Source of the DNA: an uncultured Gammaproteobacteria bacterium
GTDB taxonomy: Bacteria > Patescibacteriota > Microgenomatia > 2-02-FULL-39-11
Assembly: GCA_964446235.1 (NCBI GenBank)
Contig: CAYUNW010000004.1
Span: 141 to 64,140 of the forward strand
Direction of reading: 5' to 3'
DNA: 64,000 nucleotides
Shown in pieces: positions 1 to 64,000 of the stretch. The notes under the pieces were generated by a model. It ran no database searches, was not told the origin of the DNA, and was given only the letters and a program-made list of their open reading frames with translations. Within the stretch, counting starts at the first letter, position 1. Each line of letters begins with the position of its first letter. The position numbers and the translations under genes are program-made.

Positions 1-1026
1 GGTATCGTTGCTGATAAACATTCGACAGGAGGTTTAGCGGGTACTAGAACTACAATGATTTTAGTTCCGATAATTGCTGCTGCAGGTTATAAAATCCCTA
101 AAAATTCATCCAGAGCGATTACAACACCGGCAGGCACAGCTGATACTATGGAAGTATTAGCCCCTGTAACATTATCTCCAAACCAAATAGAAAAAATTGT
201 CGATAAAATCGGAGGTTGTATAGTTTGGGGAGGACATCTAGGACTAGCCCCGGCCGATGATATTATTATACAGGTTGAAGAACCTTTAGCGTTTGAATCA
301 TTTGATAAAATAATAATTTCAATTATGGCAAAAAAAATCGCATCTGGCGCTACACACTTAGTTATAGATATTCCCGTTGGAAGTACTCTTAAAATTAGAC
401 ATTTTAAGGATGCAGAAATTATTAAGAAAAAATTTTCATTTTTAGCAAAAAAATTTAAAATCAAAGCAGATTTTGATATTAATCAAGCGCTTGAACCCGC
501 AGGTCATAGCGTAGGACCTGCCTTAGAAGCCATAGATGTTTTGAAAGTATTAGAAGGAAGACCCGATAGGCCATTCATGCTTGAGGCAAAAGCGCTTAGA
601 CTGGCCGGTAAATTACTCGATCTTTGTTTATCCGAAGATAATAAAAAGAACAAAATAAATGGTGAAGAATTGGCAAAAGAAATTCTATATAGCGGCAAAG
701 CTCATAATAAAATGAAAGAAATTATTAAAGCTCAAGGTGGTAACCATGGCATTGAAGTAAGTGATATTAAATTAGGTCAATATAAATTTGAAATTCCTTG
801 TAAAAAAAGCGGTACAATAACATCCTTCAATAATAAAGACTTAACAATTATTGCGAGAATTTTAGGTTGTCCAACTGATAAAAAAGCCGGAATATATTTA
901 GAAAGACGTGTAGATGAACATATTGATAAAGGAGACATATTATGTGTTTTATATTCATCAGATAAGTGGCGACTTGAAGAAGCTAAAGAATCCTTAATTC
1001 ACGCACCAATTTATAAAATTGAATAG
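1..1026 (+). CDS. deoA: AMP phosphorylase / thymidine phosphorylase family protein (5' end cut by window edge)
   Basis: Frame 1 is open from base 1 (GIVADKHSTGGLAGTRTT...), so the DKHSTGG phosphate-loop motif of the nucleoside phosphorylase family lies before the first Met of the listed ORF 55..1026. TPAGTADTMEVL and the C-terminal alpha/beta domain follow. The AMP-specific call rests on co-occurrence with RuBisCO and R15P isomerase at 49.6-51.8 kb. Confidence 0.8.
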   Translation, partial: GIVADKHSTGGLAGTRTTMILVPIIAAAGYKIPKNSSRAITTPAGTADTMEVLAPVTLSPNQIEKIVDKIGGCIVWGGHLGLAPADDIIIQVEEPLAFESFDKIIISIMAKKIASGATHLVIDIPVGSTLKIRHFKDAEIIKKKFSFLAKKFKIKADFDINQALEPAGHSVGPALEAIDVLKVLEGRPDRPFMLEAKALRLAGKLLDLCLSEDNKKNKINGEELAKEILYSGKAHNKMKEIIKAQGGNHGIEVSDIKLGQYKFEIPCKKSGTITSFNNKDLTIIARILGCPTDKKAGIYLERRVDEHIDKGDILCVLYSSDKWRLEEAKESLIHAPIYKIE

Positions 1027-1171
1027 ATTTTTAATGATTGAAATTTTTATAAGTTAGACAATCAATAAAACCTAAGGATTGAAAAATCATAAAAATCTGT
1101 TAAGATTGTTTGGAAAAATCATTCATAATTTCATACTTGAAAAAGATAAATAAATTATCACTTTTAAAAAA

Positions 1172-2134
1172 ATGAAAAGAAAATTTATTATCCTTTTTTC
1201 CACTGTATTAATAATATCTTTCTTTATATATTTATGGTGGAAACAGGCAGTTAAACCGTATAATCCTCATGATAATAATTCCATTCAATTTACTATCGAA
1301 CGAGGGGAAAACTCCAGATTAATCGCTGATAAACTAGCTAAAAAAAGCCTTATCCGCTCGCCAGTCGCTTTTTTTATATTAGCCAGATTCGGAGGATTAG
1401 CTGATAAAATTCAAGCAGGTACATTTCAACTCTCACCTTCTATGGATTTATATACTATTGGAGAGCTTTTAAAAACAGGAAAACAAGATGTGCTTATTAC
1501 TATAATCGAAGGTATACGTAAAGAAGAAGTAGCTTCGATATTATCGAAAGAATTGAATATGTCTGAAGCTGAATTTATTAATCGTTCTAAAGAAGGTTAT
1601 ATATTTCCTGATACTTATTCATTTCCAAAAACCGCTTCTGTTACGGAGGTTTTAGATATTATTAATAATAACTTTTCCAAAAAAGTTAATCAGGATATTA
1701 TAAATAAAGCAAAAAATATTAATTTATCTTTAGACCAATTAATTACTATCGCATCTCTTGTTGAAAGAGAAGCAAAATTAGATCAGGATAGACCGCTAAT
1801 AGCCAGCGTTATATTAAACCGTTTAAAAGATGGAATGAAGCTTGATATCGACGCAACGGTTCAATATGCTCTTGGTTATCAAATTAAAGATAAAACCTGG
1901 TGGAAAAAAGATTTAACAATAAATGATCTGCAAATAAATTCTACTTACAATACCTATATAAATCCAGGTCTACCACCAACCCCTATATGTAATCCCGGTA
2001 TTGCTGTTATAAATGCTATATTAAAAGCTCCAAATACTGAATATTATTATTATCTTGCAGATAAAACTGGAAAATCATATTTTGCCAAAGATTACTCTGA
2101 ACACCAAACAAACATAAAAAAGTATTTGGAATAG
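1172..2134 (+). CDS. mltG: endolytic murein transglycosylase MltG (YceG family)
   Basis: N-terminal TM anchor followed by a YceG domain. Motifs LVEREAKLDQDRPLIASVILNRL and GLPPTPICNPG. Confidence 0.85.
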   Translation: MKRKFIILFSTVLIISFFIYLWWKQAVKPYNPHDNNSIQFTIERGENSRLIADKLAKKSLIRSPVAFFILARFGGLADKIQAGTFQLSPSMDLYTIGELLKTGKQDVLITIIEGIRKEEVASILSKELNMSEAEFINRSKEGYIFPDTYSFPKTASVTEVLDIINNNFSKKVNQDIINKAKNINLSLDQLITIASLVEREAKLDQDRPLIASVILNRLKDGMKLDIDATVQYALGYQIKDKTWWKKDLTINDLQINSTYNTYINPGLPPTPICNPGIAVINAILKAPNTEYYYYLADKTGKSYFAKDYSEHQTNIKKYLE

Positions 2135-2144
2135 ATATTTATAT

Positions 2145-2945
2145 TCATTTTATACAGAAAAAACTACCTATATACTTAATTTCTTCAAGAATTAGTTCAT
2201 CACCAACAAACGCCGAAGCCGTTCCACCATCTAAATTAACTGCAGAAAAAATATTAACATTTTGTAATTTTGAAAATTGATCCAATAAATCTGGTAATTC
2301 TGAAAGTAAAGGACCGGAAAATGAATTTTCTTTTCCGTAAAATGCAATAAATAAAGCTAAATTATCGCTTGTTATAGCCACTGCAATTCTTCTTGCATAT
2401 CTATCATTTTTTATCGAATATTTATACTTTTCTCCGTTCAATATTAAAATTGGACCAGTTTGTAAAGCAAATCTAATACTATCAAAATTAATTTCGGTTG
2501 ATATATTAATGATATTATTATAATCAGCGCTGAAAATTCCTCTCATCAAGTTATGACCGACATAATTTCTAACCAATACATCATTCGTAAAAAACAATCC
2601 TAATGGTCTATCGTCACTGGTATAAAACCCACCGCTAGTTAAATATTTACATTCGTTATCTATATAAAAATCCCGCATATTTTTTTTAAAACCAGTATTT
2701 AAATGAAGATTAATACGATCGGCACTAATTGGTTTGATCCAAGATGCAAAATATTGTTGACTTGCTCTTAATTCAATAGTATTTAAAGGTAATTCAGATT
2801 CTTTTTTAGAATCAATAGACAATACATCACTCTCTTCTTTTTGTATATTTTTAATATATATACCAAAAAAAACAGAAATTGACACAATAACAACAAATAT
2901 GAAAATAATATATTTATTATAATAATATTTATTTTTAATTTTCAT
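2145..2945 (-). CDS. phosphodiester glycosidase family protein (membrane anchored)
   Basis: N-terminal TM helix. C-terminal NLDGGTASAF motif and a layout like NAGPA/DUF2233-type phosphodiester glycosidases. Confidence 0.5.
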   Translation of the reverse strand: MKIKNKYYYNKYIIFIFVVIVSISVFFGIYIKNIQKEESDVLSIDSKKESELPLNTIELRASQQYFASWIKPISADRINLHLNTGFKKNMRDFYIDNECKYLTSGGFYTSDDRPLGLFFTNDVLVRNYVGHNLMRGIFSADYNNIINISTEINFDSIRFALQTGPILILNGEKYKYSIKNDRYARRIAVAITSDNLALFIAFYGKENSFSGPLLSELPDLLDQFSKLQNVNIFSAVNLDGGTASAFVGDELILEEIKYIGSFFCIK

Positions 2946-3027
2946 TCACACTAAAATAATACTATAAACATCAATAAACAAATAGTTTTTAAAGTAGGAT
3001 AATTTTAAAAAAGTAAATTGCAAAAAT

Positions 3028-3423
3028 TTATTTTCCACCTATTAATTGCATAATATTATCATCACAGTCATAAAACGTAGCAAAATATTTATCAAATGTC
3101 GGAGCTTTAAACGGTTTTGCTAAAAATTTCACTCCTTTTTTCTTTAAATATTCATACGTCTTTTGTACGGAGTCAACTTCGATATTGAACATAATCCGAT
3201 GCATGTCTTTGTTTTTCCCTTTTACTTTATTATGTTTTCCAACCCATAAATACATTTTTCCAAGTGCTAATCCGATTCCTGTATCATTAGGATGATTAAT
3301 CTCTTCAATTTTCTGAAGTTCCAACTTATCGATATACCAATTTGCTAGTCTTTTATAATTTTCAGACCATATTAAAATTGCTGTAACGGTTCTAAACATA
3401 TTTTTATAAAAATTTAAAACCAA
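3028..3423 (-). CDS. VOC (glyoxalase/bleomycin-resistance fold) family protein
   Basis: Small protein of about 130 aa with a VOC-like pattern. Clear paralog of 54855..55217 (shared HNKVKGKN ... AKP core). Confidence 0.55.
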
Positions 3424-4310
3424 CTATTTTTTTTAACTGATTCCATTTGAAATTCTTCTAGTAGTTGTTTCTGTTTTGCGTTAAGTTTTGTCGGAATTTC
3501 GATTCTAATTCTTATGTACTGATCGCCTCTTCCTGAACCTCTAACATAAGGAACACCTTTACTTTTTAATCTTACTAAAGCTCCTGGTTGAGTACCAGAT
3601 TGAATCTTAATTCTTAAATCACCATCAATGGTAGGAACACTTATAATATCCCCTAAAATCGCCTGAATAAAACTTATATTTACATCACATATCAGATCAT
3701 ATCCTTCTCTTTTAAATATTTTACTTTTTTTAACGTTAACAATAACATCATAATCAGAAAATCTGATTCTATTTCCGTCATCCACTCCTTTGGGAATTTT
3801 GATTTTTTGTTCCTTTCCTGATATTACTACCAGTTTTTCTGTACCATGTACTGCTTCTTCAAAAGTTATAGTTATATTATAAATAGGTCTTCTTTTCACT
3901 CTTGAACCAAATGGCGATGATCCGCCAAAAAATTGTTCAAAAATATCAAACGGATCAGAAAAACCACCAAAATCAAACCCCTCAAATGGAGAGCCGCCAC
4001 CCGATGAAGAATAAGTATAAGTGAATGGACCATATTGACCAGTTTGTTGTTGTCCACCAAAAGGACCATTTGAAGAAAATCCTCCTCCAGGACGAAACGC
4101 CTCTTCACCAAATTGATCGTATGATTCTCTTTTTTTTGCATCCGATAGAACTTCATATGCTTTGTTGATCTCTTTGAATCTTTCAGCAGCTTTTGTATCC
4201 TTATTTCTATCAGGATGCCATTCTAATGCTAATTTCCTATATGCTCTTTTAATCTCCTGATCTGATGCATTTTTTTTTACCCCTAAAATATCATAATAAT
4301 TTCTGGACAT
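3414..4310 (-). CDS. dnaJ: DnaJ-type co-chaperone lacking the zinc-finger domain (class II / CbpA-like)
   Basis: J domain YYDILGV...EWHPDRNK (HPD), a G/F-rich linker and C-terminal beta domains. No CxxCxGxG repeats; the mature sequence has a single Cys. Last gene of the hrcA-grpE-dnaK-dnaJ string. Confidence 0.85.
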
Positions 4311-4323
4311 AATTTATTATATT

Positions 4324-4346
4324 AAAAGGCGCGCAAAGCGCGCCGG
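4324..4346 (-). terminator. rho-independent terminator/attenuator between dnaK and dnaJ
   Basis: GGCGCGC-AAA-GCGCGCC hairpin (4328..4344), followed on the minus strand by TTTTAATAT. It is a GC-only stem in an AT-rich genome, located after the dnaK stop. Confidence 0.7.
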
Positions 4347-4381
4347 TTATCTTTTAATTTTTATTAATAACCTGACTTTAT

Positions 4382-6277
4382 TTATTGATCAACAACTTCA
4401 CCTTCCTCAACATCTGTTTTATTCTTTTCATCCTTTTTTTTAGTATCATCAGTTTTTGTTTGTGTATTATCAGCTTGTGGTTCCTGTTTTTGATACATTG
4501 CCTGACCGATTTTTTGTAAACTTTCAGATAGTTGAGCGGTTTTTTCTTCAATTTCCTTTGAGTCTGCAGTATCTGAAATTGACTTAAGATTTTTGATTTT
4601 TTCTTCAACTTCTTTTTTTACATCATCAGAAATTTTATCTTTTGCATCTTTTAATGATTTTTCAGCGACATAAATCATATTATCAGCTTTGTTTTTAGCT
4701 TCTATCTTCTCTTTCTTCTCCTGATCCTCTTTAGAATTTGCTTCAGCTTCCTTAGTCATTCTGTCAATTTCCTCTTTAGATAATCCGGTAGATGAAGTAA
4801 TCCTGATACTTTGACTTTTACCTGTTGCCTTATCCTTTGCCGAAACGTTCAAGATTCCATTAGCATCAATATCAAACATTACTTCAATTTGTGGTACTCC
4901 TCTTGGGGCTGGTGGAATCCCATCCAAAATAAACCTACCCAGCGACTTATTATCCACTGCCATGGGTCTTTCACCTTGTAAAATATTTATTTCAACAGAA
5001 GTTTGATTATCAGCCGCTGTTGAAAAAACTTCAGATTTTGAGGTAGGAATCGTTGTATTTCTAAGTATCAATGGCGTTGAAACACCACCTAAAGTTTCTA
5101 CACCTAAAGTCAAAGGAGTTACATCTAATAACACAACATCTTTCACATCGCCGGTTAAAACACCACCTTGTACTGCTGCGCCAATTGCAACAACTTCGTC
5201 CGGATTAACTGATTTATTTGGTTCTTTACCGAAAAATTCCTTTACTTTTTCGATAACCTTCGGCATCCTGGTCATACCGCCAACCAAAACAACTTCATCA
5301 ATTTTATCTTTTGTAATTTTGGCATCTTTCAAACAAGCTTCAACAGGAGGTATTGTTCCCTCTATTAAATCAGCTACCAAACTCTCCATTTTTGCACGAG
5401 TTAATTTTTTCACTAGATGTAACGGACCGTCTTTTCCTTGAGTAATAAACGGTAGATTTATTTCTGATTCCAAAGATGTTGAAAGTTCAATTTTCACTTT
5501 CTCTGCTGCGTCTCTTAGTCTTTGTAATGCTTGTGGATCTTTTCTGAGATCAACTCCATTTTCTTTTTTGAAATCATCTGCTAACCAATCTAATATCACC
5601 TTATCAAAGTCATCCCCACCCAAATGCGTGTCGCCATTAGTAGCTTTTACTTCATATACGCCTTCTCCTAACTCTAATATTGAAATATCAAAAGTACCCC
5701 CACCTAAATCATATACAGCTACAGTATGCGCATGTTTTTTATCTAAACCATATGCTAACGCTGCGGCGGTAGGTTCATTTATGATTCTTTTTACTTCAAG
5801 ACCAGCGATTTCACCTGCTTGTTTTGTTGCTTGTCTTTGAGAATCATCAAAATATGCCGGTACAGTTATCACCGCTTGATCAACTTTTCCCCCCAAATAA
5901 TCTTCTGCGTCTTCTTTGATTTTTTTCAATATCATGGCTGATATTTCTTGAGGTGTATAAGATTTTCCTTCTACTTCCACTACTGCCATATCGCTTCTAC
6001 CAGCTTTTATAATATAAGGTAACCATTCACTATCTCTTTTTACAGATTTATCTGAATATTTCCTTCCAATGAGTCTCTTTATTGAAAATATAATATTTTT
6101 TGGATTTACAACAATTTGTCTTTTTGCAACATCACCAACTATTCTTTTTACCGGATCTACCACAGAAGGAATAACATTTCTTCCTTCTTTTGAATGAATA
6201 ACTTTTGGACTACCTCCTTCCATTACCGCCACGCAACTATTTGTAGTTCCAAGATCAATTCCTATTATTTTTGACAT
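4382..6277 (-). CDS. dnaK: molecular chaperone DnaK (Hsp70)
   Basis: Hsp70 signatures [18 protein letters not shown] and [18 protein letters not shown] Shine-Dalgarno upstream. Confidence 0.97.
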
Positions 6278-6290
6278 ATAAATTACCTCC

Positions 6291-6773
6291 TTAATTATTT
6301 TTAATATTGTTTGATTTTCCGATTTTTACTTTTGCAACTCTGATAATCTTCCCGTACATCATGTACGCTGGTTGAAACTGTTCAATTACTTTATTCTCCA
6401 ATTCTTTATCCACATCTAAAGTATCAACACATTCCATAATATAAGGATCAAAATCCTTATTTAACACATCAATCTTTTCGATATTCATCTCATGAAAAAT
6501 ATCGAAAAGATTTTGTAACGTCAATTGTAAACCTTCATTTTTAATAATTTTTTGAGCTCTTTCTATATCATCAATTACAGGTATTATTTTTATTACAAAT
6601 TCTTTAGCTGCAAATTTTGTTTCCTGATCTCTAATTGAATTTATACGTTTCTCCAAATTTTGATAATCCGCCAATGCTCTTAAATATTTTTCTTTCCATA
6701 ATTCCGCATCTTTTTTATTGTTTAAAACAGGTTGTTGGTCTTGTATTTTATTTTTAGATTTATCTTTATTCAT
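6291..6773 (-). CDS. grpE: nucleotide exchange factor GrpE
   Basis: Coiled-coil N-terminal half ([14 protein letters not shown]) and a C-terminal beta domain. Lies between hrcA and dnaK. Confidence 0.9.
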
Positions 6774-7511
6774 TTACCAACTCCTAGCAACATCATTAAT
6801 GATATTACCCATATATCTCACTAAAGGAATAACTCGAGAATAGTTTAATCTGCTTGGACCAACAACACCTATTGAACCATGATGTTCCGATAATGATGAA
6901 AAATGTGCGAATACTCCACCGCAATAATTCTGCAATTTCTTTCCTATTTGATCAGCAAGTAAAACTGATAATATATCTTCATCACTTACATGACTTGATA
7001 GAACACTCCACCAATAATCATATTCATCTAATGTATCAAGTAAATTTTTAGTTACATCTATATCATAAAATTCAGGCATCTGTAATATATTACCCATTCC
7101 TGAAACATAGATATCTCCTTCATCCGTAGCTGCTATCGAAAGTACTCCTGTTTTTTCAGCTAATGTCTTGACTGCTTCTTTTAAAAATTTATCCATTTCT
7201 GCTCGATAATCCCAAATTTTTTGCTTAACAACTACTTCATCAGATAAAGGCAGTTCTTTCTGTTTTAATAGTTTATCAACATATAACTTAAGGGCTAAAG
7301 ATGTCGGAGTTCTACCTGCAGATGTATGATTTTGTTTTAAATAACCACTCTGTGTCAATCTCACCATTTCATTTCTGATTGTAGCCGGAGAAATACCAAG
7401 ATTATATTTTTTATCCAAAGTTTCAGAACCCACAGGTTCTGCAGTTTCAATATATTCTTCGATTATTGCTTTTAATATATATAATTGCCTTTCTGTTAAA
7501 ATTTCATTCAT
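6774..7511 (-). CDS. hrcA: heat-inducible transcription repressor HrcA (short form, 245 aa)
   Basis: N-terminal winged HTH (LTERQLYILKAIIEEYIETAEPVGSETL). First gene of the chaperone operon, with a CIRCE operator 19 bp upstream. Confidence 0.85.
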   Translation of the reverse strand: MNEILTERQLYILKAIIEEYIETAEPVGSETLDKKYNLGISPATIRNEMVRLTQSGYLKQNHTSAGRTPTSLALKLYVDKLLKQKELPLSDEVVVKQKIWDYRAEMDKFLKEAVKTLAEKTGVLSIAATDEGDIYVSGMGNILQMPEFYDIDVTKNLLDTLDEYDYWWSVLSSHVSDEDILSVLLADQIGKKLQNYCGGVFAHFSSLSEHHGSIGVVGPSRLNYSRVIPLVRYMGNIINDVARSW

Positions 7512-7529
7512 ATTATACCTTCCTAAAAA

Positions 7530-7556
7530 TTAGCACTAAGATATCATGACTGCTAA
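7530..7556 (-). promoter_or_regulatory. CIRCE operator (HrcA binding site) in the hrcA promoter
   Basis: TTAGCACTA-N9-GACTGCTAA versus the consensus TTAGCACTC-N9-GAGTGCTAA. Overlaps the putative minus-strand promoter TTGACA (7566..7561)-N17-TATCTT (7543..7538). Confidence 0.8.
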
Positions 7557-7594
7557 TAATTGTCAAGATAGTTTTTATTCTGTAGTATATTAAT

Positions 7595-9523
7595 GTGAAC
7601 AATAAGATTCTTAAACTATTAATTCCTCTAATATCTTTACCTATCATAGTCTTAGCTGCTTTGACTATTCAACAAATTACATCAAAAGCAAGTTATAAAC
7701 CGGCAAACATTATAGTTGATATTAATAATCTCACTGTACCTATTCTGGAATCTTTTTCATGTTTTGCCCAAGGAGGAGAAGAACCCCCTCCGATGCTTGT
7801 AAATACTATTGATAAGATGAAGAATTTAAACCCAAAATATGTCAGACTTGACCATATATATGATTCTTACGACATTGTTAAGTTTGAAAATAACGAGTAT
7901 AAATTTGATTTTAAAAAACTGGACGAAACTGTCGATCACATCATACAAATGGGGGCAAAACCATTTTTTAGTCTAACCTATATGCCTCGAATATTTAACC
8001 AAAACAATTCACTGATAGATCCTCCTGATAATTGGCAAAATTGGAAAAATCTAGTGCAAAATACCATAGAACATTACAGTGGAATTGAAAATAAAAATAT
8101 TTCAGGAATTTACTATGAAGTTTGGAATGAACCGGAACTAGTTCAATTTGGAAAATGGAATATTGATGGAGGAAAGGATTATCGAATTTTATACTATCAT
8201 TCAGCGTTAGCTTCAAAAGATGCAAAAAACACACAAATATATTATTTTGGTGGACCGGCAGTTGGATCTTTTTATCCCAAATGGATTGATCATTTCCTTT
8301 CCTACGCTTCACAAAACAAATTAAGAGTAGATTTTTATTCCTATCACAGATATCACAAAAACCCTGAAATATTCATGCAGGATATTACAAAAATTCGAAA
8401 TATAATCAATCAACACCAATCTTTTAAAAACCTACCAATTGTAATTTCGGAATGGGGCATTGAATCTGATAATTTAGATATCAATAATTCGAATGCTGCA
8501 GCAGCTTTTAGTATAAATACAATATCAAAAATATCAGATTATATTAATCTAGCATGTAATTTTGAAATAAAAGACGGTCCCCCGCCAAGCGGTGGAAAAT
8601 GGGGATTATATACACATGAAAATTCTGAAAATCCGCTTTCCCCAAAACCAAAACAAAAAGCATTTTACGCACTATCCAAATTAAAAGGCAAAAGAGCGTA
8701 TTTAATCGGAGATAATCAGTATATTTCCGCCATTGCTTCATATGACTCACAAAAAACAGTGATTATTATATCTAATTACGATTTAACTAACACACATTAT
8801 GAGAATTTCCCAATCACTATTACGGGATTAACACCGTCAACATATAATCTCTCATATGAATATCCATTGGATGGTAGAAAAGAAACTACTGAATTAGTTT
8901 CTACCAACGGAAATATATCAAAAAATTTCAGCTTATCACCAAATACAATTCTAATCATTGAAATTCAACCTTCTGCGTCAATTGCTTCTTTTGTATCAGG
9001 AAACAGCTTGTATGATTCTGATAAAGCAATTATTTTAAATAATAGCCTGGGATTAAACTTCACTTCTCCTCTTTTTAGACTTAAATCAACAGGTGAAGTA
9101 TCTTTTGATATCAAGCCTTTCTGGGATAATAACGATCCGAATTCTTTTACAATATTCGATGTACCATATTCAACAACATCGGGAATTTTGAACCGATTAT
9201 TTTTAGTTAAACAAAAAAGAGCAAATAATAATATGTTAATTTTCGGTGTAGGAAGAAATGAAATTGAAGAAATTAGCGTCATGCTTCCTATCAATAATTG
9301 GGATAAAAATAATTGGTATAAAATTGTAACTAGTTGGGATGTATACGGATTACAATTATCTGTCGATTCTGATAAAACTATCAAGAATCAGACTGTATTA
9401 GATATTAGAAATGGAAATTTTATTAATTTTTATCCAATTAATGCTGCGATGGACAATCTCAAAATCACTGTTGGCGGTGATCAAATCATTGAAAGAAATT
9501 TCAACGGAGTAAACTCACTTTAA
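7595..9523 (+). CDS. secreted/anchored clan GH-A glycoside hydrolase (GH39/GH5-like) with C-terminal LamG-like module
   Basis: GTG start, with an in-frame stop at 7583 excluding a longer ORF. N-terminal signal anchor. YYEVWNEPE (acid/base NEP) and VISEWG (candidate nucleophile Glu). C-terminal concanavalin/LamG-like region (NNWYKIVTSWDVYGLQLSVD). Confidence 0.5.
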   Translation: MNNKILKLLIPLISLPIIVLAALTIQQITSKASYKPANIIVDINNLTVPILESFSCFAQGGEEPPPMLVNTIDKMKNLNPKYVRLDHIYDSYDIVKFENNEYKFDFKKLDETVDHIIQMGAKPFFSLTYMPRIFNQNNSLIDPPDNWQNWKNLVQNTIEHYSGIENKNISGIYYEVWNEPELVQFGKWNIDGGKDYRILYYHSALASKDAKNTQIYYFGGPAVGSFYPKWIDHFLSYASQNKLRVDFYSYHRYHKNPEIFMQDITKIRNIINQHQSFKNLPIVISEWGIESDNLDINNSNAAAAFSINTISKISDYINLACNFEIKDGPPPSGGKWGLYTHENSENPLSPKPKQKAFYALSKLKGKRAYLIGDNQYISAIASYDSQKTVIIISNYDLTNTHYENFPITITGLTPSTYNLSYEYPLDGRKETTELVSTNGNISKNFSLSPNTILIIEIQPSASIASFVSGNSLYDSDKAIILNNSLGLNFTSPLFRLKSTGEVSFDIKPFWDNNDPNSFTIFDVPYSTTSGILNRLFLVKQKRANNNMLIFGVGRNEIEEISVMLPINNWDKNNWYKIVTSWDVYGLQLSVDSDKTIKNQTVLDIRNGNFINFYPINAAMDNLKITVGGDQIIERNFNGVNSL

Positions 9524-9532
9524 AATACTATT

Positions 9533-11221
9533 TTAATTTGTATCAACAACTTCTGTGGCTGTATCAAAAGAAATCTTTGATTTATATTTTTTCATTCTTA
9601 TCCAAAATTTACCCAATAAAGACAATTCCTTAACCTCTAAAAACCAGGAAGAAAATATATAGACAATAAAACCAAAAAAAGTTGATATTGTTGTTAACAT
9701 AAGTAAACTAAATGTTTTTGTTGTATCAAAAACCAACTGATCCAATAATTTAATAGGGATATAAAGCGAAATTGCTGTTATCATTCCTGATAAAAAAATT
9801 TTTACTGCCGGAATAATCAGTTCATATTTGCTGAAATAACCAATCTTTTTATCAAGAAATAATAACAAAAGAACCATATTTATAATACTTGCAATTGACG
9901 CTGACAAACCTAAACCCCAAACATCTAAATGATAATAATTGATAAATATGACCGACAATAATGCATTTATCGAAACGGATATACCGCCAATTATCACCGG
10001 AGTTTTTGTATCCTGTACAGCATAAAATCCTCTAGCTAAAAGATGAACAAGTGATTGCGCAAATAAAGATATACTAAAATATGCCAAAGTTTTACCTGTA
10101 ATTACCGTTGTGTTCCAATCAAATAAAGTTGATGAACCAAAAACAAGTCTAACTATCGGAATTCTTAATACAATTAATAATGCTGAAAAGGGTACTACCA
10201 AAAATAATATTTGATGGAAAGACGTTATAAGTATGCTTTTATACTCATTAAGTTTATTTTCGGAATGTAAAGAAGATAATGTAGGTAAACTTGCCTGAGC
10301 GATACTTGCTCCAAATAATCCGATTGGAAGCTGTTGTAAATGCTGTGCTAAATTAAATGCAGTTACTGCTGAAGCACCAAGAAGAGTGGCTAAAATCAAA
10401 TCCACTGTTGTATCTATTTGAGATACTGCAAGTCCTAAAGTCCTTGGTAACATCAATTTACCAATATCTTTAACACCTTTATTTTTATAATCGAATGAAA
10501 ATTTATACCGATAACCAAATTGGATTACCGGATAAATTTGTATTGTCAAAAATATTATGGCACCTAAAACTACCCCAAACACCGGAGCAAAAAGACCTAT
10601 AAATGGTGAAAAAATAATTATTGAGATTAATATTCCAAAATTATAAGCAACTGGAGCTAGAGCAGGCGTAATAAAATTTTGGTGGGATTGCAAAATCCCT
10701 GTAATAAAATTTCCGACTAATAATGGCGCAACCTGTCCTAATAACATTATTCTGGTAAAAATAACCATAGTATTAATCTGATGAGATGAAAAACCAGGAG
10801 CTAGCACTTGAGAAATTTCTTTTGTAAATAAAATTAATGGTAATGAAGTTATTAATAAGATTAAAACGCCAATATTTATTACAGAGTTAGCAATGTTATT
10901 CGCTTGATCTGTTCCTTTTTTTAAATAAAAAGTAAATACCGGTATAAATGCGGTAGCTAATGCTCCCATAACCAATAATTCAAAAATCATATTTGGAATT
11001 CTGAACGCAGCGTAATATACACCTAGCTCTTCAGGAGTAAACCTTGCAGCTAGCAGTCTATCTCTAAATAATCCCAAAATTCTGGAAAGGAACACCATTA
11101 ACATTATTATTGTAGCTGCTGAAATAATATTACTCTGCCTAATATAAAGTAATTTGACTGTGTTTTTTATTAGCTTGACCATAGATAACTTATCTAGTAT
11201 ACTACGGCACATGCCAGTCAC
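9533..11221 (-). CDS. murJ: lipid II flippase MurJ (MviN family)
   Basis: Polytopic membrane protein with the MurJ N-terminal signature SAATIIMLMVFLSRILGLFRDRLLAARF. The real start may be Met14 (11182), because the longer ORF runs through the rpsT promoter. Confidence 0.85.
   Translation of the reverse strand: MTGMCRSILDKLSMVKLIKNTVKLLYIRQSNIISAATIIMLMVFLSRILGLFRDRLLAARFTPEELGVYYAAFRIPNMIFELLVMGALATAFIPVFTFYLKKGTDQANNIANSVINIGVLILLITSLPLILFTKEISQVLAPGFSSHQINTMVIFTRIMLLGQVAPLLVGNFITGILQSHQNFITPALAPVAYNFGILISIIIFSPFIGLFAPVFGVVLGAIIFLTIQIYPVIQFGYRYKFSFDYKNKGVKDIGKLMLPRTLGLAVSQIDTTVDLILATLLGASAVTAFNLAQHLQQLPIGLFGASIAQASLPTLSSLHSENKLNEYKSILITSFHQILFLVVPFSALLIVLRIPIVRLVFGSSTLFDWNTTVITGKTLAYFSISLFAQSLVHLLARGFYAVQDTKTPVIIGGISVSINALLSVIFINYYHLDVWGLGLSASIASIINMVLLLLFLDKKIGYFSKYELIIPAVKIFLSGMITAISLYIPIKLLDQLVFDTTKTFSLLMLTTISTFFGFIVYIFSSWFLEVKELSLLGKFWIRMKKYKSKISFDTATEVVDTN
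11175..11203 (+). promoter_or_regulatory. sigma70-type promoter of rpsT (TTGACC-N17-TATACT)
   Basis: TTGACC 11175..11180, a 17-nt spacer, TATACT 11198..11203. The ATG at 11211 is 7 nt after the -10 with no Shine-Dalgarno in between. Confidence 0.6.
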
Positions 11222-11504
11222 AAAATCAGCGAAAAAGAAACTTAATCAGGATAAAAAACGTACAATCGTCAATCTTATTATTAAAAAAAATCTAAAAGAA
11301 GTAGTAAAAAAATTCCTTAAAAATCCTGATCCTACTAAGTTAAAAATTGCTTTCAGTAAAATAGATATAGCTTCAAAAAAAAATATTATTCATAAAAATA
11401 AAGCTAATAGGATCAAAACAAGGTTATCAAAGAAATTAGTATTATCTAGTCCAAAAAAATCTTTATCAGATAAAAAATCCCCAAAAAAAAGATCCTCAAA
11501 ATAA
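11211..11504 (+). CDS. rpsT: 30S ribosomal protein S20 with Lys-rich C-terminal tail
   Basis: MPVTKSAKKKLNQDKKRTIVN is the S20 N-terminal signature. The listed ORF start (11154) is an upstream extension through the promoter. Confidence 0.85.
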   Translation: MPVTKSAKKKLNQDKKRTIVNLIIKKNLKEVVKKFLKNPDPTKLKIAFSKIDIASKKNIIHKNKANRIKTRLSKKLVLSSPKKSLSDKKSPKKRSSK

Positions 11505-11530
11505 CCACAATAGAGTGTATAATATTATAG

Positions 11531-12088
11531 ATGCCCGAAAAAAGAAAAAAGATAAATATCAACCTCATTATTAAAAAAGATGAGGATATAAATTATTCAG
11601 GACAATTATTATCCTGGGCTATTAAATACGGCAGATATATAATCATTCTTACTCAAATTTTTGTTTTGTCTGTATTCTTTTTGAGATTTAAACTCGATAG
11701 AGATCACACTGATTTAAAAGATTCTGTTACCCAAAAACAAGCAATTGTTGAATCAATAACAGATTTAGAAACCGAAATCAAACATGTTCAAAATGTCATT
11801 TCACATGTTAAAGAAATCACGTCAAATCAAGATTTAATCCAAAAAATTGTTTTTCTGTTAGAACAGATTACACCTTCAGATATGATCTATTCGAAATTAT
11901 CCATAACAAATCAGGAAATAAGTTTTGAAGCTTCGGCGTTAAATCTTAAAAGTTTTAATTATCTTTTAAAAAAATTGTTATCCGAAAATAAATTTTCAGA
12001 TATCACCTTAACATCTATTACAAGACGAATAGATGGTAGAATCGAATTTTCATTAAGTGCAAAAATTAATAAATCGGGTTTTATTTAA
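11531..12088 (+). CDS. PilN-like type IV pilus assembly membrane protein
   Basis: Short basic cytoplasmic N-terminus, one TM helix, a coiled coil, then a C-terminal alpha/beta region in a PilN-like arrangement. Followed by a PilO-like gene. Confidence 0.4.
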   Translation: MPEKRKKININLIIKKDEDINYSGQLLSWAIKYGRYIIILTQIFVLSVFFLRFKLDRDHTDLKDSVTQKQAIVESITDLETEIKHVQNVISHVKEITSNQDLIQKIVFLLEQITPSDMIYSKLSITNQEISFEASALNLKSFNYLLKKLLSENKFSDITLTSITRRIDGRIEFSLSAKINKSGFI

Positions 12089-12089
12089 T

Positions 12090-12713
12090 ATGTTAAAACA
12101 AAAATCACCAGTATTTTTTCGATCGGCTACTCTTACCAGGTTCAAATCCAAATTTGAACCTGTGGTAAAAAATAAAAAAACACACTCATATTTTACATTA
12201 ACTATATCCTTCTTTACATTAACTTTTTTTATCTTATTCGCTATTCGGCCTACTCTTCTTACAGCGGTAAACTTAACCAAAAAAGTTTCAGATTTAAAAA
12301 AACTCAATATTGATTATGAAAACAAAATTGGAAATATCATCTTAGCTCAGATTGAGTACGAACAAATAAGAGAAAATTTGATATATGTTGAAGACGCCTT
12401 ACCAAAATCGTCATCATTTCATTCATTTGCTAGAAGAATTGAGGAGTTTGCAAATCAATCTGATTTATCTATCAGTCAATTTTCTATTGATCCTGTTCCT
12501 GTAACTAAACCAAATTCTACTGGTCAATATTTCGGTTATGGATTTTCTATTACAGGAATAGGAGCATATGAAGATATATTTGATTTTATTTCTCACTTAA
12601 CAAACTGGAGAAGAATCGTTACAATAGAAAACCTTGATATATCAAGGCAAAGCGGCACTGTAAGTGGTCAATTAAGAATGAACTTAAAAGGAAAAACATA
12701 TTATGAACCGTAA
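12090..12713 (+). CDS. PilO-like type IV pilus assembly membrane protein
   Basis: One TM helix, a coiled coil (KKVSDLKKLNIDYENKIGNI...) and a ferredoxin-like C-terminus (YGFSITGIGAYEDIFDFISHL...IENLDI). I prefer the ATG at 12090, which overlaps the upstream TAA as TAATATG, over the listed 12057. Confidence 0.4.
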   Translation: MLKQKSPVFFRSATLTRFKSKFEPVVKNKKTHSYFTLTISFFTLTFFILFAIRPTLLTAVNLTKKVSDLKKLNIDYENKIGNIILAQIEYEQIRENLIYVEDALPKSSSFHSFARRIEEFANQSDLSISQFSIDPVPVTKPNSTGQYFGYGFSITGIGAYEDIFDFISHLTNWRRIVTIENLDISRQSGTVSGQLRMNLKGKTYYEP

Positions 12714-12891
12714 AGAACTTGCCTTAATCGCTATAGTCACTTTTATTACTGTAATCACCTGGATTGCATTTGATATTCATTTTACAAAATCTTCATCCAC
12801 AATAACGAATGAACAATATAAACAAGTGATCCAGATTACACCAGCATTTGATATGGATACTATAGATAGATTAACGAAAAGAGAAAATTAG
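12703..12891 (+). CDS. small single-pass membrane protein
   Basis: 62 aa with one TM helix. The start overlaps the upstream gene end, which suggests operon coupling. Confidence 0.35.
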   Translation: MNRKELALIAIVTFITVITWIAFDIHFTKSSSTITNEQYKQVIQITPAFDMDTIDRLTKREN

Positions 12892-12895
12892 CCCT

Positions 12896-14275
12896 ATGTA
12901 TAAAAAACAGAAAAGGCTCCCTACACCTTTAGCTTTATTGATAATAATATTTGGATTATCTAGTATGATTTATCTGGATAATCATTATACTTCTTTGACT
13001 ACTTCAGCTAATAAACCAATAATTCCATCTGAGATACGTATAACTAACGTATCCGATAGCTCTTTTTCAATAAATTATCTTACAAATAATGAAACTGCAT
13101 CTTCAATTGAGTTATCTAAAAATAAAAAAATCTATTTAGACGATTTGGATACGGACAATATATCCAGACCTAGATATACCCACATGATGACAATGAAAAA
13201 TCTATCAGCCAATGAATTGTATACTATTAAAATAATCCAAAAGGGTTGTAATTCAAAAGAATATTGCCCAGATATAAAACAAACTACAGGTCCTAAACTT
13301 GATAATTATCTTGAAATATCCCCTTTAAAAGGTAAAATCATCGCAGAAAACGGTCAACCAGCAGAAGGATCGATTGTCTATCTTATTTCAGATAAAATTT
13401 CTCCGCTTTCCACCAGAGTAGACAGTGCTGGTTTATGGATTATTCCTTTAAATAACCTTAGAACTACTGACCTTCTTTCCCGCCCTCAATTAACAGATGA
13501 AACTCAATTTTCTATTGAAATTGCTCAATCACCAGAAAGAAAGGCTTATGCAAAAATTGACTTTTCAACAATTAAATCTACAACTGATCTCCCTGTTATG
13601 CAAATAGGTCAATCATATGATTTTTTAAATTTTCAATCCAAAAATGATTTATATACAAAACAATCTACTAATGTTTTAGGTGATTCTGATTATCTTTCAA
13701 ACTTATCTAATTCAACCGAATTAAATAAACCTTTAGAAAAAATTGATATTATTTTCCCTAAAAAAGAACTAGATACTACTACAGATAAACAACCAAGATT
13801 AAGAGGTGTAGGAATTCCCAATACCGAACTTACAATTACCATCAACTCTATAACTCAATCAACAAAAATAAAAGTTAACAATGATGGAATATGGACTTAT
13901 AGGCCAAATATTCCTCTCAATCCAGGCATACATACAGTTACATTAACAGGGTTTGATGAAAATGGAAGATTGATTTCAATTAGTAAACAGTTCATTGTTT
14001 TAAAAAGCGGTGAACAAGTATTAGGAGATTCTACCCCGTCAGCATCACTTACTCCAACAGGTTCTAACATATCTCCAACAGCTAGTATTTCTTCCACGCC
14101 AATTCCTTCATTAATACCCAGTATTACACTCCAACCCACAAACAGACCTACTTATCCTCCTCCTACAATAGGAATATCACCTCCACCAACCGGAAATTCG
14201 AATGCATTATTATTATTTGTTACTGGTGCAACCGGAATTCTTCTTTTAGGAGTAAGCATCTTTACTCTATTATAG
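12896..14275 (+). CDS. large surface protein (FN3-like, CarboxypepD_reg-like and Ig-like modules; S/T/P-rich stalk; C-terminal TM anchor)
   Basis: N-terminal signal anchor. PSEIRITNVSDSSFSINYLT (FN3-like). GKIIAENGQPAEGSIVYL (carboxypeptidase-regulatory-like). Ig-like TELTITINS...GIHTVTLTGFDENG. A Pro/Thr/Ser-rich linker, then PPPTG followed by a terminal hydrophobic helix. Confidence 0.5.
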   Translation: MYKKQKRLPTPLALLIIIFGLSSMIYLDNHYTSLTTSANKPIIPSEIRITNVSDSSFSINYLTNNETASSIELSKNKKIYLDDLDTDNISRPRYTHMMTMKNLSANELYTIKIIQKGCNSKEYCPDIKQTTGPKLDNYLEISPLKGKIIAENGQPAEGSIVYLISDKISPLSTRVDSAGLWIIPLNNLRTTDLLSRPQLTDETQFSIEIAQSPERKAYAKIDFSTIKSTTDLPVMQIGQSYDFLNFQSKNDLYTKQSTNVLGDSDYLSNLSNSTELNKPLEKIDIIFPKKELDTTTDKQPRLRGVGIPNTELTITINSITQSTKIKVNNDGIWTYRPNIPLNPGIHTVTLTGFDENGRLISISKQFIVLKSGEQVLGDSTPSASLTPTGSNISPTASISSTPIPSLIPSITLQPTNRPTYPPPTIGISPPPTGNSNALLLFVTGATGILLLGVSIFTLL

Positions 14276-14292
14276 ATTTACTGATCATTCAA

Positions 14293-15387
14293 TTAATTCA
14301 GGCTACAATTTGAATAGATGCTACATTTTATATATTCATGTATTTGAGAAAAATCCTTTGAAATCGGTATCAAAACCCACTGACCGTCATATTCCTCAGT
14401 ATTTGGATGAATTAGTAATCCTCCATCTTGCATCTCATTTTTTACATCTGTAAGATTTACGGTTTTGATGTTATTTTCATTTAATCCATAAAGATATTTA
14501 CCTAAAATTAATAGTTCAGTTAAATTTAAATCAGTCTTTATGTATTCTTTTCCAATCATGTATAAAGGTATCAATTTTTTTACTTTTTGAACCAACGATA
14601 TTTTATTAAATTTATTTTTCAAAGCTTTTATGACCTGTTGTTGTCTTATACTTCTAGCAAAATCAGTGCCTTGATCATTATTTGCTTTTCTACTTCTAAC
14701 ATATTTCAATGCTGTTTTGCCGTCCATAAATTTCCATCCTTTTTCAAAAACAACAATTTCATACCTACATGCTAATGAAGCGCTTTCGTTACATATTTCG
14801 TTTTCTTTCCCAACAATTGGATATTTATCATCTATAAATCCTTCTTCTATAAAAACATCAACGCCCCCAAACAAATCAATTATTTTTTCAAAAGCGGTAA
14901 AATCCATTAATATAGAATACGGAATAGGTTGTCCTACAACTTCTTCTACAGTCGATTTGGCCATTATTAATCCCCCGTTTTCCTTTTTTTTCTCACCGTA
15001 ATAGTACGCTGTGTTTATCTTTGCTTTTAAACTGGGTATCCATAAATCCCTTGGGATTGAAGTTAAATAAGCTTTTTTATTTTCTAGATCGAAATTTAAA
15101 TAAATTATTGTATCGGTCAAATCAGCTCCATCTGAATTATCCCCAGAAATCCCAAGAAGTATTATATTTACTTTGTTATCGTTGGTTTTAATAATTGATT
15201 TATTGTCTTTTAAAATTAACGTCTTTAATAAATTAAAGTTTATTCCATTATTACCTAAAGTGTTTATGAAAGGTAATAAATAACTATAAAAAAATACTAT
15301 AAAAAAAACCAGAGAAATAACTGGAAGTAGATAGATTAATGGTTTACGAAATTTAATAAATTTACGGTTAATGTTTCTTAATCGCAT
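14293..15387 (-). CDS. LytR-CpsA-Psr (LCP) family cell-wall glycopolymer ligase
   Basis: N-terminal TM helix. LCP core NIILLGISGD...DLTDTIIYLNFDLENKKAYLTSIPRDLWIP and ALKYVRSRK. Confidence 0.8.
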   Translation of the reverse strand: MRLRNINRKFIKFRKPLIYLLPVISLVFFIVFFYSYLLPFINTLGNNGINFNLLKTLILKDNKSIIKTNDNKVNIILLGISGDNSDGADLTDTIIYLNFDLENKKAYLTSIPRDLWIPSLKAKINTAYYYGEKKKENGGLIMAKSTVEEVVGQPIPYSILMDFTAFEKIIDLFGGVDVFIEEGFIDDKYPIVGKENEICNESASLACRYEIVVFEKGWKFMDGKTALKYVRSRKANNDQGTDFARSIRQQQVIKALKNKFNKISLVQKVKKLIPLYMIGKEYIKTDLNLTELLILGKYLYGLNENNIKTVNLTDVKNEMQDGGLLIHPNTEEYDGQWVLIPISKDFSQIHEYIKCSIYSNCSLN

Positions 15388-16063
15388 TTAGAATATTTAT
15401 AATCAAATCCCAAAAAGATAACACTTCCAAACTTGCACCACCAGGTAAAACACCATCGATTGACTTATTGTTAATGTAATCAGCCACATTGTCCTTATTC
15501 ACGCTTCCGCCATATATTCCAAGTTGATCTTTTTCAGTTTTAATTTCTGATAATATTTTTGCGGCATTTTCAGGTAACTCAGCTTCTCCACTACCTATCG
15601 CCCAAACAGGTTCATAAGCGATAACTGAAACTCCTTCAGGAACAAAATCATTTTTTCCTGATATGCAGTAAACGGGTGTTAATCCATATTTAATTGCCTG
15701 TATTGTTTTTTTATTAAGTATTTCATTATCTTCACGAAAATATTTCCTTCTTTCTGAATGTCCTATAAGAACAAATTTTACATAATCGACCACTTGAGAA
15801 GCAGAAACTTCACCCGTGTAAGCACCCTGTTCATATGGAGATAAATTTTGAACTCCTAACTTTAATGGCAACTCGTTTTTTCTAATAAATTCCGACATTA
15901 TTTCAAGGTGTATGTAAGAGGGGCAAATTACAATCTCTAATTCATTGAATGTATTTTTACTTTTTTGCGAAATAATATTTTTAAAATCATTTAACCATTT
16001 CTTAACATCACTAATATTTTTATTACTTTTCCAATTACCAATAATAATTTTCTTTTTTGTCAT
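15368..16063 (-). CDS. tpiA: triose-phosphate isomerase
   Basis: IIGNWKSNK, IGHSERR and AYEPVWAIGSG. The ATG at 16063 (MTKKKIIIGNWK) is preferred over the listed TTG at 16075. Confidence 0.92.
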   Translation of the reverse strand: MTKKKIIIGNWKSNKNISDVKKWLNDFKNIISQKSKNTFNELEIVICPSYIHLEIMSEFIRKNELPLKLGVQNLSPYEQGAYTGEVSASQVVDYVKFVLIGHSERRKYFREDNEILNKKTIQAIKYGLTPVYCISGKNDFVPEGVSVIAYEPVWAIGSGEAELPENAAKILSEIKTEKDQLGIYGGSVNKDNVADYINNKSIDGVLPGGASLEVLSFWDLIINILNAIKKH

Positions 16064-16081
16064 AACTAGTAACAATTAAAC

Positions 16082-17950
16082 ATGAATATGTATGATATGA
16101 TTGTCTATTGTATCATGTCTACAGACTTTCTTTCATTATTAAATAAAGATCAAATTGAAGCTGTAACCTATTCAAATGGACCTTCGATAATATTGGCAGG
16201 AGCGGGATCCGGAAAAACCAAAGTGTTAACCTACAAGGCAGCATATTTAATATCAAATAAACATGTCAATCCCAATAATATTCTACTTTTAACATTTACA
16301 AATAAAGCTGCTGGGGAAATGTTAAAAAGGATAAATCATTTATTAGATAAAAAAAAATTTATCCAAAAACCTTATGCAGGTACATTCCACGCATTTTGTG
16401 CAAAATTTATAAGATGCGAAGGACAAATAATAGGTATTCCTAATAACTATGTAATTTATGATGAACAAGATAGTAAGGAGGCAATAAAAGATGCGATCAG
16501 AAAATTAAATATTGATTTAGAAAAATATTCCGTAGGGGCTATTAAATCATCTATATCACAAATAAAAAACGAAATGATCTCACCTGCTGATTATCTTTCT
16601 ATTGCAAAAGGTGCCTTTCAAGAAATAATTGCTAAGATTTATCCGCTTTATCAAAATATCCTAAAAGAAAGTTTCGCTTTGGATTTTGATGATCTTTTAC
16701 TTAAAACCGTATATATTTTAAATAAGAATCCAGATATTGCTAAAAAATACAGTAATAGGTATTTACAAATATTGGTTGACGAATATCAAGATACAAACAA
16801 AGCTCAGTACAAATTAATACTGTTACTATTAAAAAATCATCAGAATATCACTGTTGTTGGAGATGCATCTCAAAGTATTTATAGCTGGAGAGGAGCCGAT
16901 TATCAAAATATTATGAATTTTACAAATGATTTCAAAAATGCGAAAAGGTTTTATTTGGAACAAAATTATCGTTCGCATCAAAACATCTTAGACGCATCAA
17001 ATCAAGTTATATCAAAAAACAAATCACATCCTGTACTAAAATTATGGACAGATAAACCGGCAGGTCATCCAATAAAATTGTATCAAGCAGATAGTGAAGT
17101 AGATGAAAGTAATTTTATAGTTGAAGAATTTTGTAAACTAAAATCAGCAGACAAAAATTTAAAACTTTCAGACGTGGCTGTACTTTATAGAACTAATTCT
17201 CAAAGCAGAAATTTGGAAGAGGTATTACTTCATCAAGGCATTCCTTATATTCTATATGGTGGAATAAGATTTTACGAAAGAAAAGAAATCAAAGATATAA
17301 TTTCTTATCTCAGGTTAATTATAAATCCACTGGATAGAATTTCATATAATAGAGCAGAAAAAATCGGTAAAAAAAGACTAAAGGACTTTCTTGAATATCT
17401 GGAAATGCTCAATAAAGTAGAAAATTACCAAAACATGTCTACGCTTGAAATTCTTGATGGTATTTTAAAACACACAGCTTATCTTGATAAATTTGATAAA
17501 AATAATCCCATCGAATTCGAAAGGTTAGAAAATATTAAGGAGTTAAAATCGGTAGCAGCAGAATTTACTAAGTTAACAGATTTTTTGGAAAATATTGCTC
17601 TAGTTGAACAAGAAAGTCTATCTGATCATCCATATTTAAAAGTGTATTCAAATGACGCAATTAATTTGATGACGATACATGCTTCAAAAGGTTTAGAATT
17701 TAAAATAATATTTATGGTCGGTATGGAAGAAGGTTTATTTCCTCATTCAAAATCAATTTTTGATCCTTTTCAATTAGAAGAAGAAAGAAGGTTATGTTAC
17801 GTTGGAATGACCAGAGCAAAAGAGCATCTTTATCTTACCTATGCAAAAAAAAGGTTGTATTTTGGACAAATTTCCACTAATCAAACATCAAGATTCATTT
17901 CTGATATCTCAGAAAATCTAATTCAATTCACAGGCAAATACTTCATTTGA
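16082..17950 (+). CDS. UvrD/PcrA-family superfamily 1 DNA helicase (compact, 622 aa or less)
   Basis: AGAGSGKT Walker A, VDEYQDTN, the QSIYSWRGA motif, TIHASKGLEF and YVGMTRAK. An alternative start at 16115 (MSTDFLSLLN) is plausible. Confidence 0.85.
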   Translation: MNMYDMIVYCIMSTDFLSLLNKDQIEAVTYSNGPSIILAGAGSGKTKVLTYKAAYLISNKHVNPNNILLLTFTNKAAGEMLKRINHLLDKKKFIQKPYAGTFHAFCAKFIRCEGQIIGIPNNYVIYDEQDSKEAIKDAIRKLNIDLEKYSVGAIKSSISQIKNEMISPADYLSIAKGAFQEIIAKIYPLYQNILKESFALDFDDLLLKTVYILNKNPDIAKKYSNRYLQILVDEYQDTNKAQYKLILLLLKNHQNITVVGDASQSIYSWRGADYQNIMNFTNDFKNAKRFYLEQNYRSHQNILDASNQVISKNKSHPVLKLWTDKPAGHPIKLYQADSEVDESNFIVEEFCKLKSADKNLKLSDVAVLYRTNSQSRNLEEVLLHQGIPYILYGGIRFYERKEIKDIISYLRLIINPLDRISYNRAEKIGKKRLKDFLEYLEMLNKVENYQNMSTLEILDGILKHTAYLDKFDKNNPIEFERLENIKELKSVAAEFTKLTDFLENIALVEQESLSDHPYLKVYSNDAINLMTIHASKGLEFKIIFMVGMEEGLFPHSKSIFDPFQLEEERRLCYVGMTRAKEHLYLTYAKKRLYFGQISTNQTSRFISDISENLIQFTGKYFI

Positions 17951-18343
17951 GAAAGCACGGTAATTATAGTTCTGTCCGTTAAGATATAAAAGAATTTTAT
18001 AACCTATTCCCTCTTTTTTTGGAATTTCCCTACCACATTCAAATCCTGCATCAATATCCGCTACCGGTTCCACTTCTTCTACAAAGACATCTTCTTGATT
18101 AACGTTCTTGCTTTGGGCTAATTTCTCCCTGGCTAAAAATATATATTCTGCTTGACTAACTTCATTACCACTCTCAAGTTGAATATCTGAATTTGATTTA
18201 TCTTGAAGTACAATATCATGTATGACTTCAATAGATGATTTTTTATAATATGAATATACCAGATACAAAGATATTATAATCAAAATAATTACAGATATAA
18301 TTAAATATGATTTGACTGATTTACTCCTCTTCACCTTAGTCAT
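17918..18343 (-). CDS. hypothetical membrane-anchored protein
   Basis: 141 aa with an N-terminal TM helix and no recognisable domain. Its 3' end overlaps the helicase 3' end by 33 nt (convergent). Confidence 0.3.
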   Translation of the reverse strand: MTKVKRSKSVKSYLIISVIILIIISLYLVYSYYKKSSIEVIHDIVLQDKSNSDIQLESGNEVSQAEYIFLAREKLAQSKNVNQEDVFVEEVEPVADIDAGFECGREIPKKEGIGYKILLYLNGQNYNYRAFSNEVFACELN

Positions 18344-18393
18344 GTCTATTTATATGGTAACATTATTTTAATTTCAGTCAAATCATACTAACT

Positions 18394-19428
18394 ATGGTTA
18401 TTAAAGAAATTAACATAAAAGATAAAACTGTATTTGATTCGCTTGCCATCCACCCTATGCAATCCTGGTCATGGGGTGAATTTAGAAAAAAAATGGGTTT
18501 AAAGTTATTAAGACTAGGAAAATTCAATAATGATAAACTGATAGAAACTGCTCAAATTACTTTCCATAAAATACCTTCTACTAAATTCACAATCGGATAT
18601 TTCCCTAAAGGAGGAATAACAAATCATGATATTTTGAATGAAATAATTAAGTATGCAAAAAAAGAGAATTGCATTTTTATAAAATTTGAACCCCACATTC
18701 AAAAAAAGACTATTAATTATCTGTCTTTTTATGATAAGTTTGATTTCAAAGATTCACCACATCCACTATTTACCAAATATACTTTTTGGTTAAATTTAGA
18801 AAAAAATGAAACAGATTTATTGAAGAATTTTCATCCAAAAACAAGATATAACATAAAAATTGCTCAAAAACATGGTATTAAAATTTCATTTGATAACTCT
18901 GATAAAGCATTCGAACAGTACTGGTTATTAACAGATTCAACTACTAAAAGACAAAAATTCTTTGCACATACAAAAAAATATCACCAAACAATGTGGGAAA
19001 CTATGAAAAATGACAAAATAGCGTACCTAATAAAAGCGGATTATTCTCAAGATAATAAAAATTATACATTGGTCAGCTGGATAGTATTTTTATTTAATAA
19101 TGTACTTTATTATCCTTATGGCGCTTCAAGTAATCTTTTTAGAAATACTATGGCGTCAAATTTACTTGCATATGAAGCTATAAAATTTGGCCAAAAGTAT
19201 GGTGCAAAAATGTTTGATATGTGGGGAGCTTTGAGTCCAAATCCTGATCCGAATGATCCTTGGTTTGGCTTTCATAGATTCAAAAAAGGATATGGAGGTG
19301 AATTGATAGAATTCGTCGGTAGTTACGATCTGGTCATAAACAAACCACTGTACTTACTCTATAACAAACTTTATTACTTAAGAAAAATATTACTTGATAT
19401 CAAATCGAACATACGAAATCACCAATGA
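18394..19428 (+). CDS. FemAB-family peptidoglycan interpeptide-bridge aminoacyltransferase
   Basis: FemX-like layout: HPMQSWSWGEFRKKMG, HPKTRYNIKIAQKHGI, MFDMWGA and FKKGYGGELIEFVGSYD. Confidence 0.7.
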   Translation: MVIKEINIKDKTVFDSLAIHPMQSWSWGEFRKKMGLKLLRLGKFNNDKLIETAQITFHKIPSTKFTIGYFPKGGITNHDILNEIIKYAKKENCIFIKFEPHIQKKTINYLSFYDKFDFKDSPHPLFTKYTFWLNLEKNETDLLKNFHPKTRYNIKIAQKHGIKISFDNSDKAFEQYWLLTDSTTKRQKFFAHTKKYHQTMWETMKNDKIAYLIKADYSQDNKNYTLVSWIVFLFNNVLYYPYGASSNLFRNTMASNLLAYEAIKFGQKYGAKMFDMWGALSPNPDPNDPWFGFHRFKKGYGGELIEFVGSYDLVINKPLYLLYNKLYYLRKILLDIKSNIRNHQ

Positions 19429-21017
19429 GTTTTAGAAAAATTAATCATTTATTCCGCAATAAAATATTTATTGTAATTTTTTTCTTTTTATTAACTATTC
19501 TTTGTTATAGTAATATCCTTAATAACGAGCTTTTTTTTGATGATGAAGAATTAATATATAAAAATGTTTATGTGGCTAATTTAAAATTTCTACCAAAATA
19601 CTTTACTCAAAATATGGTAGCAGGTGCGGGTAAAAACAGTAATATGTACAGACCGGTACTTTTAACCTCTTTTGCTATAGATCATTTATTTTGGGGAAAT
19701 AATCCTACAGGTTATCATTTAACCAGTCTATTGTTACATTTCTCAAATACTATATTACTTTTTTTGATTATATCCAACCTGACAAATACCAAAGTTGCTT
19801 TTCTGACAGCATTTTTATTCAATATTCATCCTGTTCAAACCGAAGCAATCGCATACGCTTCAGGCAGAACCGATCCGTTATCTGTTTTATTTATGTTAAT
19901 TTCAATTTTATTATTTATTAAAATAAAGAGTTTATTTACAAGAAAAAAAATAATGGTATTGTTATTTTCATCGATGTCCTTCGTTCTTGCATTACTATCA
20001 AAAGAATCCAGTATTATACTTCCTTTCATACTATTCTTATTACCATTATTAAAAAAAGAAGTATTAATTAATAAAAAAAATGTTCTTTATTTATTACCAT
20101 TTATAATTATTACGATTATATATTTTTTCTTAAGAATTAAGATCTTCAATTTTGATAATATTTTTAATTTTTATAATAATACTATCTATCAAAATTCAAT
20201 ATATAGTAAAAATATTTTTGTAAGAATATATACTTTCTCAAAAGTTTATTTTATGTATTTATACTTAATTTTTTTCCCGATAGAATTGAAATTTGTCAGA
20301 AATTCTCAAATTATTACTTCATTTAGCAATCCTTGGGTAATCTTTTTTGCTGTGTTCGTTCTATTTTTATTTTTAATTAGTTTTATATATAAAAATAAAT
20401 ATCCAATATATTTATTTTCTTTAATTTTCTTTTTTATTACGATTTTACCTACTTCTGGAATAATTCCAATAAATAATATAATTACTGAACATTATTTATA
20501 TTTTCCATCAATTGCGTTTTTTCTTACAATATCATCTATATTAAATTTTATTATTGATAAATATAAAAATTACCAAATAAAAATGACAGTTTTTACTGTA
20601 ATATCAATAATTTCGTTATTATTCATCATAAGAGTAATCATTAGAAACAACGATTGGCAGGATGCAATTAAATTTTATACAAAAAGTCTTATTCAAGAAC
20701 CTTCACATATTCCAATAAGACATAATCTAGCAATGGTATATTCGGAAAAAGGATACATTAATGAGGCGATAAACGAATACCTATTCTTAATAAAAAATGC
20801 TGATTATTATCCTCATACACGTCATAACTTGGCCAATCTATACAAAGGTTTAAAAGAATATTCAAAAGCTGAAGAAGAATATAAACAAGCACTACGGATA
20901 GATCCTAATTTCATATTCAGTTATCAGGGTCTTTATGATCTATATACTATAATTGGTGAAACCAAAAAAGCAGAAGACGTGATTGAAATGATGAAAAAAG
21001 TTGCACCTCCCCGATAA
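19425..21017 (+). CDS. polytopic GT-C-like membrane protein with C-terminal TPR repeats (TMTC/DUF1736-like)
   Basis: About 10 or more TM helices followed by TPR-like repeats (AIKFYTKSLIQEP, AINEYLFLIKNAD, AEEEYKQALRIDPNF). Confidence 0.5.
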   Translation: MSFRKINHLFRNKIFIVIFFFLLTILCYSNILNNELFFDDEELIYKNVYVANLKFLPKYFTQNMVAGAGKNSNMYRPVLLTSFAIDHLFWGNNPTGYHLTSLLLHFSNTILLFLIISNLTNTKVAFLTAFLFNIHPVQTEAIAYASGRTDPLSVLFMLISILLFIKIKSLFTRKKIMVLLFSSMSFVLALLSKESSIILPFILFLLPLLKKEVLINKKNVLYLLPFIIITIIYFFLRIKIFNFDNIFNFYNNTIYQNSIYSKNIFVRIYTFSKVYFMYLYLIFFPIELKFVRNSQIITSFSNPWVIFFAVFVLFLFLISFIYKNKYPIYLFSLIFFFITILPTSGIIPINNIITEHYLYFPSIAFFLTISSILNFIIDKYKNYQIKMTVFTVISIISLLFIIRVIIRNNDWQDAIKFYTKSLIQEPSHIPIRHNLAMVYSEKGYINEAINEYLFLIKNADYYPHTRHNLANLYKGLKEYSKAEEEYKQALRIDPNFIFSYQGLYDLYTIIGETKKAEDVIEMMKKVAPPR

Positions 21018-21019
21018 AA

Positions 21020-21910
21020 ATGATACCTATCACAAATTTCAAAGATGTTCGTCAATCCCATTATTTTGCTAGTTTTATGGAAAAAATCGGATGGGAAGTA
21101 GATTCAATCGGGAATACTTATATTTATATAAAAAAAATTCCGATAATCGGAAATTTCGTAAAAATACCCAGAATACCGGAAAATACTGATATTCAAAAAA
21201 TTTTAAAAAAAATATCGTTTTATAAACCCTTTCAAATCAAAATATCTCCATATGTTTTTTCTGATAATAATTCCCCTGTTTTTTTTTCTCATCTAAAAAC
21301 GCATGGATTCAAAATAGAATTATCCCCTTTCAACCCTACAACCACAATAATATTTGATTTGAAAAATAGTGAAAATGGTTTATTTGCTGGATTTACATCT
21401 GCAAAAAGAAGAGCAGTAAGGAAAGCAGTAAAAAATGGAGTTATAGTTAAAAAAACTAACGACATAAATAACTTCATAAAAATTCGCCAAACACAATATA
21501 CCCCGTTAGGATTTCTGGTTACTAGTGAAATGAATGCTTTGTGGGATACTTTTTATCCAAAAAATACTGTGCTATTTTTAGCTTATAAAAAAAATGATGA
21601 TAAAACACTTAAACCGATTAGCGGAATTCAATTATTGTTATATAAAAATATTTGTTATTACTGGTTCGCATCAAGTCTAATATCAGGTAAAAAACTATAT
21701 GCTCCGTCTCTTTTGGTATGGGAAGCAATAAAATATTCGAAGAAGGTCGGATGCAAATATTTTGATTTTGAAGGAATTTATGATGAAAGGTTCCCAAAAG
21801 CATCCCGGTCTTGGAAAGGCTTTACAAAATTCAAAGAAGGCTTTGGCGGTACTAAGTTTATTTATGCACCCAATTATACAAAAGCAATATTTTCAAATAT
21901 CATTTTCTAA
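21020..21910 (+). CDS. FemAB-family protein (second paralog, shorter)
   Basis: SAKRRAVRKAVKNGVIV, YFDFEGI and FTKFKEGFGGTKFIY match the C-terminal half of the FemAB fold. Confidence 0.6.
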   Translation: MIPITNFKDVRQSHYFASFMEKIGWEVDSIGNTYIYIKKIPIIGNFVKIPRIPENTDIQKILKKISFYKPFQIKISPYVFSDNNSPVFFSHLKTHGFKIELSPFNPTTTIIFDLKNSENGLFAGFTSAKRRAVRKAVKNGVIVKKTNDINNFIKIRQTQYTPLGFLVTSEMNALWDTFYPKNTVLFLAYKKNDDKTLKPISGIQLLLYKNICYYWFASSLISGKKLYAPSLLVWEAIKYSKKVGCKYFDFEGIYDERFPKASRSWKGFTKFKEGFGGTKFIYAPNYTKAIFSNIIF

Positions 21911-22672
21911 ATCTAACCAACTACAATCGATGCCTTTAAAATTAGATTTCACATAATCCATCAATGCTTTTATACCAAATATTTCTGTATTATAGTGACC
22001 TCCAGCAATAAAATTGATTCCTGCTTCCTTAAATATTTCTCTATTCCATTCATGCGCCTCTCCTGTAATGTATAAATCTATTCCCATATCTATTAGCTTC
22101 TGCATTTCAGATGGATTAGGAGCTCCTTTACCTGAAACTGCTACTACTCTTTTGATATTTTCTTTGTTTTGATAATAAATTGAAGTTGGACTTAACAATG
22201 ATTTAAGCTGTTTTTTTATAGAATCATATGTTTTTTCTTCTTCAAATTCCCCCAAGTACCCCCATGGAGCCTCTTGATGAAAATAAGGCTGTTTAATTTT
22301 TGCATGGATATTATTTAATATTTGAACATTGTTGCCGATTTTTGGATGAGCATCCAGTAAAAAATGGTAACCAAAAAGAGAGATCCTATTTTCGAGTAAG
22401 TAACTAATCCTATTCTGAAAAATCTGGTCGTATCTTAAGTAAGGCGGAAAATTGAACGCATGATGAACAATTATTACATCACAGTTTAAATTATTTGCCT
22501 TTTGGAAAAGTGCTATAGAAGCAGATACTCCAAAACCTACTTTTTTTATTTCCTTTTTAGCATTCACCAACAAACCATTTGCCATGTAAGGATCAATTTC
22601 TTGTATGTTAAGTGTCTTATCAAAATATAAATATTCGTCTAATTTTCTCTGTAAATAATCAAGGTTTATCAT
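21893..22672 (-). CDS. Nif3-like dinuclear metal centre protein
   Basis: VIIVHHAFNFPP, YITGEAHEWN and GGHYNTE motifs of the NIF3/YbgI family. Confidence 0.8.
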   Translation of the reverse strand: MINLDYLQRKLDEYLYFDKTLNIQEIDPYMANGLLVNAKKEIKKVGFGVSASIALFQKANNLNCDVIIVHHAFNFPPYLRYDQIFQNRISYLLENRISLFGYHFLLDAHPKIGNNVQILNNIHAKIKQPYFHQEAPWGYLGEFEEEKTYDSIKKQLKSLLSPTSIYYQNKENIKRVVAVSGKGAPNPSEMQKLIDMGIDLYITGEAHEWNREIFKEAGINFIAGGHYNTEIFGIKALMDYVKSNFKGIDCSWLDLENDI

Positions 22673-22687
22673 AATTTTATGTATACT

Positions 22688-25666
22688 TCATTGCCATGCT
22701 TTACATATCATTCTATAATCACAAAAATCGCATAAATTGCTGACTTTTGGTTCAAAACTACTATTTTCAATTTCTTTAGCGGTTTTTATGATTTTTTCCT
22801 TTGCACTTTGTAAATCCTGATCTGTTCTTGTGCTTGAAATTTTCTCGAATGTCTCAAAAAAATAAAAAGAAAGCACTACTTCACTTGATTTTTTATTATA
22901 AATACCAGAATCAGTTGCGGCAAGTGCATAAACAGTCATCTGTAAATTTTCTCTGATTTCTTTTTCCTTTGGCTTTTTTCCTGTTTTATAGTCAATTATT
23001 TCTATTCTTCCTTCTTGAAGATTATCAACTCTATCAATTTTACCTCCTAATTTAAGATTACTGTTTAATGAGATTTTGAATACCTGTTCTAAACTTAAGG
23101 GTTTTTGCCGAGGATCATATACTTTTTCATAAAACCCTTTCAGCATTTCTCTCCCTCTCTGTTTCATTTTTTTCTCATAGGCTCTCGAACCATAACCAAC
23201 TGGAGTCCATACTTTGTCAAGAATAGCCAATAAATCTTTAAAATTCAAATTTTCATTTGCCAAGCGTTTTTCGTAAAATTTTTGTAAAGCCTCATGCATC
23301 GAACTGCCAAATGAACCAGCCGCTGAAGGCATCACTGGAATTTTCAATATATAACGGTATTTATATTGGAGAGGACAGGTTAAAAAAGTATCTATTTGTG
23401 AATAAGATAAATAACTAAGTTTTGTTTTTGCAGAATAATTTTCCGCTTCTTTCTCTTTTTTCCAGTTAAAAAAAGACAGTTGTCCGGTTTCTTTATTCGT
23501 TTTTTTAAGGATTCTTTCAATACCATCACCTAAGGTTTCATATAAAAAAGGAGATGGTCTCCGTTCCCGTTTGGCCTGACCGTAATATGCTGAAGCGCTG
23601 AATATCAGCTTATCTCTAGCACGTGTCATAGCAACATAAAATAATCTTCTTTCTTCTTCCAAATGATAATCCCCTTCCGGCAGTATTTCTTTAATCAAAT
23701 CATCAGGAATTGGTATCTGCTCCTTTCTTTCATATGTGGGAAAACGGCCTTGAGTTAAATTCACTATAAATACTACTTTGAATTCCAGCCCCTTAGCAGA
23801 ATGTATTGTAAGGATATTTACCGCATTATTCTCTGTCCAATCAATATTTGTGACCAACGGGCTTTCTCCTAACTCCATAGCTGTCTCTATCCATTCAACC
23901 GTTCTATTGACTGAAGCATCTTCATTTTCGAATTCAAAATTTTTCAATTTATCAAAAAATTTTGAAATATTTATTACTTCCTTTTCTTTTTTAAGACTAT
24001 CAATATCAGTGAATTGTTTTAACATTCCTGTTTTCTCCAGAAATGAATATATTATTTGACCGGCTGTTTCTGTTTTAACTTGTAACAAATGATGTTTTAA
24101 AATTTGCATAATATTGAAAAGTTTTTCTTTTGTTTTTTTATCAATGCTAGGAATTAACTGAAAATAATTCTTATCATTGCTCCAATGACTTTGATCTTTT
24201 GTATATTCTGCAATAATTACTTCTATTGTTTCAAAAAGTGATAATCCGGTTTTTCGAGCAAAAGATAAAATAAATGCAATATCCCGTGGTGAAATTTCAA
24301 AAATAGGCATACTTAATACTCTATACATAACAACTGAATCGCTTGGGTTATTTAATAATTTCAAATAGGCAATTAAGTCTCTTACTTCGTTTTGACGGAA
24401 AAGCTGACCCGGTCCTAAAAACTGATAAGGAATACCTAATCTAGAAAAAGCTTTAATAAAACTGTCTGCATGATTATTTGCTCGAACTAATACAGCAATA
24501 TCTTTCCAATAATATTTACTTAGTTGATCGGATTTTTGATCGATTATTTGTTTAATTTTTTTAGCTACAGCATCTGCTTCATCTTCAGCTCTTTGGGAAT
24601 ATAAAAACTCAATTTTCTCACCATCAATATTTCTCACACTTTCCAATTTTTTGTTTATATCTTCTTTAACTTCAAGTCTATCAGGATTATTTGACTGAAT
24701 CATTTTATATGAGGCATCCAAAATATTTTTACTTGATCGATAATTCTTTGATAAAACTATCACTTTCGCCTGAGGAAAATATTTTTTGAACTGTAAAATG
24801 TTTGATATTGCCGCACCTCTCCAACGATAAATAGCCTGATCATCATCACCAACAACAGTAATATTTTTATGATTTTCAGATAGTATAACGGCTAACTGAT
24901 TCTGGGCAAAGTTTGTATCCTGAAATTCATCAATAAGTATATATTTAAATTTTTCTTGATAATTTTTAAGAATATTTTTCCGTTTTCTAAATAATTTTAA
25001 AGTATAAAAAATCAAATCACTGAAATCCAAAACACCATTTTTAATTTTTAACTCCTCATACTTCGAATATGCATAGGCAAGCTCTAAGTATTTTTCTGAA
25101 TCAATGATTTCAGCTTCACTAATCTTATTGTTTTTTCTATTTTTTTCAGCCCAAATAATATAATCTTTTGGCGTAACATCTTCATCCTTAAGCCTAGAAA
25201 AATGATTTGCTAAACCGTTTAGAAATTTTTTTGGATTACCAAGCGGACGAAAATATTTCAAATCGAAGTTAAACAAATTATCCCTTAGAAATATTATGGT
25301 ATCCGCATTTGTATGAAGTTTGAAATCAGAAGTAATTCCTATTTGAATTGCTTCATCTTTAAGCACTCGTTCACCAAAAGCATGAAAAGTCATTACCCAC
25401 ATCTCTCTATATCCAATAGGTAATGCCTGATCTAATCGTTCTTCCATCTCATGAGCAGCTTTTTCAGTAAACGTTAATGCAAGAATTTCTTCAGGTTTAA
25501 TCTTTTGCTCTGTAATCAACCACTTGATTTTTTCAGTTATAACTGTAGTCTTACCCGTACCTGCTCCGGCAATAATCAGAAGCGGACCATTATTATAAGT
25601 AACTGCATTAAGTTGTTGTTTGTTTAATTTTTTTTCAGAAATATTATTCTCTTTAAAAATCATCAA
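22688..25666 (-). CDS. UvrD-type helicase fused to a C-terminal Cas4/AddB-type PD-(D/E)XK iron-sulfur nuclease
   Basis: N-terminal AGAGTGKT, IDEFQDTN, TIHSAKGLEF and YVAMTRAR. C-terminal LSYSQIDTFLTCPLQYKY, IEIIDYKTGK, QMTVYAL and CDFCDYRMIC (CX2CX5C). Confidence 0.8.
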   Translation of the reverse strand: MMIFKENNISEKKLNKQQLNAVTYNNGPLLIIAGAGTGKTTVITEKIKWLITEQKIKPEEILALTFTEKAAHEMEERLDQALPIGYREMWVMTFHAFGERVLKDEAIQIGITSDFKLHTNADTIIFLRDNLFNFDLKYFRPLGNPKKFLNGLANHFSRLKDEDVTPKDYIIWAEKNRKNNKISEAEIIDSEKYLELAYAYSKYEELKIKNGVLDFSDLIFYTLKLFRKRKNILKNYQEKFKYILIDEFQDTNFAQNQLAVILSENHKNITVVGDDDQAIYRWRGAAISNILQFKKYFPQAKVIVLSKNYRSSKNILDASYKMIQSNNPDRLEVKEDINKKLESVRNIDGEKIEFLYSQRAEDEADAVAKKIKQIIDQKSDQLSKYYWKDIAVLVRANNHADSFIKAFSRLGIPYQFLGPGQLFRQNEVRDLIAYLKLLNNPSDSVVMYRVLSMPIFEISPRDIAFILSFARKTGLSLFETIEVIIAEYTKDQSHWSNDKNYFQLIPSIDKKTKEKLFNIMQILKHHLLQVKTETAGQIIYSFLEKTGMLKQFTDIDSLKKEKEVINISKFFDKLKNFEFENEDASVNRTVEWIETAMELGESPLVTNIDWTENNAVNILTIHSAKGLEFKVVFIVNLTQGRFPTYERKEQIPIPDDLIKEILPEGDYHLEEERRLFYVAMTRARDKLIFSASAYYGQAKRERRPSPFLYETLGDGIERILKKTNKETGQLSFFNWKKEKEAENYSAKTKLSYLSYSQIDTFLTCPLQYKYRYILKIPVMPSAAGSFGSSMHEALQKFYEKRLANENLNFKDLLAILDKVWTPVGYGSRAYEKKMKQRGREMLKGFYEKVYDPRQKPLSLEQVFKISLNSNLKLGGKIDRVDNLQEGRIEIIDYKTGKKPKEKEIRENLQMTVYALAATDSGIYNKKSSEVVLSFYFFETFEKISSTRTDQDLQSAKEKIIKTAKEIENSSFEPKVSNLCDFCDYRMICKAWQ

Positions 25667-25722
25667 AGTAATGCTACCACAAACTTACAAAATCTACACT
25701 GATAAAATCCTATCATCCGACC

Positions 25723-26148
25723 TCACATTCCAGGTTGATTATTTTCACTTCTTTCTGGGGTATTTCTAAAAAATGGGTTAAGCTGGATGGTCGTTGCAGA
25801 ATAGCTTTTATCAGGATTCTCCTGACCGAATATTGCTACCTGGTCACCAATTTTCAAATCATCTAATGATCCTTGTGTTGCTTTTGATACTTCTGTTTTT
25901 GAAGATGTCAAAATAATTTTTGTACTTTGGTCAGATAATTTTACAGTTATACCAGTACTATCTTTTGAAATGATTTCACCTCTAACCATAGCAGCACCGT
26001 TTCTTTGCTGCATTTGGCTACGCTGAAAATTAGGATTATTTCTGAATTGTGACGATCTTAGACCCTGTTGATATATCATACCACCATAAAAAGATAATCC
26101 TGAAAGAAATAAAATTATTACTCCCATAATTAGATAATTTTTTTTCAT
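25723..26148 (-). CDS. small secreted protein (DUF5666-like beta domain)
   Basis: Signal anchor, then VRGEIISKDSTGITVKL...LKIGDQVAIFG. AGGAGGTG Shine-Dalgarno. Last gene of the efflux operon. Confidence 0.35.
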   Translation of the reverse strand: MKKNYLIMGVIILFLSGLSFYGGMIYQQGLRSSQFRNNPNFQRSQMQQRNGAAMVRGEIISKDSTGITVKLSDQSTKIILTSSKTEVSKATQGSLDDLKIGDQVAIFGQENPDKSYSATTIQLNPFFRNTPERSENNQPGM

Positions 26149-26170
26149 ATTTTCACCTCCTTTTTAAAAA

Positions 26171-27394
26171 TTATTCATAACGTAATGCATCTATAGGTTG
26201 TAAATTTGCTGCTTTTCTTGCCGGGTAGTATCCAAAAATTATTCCTATTGCCGCAGATACTCCAAAAGCTAAAATAATTGATGTAAATGCTAAAGTGAAA
26301 GGAAGTTGCATGTATTTTGATAGTAAGTATGACACAGCTGATCCTACTAAAATACCAACTAGTCCTCCAGTAAATGTGATAATTATTGCTTCTGTTAAAA
26401 ATTGGGCTGTAATAATCTTTTTCTTAGCTCCTAAACTTTTCCTCAGACCGATTTCTCTTGTTCTTTCAGTAACTGTTACCAACATAATATTCATAATCCC
26501 TATTCCTCCAACCACAAGTGAAATTGCTGCAATACCAGATAATAAAGTAGTAAATGTAGCTGTAACTTGAGTAGCTGTACCTAAAATATCCTCTTGAGAC
26601 ATTATTGAAAAATCTGCAGCTAAAGGATCATTTATCCGATGTTTTTTTAAAAGAAAATAGCCGACTTGATCCCTTGCTTGACTCATGTTTTTTTCATCAA
26701 TAGCTTCTATAGAAATAGAACTAACATAATCAGCGCCATACAGTATTTTTTGTGCCGTAGTTAAAGGTACAAATACTCTATCATCCTGATTCATAAAACC
26801 GCTTCCTCCTTTGCTTTGTGTCACGCCAATGACGCTAAATGAAATCCCATTGATCCTAACGATCTTACCTATCGGATCAGCATTTTCTCCAAATAAATCA
26901 GTTACAGTTTGCGGTCCTAATACAGCTACTTTTGCCAGACCTTCAATATGCTGTTCTGTTAAAAAACTGCCTATAGATACCGGTAAATTCCTTACTTTTG
27001 AGTATTCTGCGGTTACTCCGACAATTTGAGTGTTAGTATTGTTTCTACCAGCAGTAACCTGGGAATTTCTAGAAAATTCTGGAGCTACGTTTTTCACAGT
27101 AGTTATTTCTGATGAATTTTTTATCGCTTTTGCATCCTCATAGGTTAAACTAGTCCTTCCCCCAACAGCTCCCCGTACACCACCACTATCAGCAGCTCCA
27201 GGCATAACTGTCAATAAATTTGATCCTAAAGATTTAATCTGGTCTTGAACTGACTTTTGAGATGATTGACCTAAAGATATCAAAGCTATGACGCTACCAA
27301 TTCCGATAATCACTCCCAACATCGCCAAAGCTGTTCTAATTTTATTTAAAGTTAAAGTAGAAAAACTTTCTGAGATTAATTCTTTGTAATCCAT
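26171..27394 (-). CDS. ABC transporter permease, MacB/FtsX type
   Basis: TM1, a large extracytoplasmic MacB_PCD-like domain, then a C-terminal FtsX 3-TM bundle (ERTREIGLRKSLGAKK). Confidence 0.85.
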   Translation of the reverse strand: MDYKELISESFSTLTLNKIRTALAMLGVIIGIGSVIALISLGQSSQKSVQDQIKSLGSNLLTVMPGAADSGGVRGAVGGRTSLTYEDAKAIKNSSEITTVKNVAPEFSRNSQVTAGRNNTNTQIVGVTAEYSKVRNLPVSIGSFLTEQHIEGLAKVAVLGPQTVTDLFGENADPIGKIVRINGISFSVIGVTQSKGGSGFMNQDDRVFVPLTTAQKILYGADYVSSISIEAIDEKNMSQARDQVGYFLLKKHRINDPLAADFSIMSQEDILGTATQVTATFTTLLSGIAAISLVVGGIGIMNIMLVTVTERTREIGLRKSLGAKKKIITAQFLTEAIIITFTGGLVGILVGSAVSYLLSKYMQLPFTLAFTSIILAFGVSAAIGIIFGYYPARKAANLQPIDALRYE

Positions 27395-28104
27395 TATTTA
27401 TTATGAATTTTATTTATAATTTTCCGATTTCCGTTGTGATTGTCTTCAAAAATTTTTCCGTCTTTGATATTAATTACTCTTTTTGCATATTTTGCTACTT
27501 GCGGCTCATGAGTAATCATAATAATAGTATTACCTTTATCATTTAAAGATTGAAAAATTCCCATGATTTCTTCTGCTTGTTTTGTTGCAATATTTCCCGT
27601 CGGTTCATCAGCAAGTATAATATTTGGGTTCATAGACAATGCCCGGGCAATAGCTACTCTCTGCTGTTGTCCACCGGACAATTGACTTGACGAGTGATAA
27701 AGCCGATCACCTAAGCCAACCGTTTCTAATAATTTTCTAGCTCTTATTTCTCTTTCATTTTTTTCGACACTACCGTAAACCATAGGAATGATTACATTTT
27801 TCAAAGCAGAAATCCTGGGCAGCAAATTATATGCTTGAAATACAAATCCGATTTTTTTATTTCTAATTTCTGCCAACTCATCCTCGTCTAAATCTGAAAT
27901 ATCATGACCATCTAGTATATATTCTCCGCTTGTGGGTACATCCAAGGCACCAAGTATGTGCATTAATGTAGATTTACCTGATCCTGAAGGACCCATAATC
28001 GCTACAAACTCACCTTTATTTATTTCAAAACTGACATCATCAAGCGCTTTTACTTCTACATCACCTGGTTTATATATCTTAAAAATATGAGAGACTTTTA
28101 TCAT
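27394..28104 (-). CDS. ABC transporter ATP-binding protein (MacB/LolD type)
   Basis: GPSGSGKST, LSGGQQQRVAIARAL and ILADEPTG. Confidence 0.92.
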   Translation of the reverse strand: MIKVSHIFKIYKPGDVEVKALDDVSFEINKGEFVAIMGPSGSGKSTLMHILGALDVPTSGEYILDGHDISDLDEDELAEIRNKKIGFVFQAYNLLPRISALKNVIIPMVYGSVEKNEREIRARKLLETVGLGDRLYHSSSQLSGGQQQRVAIARALSMNPNIILADEPTGNIATKQAEEIMGIFQSLNDKGNTIIMITHEPQVAKYAKRVINIKDGKIFEDNHNGNRKIINKIHNK

Positions 28105-28113
28105 AAGACCTGT

Positions 28114-29406
28114 TCAACGACCCATTCTGAATACTCCACCGCCTGTTCTGGTAAACGGAGAATTTGCACCTCCATTTTGATTTTGTGAAGAAGAAGTAAT
28201 GTTTCCGGTTACAACCACTTCTCCCTCTTCTAAACCGGAAATGATTTCTGACTGACTATCAGATGTTAATCCTATTTCAACCGGTATATATCTTATCTGA
28301 CCGTTTTGTAAAACTTCCACGGCCGATACTCCATCCTGAGTTTGAACTGCGCTTGACGGTACAAGTAAAACATCGTTTTTAGAAGAAATTATAATATTTG
28401 CAGTAACTGACATATTTGGTAATATTTGATTGGAATTTGAATCAAGTTTGATAATTGACGGATATTGAGTCACATTACTTGTAGTTGTCCCTATCCTATC
28501 TACACCTGTTACTACTCCGGTAAATGTCTTATCTGAAATACTATCCAAAGTAATTGTGGCTTTCTGACCGATTTGTACTTTAGAAACATCAATTTCGGAT
28601 AAATTCACGCTGACAATTGGAGTACCTTGTGTTTCTACTGTTGCTACTTTTTGGTTTGAAGAAGTATTTCCGGTGTCCAAAGATCCGATACTCATTCCAT
28701 CAGTAAACATCAAAGATGTAATTGTACCATCTGTCGGAGCGGTAATTATTGAAGATGTTAACTGATATTCAAGCCAGGAATTATTTATTGATGCTTGCGC
28801 TTGTGCAATAACTGCTTCTTGATTTTTATACTTAGCTTCTGCAGCTAACCATTCCTTTTGCGGAATATGAAATTCTGGTAAATTCCGTGTAGCACTATTT
28901 ATATCTTCATAAGTACTGCTTTCTGCCAACTCTTTAAAAGTATCCCATTTCGAAAACATATCTGCCTGCAAAGTTAACTGTGTTGCTTTGGCTGATTCCA
29001 AACTGTTTTTTGCTAATAAATATGATGACCAAGCGGCCGCGTTTTTCTGTCTTCCTTGAAAATCCAAATCGATCTCCAGAATTTTATCTCCTTTTCTGAC
29101 AATATCACCATCTTTAACATAGACTTTTTTCACAATTCCGGATGCTTTTGTGTTTGCACTCATGATATTTACACTTAAAACTTGTCCTGACGCAGATACG
29201 CTTGAAACGATATTTCCTTTTGTAACTTTTTCTGTTTGATAAGCTTGAGTATTATTTTTTTGGGTAAAAAATTTATTATAGGAAAAAGCTAAAACAATAA
29301 TAAATATGATAATTCCGCCAGATATTTTAGGTTTTTTAAAAATAAATTTCCGAATTTTTAGAATAATACTTGAAGAGGAATCATTTTCTTTTTTCTTTTC
29401 TGTCAT
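28114..29406 (-). CDS. HlyD/MacA-type periplasmic adaptor (membrane fusion) protein
   Basis: N-terminal TM helix, lipoyl/barrel-sandwich motifs (IVKKVYVKDGDIVRKGDKILEIDL), a long coiled coil and a beta-barrel. Confidence 0.75.
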   Translation of the reverse strand: MTEKKKENDSSSSIILKIRKFIFKKPKISGGIIIFIIVLAFSYNKFFTQKNNTQAYQTEKVTKGNIVSSVSASGQVLSVNIMSANTKASGIVKKVYVKDGDIVRKGDKILEIDLDFQGRQKNAAAWSSYLLAKNSLESAKATQLTLQADMFSKWDTFKELAESSTYEDINSATRNLPEFHIPQKEWLAAEAKYKNQEAVIAQAQASINNSWLEYQLTSSIITAPTDGTITSLMFTDGMSIGSLDTGNTSSNQKVATVETQGTPIVSVNLSEIDVSKVQIGQKATITLDSISDKTFTGVVTGVDRIGTTTSNVTQYPSIIKLDSNSNQILPNMSVTANIIISSKNDVLLVPSSAVQTQDGVSAVEVLQNGQIRYIPVEIGLTSDSQSEIISGLEEGEVVVTGNITSSSQNQNGGANSPFTRTGGGVFRMGR

Positions 29407-29448
29407 AGTTAATAAATTTAATAATATTTATAATATTATTTTATATAA

Positions 29449-29466
29449 CTGAGAACAAGCTGAGAA
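29449..29466 (-). promoter_or_regulatory. pho-box-like 7-4-7 direct repeat (TTCTCAG-cttg-TTCTCAG), candidate response-regulator site before the efflux operon
   Basis: The plus strand reads CTGAGAA-CAAG-CTGAGAA. It lies 42 nt upstream of the ATG at 29406, with A/T -10-like hexamers 8-10 nt downstream. Confidence 0.55.
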
Positions 29467-29481
29467 TTGATAATGTATTAT

Positions 29482-29514
29482 AAAAAATACTCCCTTTTAA
29501 AAGGGAGTATTTTT
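29482..29514 (-). terminator. rho-independent terminator after the 29536..30063 gene
   Basis: Perfect hairpin AAAATACTCCC-TTTTAAAA-GGGAGTATTTT with T-runs on both strands. Confidence 0.65.
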
Positions 29515-29535
29515 GGATGTTGACCGCTTTTATAA

Positions 29536-30063
29536 TTACCAACCTCTCATAGAAAATCCTCTCCCGAATCTTTTATTACCTCCCATCAAGCCAAATCCCA
29601 TAAAGTCTCTATAATTTATCCCTTGGGAATTTACCCAGTCTTGCATTTCTTTTTTTAAGGCTTGTATTTTTTCTTTTCTTTCTGTTGGCATCAAGCTTTG
29701 CCAGTTTACTTTCTGCTCTTGCATTTTATTGTGAAACTCTAAGATTTTAGCTTTTTGCTCCTCAGTAAGCTTTCCGTCTTTGACTGCCTGACTTAATTTT
29801 TCTTCAAAATTTGCTTGCGCATCTTTCTGTTTTTCAATTCTAAAATCATTCATGACATTTTTAACTTCATCTTTATTTAGATTAAATTTATCGATAATGC
29901 GTTGAATTACGGGCGGAAAAGAATAATCGTTTGAAATCTGAGTTTCCCCATCTTTTTTCCAACCGTCAAAAGGCCAAAAAGCATCGACACCGTCTGTCGG
30001 TTTTAGATAAACCGTCAATATAAATAATAGTAAAGATGTAGTAAATATAATTTTTTTTCTCAT
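29536..30063 (-). CDS. secreted helical protein with G/R/F-rich C-terminus (function unknown)
   Basis: The ATG at 30063 is preceded by AAGGAGG at 8-nt spacing, whereas the listed GTG at 30072 lies inside that Shine-Dalgarno. Signal peptide, then Lys/Glu-rich helices (LTEEQKAKILEFHNKMQEQ). Confidence 0.4.
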   Translation of the reverse strand: MRKKIIFTTSLLLFILTVYLKPTDGVDAFWPFDGWKKDGETQISNDYSFPPVIQRIIDKFNLNKDEVKNVMNDFRIEKQKDAQANFEEKLSQAVKDGKLTEEQKAKILEFHNKMQEQKVNWQSLMPTERKEKIQALKKEMQDWVNSQGINYRDFMGFGLMGGNKRFGRGFSMRGW

Positions 30064-30112
30064 TTTTTTCACCTCCTTATAAATAGAATTACTATTAGTT
30101 TATCCAGTAATG

Positions 30113-30130
30113 CTGAGAAAATGCTTAGAA
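30113..30130 (-). promoter_or_regulatory. pho-box-like 7-4-7 direct repeat (TTCTAAG-catt-TTCTCAG)
   Basis: The plus strand reads CTGAGAA-AATG-CTTAGAA. It lies between the kinase stop (30146) and the start of the secreted-protein gene. Confidence 0.5.
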
Positions 30131-30145
30131 GTCTAAAAATCTGTG

Positions 30146-31165
30146 TTAACTAGATTTTGCAGGTAAAATTATTTTGAAAGTAGTACCCTGATTTAAAATA
30201 CTTTTAACTTTTATTTCACCACCATAATTATCTACTATTTTTTTTGCCAATGATAAACCTAAACCAAAACCGGAAATTTGGTTTTTGGCTCTTGATTTAT
30301 CCGCTCTATAAAACCTGTCAAAAATATGCGGTAAATCAGTCTTTTCAATACCTATTCCTGTATCAGAAATTTCCAAATATACAAAATTTCTCTCTTTACC
30401 TGTCTTTATATTAATCTCTCCTTTTATTGGAGTATATTTTATGGAGTTATCAATAAATATCTGAACTAATTTAAAAATATCCTCATTTCTTGCATATACC
30501 GGTGCATTTTTCAAATCTAATGAGATTTTTTGTTTATTAGCTTTTATAAGCAGTCTAAATTTTTTTATTACAATAGAAACAACATCAGATAAATCTATAT
30601 CTTCATGTTCTAATTTTTGATTGTTGGCTTGAATACGGGCTAAGCTTAATAAATTATCAGTCAGATTCTGCATGTTTTTTATATCTTCTAAATTACTTTT
30701 TAAAATTGATTTTGCTTCATTAAGTAGCAATTTTTTATCACGTAATCCTACTTCTATAGAAGTAATTAGAGAAGTCAACGGTGTTCTAAGCTCATGGGAA
30801 GCATCGGCGACAAATCTTTTTTGTTCTTCCAATGTCTCTTCTATAGGTTTTAAGGTTTTACCGGCTAAAAAATACCCGGCAACAGATGAAAATAATAATA
30901 TCGCACCGTTTGCATAAACTAACAAAATCAATACTCTTTTTTTTGCTTGTTCCAAATCTTCAAGAAAAACCTCCAAAGGAATATCTGGCTCTAACCGAAA
31001 TGTAATTTGATCTCGTCTGACTCTCCTTTCTATTGAATTCAATCTCCTTTGAAATTCCAAACTAACTCCTTTATAAATCACCAGGCTAAAAGATAAACTA
31101 ATAGACATGATAATCAATAAATACCATAAAGTTAGTTTAACCCTTGCTTTTTCAAACATATTCAC
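30146..31165 (-). CDS. sensor histidine kinase (two TM helices, HisKA + HATPase_c)
   Basis: H-box ADASHELRTPLTS, N-box IDNSIKYTP and G-boxes DTGIGI / GFGLGLS. The start overlaps the regulator stop (ATGA). Confidence 0.9.
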   Translation of the reverse strand: MNMFEKARVKLTLWYLLIIMSISLSFSLVIYKGVSLEFQRRLNSIERRVRRDQITFRLEPDIPLEVFLEDLEQAKKRVLILLVYANGAILLFSSVAGYFLAGKTLKPIEETLEEQKRFVADASHELRTPLTSLITSIEVGLRDKKLLLNEAKSILKSNLEDIKNMQNLTDNLLSLARIQANNQKLEHEDIDLSDVVSIVIKKFRLLIKANKQKISLDLKNAPVYARNEDIFKLVQIFIDNSIKYTPIKGEINIKTGKERNFVYLEISDTGIGIEKTDLPHIFDRFYRADKSRAKNQISGFGLGLSLAKKIVDNYGGEIKVKSILNQGTTFKIILPAKSS

Positions 31166-31839
31166 TCTCCTAATTTATAACCAAAACCCCTTACAGTATG
31201 AACTAATTTTTGTTTATTTATAAACGGTTTGTCGATTTTATTTCTTAAATATCCTATATAAACTTCAACTGTATTCGGCAACACATCAGCATCATAATTC
31301 CAAACGTTATTAATTATCTGATCTTTAGTCAAAACCTTACCTTTATGCCTCATCATATATTCAAGTAATGCATATTCTTTTTTGGAAAGTATGATTTCTT
31401 TATCAAACCTGGTAACTTTGAAACTGGATGTATCAATTTTCAAATCATCCAGTTTTAAAACGTTATCAACCTGATTTTTGGGTCTTCTACCTAATGCTTT
31501 AATTCTGGCTAATAGTTCAAAAAATGAAAACGGTTTAACTACATAGTCATCAGCACCAGAGTTTAGTCCTTTTACTCTGTCTTCGACACCACCTCTTGCT
31601 GTCAGCATCAATATCGGAGTATGAACATCTTCCTCTTTACGTAATTTAAAACAAATTTCCATACCGCTGATTTTCGGTAAATTCAGATCTAAAATAATTA
31701 CATCATAGTCTTCGCTGCTTGCCAAATCAAAACCAGATTCACCATCATAAGCAACGTCAACTATTATCGATTCTTGTTCCAAACCTTTTTTTATGGAATT
31801 GGCTATCTTATGCTCATCTTCTATTATTAAAACTTTCAT
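31162..31839 (-). CDS. OmpR/PhoB-family response regulator
   Basis: MKVLIIEDEH..., DVIILDLNLP, LMLTARG and a C-terminal winged helix (VEVYIGYLRNKI...TVRGFGY). The ATG at 31839 is preferred. The listed TTG at 31887 reads through the repeat element and the -10. Confidence 0.9.
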   Translation of the reverse strand: MKVLIIEDEHKIANSIKKGLEQESIIVDVAYDGESGFDLASSEDYDVIILDLNLPKISGMEICFKLRKEEDVHTPILMLTARGGVEDRVKGLNSGADDYVVKPFSFFELLARIKALGRRPKNQVDNVLKLDDLKIDTSSFKVTRFDKEIILSKKEYALLEYMMRHKGKVLTKDQIINNVWNYDADVLPNTVEVYIGYLRNKIDKPFINKQKLVHTVRGFGYKLGE

Positions 31840-31862
31840 AAGAGCTAAATTATAACAAATTC

Positions 31863-31880
31863 CTGAGAAATACCTGAGAA
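31863..31880 (-). promoter_or_regulatory. pho-box-like 7-4-7 direct repeat (TTCTCAG-gtat-TTCTCAG) in the response-regulator promoter
   Basis: The plus strand reads CTGAGAA-ATAC-CTGAGAA. TATAAT (31854..31849) begins 8 nt downstream, and the ATG at 31839 follows 9 nt after the -10. Confidence 0.55.
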
Positions 31881-31905
31881 ATTGCAAGGTAGTTCTATAT
31901 TGACT

Positions 31906-31931
31906 TATATATTAGCATTTGCTAATATATA
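31906..31931 (+). promoter_or_regulatory. 12-2-12 inverted repeat, candidate ArsR operator overlapping its own promoter
   Basis: TATATATTAGCA-TT-TGCTAATATATA with perfect arms. It covers the spacer and -10 of TTGACT (31900..31905)-N17-TAATAT (31923..31928). GTG start at 31935. Confidence 0.55.
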
Positions 31932-31934
31932 TAT

Positions 31935-32204
31935 GTGGAAAGAGATGTAATATCAGCTTTATGTAATCCGGTTAGACTAAAATTAATTACCTGTCTGGCA
32001 AAAAATTCCAGAAATGTTGCTCAACTTATTAATTCATGCAAACTGTCGCAATCGGCAGTTTCTCAACATCTGTATAAATTGAAAAAGGCCGGTTTAGTTA
32101 AATATAAAAAAGAAGGATTATATATATTTTATTCACTTAAATATAAAAAAACTGCGCAAATTGCTGAAAATATTATTAAGTTAAAAAAGGAGATCACAAA
32201 ATGA
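31935..32204 (+). CDS. ArsR/SmtB-family transcriptional regulator
   Basis: ALCNPVRLKLITCL...VAQLINSCKLSQSAVSQHLYKLKKAGLV is a typical ArsR wHTH. GTG start. Confidence 0.8.
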   Translation: MERDVISALCNPVRLKLITCLAKNSRNVAQLINSCKLSQSAVSQHLYKLKKAGLVKYKKEGLYIFYSLKYKKTAQIAENIIKLKKEITK

Positions 32205-32824
32205 ACATAGCATATTTTCGAAAAAGTAAATATTCATTATCCGATACTATTAAAAACTTAATAAAAAATGCAGAAATATATGGATGGAAAAATTTAGGAG
32301 AGACAACATTTGGTAAAAACTCGGGAAAAATGATCCTTATTTGCCGGCCAGATTGGATAAAAACAATTTTGGACAAAAATCATAAACTGATTGGTTTTTT
32401 ACCGTGTGCAATTTCTATATTTGAAAAAAACGGTGATATCCTTATCGGTACCGGACAGCCGACGTTAATCAAAGCCTTAGCTCAAAATGAAGATATTACC
32501 AATCTTGCAACAGAAGCAGAAAAACAAATCAAAAATTTGATTCATAAATCTGCAGGAGTAAGCGAAATGAAGGTGGCTAGTGTTAAACTTTATTCCACAA
32601 TGACTTGCCCTTATTGCAAAATGGAACAATCATGGCTTGAAAACAATAAAATTAAACATGATATTATTCATGTCGATCTCAACCCAAAAGCAGCTCAAGA
32701 TATGGTTGAAAAAACCGGTCAAATGGGAGTACCGGTCACCGAAATAACTTACGACGAAGGCGAATCAGAATATATCATCGGATTTGATAAGCCTAAATTA
32801 AGTCAACTATTGGGAATTGAATAA
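32201..32824 (+). CDS. DUF302 domain fused to a glutaredoxin-like (CPYC) domain
   Basis: The N-terminal roughly 125 aa are DUF302-like (LPCAISIFEKNGDILIGTGQP). The C-terminus VKLYSTMTCPYCKMEQSWL...GVPVTEI is a NrdH/glutaredoxin fold. The start overlaps the arsR stop (ATGA). Confidence 0.7.
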   Translation: MNIAYFRKSKYSLSDTIKNLIKNAEIYGWKNLGETTFGKNSGKMILICRPDWIKTILDKNHKLIGFLPCAISIFEKNGDILIGTGQPTLIKALAQNEDITNLATEAEKQIKNLIHKSAGVSEMKVASVKLYSTMTCPYCKMEQSWLENNKIKHDIIHVDLNPKAAQDMVEKTGQMGVPVTEITYDEGESEYIIGFDKPKLSQLLGIE

Positions 32825-32832
32825 TAAATATT

Positions 32833-33120
32833 TTATTTTGTATATTTCTCAATTCTGATAGCTTTTCCGTATATTATCGCTTGAGATAGCTTTATAAAAG
32901 CACTTTTTAAAATCCTGGCAAATGTCGGTTGAGATATGTTCATCATTTTTGCAGCCTCTATTTGCTCAAATCCATCAATATTATATATTTTAATCGCTTC
33001 CAACTCATCCGGAAAAAGAGTGATCTCTTCGAGACTTCTCAAAGGAATACCACGAGGTTTAAAGTAATAAATATTTGGTTTGAATTTTATAAATCTGGGC
33101 AATTTAGGCCTGGTCATCAA
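32833..33120 (-). CDS. DUF134 (UPF0251) HTH protein
   Basis: RPKLPRFIKFKPNIYYFKPRGIP...ELEAIKIYNIDGFEQIEAAKMMNISQPTFARIL matches the DUF134 pattern (sigma-70 region-4-like HTH). Confidence 0.75.
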   Translation of the reverse strand: MMTRPKLPRFIKFKPNIYYFKPRGIPLRSLEEITLFPDELEAIKIYNIDGFEQIEAAKMMNISQPTFARILKSAFIKLSQAIIYGKAIRIEKYTK

Positions 33121-33198
33121 ATAACTCCTCTATACATTTATTATATGACCATATATTAAGTTTTTGATCGTCAAATACTCAATATATATAAAATAAAC

Positions 33199-33468
33199 TT
33201 ATTGCTGTTTTTGGATAACGGAAAGCTCTTTATTAACATCTTCTAATTCTTCCTCTAAGGCTTTTTTGTAATCTTTAATATCATCTATTTCATCCTCTTT
33301 TGTTTGTGAAATATTCCACCCAAAATATTTACCTAATCCACGACCTTTTCCTTGACCTCTTCTATGTCCAAAACCCATTCCAAACCATCTGGCTCTCCGA
33401 CAAAATCCAAAACCTCCTCCAGTCATCTGACCTCGTCCTTGCGGTCCGCTTCCATCATAATTTGGCAT
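33199..33468 (-). CDS. DUF5320 family protein
   Basis: MPNYDGSGPQGRGQMTGGGFGFC... is a Gly-rich N-terminus, followed by a C-terminal coiled coil, as in DUF5320. Strong GAAGGGGGTGA Shine-Dalgarno. Confidence 0.65.
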   Translation of the reverse strand: MPNYDGSGPQGRGQMTGGGFGFCRRARWFGMGFGHRRGQGKGRGLGKYFGWNISQTKEDEIDDIKDYKKALEEELEDVNKELSVIQKQQ

Positions 33469-33487
33469 GAATTCTCACCCCCTTCTT

Positions 33488-33505
33488 TATGAATATATAT
33501 TCATA
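33488..33505 (-). promoter_or_regulatory. perfect 18-bp palindrome, candidate operator on the DUF5320-DUF134 promoter
   Basis: TATGAATATATATTCATA overlaps the -10 and predicted start site of the minus-strand promoter TTGACA (33531..33526)-N17-TATTAT (33508..33503). Confidence 0.5.
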
Positions 33506-33551
33506 ATAACAGGATTTGGAGATTTTGTCAATTTTTCTAAGTTTATTTTTC

Positions 33552-34298
33552 TCAGATGAAAAGGAGACTAAATGCAATCATAAGCATCCCACATATAACT
33601 CCTGCGATCGCTGTATGACCTTGCCAATATTCAAAACATGACGGCAACAATTCATCAAAACTAATGAAAACCATTATACCTGCAATAAAGGCAAAAAGAG
33701 AAAATAGAAATGTTTGACTTATAAAAGGGCTTAAAATAAAAAATGTTAGCAATCCACCTATCGGTTCTGCAATTCCAGCAAGAAAGGAATAACCTAAACT
33801 CAACCAGATATTTTTTGTAACAAAATAAATCGGTACGCTTACTGCAATACCTTCAGGAATATTATGAAGTGCGGTGGCAAAAGCTATCAAATAGCCATAT
33901 TTTATATTTCCAAACGAACTCATAAAAACAGCTATACCTTCAGGAATATTATGAATGGTAATTCCCAACATCACCATGGCTCCTGTTACCATCAATTTAT
34001 CGTACTGTTTTCCATTTTTTAGACATACTTTTGAATAATGATGAGGAACAATGTAATCAATAATTCCGATGAATAGAATTCCGAAGAAAAAAAAGACATT
34101 TGTAGAAAGAAATCCAATATGACTAAAAGCACTTGGGAGCAATTCTACGAATGAAAGATATATCATTGCTCCGGCAGACAATCCTAAGAAAAAACTTAAA
34201 AATCTTCTGTTTATATTTTTAATAAACAGAATAATCATACCTCCAATTACAGTTGACAAACCTGCTAATAATGTCAATAACAAAGGAATAAACACCAT
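33552..34298 (-). CDS. zupT: ZIP-family zinc transporter ZupT
   Basis: Eight TM helices with two HNIPEGIAV motifs. Confidence 0.85.
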   Translation of the reverse strand: MVFIPLLLTLLAGLSTVIGGMIILFIKNINRRFLSFFLGLSAGAMIYLSFVELLPSAFSHIGFLSTNVFFFFGILFIGIIDYIVPHHYSKVCLKNGKQYDKLMVTGAMVMLGITIHNIPEGIAVFMSSFGNIKYGYLIAFATALHNIPEGIAVSVPIYFVTKNIWLSLGYSFLAGIAEPIGGLLTFFILSPFISQTFLFSLFAFIAGIMVFISFDELLPSCFEYWQGHTAIAGVICGMLMIAFSLLFI

Positions 34299-34326
34299 AA
34301 TATCAAGTGAATTTTAAATTCAAATT

Positions 34327-34575
34327 CTATTCTTCTCTTACTACGGTAATTGTACATTCAGTGACCAAAGCAGCAATTGCCCCGACCGCTGCAAGAATAG
34401 GCGCAACAACAGCACCGACAACTCCTATTGTTAAAGGGAATTCAACAAAAGTCTTCCCCGATTTATCATTTATAATTATCCTTCTCACATTTCCTTCTTT
34501 GATAAGTTTTTTTACCTTTTTGATTAATTTTTCACCGTTTATATTAAATGTTTCTTTTTTCTCTTTTTTTATCAT
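34327..34575 (-). CDS. DUF4342 domain protein
   Basis: INGEKLIKKVKKLIKEGNVRRIIINDKSGKTFVEFPLTIGVVGAVVAPILAAVGAIAALVTECTI matches the DUF4342 pattern. Confidence 0.65.
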   Translation of the reverse strand: MIKKEKKETFNINGEKLIKKVKKLIKEGNVRRIIINDKSGKTFVEFPLTIGVVGAVVAPILAAVGAIAALVTECTITVVREE

Positions 34576-34595
34576 TTATAATTACCTCCTAAATA

Positions 34596-35588
34596 TTATG
34601 TAATTTTTTTAATATCTTTTTCTTCAAATAGATCTACAGAAGTAATTTTTTGACCAAGAAGCACGAAATTTGACATGACATTGCTCATCTGATTATATGC
34701 ATTATTTAAATGTTTCTGTAATGTAGACAGATTATCTTCGGTTTTTAGATAATCTTTCTGTATTGCCCTAATAAGTTGTAAAATCTGCTTTGCTTGTTTT
34801 TCGATTTTTTGCCCTTCAAATGACATCAAAATTGTTCTCAAATATGCATAAAAAGTCATAGGAGAAACAGGCAACACTCTTTTCGAACTAGCATAATCAA
34901 ATAATTTTGGATTATTTACAACCTCATAGTAAATCGCCTCACTGGGTAAGTACATTAGGGCATAATCAATCGTTCCCTCTTCTGCAAGAATATACTTTTT
35001 GGAAATATCATCAATATGTTTTTTTACATCTTTTTCAAATTCCATATTTGCCTGTTTCTTTTCTTCATTATTTTTACTGATCAATATTTTACGGAAATTT
35101 TCCATCGGAAACTTAGAGTCAACGGGTATTATGCCGGAGCTGGTTTTTATAGCTGCATCTACAGTTACTCCTGATTTAAAAGTGTGCTGAAGAAAAAATG
35201 ATTGTTTAGGTAGCATTTGCGATAATAATTCCTTTAGAATTTGTTCTCCAATATTGCCTCTTAATTTTGGGCTTTTTAAAAAATCCTGCAGTTCCTTCAT
35301 CCCTCTCCCTATTTCACTCATTTCTCCAATATTCTTTTGTACACTGGAAATGAATTTTGCCGCATTATCAAGTCTTTCGTTTAAATCTTTTGTAGATGAC
35401 TGTAAAGTTGATACAATGTTTTTGTTTTGCTGATCAATTCTTGAATTAGTGCTTTTTAACCATTCCATGATCTCTTCCGACGGCTTTTGCTTATTTGCTA
35501 AATCGTTCAACCAAATCCTGAACAAAAATCCTAAAATTATCATTCCGATTAGAACAATTAAAATGAGTATGATTAAAAAATAAAACAT
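34596..35588 (-). CDS. rmuC: DNA recombination protein RmuC
   Basis: N-terminal TM helix, a long coiled coil and a C-terminal nuclease-like domain (VDSKFPMENF, YALMYLPSEAIYYE). Confidence 0.8.
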   Translation of the reverse strand: MFYFLIILILIVLIGMIILGFLFRIWLNDLANKQKPSEEIMEWLKSTNSRIDQQNKNIVSTLQSSTKDLNERLDNAAKFISSVQKNIGEMSEIGRGMKELQDFLKSPKLRGNIGEQILKELLSQMLPKQSFFLQHTFKSGVTVDAAIKTSSGIIPVDSKFPMENFRKILISKNNEEKKQANMEFEKDVKKHIDDISKKYILAEEGTIDYALMYLPSEAIYYEVVNNPKLFDYASSKRVLPVSPMTFYAYLRTILMSFEGQKIEKQAKQILQLIRAIQKDYLKTEDNLSTLQKHLNNAYNQMSNVMSNFVLLGQKITSVDLFEEKDIKKIT

Positions 35589-35645
35589 AAAAAATTGAAT
35601 TACTGCTTTCTATTCTAACATCAATCATTTTACAATTAAATCATT

Positions 35646-35954
35646 GTGCCACATCGATATATAAATAAACGAAATGCTTATATACAAATAATAATATGGT
35701 CAATAATCCTATTAGGATTTATTAATTACTTTCCACCTGAAGCGAAATATGTTTATTTTATTTTTTATACTTTGCTGACATTGATTATTTATTTAATTAT
35801 CAAATTATTTATAAAAGACAAATCAAAATATATCTACTTATTCTCAATAATTTTAGTTATTTTTCTTAGACAATTAAATTTACTAAACTTAATTAACTTA
35901 CTACTGATAATTTTTCTAGGGGTAATTTTTAAGCAAATCTTAAAAATCAAATAG
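35646..35954 (+). CDS. hypothetical small membrane protein
   Basis: 102 aa with 3 hydrophobic helices, a GTG start and no recognisable domain. Confidence 0.3.
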   Translation: MPHRYINKRNAYIQIIIWSIILLGFINYFPPEAKYVYFIFYTLLTLIIYLIIKLFIKDKSKYIYLFSIILVIFLRQLNLLNLINLLLIIFLGVIFKQILKIK

Positions 35955-35976
35955 TTTTGTTTTAATTATCGACTGT

Positions 35977-35985
35977 TGGTATAAT
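35977..35985 (+). promoter_or_regulatory. extended -10 promoter (TGgTATAAT) of metG
   Basis: TGGTATAAT at 35977..35985. The ATG at 35993 lies 7 nt downstream, with no Shine-Dalgarno. Confidence 0.5.
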
Positions 35986-35992
35986 TTTGACC

Positions 35993-37405
35993 ATGAAAAA
36001 TAAATACTACATCACAACCACACTACCGTATGTAAACGCTGAACCTCATATAGGATTTGCTTTGGAAATTATTCAAGCTGATGTAATTGCCCGTTATAAA
36101 CATTTAACCGGATATGAAACTATTTTCAATTTCGGAACAGATGAACATGGACTGAAAATATACCGAAAAGCTATAGCAGAAAAAAAAGATCCTCAACTTT
36201 ACTGTGATGAATATGCTTTAAAATTCAATAACCTAAAAAAAGCCTTGAATCTAGGATATACACATTTTATCCGAACATCTGATAAAAAGCATATAAAAGC
36301 AGCACAAAAATTTTGGCAAATTTGTTATGCAAATGGAGATATTTATAAAAAACATTATAAAATTAAATATTGTGTCGGTTGTGAACTGGAAAAAACCGAT
36401 TCGGAATTGGAAAAAGGAATTTGTCCAATCCATCCAAATCAACAAATAGAATTAATAAATGAAGAAAACTACTTTTTCAGATTTTCCAAGTATCAGAATA
36501 AACTATTGGATTTTTATAGAAAAAATCCGGATTTCGTTATACCCCAAAATCGATATAGGGAAATCATCAATTTCGTCAAAAAAGGTCTCACAGATTTCAG
36601 TATTTCCAGATTAAAAGAAAAAATGCCTTGGGGAATTGATGTGCCTGACGATCCCAAACATGTCATGTACGTCTGGTTTGATGCTTTGATAAATTACGTT
36701 TCAACTCTTGGATGGCCTGATAATAACAGTCAATATGATACTTTTTGGCCTGGATATCAAGTAGCCGGAAAAGACAATTTAAGACAACAAACTGCAATTT
36801 GGCAAGCAATGTTAATGTCGGCAAAACTACCAAATTCTAAACAAGTATTCATCCATGGATTTATAACAAATAACGGTCAAAAAATAAGCAAAAGCACCGG
36901 TAATACGGTTGATCCGACAAGTATAACCGAAAAATACGGTACGGACGCATTAAGATACTACTTATTAAGCCAAATTCCATCATATGATGATGGTGACTTT
37001 TCTATGAATAGGTTTATTGAGGTGTATAATTCCAACCTGGCTAACGGGATAGGCAATCTTGTATCCAGAATTGCTAAACTATGCGAAAAAACAGTATTAT
37101 CTAAAAAAAATATGCCATCTTATGATCCAAACATCGCTGCATTACTTGATAAATACAAATTTGACGAGGCAATGAAAATAATTTGGGATGAAATAAAAAA
37201 AACAGATATTTATCTAAACGAAAAAAAACCTTGGAAAATCCGGAATCCAAAAGATTTAAACAATATTCTTGAAACTGCTGTTAACAAGGTAATATATATT
37301 TCATATAACCTAGCACCATTTCTACCAGAAACAGCTGATATTATTTTGAAACATTTTATGAAAACAGATTTGAAATCACTTAAACCGCTTTTTCCAAGAA
37401 TTTAG
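35993..37405 (+). CDS. metG: methionine--tRNA ligase (compact form)
   Basis: HIGH-type motif (EPHIGFALE), KMSKS-type motif (KISKSTGN), and an inserted CVGC...CPIH zinc knuckle. The ATG at 35993 is preferred over the listed TTG at 35987. Confidence 0.92.
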   Translation: MKNKYYITTTLPYVNAEPHIGFALEIIQADVIARYKHLTGYETIFNFGTDEHGLKIYRKAIAEKKDPQLYCDEYALKFNNLKKALNLGYTHFIRTSDKKHIKAAQKFWQICYANGDIYKKHYKIKYCVGCELEKTDSELEKGICPIHPNQQIELINEENYFFRFSKYQNKLLDFYRKNPDFVIPQNRYREIINFVKKGLTDFSISRLKEKMPWGIDVPDDPKHVMYVWFDALINYVSTLGWPDNNSQYDTFWPGYQVAGKDNLRQQTAIWQAMLMSAKLPNSKQVFIHGFITNNGQKISKSTGNTVDPTSITEKYGTDALRYYLLSQIPSYDDGDFSMNRFIEVYNSNLANGIGNLVSRIAKLCEKTVLSKKNMPSYDPNIAALLDKYKFDEAMKIIWDEIKKTDIYLNEKKPWKIRNPKDLNNILETAVNKVIYISYNLAPFLPETADIILKHFMKTDLKSLKPLFPRI

Positions 37406-37408
37406 TTT

Positions 37409-38209
37409 ATGCTGATAGATACTCATGCTCATTTGAATTTTCATGCTTTTGATAAAGATTTTGACCTTGTGATAAAAAGAGCTGAAGAAAAAAAAGTGAA
37501 AAAAATTATTATTCCCAGTACAAAATTAAGCTCTAGTCGAAAAGCCGTCAGTATCTGCGAAAAACACAAACAATGCTATGCAACCATTGGTATTCACCCT
37601 CATCATGTAAATGACTTAAATATAATAGGTAGTGAAAATATCTTTAAACAACTTTTAAAAATTTCGGAGAACAAAAAAGTAATTGCTTTTGGTGAAACAG
37701 GTATCGATTACTATCATTATAAGAATTACCCGCCAATAACTGACGAAATAAAAAAAAGTCAACAGGAGTTGTTTTCAATCCATTTGGAAATTGCTGTTAG
37801 AAAAAATCTACCTCTAATTTTTCATTGCCGTAACGCTTATAAAAATATGATAGATATTCTGAAAAAATATTCAAATATTAATCGCCTTTCAGCTGTATTT
37901 CATTGTTTTGAAGGAGATAAGGACAATTTGAATGATATTCTTAATATGGGATTTTTTATCGGTATAAACGGAATTATTACCTACCCTAAAAATTATTCTA
38001 TAGTCGAGTTAGTAAAATATGCAGGAGTAAAAAATATATTATTGGAAACAGATTCTCCCTATCTTACTCCTTATCCGCATCGATCCAAACGTAATGAACC
38101 GGAAAATTTGGAATTAATTGCAAAATTTCTAGCTCAAAAACTTGGTGTTGACTTAGAAATGTTAGAATATGAAACAGAAAAAAACACTTATAAACTTTTT
38201 AGAGTGTAG
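37409..38209 (+). CDS. TatD-family metal-dependent hydrolase/DNase
   Basis: LIDTHAHLN, GETGIDY, HCR, FHCF and ETDSPYL motifs. Confidence 0.88.
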   Translation: MLIDTHAHLNFHAFDKDFDLVIKRAEEKKVKKIIIPSTKLSSSRKAVSICEKHKQCYATIGIHPHHVNDLNIIGSENIFKQLLKISENKKVIAFGETGIDYYHYKNYPPITDEIKKSQQELFSIHLEIAVRKNLPLIFHCRNAYKNMIDILKKYSNINRLSAVFHCFEGDKDNLNDILNMGFFIGINGIITYPKNYSIVELVKYAGVKNILLETDSPYLTPYPHRSKRNEPENLELIAKFLAQKLGVDLEMLEYETEKNTYKLFRV

Positions 38210-38237
38210 CTTATTATTATGCTAAAATACCCTCATA

Positions 38238-39722
38238 ATGTATAGTATATTTTGTAAATATCCCAAAACTATAATCAGATTATTGGAAATTATTTTCCCT
38301 TTCATAACTTGGTTTTTACTTACTATGCCAATTTGGTTATCTTTTTACCATCCGGCAGTAGTCGCATATTTTATTCTGACTTTTAATGTTTATTTTTTTT
38401 ATAAATCTTTTATGGCAACTGTACTTTCAACTTGGTCTTATTTCAAGTTACAAAAACTTTCAAAAATAGATTGGTTAAAACTTTCAAAAAAACTATCCGG
38501 TTTTAAACATTTACACCATATAGTATTAATTGCAAATTATAAAGAAGGACAGGAAAAAGTAGATAAAACACTAGAAATTTTATCTCAACAGGATTACCCA
38601 GTAAAAAGAATTTTCGTAATTTTAGCGATGGAAGAACGAGAAGGTCAACAAGCTCGTGACAGGGCAGAATTTTTGATAAAAAAATACAAAAATATTTTCG
38701 GATTAATAAGCGCCACGTTTCATCCTCAGCTTAAAAATGAAGTAATCGGTAAAGCCAGTAATTCCGCTTGGGCTGCCCGTTATGCTACAAAAATTATCAA
38801 AGAGAAAAAAATGAATTTGGATTATGTAACGATTACATCCTGTGATGCAGATTCGTTAATGCCAAAAAAATATTTTTCTTATTTATCATATCTTTTTCTA
38901 TCAGATAAAGACAGATTTTTTCATTTCTACTGGGCACCGGTCCTTCTTTACAGTAATTTCTGGGAAATACCCTTACCGATTAGAATTCAAGCAACTATTT
39001 CAAGCATTTCAAGACTTGCGGCTTTATCAAAGCCAGATAATTTAATTCAAATTTCCACTTACTCCGCATCCCTGAAAATGATTGAAAAAATTGGATACTG
39101 GGATACAGATATAATCCCCGAAGACTGGCATGTTTTTTTACAAGCCTTTTTTAAACTTGGCGAAAAAGTTAAAACGATCCCGATATATTTGATAATAACC
39201 AGAGATGCCGTTAATAACAGAAGTATCTTAAAAACATTCAAATCCCGTTATGAACAGGAAAAAAGATGGGCTTGGGGTATTACAGATGTACCTTATGCAA
39301 TTTATAAATTTTTTACTACACCTCATATTCCTATCGTTCCAAAATTTTTTAGAGTATTATTCGTTATAGAAACTCATCTTCTTTGGCCAATAGCTTTTTT
39401 TATCTTGACTGTCAGTGCTTCAATACCGGGTCTAATCAATCCAAATTTTGCTAGAACGGCATTGGGGCATAACTTGCCAAAATTGTCCGGTTTTATACTG
39501 ACAATCACCACGGCTTTTCTTTTGATCTTAATAACACTTGATGCAAAATCAAGACCTAAAAGACCTGCTAATTATTCAATAGCAAAAACACCACTTTTGA
39601 TTTTTCAATGGTTTCTATTACCTATCGTATCATTCTTTTTTTCATCTTTACCGGCATTGGAAGCACATACAAGACTGATGATCGGGAAAAGATTAGAATA
39701 TAAAGTAACTGAAAAAATATAG
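38238..39722 (+). CDS. membrane-embedded family-2 glycosyltransferase, processive-synthase-like
   Basis: TM helices flank a GT-A domain with TSCDADS (DxD-like) and QEKRWAWG (Q-x-x-R-W). Confidence 0.65.
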   Translation: MYSIFCKYPKTIIRLLEIIFPFITWFLLTMPIWLSFYHPAVVAYFILTFNVYFFYKSFMATVLSTWSYFKLQKLSKIDWLKLSKKLSGFKHLHHIVLIANYKEGQEKVDKTLEILSQQDYPVKRIFVILAMEEREGQQARDRAEFLIKKYKNIFGLISATFHPQLKNEVIGKASNSAWAARYATKIIKEKKMNLDYVTITSCDADSLMPKKYFSYLSYLFLSDKDRFFHFYWAPVLLYSNFWEIPLPIRIQATISSISRLAALSKPDNLIQISTYSASLKMIEKIGYWDTDIIPEDWHVFLQAFFKLGEKVKTIPIYLIITRDAVNNRSILKTFKSRYEQEKRWAWGITDVPYAIYKFFTTPHIPIVPKFFRVLFVIETHLLWPIAFFILTVSASIPGLINPNFARTALGHNLPKLSGFILTITTAFLLILITLDAKSRPKRPANYSIAKTPLLIFQWFLLPIVSFFFSSLPALEAHTRLMIGKRLEYKVTEKI

Positions 39723-39727
39723 AAACG

Positions 39728-41014
39728 ATGAATAATCTGATAAATTTATTTTTATACAATACTCCGATATTTTACTTTATCCAATCCATTTGGCGTGATG
39801 AAGCATTCTCTTATTTCATGGCAAAAAACAGTATTTCCGATATTATAATTAAAACTGCAAGTGATTTTAATCCGCCTTTATATTATATCTTGCTACATTT
39901 TTGGATTACCATATTCGGAAGAACGGATATTCTCTTAAAACTTTTGTCTTTTAGTGCACATTTGCTTACTGTTTATTATGCTTATCTATTATCAAAAAAA
40001 ATATTTTCCAGAAAATTCAGTGTGTTTGTATGTTTATTTACATTGTTTAATCCGATGCTAATATATTATGCGTTTGAAATTAGAATGTATGCCTTATATG
40101 CTCTATTTACTCTATGTTCTTTGTATTATTTTATCATTAAAAAATGGAATCATTATCTATTGGTTAATGTTTTTGGACTATACACACATTCTTTCTTTAT
40201 TTTTGTTCCAGTATCTTTTTTTGTTTGGAATTTAATTTATTCAAAAAAATACAAAGAACTATATCTGATATTCAAACCTGTACTTTTTTTTCTTCCCTGG
40301 ATACCGGTTATAATCAATCAATTCATCAGATCAAAGAATTCTTGGATATTTCCTGTAGATAAACAACTAATACAATCTTCTCTAGGTAATCTATTTACTA
40401 ATTACGAAGGAACCCCGGGAACACTATGGACAAAAACAGCTATAGTCTCCTTAATTATATTATTTTTCATTATTTACGGTTTTTACAAAAATAGAAAAAT
40501 GTCGCTTTTATTAAATATTCCTATTTTTCTCCCATTGTCATTTATTTTAACTTACTCTGTGATAAAACGACCAATTTATGTCAATCGATATCTTATCTTC
40601 ATCACCGTTTTTGAAATTATTGCATTATCTTATTCTATTTATTTGGTAAAAAATAAAATTATTAGAAATACTATTGCGGCTATAACTTTCGTTTTCATAA
40701 TATTTTTTAATATTTATATAACTCCTTTTCATAAAAAAACAGATTTCAAAACATTATTCTTAGAAATCAACAAGATTGCTCAAGAAAACGATTTTGTATA
40801 TGCAAAAACACCGATTGCTTTTTTGGAATCGGCGTATTATTTTAAAAATGAAAATAAGGTTTTTATTTATAATCCCGATAATATTTCAATACCTGAGTAT
40901 ATTGGGATTACGGTAACCTTTAATAATATTTCAAAAACGGAATTTCCGAATGCAAATAAAACATATCTTATAACTGATGATGCAAATTATTCTGTATTTA
41001 TCAGGAATCAATAA
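39728..41014 (+). CDS. GT-C fold glycosyltransferase (ArnT/PMT GT39/GT83-like)
   Basis: Polytopic protein with the first-loop motif WRDEAFSYFMAK, plus FNPPLYYILLHFW and a C-terminal soluble domain. Confidence 0.55.
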   Translation: MNNLINLFLYNTPIFYFIQSIWRDEAFSYFMAKNSISDIIIKTASDFNPPLYYILLHFWITIFGRTDILLKLLSFSAHLLTVYYAYLLSKKIFSRKFSVFVCLFTLFNPMLIYYAFEIRMYALYALFTLCSLYYFIIKKWNHYLLVNVFGLYTHSFFIFVPVSFFVWNLIYSKKYKELYLIFKPVLFFLPWIPVIINQFIRSKNSWIFPVDKQLIQSSLGNLFTNYEGTPGTLWTKTAIVSLIILFFIIYGFYKNRKMSLLLNIPIFLPLSFILTYSVIKRPIYVNRYLIFITVFEIIALSYSIYLVKNKIIRNTIAAITFVFIIFFNIYITPFHKKTDFKTLFLEINKIAQENDFVYAKTPIAFLESAYYFKNENKVFIYNPDNISIPEYIGITVTFNNISKTEFPNANKTYLITDDANYSVFIRNQ

Positions 41015-41376
41015 TGATAAAAAATACTTTTTTACTGATACCTCTACACGAAGATAAAATCATAAATAAATCAACTAAATTGTTTTTAATCATAATAATT
41101 GCTTATCTTGTAATCTTTATCTGGAAATGGAAATATTTACCACCTGAACTGCCTTTATTTTACTCACACATACCTGGGAATACCCAATTAGGTACCCCTA
41201 TAGATATATTGATACTACCTTTTTTATCTATCTTTTTTTTCACTTTAAATTATATAATTGCGTGTTTTATTTATAAAAAATCGGTTTTTTCTTCAAAAAT
41301 TTCGGTGCTTATCGGACTTACAGTATCTTCTTTTCTTTTATACAGTTTTATAAAAATTGTTTTTCTTATAACATAA
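41014..41376 (+). CDS. small membrane protein (operon partner of glycan genes)
   Basis: 120 aa with 3 TM helices. Its start and stop codons overlap the neighbouring genes. Confidence 0.35.
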   Translation: MIKNTFLLIPLHEDKIINKSTKLFLIIIIAYLVIFIWKWKYLPPELPLFYSHIPGNTQLGTPIDILILPFLSIFFFTLNYIIACFIYKKSVFSSKISVLIGLTVSSFLLYSFIKIVFLIT

Positions 41377-42434
41377 TGTATTTAAATATTTTACTGATTA
41401 TAATTGGATCTTTTACAATCACTTATTTTTTTACCCCTATAACGATAAAAATTGCCAATATGTTCGGATTGATTGATGATCCTGAAAAAAGAAAACATCC
41501 TGCTCATACACATACCAACGTTATACCTAGAGCAGGCGGCGTCCCGCTTTTTTTGGGAATATTTTTAACCGCTGTTTTTTTCATTTACCCTAATAATCAA
41601 TTTATCTCGTTGATTTTAGGATCATTATTTTTAATTCTATTGGGAATCTGGGATGATAAAAAAGATCTTTCGCCTTATTTAAGATTCATATTTAATTTGA
41701 TTATTGCTCTATTAATAATCAATGCAGGAATTACAATTCCCTATATAACTAATCCTTTCGGAGGCATTCTGAATTTTCAATCAATAAATATTAGTTTATT
41801 TGGTCTTTCTCTAGACAAAATATTTACTATGCTTTTTATTGTATGGACAATGAATATAGTTGGATGGTCTGGAGGAGTTGATGGTCAACTTCCAGGTTTT
41901 GTATCGATCTCATCATTGGTGATTGGAATATTATCAATTAGATATGCAAATGTCGATCCTTTACAGCTACCGGTAACTTATTTATCATTTGCGACGTTCG
42001 GTGCGTTTTTAGGATTTTTACCATGGAATTTCTATCCTCAAAAAATAATGCCTGGATATGGCGGAAAAACTCTAGCAGGGTTTATGCTTTCTGTATTATC
42101 AATTCTTTCATTCTCAAAATTAGGAACAATGCTTTTAGTTTTAGCAGTTCCCATCACAGATTCATTTTTTATGCTTTTTAAAAGAATCCTTTCAGGAAAA
42201 TCTCCTGTCTGGGCTTCTTCAGATCATTTACATCATCATCTGTTGAAGTTAGGTTGGAATAAAAAGAAAATCGCAACCTTCTATATTTTATTATCTGCGA
42301 TATTTGGGATTATGGCGCTTTTTTTAAACAGTCAGCAAAAAATTTTTGCGATAGTTTTAATTTTTACTTTAATATTTGCATTTATTGTCTGGATAAATTA
42401 TTTCAGAAAACTCAATAAAGAATCAAGAGAATAA
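41376..42434 (+). CDS. polyprenyl-phosphate N-acetylhexosamine-1-phosphate transferase (MraY/WecA/TagO GT4 family)
   Basis: DDPEKRKHPAHTHTNVIPRAGGV, WDDKKDLSP and NIVGWSGGVDGQLPG motifs of the WecA/TagO type. About 10 TM helices. Confidence 0.8.
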   Translation: MYLNILLIIIGSFTITYFFTPITIKIANMFGLIDDPEKRKHPAHTHTNVIPRAGGVPLFLGIFLTAVFFIYPNNQFISLILGSLFLILLGIWDDKKDLSPYLRFIFNLIIALLIINAGITIPYITNPFGGILNFQSINISLFGLSLDKIFTMLFIVWTMNIVGWSGGVDGQLPGFVSISSLVIGILSIRYANVDPLQLPVTYLSFATFGAFLGFLPWNFYPQKIMPGYGGKTLAGFMLSVLSILSFSKLGTMLLVLAVPITDSFFMLFKRILSGKSPVWASSDHLHHHLLKLGWNKKKIATFYILLSAIFGIMALFLNSQQKIFAIVLIFTLIFAFIVWINYFRKLNKESRE

Positions 42435-43298
42435 TTATTCACCTGAAACTTCTGCATATCTGGAAGAAATCCACCCTTCTTTACCCTCTTCATAAGCAAT
42501 TTTATACCAACCTGACTGTTCCTCTAGTAATGTAAATTTTTCTCCTGGTTTTATTTGAGTTAATTCGGATGATGAGGTAGAAGGACCGCTTCTTACTCTG
42601 AGAAATCCTGTCGGAGTATCTTTGATTGTCACTACTTTGTCAATACTACTCTCTTTTTTTTCAGTAGTATCAGCTGATTGCTGATTATTATCTGTACCGG
42701 TCGGATTTGCTGTCGGCCTTGGTCCTTCGGAAGTTATTCCTAATTGAACATTAACAGTAAGTTTGTAACCCGAACTAACCTGTACCCGAATAGTTTTACT
42801 GATATAACCGGGCGCATTTACAGCAATTTCATGTTCTCCTGTTATCACATCTCGTATTACTAAGGGTGTAATTCCTTTTTCTTGACCATCCAGTAAAATT
42901 ACCGCAGCTTCAGGTTGTGTCACAACAGCAATCTGTGCTTCAGTGCCTTGAATTTTTTCCAAAGATATAACTTCTAATGAACTTGTCAACTCACTTGGGC
43001 CGAATTCCCGTCTGACGTATGTCTGAAAAGACGGAACAATCATTACTTTTCCTTGCCAACTGACTGTCTGATCAGAAGTTTGTTCGGGAATCAATTTCAC
43101 AACCAGTTCACCAGGGGAAATTCGATCTTGATAATCTGTATTACCAACCAATTTTTCATTTATAAATACACTTGCCTTAATATTAGAAGTAATTTTTAAT
43201 CCACCTTTGGGTTGGAAACTTTTTGTAAATAGAGTATACAAACCAAAAATCAAAGCTATAAATACGATCAAAATGATAAAAAATATTTTCCTATTCAT
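42435..43298 (-). CDS. membrane-anchored PEGA-domain / SH3b-domain protein
   Basis: N-terminal TM helix. PEGA repeat (ILLDGQEKGITPLVIRDVITGEHEIAVNAPGYISKTIRV). C-terminal SH3_3 (GFLRVRSGPSTSS...GWYKIAYEEGKEGWISSRY). Confidence 0.6.
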   Translation of the reverse strand: MNRKIFFIILIVFIALIFGLYTLFTKSFQPKGGLKITSNIKASVFINEKLVGNTDYQDRISPGELVVKLIPEQTSDQTVSWQGKVMIVPSFQTYVRREFGPSELTSSLEVISLEKIQGTEAQIAVVTQPEAAVILLDGQEKGITPLVIRDVITGEHEIAVNAPGYISKTIRVQVSSGYKLTVNVQLGITSEGPRPTANPTGTDNNQQSADTTEKKESSIDKVVTIKDTPTGFLRVRSGPSTSSSELTQIKPGEKFTLLEEQSGWYKIAYEEGKEGWISSRYAEVSGE

Positions 43299-43356
43299 AA
43301 GTTAGGCTTAATATAGCATTTCAACATATATAATATCAAGATAACCACTTGACAAA

Positions 43357-43383
43357 TTAGCACTCTTTATGATAGACTGCTAA
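43357..43383 (+). promoter_or_regulatory. CIRCE operator upstream of hsp20
   Basis: TTAGCACTC-N9-GACTGCTAA, starting 2 nt after a TTGACA hexamer (43349..43354). The AAGGAGGTG Shine-Dalgarno and the ATG at 43405 follow. Confidence 0.8.
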
Positions 43384-43404
43384 TTATAAAGGAGGTGATA
43401 TATT

Positions 43405-43833
43405 ATGTCCATAATCAGATTGAGACCATTTTCTCCTTGGGCTACAAATCGAATACCAAGTTTCTGGGATGAAGAGGAAGACTGGCCTCAAATACAAGTT
43501 ACCGAAGGGCTAGATGTTTATGAAACAGACACAGATGTTATCGTAAAAGCGGCTGTACCCGGAGTACCTGCGGAAAAAGTAGATGTTACTTTTGAAGATG
43601 GCGTTCTGCGAATCAAAGCTCAAATTGAAGAAACTAAAGAAGAGAAAGATAAAAAGAAAGTTGTTTATAAACAGCAAAAAATGAGCTCTTTTGATTACAC
43701 CACTACTCTTCCTAGAGCAGTAGACGGTAATAAAATCTCAGCTGAAGTAAATGATGGTGTTGTTACAATCAAAGCTCCGATTGCCCAAGAGGCAAAACCT
43801 AAAAAAATATCGGTTAAAACCAAAACAAAGTAA
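43405..43833 (+). CDS. Hsp20/alpha-crystallin family small heat-shock protein
   Basis: Alpha-crystallin domain: VDVYETDTDVIVKAAVPGV...VDVTFEDGVLRIKA...LPRAVDGNKISAEVNDGVVTIKAP. Confidence 0.9.
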   Translation: MSIIRLRPFSPWATNRIPSFWDEEEDWPQIQVTEGLDVYETDTDVIVKAAVPGVPAEKVDVTFEDGVLRIKAQIEETKEEKDKKKVVYKQQKMSSFDYTTTLPRAVDGNKISAEVNDGVVTIKAPIAQEAKPKKISVKTKTK

Positions 43834-43849
43834 TTATTCACCAATATAT

Positions 43850-43879
43850 AAAACCCCGTAGTTTTTTTACGGGGTTTTT
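43850..43879 (+). terminator. rho-independent terminator of hsp20
   Basis: AAAACCCCGTA-gttttttt-TACGGGGTTTT followed by a T-run. Confidence 0.8.
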
Positions 43880-43967
43880 ATATAAAAAGTAAATGATTAA
43901 TATCATGTTAAATTGGTATGAATATTTTCTTGTTTGTACCAGATGTTGATTAAATCTTGGAGATATA

Positions 43968-44294
43968 TTATTCCATTTCATTAACTAACCACTGATAGTA
44001 TTTTTGAAAAATATCTTTTACAGATATTGATAATATACAAGGATTTTCATAGGAATGAATTTTCAATACTTCACTTTGGATTTTCCTGTAATTTTCTTCA
44101 ACTGATTTAATTATCAATATCGATTCGCTTGATTTTTCAATTCTTTTTGAACCAACCGGCCATAAATACATAGAGTTCATTTTTGGAATTACATTCACAC
44201 AACCGCAAAGATTTTTTTTTAAAAGCAATTCTCCAATTTTCTCTGCTTCTTTTTCACTTGAACAAGTAACATAAATTAATATTATTTTTTTCAT
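43968..44294 (-). CDS. cutA: divalent-cation tolerance protein CutA
   Basis: IILIYVTCSSEKEAEKIGELLLKKNLCGCVNVIP...YLW...SESILIIKS matches CutA1. The ATG at 44294 (6 nt after TATAAT 44306..44301) is preferred over the listed 44327. Confidence 0.8.
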   Translation of the reverse strand: MKKIILIYVTCSSEKEAEKIGELLLKKNLCGCVNVIPKMNSMYLWPVGSKRIEKSSESILIIKSVEENYRKIQSEVLKIHSYENPCILSISVKDIFQKYYQWLVNEME

Positions 44295-44348
44295 AATACA
44301 ATTATAACAGTTTGAATTTATATACATATCTATATATAATTAACCAAA

Positions 44349-45503
44349 ATGAAAAAAATTATTCTTCATTTAATTATTTTCATCTTATCTTTACCTTTTT
44401 TATTCCCCAAAAATGTAAATGCTATTAAAATAATTACAGATTCAAAGACAAAAATAAGTAGCCTTGAGGAAATTGATGACAGTTTACTTATCGCTGGAGA
44501 CGATGTTGAAATAAGAGGCTTGATAAACGGCGATCTGTTTTGTGCCGGTCAAGATATTTCAATTTCAGCAGATATTAAAGGTGATGTTATCTGCGTTGGA
44601 CAATATCTCACTATCACAAACAGCAATATTGAAGGAGATGTCAGAATTGCCGGACAAAATGTATCAACCGATGGTTATATTGGGAAAAATGCGACAATTT
44701 TCGGACAAACTATAAATCACAATGCAAAAACACTGGGCGAAGTTATTTTTGGAGCACAAAAAATCAATCTCAATGGCAATATAGGAAAATCAGTTTTAGG
44801 GGGAGCTGAAACAGTAAAAATTGATAGTGTAATTTCTAAAAATATAAATATATGGACAAATAACTTAACTATTGATGACAATGCGGTTATAGAAGGTACG
44901 CTTGAATACCATAGTGAAAATGAAGCTTATATTTCTCAAGGAGCAAATTTGGTAATAAAACCTAATCATATAATTCCTGAAAAAGAGATAAAAAAAGGAG
45001 AAAAACCCTTTTATTCGAACATCAAACCAGCAATGAGTTTGGAAAATAAAATAAAATCCTTTTTGGTATTTTTGACATTAAGTATAATATTGGCAATTTT
45101 TTTTGGTAATACTTTAACTAAAATTACAAAATATATAATATTTCAAAGAGCTAAAACACTTGGAATAGGCTTTTTGATATTCTTTTTAACTCCTTTGCTT
45201 ATAATTTCTCTTCTTATAAGCATTATCGGTATTCCAATATCGATTTTGTTATTGTTTCTATATATTCTTGCATTAATTTTTTCAAGAATTATCACGGCTA
45301 TAACATTGGGAATTATTTTTTATGAAAATTTAAGCAAAAGAAAAACTAACTCAATCATTATTTCTTCAATCCTTGGGATTAGTATATCTTGGCTTGCTTT
45401 TTCTGTTCCTTATATCGGATGGATATTAAGTTTTTTGTCAATTATCTGGGGATTGGGTAGTATTTATTATATTTTCAGACCTCCAAAATTAAAAAAGAAA
45501 TAA
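44349..45503 (+). CDS. membrane protein with secreted beta-helix (bactofilin-like) repeats and a C-terminal polytopic domain
   Basis: Signal peptide. Repeated I-x-G-D-V/L-x-x-A/V-G-Q units (INGDLFCAGQDISISADIKGDVICVGQYLTI...IEGDVRIAGQNV). Four or more C-terminal TM helices. Confidence 0.35.
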   Translation: MKKIILHLIIFILSLPFLFPKNVNAIKIITDSKTKISSLEEIDDSLLIAGDDVEIRGLINGDLFCAGQDISISADIKGDVICVGQYLTITNSNIEGDVRIAGQNVSTDGYIGKNATIFGQTINHNAKTLGEVIFGAQKINLNGNIGKSVLGGAETVKIDSVISKNINIWTNNLTIDDNAVIEGTLEYHSENEAYISQGANLVIKPNHIIPEKEIKKGEKPFYSNIKPAMSLENKIKSFLVFLTLSIILAIFFGNTLTKITKYIIFQRAKTLGIGFLIFFLTPLLIISLLISIIGIPISILLLFLYILALIFSRIITAITLGIIFYENLSKRKTNSIIISSILGISISWLAFSVPYIGWILSFLSIIWGLGSIYYIFRPPKLKKK

Positions 45504-45569
45504 TTATTTTTTATATATTTTTTGTCTGTTTTGATCAATTATCACCTACGGGTTACTTTTGAATATATT

Positions 45570-46097
45570 TCAAGCATTTTTAGCATAAAATAAATATTTA
45601 TAAGCAGCAATCACCGCATCTTTATATGCACTGCTTCTAGTTATCAGTTTATCTGATATTAAACCAAAAAAGCCGATCTTTTTGCTTGTGTCTTTTTTTT
45701 TATATATCATATCGGTTGCCTCACCCAGTTGATATTTGTTTTTAACCATTTCCATAATTTTTTCCGGTACTTGTATTTTCAATGTAGCGCTTTTTGAAAC
45801 ATTATTATTTTTATCTATCATGACCACCCATCCACCGGTAAAATATTTACCGGTAATTTTTGAAATTCCTGCCTCCAAACCTACCGCAATATCCACGTCT
45901 GACCGATTAATAGCATCTAAAGCCCGATTATATGCTCCTTGAATACATTCTTTTTCATTCATCGGCTGCTTAGATACTAACGAAGGAGAGTTATAAGTAA
46001 GTAATTTAAAAGGTTTTCTTTTTAACAGTATTTTAAAAGCATCCTCAACTGCTTTAATCTTTGATGGGTTTTTTGATCCGACGGCTATAGTCAGCAT
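45570..46097 (-). CDS. inosine/xanthosine triphosphatase (YjjX/DUF84 family)
   Basis: IAVGSKNPSKIKAVEDAF, QPMNEKECIQGAYNRA and VGLEAGI resemble YjjX. Confidence 0.7.
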   Translation of the reverse strand: MLTIAVGSKNPSKIKAVEDAFKILLKRKPFKLLTYNSPSLVSKQPMNEKECIQGAYNRALDAINRSDVDIAVGLEAGISKITGKYFTGGWVVMIDKNNNVSKSATLKIQVPEKIMEMVKNKYQLGEATDMIYKKKDTSKKIGFFGLISDKLITRSSAYKDAVIAAYKYLFYAKNA

Positions 46098-46105
46098 TTT
46101 TCACT

Positions 46106-46375
46106 TTAATGATTTTTAATATCATCTCTACTGTCAATATCTTCAGAATCTATATCCTTTGTATTTTCATATACATCTTTGAAATCATCTTTAATTTCCT
46201 CGATTTCGTTTTCGATTTCAGAAATTTTTCTTTTTAAATATCTGGCAAGTTCTAAAGCTTTCTTAAATTTAGGAATTCCTTTTTCCAGATCTATCTCATT
46301 ACTTTCGAATTCCTGTGTAATTTTTTCCAATTCTTTATATGCTTCTGATAGTGACTGTTTATTATTCTTCTTCAT
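46106..46375 (-). CDS. xseB: exodeoxyribonuclease VII small subunit
   Basis: SLSEAYKELEKITQEFESNEIDLEKGIPKFKKALELARYLKRKI. The gene overlaps the xseA 3' end. Confidence 0.8.
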   Translation of the reverse strand: MKKNNKQSLSEAYKELEKITQEFESNEIDLEKGIPKFKKALELARYLKRKISEIENEIEEIKDDFKDVYENTKDIDSEDIDSRDDIKNH

Positions 46376-47630
46376 AATTCCCCTTATTTATTTTATAAAT
46401 TTTTGATAAAGTGGCTCCATGATGGAAAATATTTTGGATATTCTGTCCAATATTTAAATCAACGGCAGACTTTATTATACGACCATTTTCTGTTTTAACT
46501 ATAGCAAATCCTCTGGAAAGGATACTTCGATAATCTAGGTTTTGCACTAATCTGTTCAAAGAATTGATTTTTAATTTTTCTCTTTCTGTGAAATTTAGAT
46601 AATTATCTCTTATTTGTCTTACGGACAAATTTATAAAAAAGACTATATTATCTACAGTTTGGCCCATTTTAGTTAAATGTTTTTCTATCCTGTACAGAAA
46701 TAAATTAAGTCTTTCACTTTGACTGGCAAAATTTACCGATAAACTATTTATCCAACTTTCAACCTGATATGAAATATGAATTGTATTTTCACTGAGTAAG
46801 GATTCAATATTTCTTAACTGAAAATCTATATTTTTTATCATTTCAACTCTATCTCTTGATATTAATTCTGCAACGTTTGAAGGAGTTGAAGCACGAAGAT
46901 CAGCTGCTAAATCTGCCAAAGTAACATCCTTTTCATGTCCTACTCCACTTACTATGGGAATACTACTTGAAAATATTGCACGAGCAACTTTCTCATCATT
47001 AAATGCTTTTAAATCTTCCAATGATCCCCCACCCCGAATCAATGCAATTAGATCTAAATTTTTTCTATATCTATTTAAATAACTAATTGCTCTAACAATC
47101 TGTTTCACACTATTTTCCCCCTGCACTGATACCGGATAATAATATATTTTAATTCCACCCATCCGATGTTTTAATACTTTGAGAAAATCGTTTTCTGCTT
47201 GGGAATTTTTAGCTGTCACTAGTCCGATGTTTTGAGGGTATTGCGGTAAAATTCTTTTCCTTGTAATTTCAAATAAACCTTCATCTTCAAGTTTTTTCTT
47301 TAATTTCTCAAAAGCAATTTTTAAAGCTCCTTCGCCTGCCGGTTCAATTTTGTAAGCATAAATACTAAATTTGCCAGATCTCCTATAAAGCCTAGGTTCA
47401 CCAGTAACATATATCTTCATTCCTTCTTCAAAAGAATTATAATTATAGATATTCTCAAGTACCCCAAATACTTCAATTGTAGATTCCTTATCTTTGATAG
47501 AAATAAAAAGCCATTTGTTTTGACTAATATTTATTTGACTTATTTCACCTTCGACAGTGACTTTACCTAAAAGTGAAAAATGCTGATTTATAGCTTCTAT
47601 AAATTCGCTGACAGAAAAAATGAATTCCAT
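46362..47630 (-). CDS. xseA: exodeoxyribonuclease VII large subunit
   Basis: N-terminal OB fold (VTVEGEISQINISQNKWLFISIKD), a catalytic core (IALIRGGGSLEDLKAFNDE, PIVSGVGHEKDVTLADLAADLRASTPS) and a long helical tail. Confidence 0.88.
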   Translation of the reverse strand: MEFIFSVSEFIEAINQHFSLLGKVTVEGEISQINISQNKWLFISIKDKESTIEVFGVLENIYNYNSFEEGMKIYVTGEPRLYRRSGKFSIYAYKIEPAGEGALKIAFEKLKKKLEDEGLFEITRKRILPQYPQNIGLVTAKNSQAENDFLKVLKHRMGGIKIYYYPVSVQGENSVKQIVRAISYLNRYRKNLDLIALIRGGGSLEDLKAFNDEKVARAIFSSSIPIVSGVGHEKDVTLADLAADLRASTPSNVAELISRDRVEMIKNIDFQLRNIESLLSENTIHISYQVESWINSLSVNFASQSERLNLFLYRIEKHLTKMGQTVDNIVFFINLSVRQIRDNYLNFTEREKLKINSLNRLVQNLDYRSILSRGFAIVKTENGRIIKSAVDLNIGQNIQNIFHHGATLSKIYKINKGNYEEE

Positions 47631-47741
47631 AATTAAGAGCTTACTTATTTTACAAATATATCATCCTGCTTTCCAGATAATAAAATCTATTAGATTTATT
47701 GTAACCATACTGTTACTATATACTTTAGGAGGTAAAATTAT

Positions 47742-48281
47742 ATGAATAGTAAAATATTTTATTTTCTTTTAATTATAATAGTATCAAATATAATAACTGT
47801 TAAACCAACCTTTGCCTTAAACAACCAAAACGCTCAAAGGATATTCGGTCAAAACGGACAAAATATAAAAGCTACGATAACTGAAAAAATTGACCAAAAT
47901 CAGCAGCGTAGAGAAGAAAGACGAGTCAATCTTGCTCGAAAACACGCAGAAAGATTACAAAACAGATTTAGTATCCATTATAATCATTTAAAAAAGATGG
48001 CGGAAAAAATCCAGAACAGGTTAAATATCATATCGTCTAATGGTAAAGATATTTCTTCTGCTCAAACTACCCTTGAAGAAGCCAAAACGAAAATAGAAGA
48101 AGCTAAAATAGTCGGCGATCAAACTGTGAATTTATTCCAAATGATACAAGAAGAAACATGGGAAGAACAGAAAATAGATTTAGATCAAGCTAAGGAAAAA
48201 ACAGTTGAAACAAGAAGGTTGTTTGTTGACGCTTTAAAATTATTAAAACAAACTGTTATTTTGGCACGATCTATAAATTAA
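47742..48281 (+). CDS. secreted coiled-coil protein, unknown function
   Basis: Signal peptide followed by helical Lys/Glu/Gln-rich sequence. TAGGAGG Shine-Dalgarno. Confidence 0.3.
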   Translation: MNSKIFYFLLIIIVSNIITVKPTFALNNQNAQRIFGQNGQNIKATITEKIDQNQQRREERRVNLARKHAERLQNRFSIHYNHLKKMAEKIQNRLNIISSNGKDISSAQTTLEEAKTKIEEAKIVGDQTVNLFQMIQEETWEEQKIDLDQAKEKTVETRRLFVDALKLLKQTVILARSIN

Positions 48282-48336
48282 TTTAATATTATAAGCTTTT
48301 TCAGGTTTATTTTATTATAAGTTGGAGGTGAAATTG

Positions 48337-48600
48337 ATGAAAAACAAAGGTGGATTATTAATATTTATAATAATTTTAATTCTAGCAATTATCGCTGTGG
48401 TCATAACACGATTACAAAAACCACTGCCCATACCAGTAGAAACAAATCAAATTGAAATGGAAAACAACGCTAATAATTCGGAAGAAGATAAATCAATTCC
48501 TGAAAATATGGAAATTTCAAATAATGACTCATTGGATACAATAGAAAAAGAACTCAATCAAATTTCTATACCAGAAGAAGACTTTACAGATATGGAGTAG
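48337..48600 (+). CDS. small membrane-anchored acidic protein
   Basis: The ATG at 48337 is preceded by GGAGGTGA, and the listed TTG at 48322 lies within or ahead of that Shine-Dalgarno. One TM helix, then an acidic tail. Confidence 0.3.
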   Translation: MKNKGGLLIFIIILILAIIAVVITRLQKPLPIPVETNQIEMENNANNSEEDKSIPENMEISNNDSLDTIEKELNQISIPEEDFTDME

Positions 48601-48661
48601 TTGACATTAAAACGTTCAATTCTTATTCTGTTTATATCAGATAATTTTTGATTATAAAATT

Positions 48662-49648
48662 ATGCAAGACTTTTTATCTAAACTCCAAAATAAGAAAGTT
48701 CCATTCATTATGGCTATCGCTGGAGACAGCGGAAGTGGAAAAACAACTTATTCTTCAGGAATTACCAAATTATTCGGTCATGACTTAGTTAAAACAATAA
48801 CTATGGATGGTTACCATAAAGAAAATAGAAAACAAAGAGAAATATCAAAAAAATTACCGCTTGATCCTCTTTCAAATAATTTGGACTTATTCAAAACTCA
48901 CCTTTCCCAACTGAAAAAAGGTGAAGTAATCAATTTACCGATTTATAATCATCATAGCGGCGACTTTGAAAAACCTGTCGAATTCAAACCTACTCCGATA
49001 ATTATCATCGAGGGTCTGCATAGCCTATATCCTGAATTTCTTGAATACATAGATTTTTCCATATACGTGGATCCGGATCGGGATATCAAATGGGAATGGA
49101 AATATGAAAGAGATGTCAATATTCGTCATCATGACGAAAAACCTCTTATAGAAGAAATGCTTGCTCGTGAAGCGGCTTATAAAAGATGGATAGATTTCCA
49201 AAAAACAAATGCGAATGTTGTTATAAAAATATCCCAAAGCCGAATTAGACAATTAGCCAAATATGAATTTATCGGACAACTTCCGAAACATACATATTAT
49301 GTAACAATGATATTGGATCAGGCAAAAATAACCTTACAACCTTTCACCTTATCTTTTGATATATCTCTTAAAGCAGATGAAAGCAATTTGCCTTTTAGTA
49401 TTGCCTGCGTACCCAGTATATATTGGGGTAGAAACACGACCGTAATCCATATAGACGGATTAATTCCTCAAAAAACCGTCTGTGAATTTGAAAATAATAT
49501 TAAAAAGACAGTTGGTGTAAATCCAGACACTGCATTTTCTCAAAATCCTGAATGTTTTGGAGATATGAACAATAAATATAACGGAACACAACTGGCACAA
49601 ATTATTATCCTTTACAGATTCTTAGAACAATTACAACACAACATCTGA
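48662..49648 (+). CDS. prk: phosphoribulokinase (class II, PRK/uridine-kinase fold)
   Basis: P-loop IAGDSGSGKTT. The stretch MDGYHKENRKQRE...LDPLSNNLDL...PIYNHHSGDFEKP...IIIEGLHSLYPE...DFSIYVDPDRDIKWEWKYERD parallels cyanobacterial/archaeal PRK. The PRK-specific C-terminal extension ends YNGTQLAQIIILYRFLEQL. At 328 aa it is too long for Udk. Confidence 0.75.
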   Translation: MQDFLSKLQNKKVPFIMAIAGDSGSGKTTYSSGITKLFGHDLVKTITMDGYHKENRKQREISKKLPLDPLSNNLDLFKTHLSQLKKGEVINLPIYNHHSGDFEKPVEFKPTPIIIIEGLHSLYPEFLEYIDFSIYVDPDRDIKWEWKYERDVNIRHHDEKPLIEEMLAREAAYKRWIDFQKTNANVVIKISQSRIRQLAKYEFIGQLPKHTYYVTMILDQAKITLQPFTLSFDISLKADESNLPFSIACVPSIYWGRNTTVIHIDGLIPQKTVCEFENNIKKTVGVNPDTAFSQNPECFGDMNNKYNGTQLAQIIILYRFLEQLQHNI

Positions 49649-49651
49649 ATA

Positions 49652-50902
49652 TTATTTATCATTCCCCCATTTTTCCAAAGCTTTAGCTAAATTTTGATCA
49701 TTTTTGGAATAATCTTCTAGCGTTTTTCCATCCATTGTTGCTTTCATGGCAGAAGCCACCGCTTGCGCACCCTTTAATGAACCGTCAGGATGCCCATGAA
49801 TACCTCCACCGAAATTAAACAACATATCCTTACCTAATATATTGTATAAATCCGGTATAAGACCTGGATATAAACCTCCAGAGGCAACAGGTAAGACTGT
49901 TTTAAGACCATACCATTCCGATCGTAAGAAATTATTCATATTCTGAACCTCTTCTTTACCCCCTTCCATTTTTCCGACTACAGTACCAGTATGTAAAGAA
50001 TCAACTCCTGCAAGTCTTGATAATTTTGCGATAAAAAGCATAGTCATTCCATACTGCTTGGATCTGGTAAATGCTGCATGCATAGCCCGATGAGCATGTA
50101 TCATTTTATGGTAGTTCTTATTTCGTATACCTTGAACAGCAGCAAATCCTGCTGTTAAAACATCTATCATATGGCAATTTCCGCCATTTTGCACTACTGC
50201 GTCTGCTCTATTTACCATTTCTTCATAAGACGCTGTGATATTGAATGCATAAATTTTTTCACCACCTTTACCTAAGTACCCTTTTTCTTTCATTCTCCTT
50301 GTCATTTCCGTCACTCTTTCATAAAACGGATTGAAATCCTGGCTGGTCAGATTTTCGTCGTCTTTGACTAAATCCAAACCCCCATCATATACCGCCATTG
50401 CTGCATCGCTATGATCATTTGTGGACAATCCAAGCTTAGGTTTGATAATCGAACCCATCAATGGTCTATTACTAATACCGGTTATTTCTCTTATACCATC
50501 TATTCCCAATGCCGGACCGGGAAATGAAACAACATACTTTTCCGGAAATTCTATATCAATTATTCGAAGAGTTGCTACTTCAGCTAAACCAAATATATTT
50601 CCGGCAATTGATGATAATAATTGTGGTATGCTGCCGGGTTCGAAAAGTTCTAATGTATATGCTACCTTCAATAAACCACTCGATTCATCCATTTCAATGA
50701 CTCTACCGTGTAAATGATCCCACAATGTCTTCTCGTTTAATCCGATATCTGTCCATGTCCCTACGGACGATTCTGCCGCAACGCCTCCGGCTGTCCTATC
50801 AAAAGGCTGACCTTCTGATTTTAGTTGAAAAGTTACCGTTATATAATCTTCTTTATTTATATTTTCACCTATTGATAAATAATTTTTATATGGATTACTC
50901 AT
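49652..50902 (-). CDS. rbcL: ribulose-1,5-bisphosphate carboxylase/oxygenase large subunit, form III type (416 aa)
   Basis: The catalytic set is retained: GSIIKPKLGL, LVKDDE, HAHRAMHAA, HTGTVVGKMEG, PVASGG and FGGGIHGHP. There is no small-subunit gene. It follows an R15P isomerase gene. Confidence 0.92.
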   Translation of the reverse strand: MSNPYKNYLSIGENINKEDYITVTFQLKSEGQPFDRTAGGVAAESSVGTWTDIGLNEKTLWDHLHGRVIEMDESSGLLKVAYTLELFEPGSIPQLLSSIAGNIFGLAEVATLRIIDIEFPEKYVVSFPGPALGIDGIREITGISNRPLMGSIIKPKLGLSTNDHSDAAMAVYDGGLDLVKDDENLTSQDFNPFYERVTEMTRRMKEKGYLGKGGEKIYAFNITASYEEMVNRADAVVQNGGNCHMIDVLTAGFAAVQGIRNKNYHKMIHAHRAMHAAFTRSKQYGMTMLFIAKLSRLAGVDSLHTGTVVGKMEGGKEEVQNMNNFLRSEWYGLKTVLPVASGGLYPGLIPDLYNILGKDMLFNFGGGIHGHPDGSLKGAQAVASAMKATMDGKTLEDYSKNDQNLAKALEKWGNDK

Positions 50903-50912
50903 AATTATTTTT

Positions 50913-51812
50913 TTAAATTTTAATAAAATTATAATTTAATAAAGCTTTTTGTTTAACCTGATTATTTTCCAATATTCCTTCTTCGCACACTATTTTTATA
51001 ATTTCAGAATATGAAACGAAGTCAAAAGCCGGACTGTATATTTTAAGTTTAGATGTAGCCTCTGGCCACACCTCTTCACTTTTTCTTTTTTCTATCAATT
51101 CATAAGAAAAATCACGAGGATCATATTTCAACAAAATACTCATTGAATATAAAGGGGTTTTATACTCTTTACATGCTAAAGCTATTCCCATACTGCCAAT
51201 TTTATTTACAAAACCAGTTTCTGTTAATAAATCCGCTCCGATAAATACAGCATCGATTTTATTATAAACACCGCTTATTATACTGGTTGCCGCATCATCA
51301 ATTATTAAAGTTACATCTTCAATTCCTCCTTCTAAGAGTTCTTTCACGGTCACTCTACCCTGAAACAATGGACGCGTTTCAGTAGCAATAACCGAAAATT
51401 TCTTTCCTTGTTTTTTTGCTTCTAAAAACATTGAGGTTACCGTTGAAGAATGACAATGAGTTAGATAGCAACCGCCATCTTTTATCATAGACATGCCAAC
51501 TTTTGACATTCTCATTTTTGCAGATGCTATAAAATTTTTATATTCTTCAATTTTTTTCACATATTCGCCTCTTGAATGTAAATTGGAATTAAAAACATAT
51601 CTTACGGCGTTCTGAGCTAGAGGCTCTGTTGGTCTTGCATATGCTAAATCATCGGCAATATCTTTCAATTTTTTATGAAGCTGATCCAAAGAAAGATTTT
51701 CAAACATCTTCAAACCTTCAATCACTCCATCCAAAGTAGCTAAAGCCACATTTGTAGCGCCTTGAATTCTTAATTGAATTATGTCTTCTTTAAGTTGTTT
51801 AATTCTGTCCAT
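50913..51812 (-). CDS. ribose-1,5-bisphosphate isomerase (eIF-2B alpha/beta/delta-like, e2b2)
   Basis: eIF-2B-related fold (THCHSSTVTSMF, VIATETRPLFQGR, VFIGADLLTETGFVNKIGS). Sits directly upstream of RuBisCO. Confidence 0.8.
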   Translation of the reverse strand: MDRIKQLKEDIIQLRIQGATNVALATLDGVIEGLKMFENLSLDQLHKKLKDIADDLAYARPTEPLAQNAVRYVFNSNLHSRGEYVKKIEEYKNFIASAKMRMSKVGMSMIKDGGCYLTHCHSSTVTSMFLEAKKQGKKFSVIATETRPLFQGRVTVKELLEGGIEDVTLIIDDAATSIISGVYNKIDAVFIGADLLTETGFVNKIGSMGIALACKEYKTPLYSMSILLKYDPRDFSYELIEKRKSEEVWPEATSKLKIYSPAFDFVSYSEIIKIVCEEGILENNQVKQKALLNYNFIKI

Positions 51813-51821
51813 GATTAAAAT

Positions 51822-51830
51822 ATTTTATCA
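51822..51830 (-). promoter_or_regulatory. extended -10 promoter (TGaTAAAAT) of the e2b2-rbcL operon
   Basis: The minus strand reads TGATAAAAT (51830..51822). The ATG at 51812 lies 9 nt downstream, with no Shine-Dalgarno. Confidence 0.45.
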
Positions 51831-51855
51831 TGTCTTTGTCATAAAAAAATAATCA

Positions 51856-52296
51856 TCAAATCCATTGCCTGACTTTTTTCTTATAATTTTTATACTCATT
51901 GAATATATCTTCCATTGTCTTTTCTTCTTGCGGTACAAATATAAAATTCATTGTTAAAAAGAAAATAATGCTTCCTGAAAAAGAAGCAAGCGAACCTAAG
52001 ACAAAGCCAAGTCCTACCAGCATCAAAGTCATACCTAAATACATTGGATGTCTGGAAAAACGGAATGGTCCAGTTTTTATAAGTACTTTTGGTTGTTTAT
52101 CCGGTCTTACCGAAGTATGATATTCCTTAAAAATAAAATCAGCCCAAATATTTAATAATATTCCGATAAATATAAAAATCAGTCCAATAAATTTATAAGG
52201 TCCAGAAATTATTTGATCTACAGGATAAAAAAAATGCAAAAGTATAGATAATACAATATTTAATGATAAATGGGTTGTTGGAAATAATTTATTCAT
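51856..52296 (-). CDS. ICMT/PEMT-like membrane methyltransferase family protein
   Basis: Four TM helices and the TGPFRFSRHPMYLGMTLMLVG motif. Confidence 0.6.
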   Translation of the reverse strand: MNKLFPTTHLSLNIVLSILLHFFYPVDQIISGPYKFIGLIFIFIGILLNIWADFIFKEYHTSVRPDKQPKVLIKTGPFRFSRHPMYLGMTLMLVGLGFVLGSLASFSGSIIFFLTMNFIFVPQEEKTMEDIFNEYKNYKKKVRQWI

Positions 52297-52297
52297 C

Positions 52298-52960
52298 CTA
52301 TTTATAATAATTTTTTACTTGATTAAACCACCCGCAAAATTCACAATCTGTAGAATTTGCCGGTATATCATTTTCAAGTATTTTAACAGCTTTTTCAATC
52401 CTGGATGTTACTTTTTCCGGATAAGCTGTGATCTTTTCTATATGGATAATCATTGGAAACCCTTCATGTAGTCTATCGGATAAATCCGGATAGAAAAAAA
52501 TTAAATAGCCGAATTTTTTTGTGGATTTTTTGTTTTTTTCAAGCAGAAAAACATATTCATCTATCTGATTTTGATACGCATCAAGCACCGGTTTAGTTCT
52601 GGGATCCGAAGAAGAGGTTTTGAAATCAACTGGAATATAATCTCCATCACCATCAACAATACATTCATCTAGTTTTCCTAAAAAACCATATTTATCGTTG
52701 AATTGATAAAAATATTTCTCTTTAAAAGGACTTTCCAGATAACCGTTTATTTTATTCTTTATAACTCCGGGTAACTCTCCTTTATTACGGTAAAAATCAA
52801 AATATTTTTTTATAACAATGTCAAATCTATTGGCAAGCCGTGATTGAATTCCCTCAGGTAATTTAATTTTTTGTTTATATGAAAGCCAAAAACATCTTTG
52901 ACATCTGTTAATACTCTCAATTGCTGTATGAGAAAGCCAAATTAGTTTATTTTGAATCAT
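52298..52960 (-). CDS. PD-(D/E)XK nuclease, Cas4/RecB-like, four-Cys
   Basis: N-terminal LSHTAIESINRCQRCFW. Core GKLDE...IPVDFKT. DAYQNQIDEY (QxxxY). C-terminal CEFCGW. Confidence 0.6.
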   Translation of the reverse strand: MIQNKLIWLSHTAIESINRCQRCFWLSYKQKIKLPEGIQSRLANRFDIVIKKYFDFYRNKGELPGVIKNKINGYLESPFKEKYFYQFNDKYGFLGKLDECIVDGDGDYIPVDFKTSSSDPRTKPVLDAYQNQIDEYVFLLEKNKKSTKKFGYLIFFYPDLSDRLHEGFPMIIHIEKITAYPEKVTSRIEKAVKILENDIPANSTDCEFCGWFNQVKNYYK

Positions 52961-53045
52961 TTAATCATTATAACTTAAATTGAGTTTCACGGAAAAAATT
53001 TTTGGTTTTTCAAGAAGTATTGTCCAGTAAAAAAAGCTGTACTTT

Positions 53046-53294
53046 TTATAAAAACTTGGAAGTCTTTTTTAATTTTCGGTTTTTGAAAGCATTTTTTTTA
53101 CGTTTGTCTGAAGCGATTTTTATCAGGGCAATTTTATCTTTTTTTTGTTTTAACATTTCCTCAACTATCTTTTGACACTCTTTATCAGGACAAACAGTTT
53201 CAGTATAAGTAACTTTTGAATTATTTACGCTTTCGGTCCAACTTTTTTTCTCTATCCTGACCCTACCGCAACGGATACATTTTGTATTTTCCAT
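53046..53294 (-). CDS. small zinc-ribbon protein with basic tail
   Basis: CIRC...CPDKEC provides four Cys, followed by a Lys-rich C-terminus. Sits directly downstream of the RRM protein gene. Confidence 0.35.
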   Translation of the reverse strand: MENTKCIRCGRVRIEKKSWTESVNNSKVTYTETVCPDKECQKIVEEMLKQKKDKIALIKIASDKRKKNAFKNRKLKKTSKFL

Positions 53295-53306
53295 AGAAAT
53301 ATTAGA

Positions 53307-53642
53307 TTAATATCTATTTTGTCTACCGCCACCCCCAAAACCTCTTTGGCCTCCGCGACTAAACCTACCACCGCCTCTTCCGTTTGAAAAAGTAGGTTTG
53401 GGTAAAGCTTCCTTAACGACGATTTTTCTACCTTCCAATTCGGTACCGTTCAATTTCTCAATAGCTTTCAAAGCCTCTTCATCAGTCGTCATTTCCACAA
53501 ATCCAAAACCCCTGCTTCTACCACTGTCTCTGTCTTTTATGACATTGGCTGATACAACTTGACCGAATTGAACAAACAATTGTCCTAAATCGTCATCAGT
53601 AACTGAAAAAGGGAGGCTCCCTACAAAAATATTTTTTGCCAT
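53307..53642 (-). CDS. RRM-type RNA-binding protein with RGG tail
   Basis: RNP2 IFVGSL, RNP1 RGFGFVEM, and a C-terminal GRGGGRFSRGGQRGFGGGGR. AAAGGAG Shine-Dalgarno. Confidence 0.88.
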   Translation of the reverse strand: MAKNIFVGSLPFSVTDDDLGQLFVQFGQVVSANVIKDRDSGRSRGFGFVEMTTDEEALKAIEKLNGTELEGRKIVVKEALPKPTFSNGRGGGRFSRGGQRGFGGGGRQNRY

Positions 53643-53910
53643 TTTTAAATCTCCTTTTAGGAAATCTTTCTTATATAAAGAAAGGAATATTAATTAATAT
53701 TAGCAAATGAATCTGTTTAAATTAATTGAAGATTATTTATATGATTCCGGCAGATGAATTTAAACAAATTTATTACTATAAATCGGAATTACAGCTCTCA
53801 TTATACCATAAATTTGTATTAACTTGCAGTATTTCAAGTTATCGATATCAAAATTATAAAACTCTTAAAGTTGTTGGTTTTATAAAAAGCAAAAATTTGA
53901 ATATTAAAAC

Positions 53911-54738
53911 TTATAATATATAAATATCCTGTTTGTATGAATTCGTATAAATATATTCTGCTTTTCCCTGAAGAATTTTTTCATATGGTTCACAAAACAT
54001 ACAACCGTTTGGTTTTTTGCATACAAATCTATTTAATTTACGGGCTAAAACTATCTTTTTGGCTATTTCCAGAATTCTATCTTGGGCATTCTGATATGAT
54101 GGTATTTCCTGATCAATTGGTTCGTCATCCCTTTGAAGATACCAGTATGAAATCCCTGACACTTTTTTTGCCTGACAGTTGGTAACAAGTAAGTAATATA
54201 TCGGCAACTGCAACGAATCTGGATCTTCATCATATTTACCGGTTTTGAAATCTATGATCCTGACACTGTCATCATTTTCAACGTATTCCAACCAGTCAAC
54301 TTTACCGCATAATATGATGTTTTCTTCCTCATCCAACCAAAAATATGGTAAATTCTGACGTATCTTTATCGCTTTGTTTTTTAAAGGCCCGGGATTCTCT
54401 TCTATTCTTTCAAGCATTTTGATACCCTGGTTTTTATAATCAATTTCTTCTTTTTCTGATTTAAATCCGCCTCTTTTCCCTGATATATTGGTCCAGAATT
54501 TATTATAAATATCTTTCAAGGAAACAAGCGTTCTTTTCTCAACAGGTAGGAAAGATAATGAATCAATTACGTCATGAACTATCTGACCTAATGCTAATGG
54601 TGGTTGAATAAGATTAATTTTATGTCCATTGTCCGTATTTCTGTATATATTTTTCAAAAAATATGATCTGGGACACTTAAGATAATCAGTAATTGAAGAG
54701 TAAGACACCCATACGGCGGAATATTTATCTTTGACCAT
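53911..54738 (-). CDS. PD-(D/E)XK nuclease, Cas4/AddB-like with Cys cluster
   Basis: VSYSSITDYLKCPRSYF, GKVDW...IIDFKTGK, LQLPIYYL and a C-terminal C-x6-C-x2-C (CKKPNGCMFC). Confidence 0.6.
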   Translation of the reverse strand: MVKDKYSAVWVSYSSITDYLKCPRSYFLKNIYRNTDNGHKINLIQPPLALGQIVHDVIDSLSFLPVEKRTLVSLKDIYNKFWTNISGKRGGFKSEKEEIDYKNQGIKMLERIEENPGPLKNKAIKIRQNLPYFWLDEEENIILCGKVDWLEYVENDDSVRIIDFKTGKYDEDPDSLQLPIYYLLVTNCQAKKVSGISYWYLQRDDEPIDQEIPSYQNAQDRILEIAKKIVLARKLNRFVCKKPNGCMFCEPYEKILQGKAEYIYTNSYKQDIYIL

Positions 54739-54854
54739 AATTAATATCCAATTTTAACATTAAATTATATTCTTATTGAATATATTACTTCTTGACAAAC
54801 TGTTATTAATTTGATATCAGTTATATATTAACAATTTATGAAAGGCATTTTTAT

Positions 54855-55217
54855 ATGTTGGATCTTAACCATCTATTAATTTTTTCAGAAAATCCTAAAA
54901 AACTTGGAGAATTCTATAAAAAAATTCTTAATAAAGATTACGATTGGACTGGAGGAGATTTTTTCGGTTTTTCCGCCGGTTCAAGTTGGATAGGATTTGG
55001 ACCGCACAATAAAGTTAAAGGTAAAAATAATCAACCTGAAAGAATAATAATAAATTTTCAAACAAATGATGTAGAGAATGAATTCATCAGAATAAAAAAT
55101 TTGGGCGCTAAAGTAATTGCCAAACCGTATCATCCAAAAGAAAGTCCTGATATGATTTTAGCAACTCTTGAAGATCCGGATGGTAATTATTTTCAATTGG
55201 CGTCCCCGATGAAATAA
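54855..55217 (+). CDS. VOC (glyoxalase fold) family protein, paralog of 3028..3423
   Basis: [28 protein letters not shown]...AKPYHP...LEDPDGNYFQL. Confidence 0.55.
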   Translation: MLDLNHLLIFSENPKKLGEFYKKILNKDYDWTGGDFFGFSAGSSWIGFGPHNKVKGKNNQPERIIINFQTNDVENEFIRIKNLGAKVIAKPYHPKESPDMILATLEDPDGNYFQLASPMK

Positions 55218-55242
55218 ATTTAAATAGATTTTAAGTCGATTA

Positions 55243-55737
55243 TTATTTTAACCATTCAATGAAGTCACAACCGGTAGCGCTTCGCGTCTGAGGATCCCAG
55301 GAATTGGTCGAGCATTTTTTCATTCTTTTACCGCTTGATGATGTATAAATAACCAAATTATTTCCGCACTTGGGACATTTTTCATCCAGCTGTTCTATAG
55401 TTCCTTTTACCCATTCAATATAATCACAACCTCCTGCAGTTTTCGTATTCGGATCCCAAGTGGCTGTAGAACATTTTTTCATTTTTTTGTTAAATCTGGT
55501 CATAGTCAATACCAAGTTTGAACCGCACTTGGGACATTTTTCATCCAGATTTTGAGGTTCAAAAGGTAACCATTTTACATAATCACAACCTTCATTTTTT
55601 CTGGTCTCTTCATTCCATTTACCGTTGGAACACCTTTTAAGTTTGCGACCGGATTTGGTTGTTACTTCTTCTCCTAAAGTACTTCCGCATTTGGGGCAAA
55701 TATCATCTGTTTCAACTGTTTTTTCATTATTACTCAT
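55243..55737 (-). CDS. stand-alone protein of three tandem topoisomerase-type C4 zinc-finger modules
   Basis: Three units of about 45 aa: CPKCGSTL...KRCSN...GCDYVKW, CPKCGSNL...KKCST...GCDYIEW and CPKCGNNL...KKCST...GCDFIEW. Confidence 0.6.
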   Translation of the reverse strand: MSNNEKTVETDDICPKCGSTLGEEVTTKSGRKLKRCSNGKWNEETRKNEGCDYVKWLPFEPQNLDEKCPKCGSNLVLTMTRFNKKMKKCSTATWDPNTKTAGGCDYIEWVKGTIEQLDEKCPKCGNNLVIYTSSSGKRMKKCSTNSWDPQTRSATGCDFIEWLK

Positions 55738-55829
55738 GTTTTTCCTCCTTAATATTTATTCTATTTATCTAATATATCTGTTTTTTGAATATCTAGCAAT
55801 GAATAGTAATTTCTATTTAATTTTATAGT

Positions 55830-56987
55830 CTATCTAAATATTTTTGGATTTACTCTGATAATTTTATCATCAGAAGATCTTATTTCTCCCCTACCATCAC
55901 GGTTACTTGTTGTTATATACAGATATCCGTCTGGACCAAGTTTCACTTCTCGAATCCTACCAAATTCTTTCTTAAAATGAGCTTTTAAGGAAAGGTTGTT
56001 TAAAGAATTTATCCTAGCTTCATAAAGCGCTTCCCCTCTAAGTCCGCCAAAAAATAGGCTTCCATCGAAATACTCAAGAGAAGCCGGAGCCCAAGTATCC
56101 TCTTCACCAGACTGTATAACTGCCGAAGTAATACCCGCTCCTTTTTCTCGCCCGATAAAACCAGGCCAACCGTAATTTGCTCCTTTGATAATCAAATTTA
56201 TCTCATCAAAGCCGGTATTTGTTCCTGAAGGACCATGTTCACTGGACCATAAATTTCCCTGATTGTCCCAAGTGATTCCTTGAGGATTTCTATGTCCGTA
56301 TGAATAAACTTCATTTCCAAATGGATTATCCAAAACTGGCTTTCCTTCATCAGTTACACGCAGTATTTTTCCGTTTAAACTGTTTTTGTTTTGAGACAAA
56401 TCTTCCCTGGTAGCATCTCCCGTTGTGATATAAAGATACCCATCGGGACCGAATCTTATTCTGCCTCCATCATGATATATTGCTCCGTCTATTTTTGAAA
56501 GTAACACCTTTTTTTCTACAAAAGTATCCTTTTCTAGCTTGTATCTTTCCACTTGATTTTCAATGTTTGTTCCATTCTCTAAGGTCACCATCAGATAAAC
56601 AAGTTTGTTCTGCTCAAACTGGGGATGAAGCGTTAGTCCCATAAGTCCGGCTTCGCCTTTTTTATAGACACCGGATAGTTCTTCTATAGTTTTTGTTTCG
56701 TTTCCGACTCTAATTATTCTTCCGTTCCGCTCGGTAACTAATAAATCTCCTTCGGGTAAAAACTCTATCGACCAAGGGACGTCAAGATTTTCGGCTATAA
56801 CCTCTATGTCCTTCATGTCCTTTTTTGGTGTGACGATATTAATATTTTTTCTATCTTCAAAAGGGATACTTTCTTTTGGATGAAAGATTCTATTATCAAA
56901 GGTGTTATTAAAAAATACTTTTGCAACTGCAAAAATTAAAAAAACAATAAGGACAAAAGTGAAAATCTTGATTTTATTTATATTCAT
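55830..56987 (-). CDS. PQQ-dependent soluble sugar (aldose/sorbosone) dehydrogenase, YliI-like beta-propeller
   Basis: GLMGLTLHPQF, HDGGRIRFGPDGYLYITTGD, YSYGHRNPQGITWD, EHGPSG...DEINLIIKGANYGWP. Confidence 0.8.
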   Translation of the reverse strand: MNINKIKIFTFVLIVFLIFAVAKVFFNNTFDNRIFHPKESIPFEDRKNINIVTPKKDMKDIEVIAENLDVPWSIEFLPEGDLLVTERNGRIIRVGNETKTIEELSGVYKKGEAGLMGLTLHPQFEQNKLVYLMVTLENGTNIENQVERYKLEKDTFVEKKVLLSKIDGAIYHDGGRIRFGPDGYLYITTGDATREDLSQNKNSLNGKILRVTDEGKPVLDNPFGNEVYSYGHRNPQGITWDNQGNLWSSEHGPSGTNTGFDEINLIIKGANYGWPGFIGREKGAGITSAVIQSGEEDTWAPASLEYFDGSLFFGGLRGEALYEARINSLNNLSLKAHFKKEFGRIREVKLGPDGYLYITTSNRDGRGEIRSSDDKIIRVNPKIFR

Positions 56988-57106
56988 CTCTTTTGATGAT
57001 TATACATGAAAAATATTTTGTGACTACCTGAAAGGTCAAACCCAATCAGACTTGAATATAGCTAACATATATGAAATATTTAATATTAGAGAGGGGGTGA
57101 TCGATA

Positions 57107-57271
57107 ATGAAAAAAATACTGATATTAGCAATTTTTGTTTGCTTAACTCCTCTCAATCCACTGCAACCTCTTGAAAAACTAGAACCATTAGAACCATATG
57201 AAAAACTACCGAAGTTGCAAAAACTTGAACCACTAAATAAACTGCAACCTTTTGAATGTAATTGTGATTAA
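57107..57271 (+). CDS. 54-aa hydrophobic-leader peptide with 12 tandem tripeptide repeats and a CNCD C-terminus (not in the ORF track)
   Basis: GAGGGGGTGA Shine-Dalgarno 6 nt before the ATG. My translation is MKKILILAIFVCLT-PLN-PLQ-PLE-KLE-PLE-PYE-KLP-KLQ-KLE-PLN-KLQ-PFE-CNCD, with TAA at 57269..57271. Confidence 0.45.
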   Translation: MKKILILAIFVCLTPLNPLQPLEKLEPLEPYEKLPKLQKLEPLNKLQPFECNCD

Positions 57272-57367
57272 AAGATAAATTACCGACAGCAATCTGAGGT
57301 TAATTTTAAAATTTTCAAATCATTTTTTCAGATAGTTTATAATATAAGATAAGGAGGTTTAAATATT

Positions 57368-57748
57368 ATGAATAATTTTCATCTCAATATCGAAAACGAA
57401 ACTCTGGAAAATACCAATTTCCGGAAGGTTATTTTTACCGGTAAATATCAACAGTTGGTGGTTATGTGTTTAAAACCAAATGAAGAAATCGGTACGGAAA
57501 TTCATGATACTGTTGATCAGTTTTTTCGAGTTGAACAGGGACAGGCAAAAGTTTTGACAAATGGAGAAGAATTTACGGTCGGTGAAGATGATGTTTTTAT
57601 AGTTACTGCCGGTAAACAACATAATGTCATCAATTCCGGTTCGGTGGATTTGAAACTTTATACGATTTATGCTCCGCCAAATCATCCAGATGGAACAATA
57701 CACTCAACAAAAGCGGAAGCTGATGAGTACGAAAAGACTCATCATTAA
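57368..57748 (+). CDS. cupin domain protein
   Basis: Single cupin barrel (GTEIHDTVDQFFRVEQGQAKV ... VTAGKQHNVINSG). TAAGGAGG Shine-Dalgarno. Confidence 0.75.
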   Translation: MNNFHLNIENETLENTNFRKVIFTGKYQQLVVMCLKPNEEIGTEIHDTVDQFFRVEQGQAKVLTNGEEFTVGEDDVFIVTAGKQHNVINSGSVDLKLYTIYAPPNHPDGTIHSTKAEADEYEKTHH

Positions 57749-57763
57749 CTTATCATTAACTTA
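57742..57763 (+). repeat. 11-bp tandem duplication TCATTAACTTA x2 spanning the cupin stop codon
   Basis: Read directly: tcattaactta tcattaactta. Confidence 0.6.
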
Positions 57764-57907
57764 CGCATAATATACTTTTTCCAGGTAATCCAGCTTGGTT
57801 ATTGGAATTACGTTCTATAAAAAAACAGTATTGTTTTATATTATATTTAAGATTTTTTGAAAAATACTCATAAAAATATAATATGGTATATTACTTAAGC
57901 GAATATT

Positions 57908-59218
57908 ATGAAAAGTAAACATTTCGTACTTTTAGGTCATCTTGACCACGGCAAATCTACACTAATCGGCAGGCTACTTTGGGATTTGGGAAAAATCGAT
58001 AAAAATACCAAAAGTTATCTCATGGAAATCGGTTCAAAAAACAACCGCCATTTTGCCTATGTATTGGATTTCAAACAGGAAGAAAGAACAAGAGGAATAA
58101 CAATAGATGTCGGACATAACAAGCTTATAATTGATGGGTACTCTTTTACATTTTCAGATGCTCCAGGACACCAAGTATTCCGAAACAAAATAGATTCTGC
58201 AATAAAAGAATCTAATGCGGCTATTATCTGTTTGGCTGCAGACGATAAAATTACCGATGAACTCAAAAAAAGCATCTTATATGCCCATAAGAATAAAATT
58301 ACTGATTTTATTGTTTGTATAACTAAGATGGATTTAGTCAAATATAAAAATGTAATCTTTGAAAAATTATCAAGTCAAATATTACCTTTGCTAAAAAAAA
58401 GTTCATCACTGCAATTTATACCTACTTCTGCCCTAAAAGGCGACAATATAACAAAATCGTCAAAAAAAATGCCTTGGTATCAAGGTGTAACACTAATAGA
58501 AAGTTTTAAAAATGCCAATACAAAAGAAAATTCCGTCAATGATTTGGTTAGACAATCCAAAGAAATTTTTAAAAAAGCAGAAAAAACTTTCCGTCATCCA
58601 GTGATGTTATGGGCAGGTGGTAAAGACTCAACTGCTATGCTGGCTATAGCCAAAGAATTATATCCGAAAAAACTTCCATTCCCTCTACTTTTTATCGATA
58701 CAACTTATAAATTCAGCGAAACATACGATTTTATCAACTTACTCCAAAAAAAATGGAAATTAAATCTTTTAAGAATCACAAACAAAGAAGCATTGGAAAA
58801 AGGCGTCAATCCCTGGTCTGTGAACCACTTTACCTATTGCCATGAATTAAAAACAAAACCTTTAAAAAAAACAATAAATGATGAAGGGTATGACGGCGCT
58901 TATGTTGCTATCCGCTGGGATGAACATGGAATCAGAGGCAAAGAACAGTATTTTTCCAAAAGAACTGACCCGCCACATTACCGTATCCACCCGATGCTAC
59001 ATTGGTCGGAAAGTGAAATATGGCAATATATTAAATCCGAAAAGATACCGTATAATTCCCTATACGATAAAGAGGAGCATAACGGACTAGTCTACAGAAG
59101 TATTGGATGTTGGCCTTTTACCAAACCTATCCCAAAAGAAGGAGCAGATGAACGTTCAGGTAGAGAAGTTGATAAAGAGCGTCTGATGGAAAGTTTACGT
59201 TCTCTTGGATATATGTGA
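57908..59218 (+). CDS. single-chain sulfate adenylyltransferase-like fusion: CysN GTPase domain (N-terminal) + CysD PAPS-reductase-fold domain (C-terminal)
   Basis: N-terminal roughly 200 aa: GHLDHGKSTLIGRLL, ERTRGITID, DAPGH, TKMD and PTSALKGDNITKSSKKMPWYQG (CysN/EF-1alpha-like G domain, with no domains II/III). C-terminus: PVMLWAGGKDSTAMLAIAKELYPKKLPFPLLFIDT, RSIGCWPFT and ERSGREVDKERLMESLRSLGYM (CysD). Confidence 0.7.
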   Translation: MKSKHFVLLGHLDHGKSTLIGRLLWDLGKIDKNTKSYLMEIGSKNNRHFAYVLDFKQEERTRGITIDVGHNKLIIDGYSFTFSDAPGHQVFRNKIDSAIKESNAAIICLAADDKITDELKKSILYAHKNKITDFIVCITKMDLVKYKNVIFEKLSSQILPLLKKSSSLQFIPTSALKGDNITKSSKKMPWYQGVTLIESFKNANTKENSVNDLVRQSKEIFKKAEKTFRHPVMLWAGGKDSTAMLAIAKELYPKKLPFPLLFIDTTYKFSETYDFINLLQKKWKLNLLRITNKEALEKGVNPWSVNHFTYCHELKTKPLKKTINDEGYDGAYVAIRWDEHGIRGKEQYFSKRTDPPHYRIHPMLHWSESEIWQYIKSEKIPYNSLYDKEEHNGLVYRSIGCWPFTKPIPKEGADERSGREVDKERLMESLRSLGYM

Positions 59219-59221
59219 ATT

Positions 59222-61216
59222 ATGTTTATACTTCTTTCGAAAAATTTTTTTCAGAATAAAATTTTATTAAAAATTACCTTAATTTCAGCTCTCCTTTCCG
59301 GTTTTTTGTTTGCGATTTACGATCTAAGCTTTTTTATCTTATCCAATAATATTCCGCTTTTTAATTTTTGGGATTTTATCAAATTAACCTCTTTACCATT
59401 TGGATTTTACATTTTAATCGCTCTTATTATTTATCCTTTATTTTCGATATTTAATCACTTCATGTTCCAACTTTCCGGGTTGGAAATGTCCCCAAAAAAA
59501 GAAGCGTCTTTATTTTTTGCATTCTCAGTTTTTCTGACAACTGCTAAGATTATAGACAGTGCTATACAACAAGGGGCAAATACACGGAAAATCAGCTTAC
59601 CAATTGCTATTGTTATCGCATCTATAATTGCTTTTTTTTGTTATCAGAAATTAAGGAAATTTTTTCAAAAAAGAAGCACAACGGCACTAGGAAAATTAAT
59701 ATTCTCCTTTTCCGGATTGTTATTCACAGTATGGCTTTTTATGGTATGGTTTTTATATAAAGCCGATTATCCTCCAATACAAAAATCAGAACTCGTTGAT
59801 AAAATAAATATCGAGCAAAAACCGAATATCATTTTGATTATCTTGGATACTGTGAGAGCGGATCATTTATCCTCATATGGTTACAATAGACAAACAACTC
59901 CTAATATTGACACTTTTTCCGAACAAGGAGTTTTGTATACAAATGCAATTTCACAAGCTCCTTGGACATTACCCTCACATGCTTCCTTACTTACCGGTCT
60001 ATACCCCAGACAACATGGAGCAGATGGAAGATGGTTATGGCTTGATAATAATTTTTCAACATTACCGGAAATATTAAGTGACAACGGATACTATACAATA
60101 GGAATATCCAATAATCACAATTTTCATGTAAATACGAATTTACATCAGGGATTTGACAAATTTATATACACAAAAAGTTATCATTATAATTCATCAAATT
60201 TCTTTCTGACAAAAGTATTAAAAGACTTTTACGCACTTAGCAAATCGGAAAAAATCAAAAATCTTATCTCTGACATTACTTATTTCTTTTCCAGTAAAAA
60301 TATAAACAAGGACTACGGAGCTTTGTTTACAAATAAAGTTGCCAAAGATTATTTAAACTATTTAAATAACTCCAAAGTCCCCGTTTTTTTAATGATGAAT
60401 TATATGGAAGCCCACACTCCTCTTGGTGAAACTGCTGATAAAACTCTTTATCTTAAAGATTTAAATGTCTCACTCCGCGAAGCAAAAAGGTTAAGTGTAA
60501 AAGTTGACAGTGATTTAATAAAAACTTTCACTGGTGAGTGGAAACTTACTGAAAGAGAAATACAGATTATACATGCACTTTATGACGCTGATTTACACTA
60601 TTTGGACGAAAGAATTGGTGAGTTAATTAACTATTTAAAAGACATGAATTTGTTCGATAATTCCATGATCATAATTACTTCAGACCACGGGGAAAATTTA
60701 GGCGACCACGGTATCCTTGCTCATGAATATGATATACATCGATCGTTAGTACATGTCCCCTTAATAATTTATTATCCAAAATTTTTTCAAGCAAATTCTG
60801 TTATTGACAATATTACAGAAACAAAAGATATCTTTCCTACGGTCCTGGACATAGCTGGAATACAAAACCTAGAAAATGGTGAACTTTTAAAATATAGTCT
60901 CAGAAACAACTTCAAAAGAAATTTTGTTTTGTCTGAAAATGCAATCGGTGACCTATTCAGTACCGTAAAAAATACATTGGTAAAAAATCCCACCTTGGAC
61001 CAAAGAGTGATTACCGGAGAATGGCTAAATATTCAAAATAATGAATTAGAGTTTATCTCTAATATTTTGGGTGATAAACTTTATGACATAACTACCGATC
61101 CAAACGAATTAAATAATGTTGTTGATATCTATCCGCAAAAAACAAAAGAAATGAAAGAAAAATTAAATCAACGTCTAAGAGAAATAGGTTCATATTGGTT
61201 TGACTATAATCATTAA
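59222..61216 (+). CDS. membrane-anchored sulfatase-fold (alkaline phosphatase superfamily) protein, Thr-type active site, paralog A
   Basis: About 5 N-terminal TM helices. ILDTVRADH metal site. APWTLPSHASLLTGLYP stands in place of C/S-x-P-x-R. ITSDHGENLGDHG. The start lies 3 nt after the cysN-cysD fusion stop. Confidence 0.7.
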   Translation: MFILLSKNFFQNKILLKITLISALLSGFLFAIYDLSFFILSNNIPLFNFWDFIKLTSLPFGFYILIALIIYPLFSIFNHFMFQLSGLEMSPKKEASLFFAFSVFLTTAKIIDSAIQQGANTRKISLPIAIVIASIIAFFCYQKLRKFFQKRSTTALGKLIFSFSGLLFTVWLFMVWFLYKADYPPIQKSELVDKINIEQKPNIILIILDTVRADHLSSYGYNRQTTPNIDTFSEQGVLYTNAISQAPWTLPSHASLLTGLYPRQHGADGRWLWLDNNFSTLPEILSDNGYYTIGISNNHNFHVNTNLHQGFDKFIYTKSYHYNSSNFFLTKVLKDFYALSKSEKIKNLISDITYFFSSKNINKDYGALFTNKVAKDYLNYLNNSKVPVFLMMNYMEAHTPLGETADKTLYLKDLNVSLREAKRLSVKVDSDLIKTFTGEWKLTEREIQIIHALYDADLHYLDERIGELINYLKDMNLFDNSMIIITSDHGENLGDHGILAHEYDIHRSLVHVPLIIYYPKFFQANSVIDNITETKDIFPTVLDIAGIQNLENGELLKYSLRNNFKRNFVLSENAIGDLFSTVKNTLVKNPTLDQRVITGEWLNIQNNELEFISNILGDKLYDITTDPNELNNVVDIYPQKTKEMKEKLNQRLREIGSYWFDYNH

Positions 61217-61245
61217 TCATTCACTAATATGCATATATTAAAATA

Positions 61246-63210
61246 ATGAGAAGTTTAAAAATAAAAAAAATTTTATTGGTTACTTCATTAATCTCTGCTT
61301 TAACCGCCGGTAGTATTTTTGCATATTATGATATCAGTTTTTATATCATCACTTCCAAAACTTTCTTTTTTGGCTTCTATGAATATTTTATTACTGTATT
61401 TATTCCGCTTATGTCATATGTAATTCTTGCTTTAGTTTTCTTTCCATTTATGTCTTTGGTCTTTTTGGTTTTTTTAAAAATTAGTGGATATAAATTTTCC
61501 GAAATCAAAATATCAATCCTATTTTTTTCAATTAGTATATTGTTTCTTTCTTTAAAAATTCTTGACAGTATTATCTGGCAAAGTACGTTCTCCAGAATTT
61601 ATAGTATTCCGATAGCCATTATGCTGGCATCTATCATTGCTCATTATTTTTATTATTTGACCAATAACTTAACGGAAAAATTAGGATTTTTTAAGTCTAT
61701 AAAAATATTTCTTATTTTATATCTTTTGTTTTTCATTCTAATAAACTCGTTTTTGTTTTATAAATATAAAGCCGCGTATCCAACGCCTGATATCGACTTT
61801 ATCAATAATCAAAATAATAATCATTCTATAAAACCAAACATTATACTGCTTATTCTTGATACGGCCAGAACAGATCATTTTCCAGTTTACGGATACGAAA
61901 GAAATACAACACCAAATATCGATGCTTTTGCTAAAAAAAGTGCGCTTTTTCAAAATGCGGTATCACAAGCTCCTTGGACTTTACCCTCACACGCTTCGAT
62001 GCTAACCGGACTCTATCCAAGACAACATGGGGCAGACGGCAGATGGGAATGGTTGGACTATAATTTTGATACTTTAGCAGAAATATTGAAAAAAAATTTT
62101 TATTATACTGTCGCAATTTCAAATAATGAATATTTCTCCGAGAAAACAAATTTAAATCAGGGTTTTGATAAATTTATTTTTGTCAAAAACTATTCACAGA
62201 CAAAAGCAAGTCTTTTTTTGGTCAAACTTCTTACTGATATAAAATCAATACTTGAAGAAGATTTCCAAAAAAATCTGATTTCTGATATTGCCAATTTCAT
62301 TTCAGCAAAAGGTTTTAGAAAAGATTATAGTGCCTCTTTCACAAATGAAATTGCCTATTCATACCTAGACGAATTTAGTAGAACCTCTACACCATTTTTT
62401 TTAATGATTAACTATATGGAAACCCACAATCCATTGGGCGATACACAAAATAAAGATTTATACCTTAAAGAAATAAATGCTTCTTTATATGAAGCTTTAA
62501 GGGTAAGTGATCTGGCAAACTCAGGAAGAATTCCGGCGGTTTTTGAGGAATGGAAAATATCTGACAGGGAAAAGCATATCATGAATGCATTATACGATGG
62601 AGATTTGCATTATTTAGATAAAAAAATCGGCGAATTTATAAGCTTTTTAGAAAAAACTAATTTATTAAATAATTCTTTGGTGATAATCACCTCTGATCAT
62701 GGAGAAAACTTAGGTGATCATGGAATGCTTGCTCATTTATATGACATCAGAAGACCATTAATACACGTCCCGCTTTTATTATACTATCCGAAAATTTTTT
62801 CAGAGGGATCAATTATTGAAAAAACTGTAGAAACCAGAGATATCTTCCCGACAATACTTGAAATAGCAGGTATATCTTATGAAAAATATATAGACCCTAA
62901 ACCTTACAGTTTAAATTACCGGAATCGCCCTGATATTGCCTTTTCTGAATATATTGAAGGCGGTGATTTTGATTTTATACATCCATTGCTTTCAAATAAT
63001 CCAAATAGAAATCAAATGATTATAAAAGGAGAGTGGTTAAATTTCCATGATGGCGAATATGAATATATCTCGCATTATAATCAGGAATTTCTTTATAATA
63101 TACATAAAGATCAAAATGAGGATAATAATTTGGCAAATCAGGAAATTCAAAAAAAATTAATAATAAAAACAAAATTGGACCAATATTTAGATAATATTGT
63201 CACTTATTGA
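61246..63210 (+). CDS. membrane-anchored sulfatase-fold protein, Thr-type active site, paralog B (tandem duplicate)
   Basis: Same architecture and motifs as paralog A: ILDTARTDH, APWTLPSHASMLTGLYPRQHGADGRW and ITSDHGENLGDHG. Confidence 0.7.
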   Translation: MRSLKIKKILLVTSLISALTAGSIFAYYDISFYIITSKTFFFGFYEYFITVFIPLMSYVILALVFFPFMSLVFLVFLKISGYKFSEIKISILFFSISILFLSLKILDSIIWQSTFSRIYSIPIAIMLASIIAHYFYYLTNNLTEKLGFFKSIKIFLILYLLFFILINSFLFYKYKAAYPTPDIDFINNQNNNHSIKPNIILLILDTARTDHFPVYGYERNTTPNIDAFAKKSALFQNAVSQAPWTLPSHASMLTGLYPRQHGADGRWEWLDYNFDTLAEILKKNFYYTVAISNNEYFSEKTNLNQGFDKFIFVKNYSQTKASLFLVKLLTDIKSILEEDFQKNLISDIANFISAKGFRKDYSASFTNEIAYSYLDEFSRTSTPFFLMINYMETHNPLGDTQNKDLYLKEINASLYEALRVSDLANSGRIPAVFEEWKISDREKHIMNALYDGDLHYLDKKIGEFISFLEKTNLLNNSLVIITSDHGENLGDHGMLAHLYDIRRPLIHVPLLLYYPKIFSEGSIIEKTVETRDIFPTILEIAGISYEKYIDPKPYSLNYRNRPDIAFSEYIEGGDFDFIHPLLSNNPNRNQMIIKGEWLNFHDGEYEYISHYNQEFLYNIHKDQNEDNNLANQEIQKKLIIKTKLDQYLDNIVTY

Positions 63211-63243
63211 CCAGAGAAAAATTATTGATATTTAAAATCTATT

Positions 63244-63477
63244 ATGAAAAATATAATTATTTTTATAGTTTTATTCTTGATTTTCGTTTCTTCATTTTTT
63301 TTGTTTGTCCAAAAAACATATGCCTATTTGGATCCGGGAACCACTGGAAGCGCGTTTTCTTTTTTTTCCGGAATTATTCCTTTTATCCTGTTAATTTTGG
63401 GATTTTTAACTTTACCGTTTAGAAGATTGGTGCTTTTTATTTTAAAAAAAATAAAAAGCGCAAAAAATAAAAAATGA
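63244..63477 (+). CDS. small two-TM membrane protein
   Basis: 77 aa. TM helix, then AYLDPGTTGSAFSFF, a second TM helix and a basic tail. Its stop overlaps the next start (ATGA). Confidence 0.35.
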   Translation: MKNIIIFIVLFLIFVSSFFLFVQKTYAYLDPGTTGSAFSFFSGIIPFILLILGFLTLPFRRLVLFILKKIKSAKNKK

Positions 63478-64000
63478 AATTACTGATATTGGGAATTGAC
63501 GGTTTTGACTCTAATATTATCGAAAAACTCTGGGAAAAAGATAAACTTCCTAATCTTAAAAAATTGAAAACAAATTGGTCTTTCCGTAAATTAATCACCA
63601 CCAATCCTCCTCAAAGCCCGGTAGTCTGGGCTACAATAGCTACCGGTACTAATCCCGGACAACACGGTATTTTTGATTTTATTACGGTTGATTTCGATAC
63701 TTATCTGCCGAAATTATCAATTATAAAACCCAATAAAAATAATATATTCGGACTTCGCGCTAAATTATTTTCGAATACAATATCAACCAATCCTTATTGG
63801 TACTATACTTCAAAAGCAAAAATTCCCACCTCTACTACTAAGTGGCCGGTGACATTCCCTCCTCCCAAGGTTTGGGGCACCTCTATTTCTGGACTGGGAG
63901 TGCCGGATATCAATAATACTCTTGGCCGTTATACTTTTCTTACGACTGACGCTAATTATAAAAATCAGGATTTAAAAGGAGAAGTTATAAAAATTGATAA
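63474..64000 (+). CDS. alkaline phosphatase family protein (type I phosphodiesterase/nucleotide pyrophosphatase-like), 3' end cut by window edge
   Basis: Not in the ORF track because no stop falls in the window. My translation from the ATG at 63474 is open to base 64000: MKLLILGIDGFDSNIIEKLWEKDKLPNLKKL...TTNPPQSPVVWATIATGTNPGQHGIFDF. Confidence 0.65.
   Translation, partial: MKLLILGIDGFDSNIIEKLWEKDKLPNLKKLKTNWSFRKLITTNPPQSPVVWATIATGTNPGQHGIFDFITVDFDTYLPKLSIIKPNKNNIFGLRAKLFSNTISTNPYWYYTSKAKIPTSTTKWPVTFPPPKVWGTSISGLGVPDINNTLGRYTFLTTDANYKNQDLKGEVIKID

Follow-up and report, generated by a model that had tools for sequence, protein, structure and literature searches.

A conserved single-chain GTPase-CysD protein encoded with alkaline-phosphatase-superfamily enzymes, and a possible PAPS-free route to envelope sulfation

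Introduction

The only role known for a CysN-type GTPase partner is to drive the synthesis of APS (PMC4342817). LtaS and EptA transferases combine five transmembrane (TM) helices with an outward-facing alkaline-phosphatase (AP) superfamily domain. Thr and Ser nucleophiles are typical of the phosphoryl-transfer members of this superfamily, and in S1 sulfatases a Ser that replaces formylglycine traps a dead-end sulfo-enzyme. We know of no AP-superfamily member that uses APS or acts as a sulfotransferase.

Here we describe an operon in which a GTPase (G) domain and a CysD-type domain are joined in one chain and encoded next to AP-superfamily genes. As the sequence-only reading of this DNA had supposed, no description of such a G::CysD protein was found in the literature. 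Its relatives are nearly always linked or fused to AP-family enzymes in place of APS kinase and sulfotransferases, which hints at an undescribed route to sulfated cell-surface sugars.

Results

The G::CysD fusion is a conserved architecture

The window, that is, the whole stretch of 64,000 nucleotides that was analysed, carries the following features, and all ORFs described in the sequence-only reading were found where it had placed them.

57908-59218, + strand: G::CysD fusion ORF, 436 aa
57908-58522, + strand: G domain (aa 1-205 of the fusion), a GTPase of the EF-1alpha/CysN type that lacks beta-barrel domains II and III
58523-59218, + strand: aa 206-436 of the fusion, a short PP-loop ATP pyrophosphatase domain of the CysD type, PAPS_reduct 136.5 bits
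59222-61216, + strand: paralog 1, five TM helices and a sulfatase-fold domain with W-T-L-P-S-H, Pfam Sulfatase (PF00884) 168.5 bits
61246-63210, + strand: paralog 2, five TM segments and a sulfatase-fold domain with W-T-L-P-S-H, Pfam Sulfatase (PF00884) 152.3 bits
63244-63477, + strand: 77-aa membrane hairpin peptide of two segments by hydropathy, which contains the motif YLDPGTTGS and has a tail rich in Lys/Arg
63474-64000, + strand: PF01663 (NPP-type) AP-superfamily protein, N-terminal 175 aa, Pfam Phosphodiest

In the 436-aa fusion, Pfam matched GTP_EFTU at residues 5-182 (117 bits) and PAPS_reduct at residues 231-407 (136.5 bits), with no GTP_EFTU_D2 or GTP_EFTU_D3, which bears out the earlier description of a fusion lacking the beta-barrel domains. 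The G domain had been called EF-Tu/CysN-type; EF-1alpha models scored 170.5 bits against 134.6 bits for CysN models, the best PDB match was the archaeal EF1A 3wy9 (155 bits, versus 88.6 bits for the CysN 1zun_B), and identity was 45% to the three-domain Patescibacteria GTPase P0075 and 33% to E. coli CysN. By sequence, the domain is thus nearer to a clade of EF-1alpha-like GTPases than to typical CysN proteins. The host is a small bacterium, probably of the Patescibacteria.

The CysD part can be aligned to the PDB CysD 1zun_A and scored 158.8 bits against the NCBIfam CysD model PRK05253, below its cutoff of 195. It has motifs in common with E. coli CysD but differs from it by three deletions; short CysDs that adjoin APS kinase are 51% identical to it. 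We presume from these similarities that it is the catalytic part of an ATP sulfurylase.

Thirteen sequence clusters, drawn from NCBI, JGI, ENA and Logan assemblies, have the same architecture of 436-446 aa with a conserved junction and no beta-barrel domains. The 13 full-length homologues are 58-67% identical, retain the G1-G5 motifs of the G domain, and keep GHLDHGKS, RGITI, DAPGH, (N/T)KMD, WAGGKDST, FIDTTYKF, SIGCWPFT and ER.GR..DKE...LGYM. Because these homologues derive from different data sources, a chance or frameshift origin is excluded, and the single-chain G::CysD protein is a real, conserved architecture. The more distant fusions P0121 and P0122 have the same domain order. The sequence-only reading rightly gave this order as N then D; it is, however, no oddity within the clade, where split operons of DPANN archaea and Patescibacteria run cysN-like, AP, cysD.

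The partner proteins belong to the AP superfamily

The ATG of the following gene (59222) lies 3 nt beyond the TGA stop codon of the fusion (59216-59218). The two tandem paralogs that start there are 47% identical to each other. In each, five predicted TM helices precede a PF00884 domain, in keeping with the roughly five helices and sulfatase-fold domain previously ascribed to them. An AF2 model of paralog 1 (pLDDT 79.6) contains five TM helices, a KR-rich loop precedes TM5, and the catalytic domains of both paralogs are predicted to face outward. This layout is common to LtaS and EptA, and NCBIfam gave weak EptA, CptA, LtaS and YejM matches over the TM-proximal and core regions; the nearest folds, however, were not LtaS/EptA, since the best Foldseek matches of paralog 1 were S1 sulfatases and phosphonate monoester hydrolases.

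At the position where S1 sulfatases have C/S-x-P-x-R, both paralogs have W-T-L-P-S-H, whose Thr marks a candidate nucleophile motif. Among 88 motif-bearing homologues, 74 carry T..H, 11 carry S..H and none carries C/S..R. Because W-T-x-P-S-H replaces C/S-x-P-x-R, these proteins are not formylglycine sulfatases.

The stop codon of the hairpin peptide overlaps the start of the PF01663 gene (ATGA), as the sequence confirmed, and the two genes are translationally coupled. Homologues of the peptide occupy the corresponding position in L005-L009, and in other lineages the PF01663 protein itself carries the hairpin element at its N-terminus (701 aa in L021; 18 of 120 family members). The PF01663 gene runs past the window end and encodes 599 aa on the parent contig; its Phosphodiest score rises from 60.5 bits for the part in the window to 125 bits at full length. 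Its orthologues in L005-L009 are 40-43% identical, no PDB relative was detectable by sequence, and the Ser in PPQSPVVW is the probable nucleophile. The protein begins MKLLILGIDGFD, and no signal peptide or TM segment was found in it. For this reason the earlier proposal of three extracytoplasmic AP-superfamily enzymes is not supported: it stands, as a prediction, for the two TM-anchored paralogs but not for the PF01663 protein, and in many relatives the AP partner is clearly cytoplasmic because it is fused to CysD.

AP genes accompany short CysDs within glycan clusters

The order fusion, TM sulfatase-fold protein, hairpin peptide, PF01663 is kept in four non-redundant loci, and orthologues of paralog 1 lie 3' of the fusion in L005, L007, L008 and L009. 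Adjacency of the sulfatase-fold pair is not universal: in the P0013 fusion lineage the neighbour is a weak PglZ-like AP-superfamily gene inside a Wzx/Wzy cluster. Beyond the fusion, a 256-aa PF01663 gene lies between cysN-like and cysD genes in about 20 loci, and 3' in the split operons there is often an anion permease of the TauE/SafE type (134 bits) that would supply sulfate.

Many unrelated proteins likewise join short CysD covalently to a PF01663 or sulfatase-fold domain, among them the triple fusion PF01663-G-CysD (P0121), PF01663-CysD (P0132, P0141, P0124) and sulfatase-DUF4214-CysD (P0125, P0131, P0143, P0147). Among 32 long representatives, Phosphodiest matched 16 and Sulfatase 11. The CysD-fused AP domains begin at about residue 5 with no signal peptide and are therefore cytoplasmic, beside the ATP-using domain. 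Taken with the four fusion loci and the split operons, these fusions make the genetic coupling to AP-superfamily genes stronger than the sequence-only reading had claimed. The archaeal L021/L017 PF01663 and sulfatase-fold proteins are predicted to face outward, as are some relatives that carry a TAT signal.

The gene neighbourhoods included a Wzx/Wzy/GT/MT cluster; Wzx, GT2 and GT4 with DegT; a Wzm/Wzt ABC exporter with epimerases and GT1; GT4s with UDP-glucose dehydrogenase and a heparinase II/III-like protein; and PMT_2 with DUF2079. These envelope-glycan clusters fit the suggestion that the product serves something besides cysteine synthesis.

AP genes and APS kinase do not co-occur at short-CysD loci

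As previously noted, no further genes of sulfate metabolism were recognised in the window: Pfam searches of its ORFs of at least 150 aa (matches precomputed or run in this analysis) gave no APS kinase, APS/PAPS reductase, sulfite reductase, canonical sulfotransferase or SulP/CysPUWA transporter, and an APS kinase query had zero tblastn matches. Likewise, no APS kinase or canonical sulfotransferase was found in related AP-linked loci, and no cysC, cysH or sir was seen in any of them. Beside sister short CysDs cysC does sometimes occur, and only where AP genes are absent.

Across 36 non-redundant short-CysD loci, 28 lacked APS kinase and had an AP-superfamily gene no more than 3 kb away, four had APS kinase and no AP gene, and none had both (Fisher p=0.0012, a statistic biased because the survey started from CysD sequence patterns and hand-chosen loci). 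The sister short CysDs (49-51% identity, motifs as in the fusion) directly adjoin bona fide APS kinases (Pfam 130-177 bits) and very probably make APS. Canonical sulfotransferases were confirmed at two of the three APS-kinase loci checked (L041, Sulfotransfer_1, 29.8 bits; L053, Sulfotransfer_2, 45.3 bits), both inside glycosyltransferase clusters. Every conserved motif is common to AP-linked and APS-kinase-linked short CysDs.

Discussion

Based on the above results, we tentatively favour, at somewhat less than even confidence, a self-contained module for PAPS-free sulfation, in which GTP-driven APS synthesis would feed AP-superfamily transferases that sulfate envelope glycans. By homology and context, GTP hydrolysis by the fused EF-1alpha/CysN-type G domain would drive the unfavourable reaction, as in CysDN. 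The AP-superfamily enzymes would then replace APS kinase and PAPS-dependent sulfotransferases, consuming the activated sulfate and using a Ser/Thr nucleophile to hand the sulfuryl group to an acceptor, either glycan or lipid. More speculatively, the PF01663 enzyme, co-made with the hairpin peptide, might act at the cytoplasmic membrane face, and the LtaS/EptA-like Thr-type paralogs, drawing on a donor that is membrane-borne or exported, might finish or edit the modification at the outer face. Such Thr/Ser sulfuryl transfer would be unprecedented chemistry, given that no AP sulfotransferase is known and that Ser in place of formylglycine gives a dead-end sulfo-enzyme. A carrier or exporter must also be postulated, because the TM paralogs are predicted to face outward and APS is, to our knowledge, not known to be available outside the cell; EamA/DMT transporters lie 3' of the module in L007 and L008, only a hint of a candidate exporter.

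The chemistry would be more ordinary if the AP enzymes were phosphoryl-transfer enzymes (LtaS/EptA-like transferases, NPP-like phosphodiesterases, pyrophosphatases) that modify the envelope alongside sulfation or draw the sulfurylase reaction forward by removing PPi or AMP, with the APS consumer encoded elsewhere. We consider this explanation rather unlikely. The characteristic Thr/Ser nucleophiles, the His where C/S-x-P-x-R has Arg, the weak EptA, CptA, LtaS and YejM matches and the Pfam placement of the third AP gene in a phosphodiesterase/pyrophosphatase family all suit it, as does the wide distribution of both AP families (about 3,500 matches each), which also weighs against the sulfation module, and a PPi-removing partner on CysD is thermodynamically sensible. 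However, it leaves unexplained why APS kinase and sulfotransferase are absent exactly where AP genes are present, does not account for the missing APS consumer in 28 loci or for the fusion or adjacency of three AP types (256-aa PF01663, ~600-aa PF01663, sulfatase-fold) to CysD, and sits poorly with TM paralogs whose nearest folds are S1 sulfatases and phosphonate monoester hydrolases.

Sulfate scavenging, in which the AP enzymes hydrolyse organic sulfate esters outside or inside the cell and the sulfurylase captures the sulfate at once for assimilation, seems unlikely. A sulfate-releasing domain on CysD would channel substrate, TauE-type permeases adjoin CysD in several loci, some relatives are outward-facing or carry a TAT signal, and the TM paralogs have catalytic domains that most resemble S1 sulfatases in both sequence and fold. 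Yet the formylglycine motif of efficient sulfatases is absent from 88 of 88 motif-bearing homologues, the AP-linked loci have no cysC, cysH or sir, and they lie in glycan-biosynthesis clusters rather than nutrient-uptake loci; a hydrolase makes little sense amid a Wzm/Wzt exporter and glycosyltransferases. Moreover, canonical PAPS-type loci do without AP genes, although a sulfate supply would be useful there too.

We regard it as very improbable that the CysD-like domain adenylylates another oxyanion or a phospho-compound, with the AP enzymes then transferring the group. Phosphorus centres would suit Thr/Ser AP enzymes better, all short CysDs score under curated CysD cutoffs and lack three loops of canonical CysD, and the GC.PCT motif is altered in some AP-fused forms. 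Against this, AP-linked and APS-kinase-linked short CysDs have all conserved motifs in common. They are also accompanied by permeases of the TauE/SafE family, which Pfam names 'sulfite exporter TauE/SafE' and which we take to be S-oxyanion transporters, and by a CysN-like GTPase whose only known role is to drive APS synthesis (PMC4342817). Finally, artefactual D-N 'fusions' do exist: P0033, from an error-prone long-read contig, proved to be a canonical cysD-cysNC that frameshifts had broken up and merged. For the fusion described here, however, an origin from separate cysN and cysD genes through an assembly error or frameshift is effectively refuted by its conservation across independent assemblies and by the domain order retained in distant fusions.

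A conserved GTPase-CysD fusion heads a tight operon

We found five co-directional genes with almost no spacing at positions 57908-64000 of the window, and the terminator scan, which is uninformative in DNA this AT-rich, detected no plus-strand terminator within the operon.

Genes of the operon
57908-59218, plus strand: fusion of an EF-1alpha/CysN-type G domain and a short CysD-type PP-loop domain, 436 aa
59222-61216, plus strand: sulfatase-fold TM paralog 1, 664 aa, 3 nt past the fusion
61246-63210, plus strand: sulfatase-fold TM paralog 2, 654 aa, 29 nt past paralog 1
63244-63477, plus strand: hairpin peptide, 77 aa, 33 nt past paralog 2
start overlapping the hairpin stop as ATGA, running past the window end at 64000, plus strand: PF01663 gene

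Read on the parent contig (JGI Ga0394875_0000224, 108.9 kb), the last gene encodes 599 aa at full length and is followed by a 281-nt gap and then a 462-aa polytopic membrane protein.

Pfam placed GTP_EFTU at residues 5-182 and PAPS_reduct at residues 231-407 of the first protein, and found neither EF-Tu domain 2 nor domain 3. Searching 5.8 billion proteins, we recovered 13 full-length fusion clusters of 435-446 aa and 58-67% identity, drawn from NCBI, JGI, ENA and Logan assemblies, whose alignment keeps the P-loop, the switch I Thr, DAPGH, (N/T)KMD and the PP-loop WAGGKDST, as well as the CysD-type C-terminus up to the final LGYM. Moreover, a HMMER scan covering all 1.84 billion cluster representatives yielded two more distant fusions, P0122 (420 aa, 38% identical) and P0121 (720 aa), the latter with an additional PF01663 domain at its N-terminus. 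These domains and clusters bear out the single-chain GTPase-CysD architecture proposed in a sequence-only reading of this DNA. Because the fusion recurs in 13 independent clusters from several assembly sources, and in the distant P0121 and P0122, the origin considered there as a threat to that proposal, a frameshift or assembly artefact of separate cysN and cysD genes, is excluded. The sole other apparent fusion of CysD and a GTPase that we inspected (P0033, locus L024) was set aside, since frameshifts on a long-read contig had broken a canonical cysD-cysNC there. The AF2 model of the fusion was of moderate quality (pLDDT 73.6, pTM 0.66), with low confidence in the switch regions and over the final 50 residues, and it carries no argument here for a CysDN-like interface. 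The sequence-only reading was aware of no described chain of this kind, and our literature search found none either.

The GTPase half scores closer to EF-1alpha than to CysN

The fusion carries the motifs G1 to G5 (GHLDHGKS, RGITI, DAPGH, (N/T)KMD and TSA; Pfam GTP_EFTU, 117 bits). Its G domain stops at about residue 205 with the N-terminal helix of the CysD part directly after it, and no GTP_EFTU_D2/D3 or eEF1A_C match to the beta-barrel domains II/III of CysN was identified. The fusion reached 130.9-134.6 bits against CysN cutoffs of 336-590, and its G domain ranked EF-1alpha above CysN with NCBIfam models (170.5 against 134.6 bits) and in a phmmer search of the PDB (archaeal EF1A, 155 bits; P. 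syringae CysN, 88.6 bits), while Foldseek on the AF2 model of the fusion returned aEF1A first and 1zun_B at rank 12. The closest full-length relatives of the G domain are three-domain GTPases that adjoin short CysDs in DPANN archaea and Patescibacteria. Those scored (P0075 from Patescibacteria at L032 5951-7225, and L013 5924-7228) gave 406-436 bits with the EF-1alpha model and 264-266 bits with the CysN model TIGR02034, passing neither cutoff, and even the bacterial ones preferred the EF-1alpha model. CysN is accepted as derived from archaeal EF-1alpha by ancient transfer (PMC4342817). Judged by these scores, the clade of the fusion and the three-domain GTPases sits between EF-1alpha and CysN, and the three-domain GTPases may be intermediates in that origin; the EF-1alpha-like GTPases found with short CysDs bear on how CysN arose.

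Like the fusion, CysDN (E. coli; P. syringae, PDB 1ZUN) has a PP-loop CysD with the GC.P.T and ER.GR..D...GY[FM] motifs, an EF-1alpha-derived GTPase with intact G1-G5, and the same presumed chemistry, in which ATP and sulfate yield APS and PPi driven by GTP hydrolysis. However, the fusion is one chain instead of two, has the order N then D and a GTPase without domains II/III, shares 33% (G domain) and 30% (CysD domain) identity with E. coli CysDN, and falls below all curated CysN and CysD cutoffs, its G part favouring EF-1alpha models. Its catalytic core appears to be a minimal, single-chain, EF-1alpha-like variant of CysDN.

The CysD half belongs to a clade of short CysDs

Alignment with E. 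coli CysD and NCBI-named CysDs showed that the C-terminal half is CysD-like and not CysH-like: the PP-loop, GC.P.T, ER.GR..DKE and a terminal GY[MF] are present, and the CysH motif ECGLH is absent. WAGGKDST is invariant in the 13 fusions and PAPS_reduct matched at 136.5 bits (Pfam), while the CysD cutoffs were not reached (PRK05253, 158.8 vs 195; TIGR02039, 123 vs 396.6). Three loops of E. coli CysD, of about 23, 27 and 14 residues, are missing, and the domain belongs to a clade of ~230-aa proteins, here called short CysDs. The conserved motifs are all common to the short CysDs linked to genes of the alkaline-phosphatase (AP) superfamily and those linked to APS kinase. This clade is predicted, very probably correctly, to make APS because of its homology, its GTPase partner, the TauE-type permeases nearby and the APS kinase and sulfotransferases beside sister genes.

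Most short CysDs (archaeal, kinase-linked, P0121 and P0122) carry a CC pair and a C..C pair, four Cys that resemble the Fe-S ligands of bacterial APS reductases. The clade of the window fusion has Y-C and C-W-P-F only (58790-58810 and 59110-59130; residues ~310 and ~400), and E. coli CysD has one Cys. From this resemblance, an Fe-S cluster in short CysDs is possible. A four-Cys short CysD (P0020, L022/L023, 10001-10729; 50% identical) lies on a virus-like contig of small ORFs, together with ParB, a DNA methylase, a DNA ligase and an asparagine-synthase-like gene, and was left out of the inference.

Several unrelated proteins encoded in these operons share their C-terminal tail (..RL.xLGY[M/F/L]) with CysD.

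Positions of tail-bearing proteins
L013, 3252-4820 and 5690-5911
L030, 116-1351 and 2663-2884
L015, 3365-3664
L039, 5574-5873
L011, 8808-9194, minus strand

The carriers are a 522-aa PF01663 protein, a 128-aa protein judged by eye to be thioredoxin-like, and small proteins encoded just upstream of the cysN-like gene, whose N-termini resemble ribbon-helix-helix domains by eye. The tail might serve all of them for docking, perhaps to the EF-1alpha-like GTPase.

The AP-superfamily partners

TM paralogs 1 and 2 are 47% identical, have five TM helices each and match PF00884 at 168.5 and 152.3 bits (Pfam). Hydropathy with the positive-inside rule and the AF2 model located a Lys/Arg-rich loop before TM5, and the catalytic domain is therefore predicted to lie outside. 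In this family D209, D214, D488 and H489 are invariant, and T249 is the Thr of the nucleophile motif. Both by sequence and by fold (Foldseek top matches), the closest relatives of the catalytic domain are S1 sulfatases and phosphonate monoester hydrolases (PMHs). The S1 sulfatase motif that is turned into formylglycine is C/S-x-P/A-x-R (PMC12421950), which is replaced by W-T-L-P-S-H in both paralogs. We could locate this motif in 88 of the 120 closest homologues; of these, 74 carried T..H, 11 carried S..H and none carried Cys/Ser with Arg. Formylglycine therefore cannot form, and the paralogs are ruled out as formylglycine sulfatases; the earlier picture of two tandem sulfatase-fold paralogs with about five TM helices holds for topology and fold, though not in that catalytic sense. 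The layout is that of LtaS/EptA, with five N-terminal TM helices, an outward AP domain and a Thr nucleophile (hydropathy, AF2, T249 motif). Curated transferase cutoffs were missed by far (EptA 45.5 vs 561, CptA 40 vs 900, LtaS 31 vs 970), and the top 50 Foldseek matches of the TM paralog included no LtaS or EptA structure.

The last protein scored 125 bits with PF01663 at full length and 60.5 bits for its window part (Pfam), above the gathering score. It has the metal-binding GIDGFD right at its start, which supplies the N-terminal G.DG metal Asp, a probable Ser/Thr nucleophile, and QSPVVW and SDHGF as read from the sequence. Neither a hydrophobic segment nor a signal peptide was detected in it, at odds with the three extracytoplasmic enzymes of the sequence-only reading. 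PF01663 proteins matched no PDB chain by sequence at E<=0.01 and this one matched no NCBIfam model; its very large family is annotated just 'alkaline phosphatase family protein', and source names are generic. In the hairpin peptide, confirmed as a two-TM product with the ATGA overlap, a signal-like segment is followed by a YLDPGTTGS motif, a TM segment and a basic tail. Every related Patescibacteria locus encodes the peptide as a separate upstream gene; other lineages have it, plus a third TM segment, as an N-terminal extension of the PF01663 protein.

AP-superfamily genes take the genetic place of APS kinase and sulfotransferase

The order fusion, TM sulfatase-fold, hairpin, PF01663 was found at four non-redundant loci (the window, L005/6, L007/9 and L008), whose partners share only 32-43% identity. 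The linkage of the sulfatase-fold pair to the fusion, as anticipated from the window, was upheld at these loci but not in the P0013 fusion lineage (labelled Patescibacteria), which is without TM sulfatase-fold, hairpin and PF01663 genes. P0013 sits in a Wzx/Wzy/glycosyltransferase/methyltransferase cluster and adjoins a 299-aa protein with a weak match to PglZ, likewise an AP-superfamily domain. Patescibacteria/DPANN-type modules at L009, L011 and L012 lie on contigs labelled 'uncultured Gammaproteobacteria bacterium', and these bins are probably mislabelled.

The association is also covalent. The representative search identified many proteins in which a short CysD forms the C-terminus behind an AP domain beginning at about residue 5, of the types PF01663-CysD, Sulfatase-DUF4214-CysD and PF01663-G-CysD. 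Among 32 long representatives, 16 carried Phosphodiest, 11 Sulfatase and two APS kinase, and the sulfatase-fold domains fused to CysD also have the Thr...His motif. The gene context of one PF01663::CysD protein (P0141) gave no clue. Inteins (Intein_splicing, LAGLIDADG_3) were present in 3/32 of these proteins, two of which are CysD fused to APS kinase.

To survey gene neighbourhoods, we scanned contigs from genomes and metagenomes and then ran tblastn with our own query set. In about 20 loci, from hosts including Iainarchaeum, Woesearchaeota and Saccharibacteria, a three-domain cysN-like gene, a 256-aa PF01663 gene (AP256) and a short cysD follow one another and overlap at their boundaries, and a TauE/SafE permease (Pfam, 134 bits) often comes next. 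Thermoplasmata loci have a soluble T..H sulfatase-fold gene immediately upstream of cysD, and Iainarchaeum loci have the order PF01663, cysD, sulfatase-fold. At four loci a short CysD adjoins a genuine APS kinase (130-177 bits for the two that were scanned); of the three such loci inspected, two were confirmed to encode Sulfotransfer_1 or Sulfotransfer_2 proteins.

Genes within 3 kb of a short CysD
AP-superfamily gene, no APS kinase: 28 loci
APS kinase, no AP gene: 4 loci
neither: 4 loci
both: 0 loci

With redundancy removed, this distribution gave a Fisher p=0.0012 for a sample biased by its collection. The question whether cysC ever accompanies these genes is thus answered in part: it occurs next to short CysD in four loci, and in none of the counted loci together with an AP gene within 3 kb. 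Neither the window nor the 28 AP-linked loci contained an APS kinase or a PAPS-dependent sulfotransferase, in agreement with what had been noted for the window by eye, where the ORFs of at least 150 aa also included no APS/PAPS reductase, sulfite reductase, canonical sulfotransferase or known sulfate transporter. Public annotations of the module are generic ('sulfate adenylyltransferase subunit 2', 'phosphoadenosine phosphosulfate reductase', 'arylsulfatase A-like enzyme'). Taken together, these results indicate that an AP-superfamily enzyme holds, genetically and often covalently, the expected place of APS kinase and sulfotransferase. We found no description of the CysD-AP association in the literature, and both it and the single-chain fusion are, as far as we found, new.

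The three inspected loci of the type short CysD, APS kinase and Sulfotransfer_1/2 (L041, L042 and L053, with the sulfotransferase confirmed in L041 and L053) share with the fusion the short CysD subtype (49-51% identity, identical motifs) and with the AP-linked loci their glycosyltransferase/methyltransferase neighbourhoods. In contrast to the fusion locus, they have the canonical PAPS route, no AP-superfamily gene and no GTPase within 8 kb. NodPQ with NodH and RaxPQ with RaxST are dedicated sulfate-activation genes tied to a modification pathway, and they include APS kinase and a PAPS-dependent sulfotransferase. The likeness to them drawn in the sequence-only reading extends to a separate activation module in a glycan cluster, seemingly committed to modification of a surface or secreted molecule and not to cysteine synthesis. 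It ends there, since what defines those systems, APS kinase and a PAPS sulfotransferase, is absent from the module, which has AP-superfamily genes instead.

The modules sit in envelope-glycan clusters

All modules with enough flank sit in envelope-glycan clusters, some of them with Wzx flippases, Wzy, GT1/GT2/GT4 glycosyltransferases and aminotransferases. The Sulfatase-DUF4214-CysD protein is surrounded by a Wzm/Wzt ABC exporter, epimerases and GT1s, and GT-C-like PMT_2 and DUF2079 proteins add to this context. L036 holds three GT4s, a UDP-glucose dehydrogenase, an ORF that is epimerase-like by eye and a heparinase II/III-like protein (158+143 bits); genes at 9697-11805 and 13466-15739 flank its cysN-like/AP256/cysD/tauE operon, and the set is reminiscent of genes that make an acidic, GAG-like polymer. 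Large polytopic membrane proteins (PMT_2, DUF2079) flank the module at L005 (7680-9977 and 15305-17299), and the 462-aa protein just beyond the window end (L001, 17648-19036) matched DUF6798 weakly. These flanking proteins may be GT-C-type glycosyltransferases working outside the membrane. Downstream of the module in two loci lie an EamA (DMT-superfamily) transporter and a NUDIX hydrolase (L007, 6700-7590 and 9853-10329; L008, 8695-9573 and 9574-10062). DMT transporters include nucleotide-sugar and PAPS carriers, and the EamA/DMT genes are only a hint at donor export.

A possible PAPS-free sulfation pathway

The most economical reading, to which we would give somewhat less than an even chance, is that the AP-superfamily enzymes consume activated sulfate by passing it on to a glycan or lipid acceptor, which would amount to sulfation without PAPS. 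More tentatively still, they might constitute a new class of sulfotransferases, comprising a PF01663 type and a Thr-nucleophile 'W-T-x-P-S-H' sulfatase-fold type. A putative minimal sulfurylase of EF-1alpha-like GTPase and short CysD, which may be close to the ancestral form of CysDN, would supply APS, and the sulfuryl group would be taken from APS directly or via a membrane carrier, bypassing APS kinase, PAPS and the known sulfotransferase folds. The PF01663 enzyme, without a signal peptide, would act at the inner membrane face together with the hairpin peptide. We speculate that the two LtaS/EptA-like paralogs would work outside, and a carrier or exported donor would therefore be required. 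Such a system would occur widely across Patescibacteria, DPANN archaea and Thermoplasmata.

This chemistry, sulfuryl transfer from APS by an AP-superfamily enzyme, has to our knowledge no precedent, and literature searches on APS-dependent or AP-superfamily sulfotransferases and on sulfate activation in CPR/DPANN returned nothing relevant. We know of no well-established biological sulfation that does not depend on PAPS, or on aryl-sulfate donors in the case of ASSTs. ASSTs have a beta-propeller fold, a His nucleophile and aryl sulfate donors. They are the sole known PAPS-independent sulfotransferases and work outside the cytoplasm, and the enzymes for many archaeal and bacterial sulfated glycans are unknown (PMC11625862). 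ASSTs show no sequence relation to anything in this operon. The PAPS-free reading is weakened by the predicted outward orientation of several AP partners and by the very wide distribution of both AP families.

Alternatively, the AP enzymes could carry out phosphoryl transfer or remove by-products. LtaS, EptA (MCR-1), CptA and OpgB take phospho-groups from phospholipids, and they share with the TM paralogs a five-helix membrane domain, an outward catalytic domain, a Thr nucleophile and weak matches over the TM-proximal region. However, the catalytic domain of the TM paralogs is much closer to S1 sulfatases and PMHs, and we know of no link between LtaS/EptA-type enzymes and CysD. The AP enzymes could also be sulfate-ester scavengers: S1 sulfatases and PMHs resemble the TM paralogs in fold (PF00884, 168 bits; Foldseek TM-scores of 0.6-0.7, normalised to target) and metal-site residues, but the paralogs have W-T-x-P-S-H instead of C/S-x-P/A-x-R and are membrane anchored. 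An activated anion other than sulfate might be involved, against which stand the features from which APS synthesis by short CysDs is predicted.

If the AP-superfamily enzymes do use APS, they would form a new sulfotransferase class in a shortened sulfation pathway, two very large families now named 'alkaline phosphatase family protein' and 'sulfatase-like hydrolase/transferase' would gain a function, and the retention of a costly GTP-driven sulfurylase by reduced-genome symbionts would be explained. Regardless of this reading, the fusion is a compact natural design for the predicted APS synthesis, with structural and biotechnological use.

Other features of the window

The remaining genes are those of an ordinary small Patescibacteria-type bacterial genome, including hrcA-grpE-dnaK-dnaJ, MurJ, YceG, an LCP protein, FemAB, PilN/O and an MraY-type transferase. 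The tRNA and Rfam scans of the window gave no matches, and the promoter scan, uninformative in DNA of such AT content, found 71 promoter-like sites against 57 expected. At 55243-55737 (minus strand), a 164-aa protein consists of three C..C-type zinc ribbon repeats (CPKCGS...C..W) with faint Pfam zinc-ribbon matches only. A PRK-family (PF00485) kinase, a form-III-like RuBisCO large subunit and an IF-2B-like isomerase are grouped at 48662-51812. Nucleoside salvage with RuBisCO is known in CPR and DPANN, and by analogy this set suggests such a pathway.
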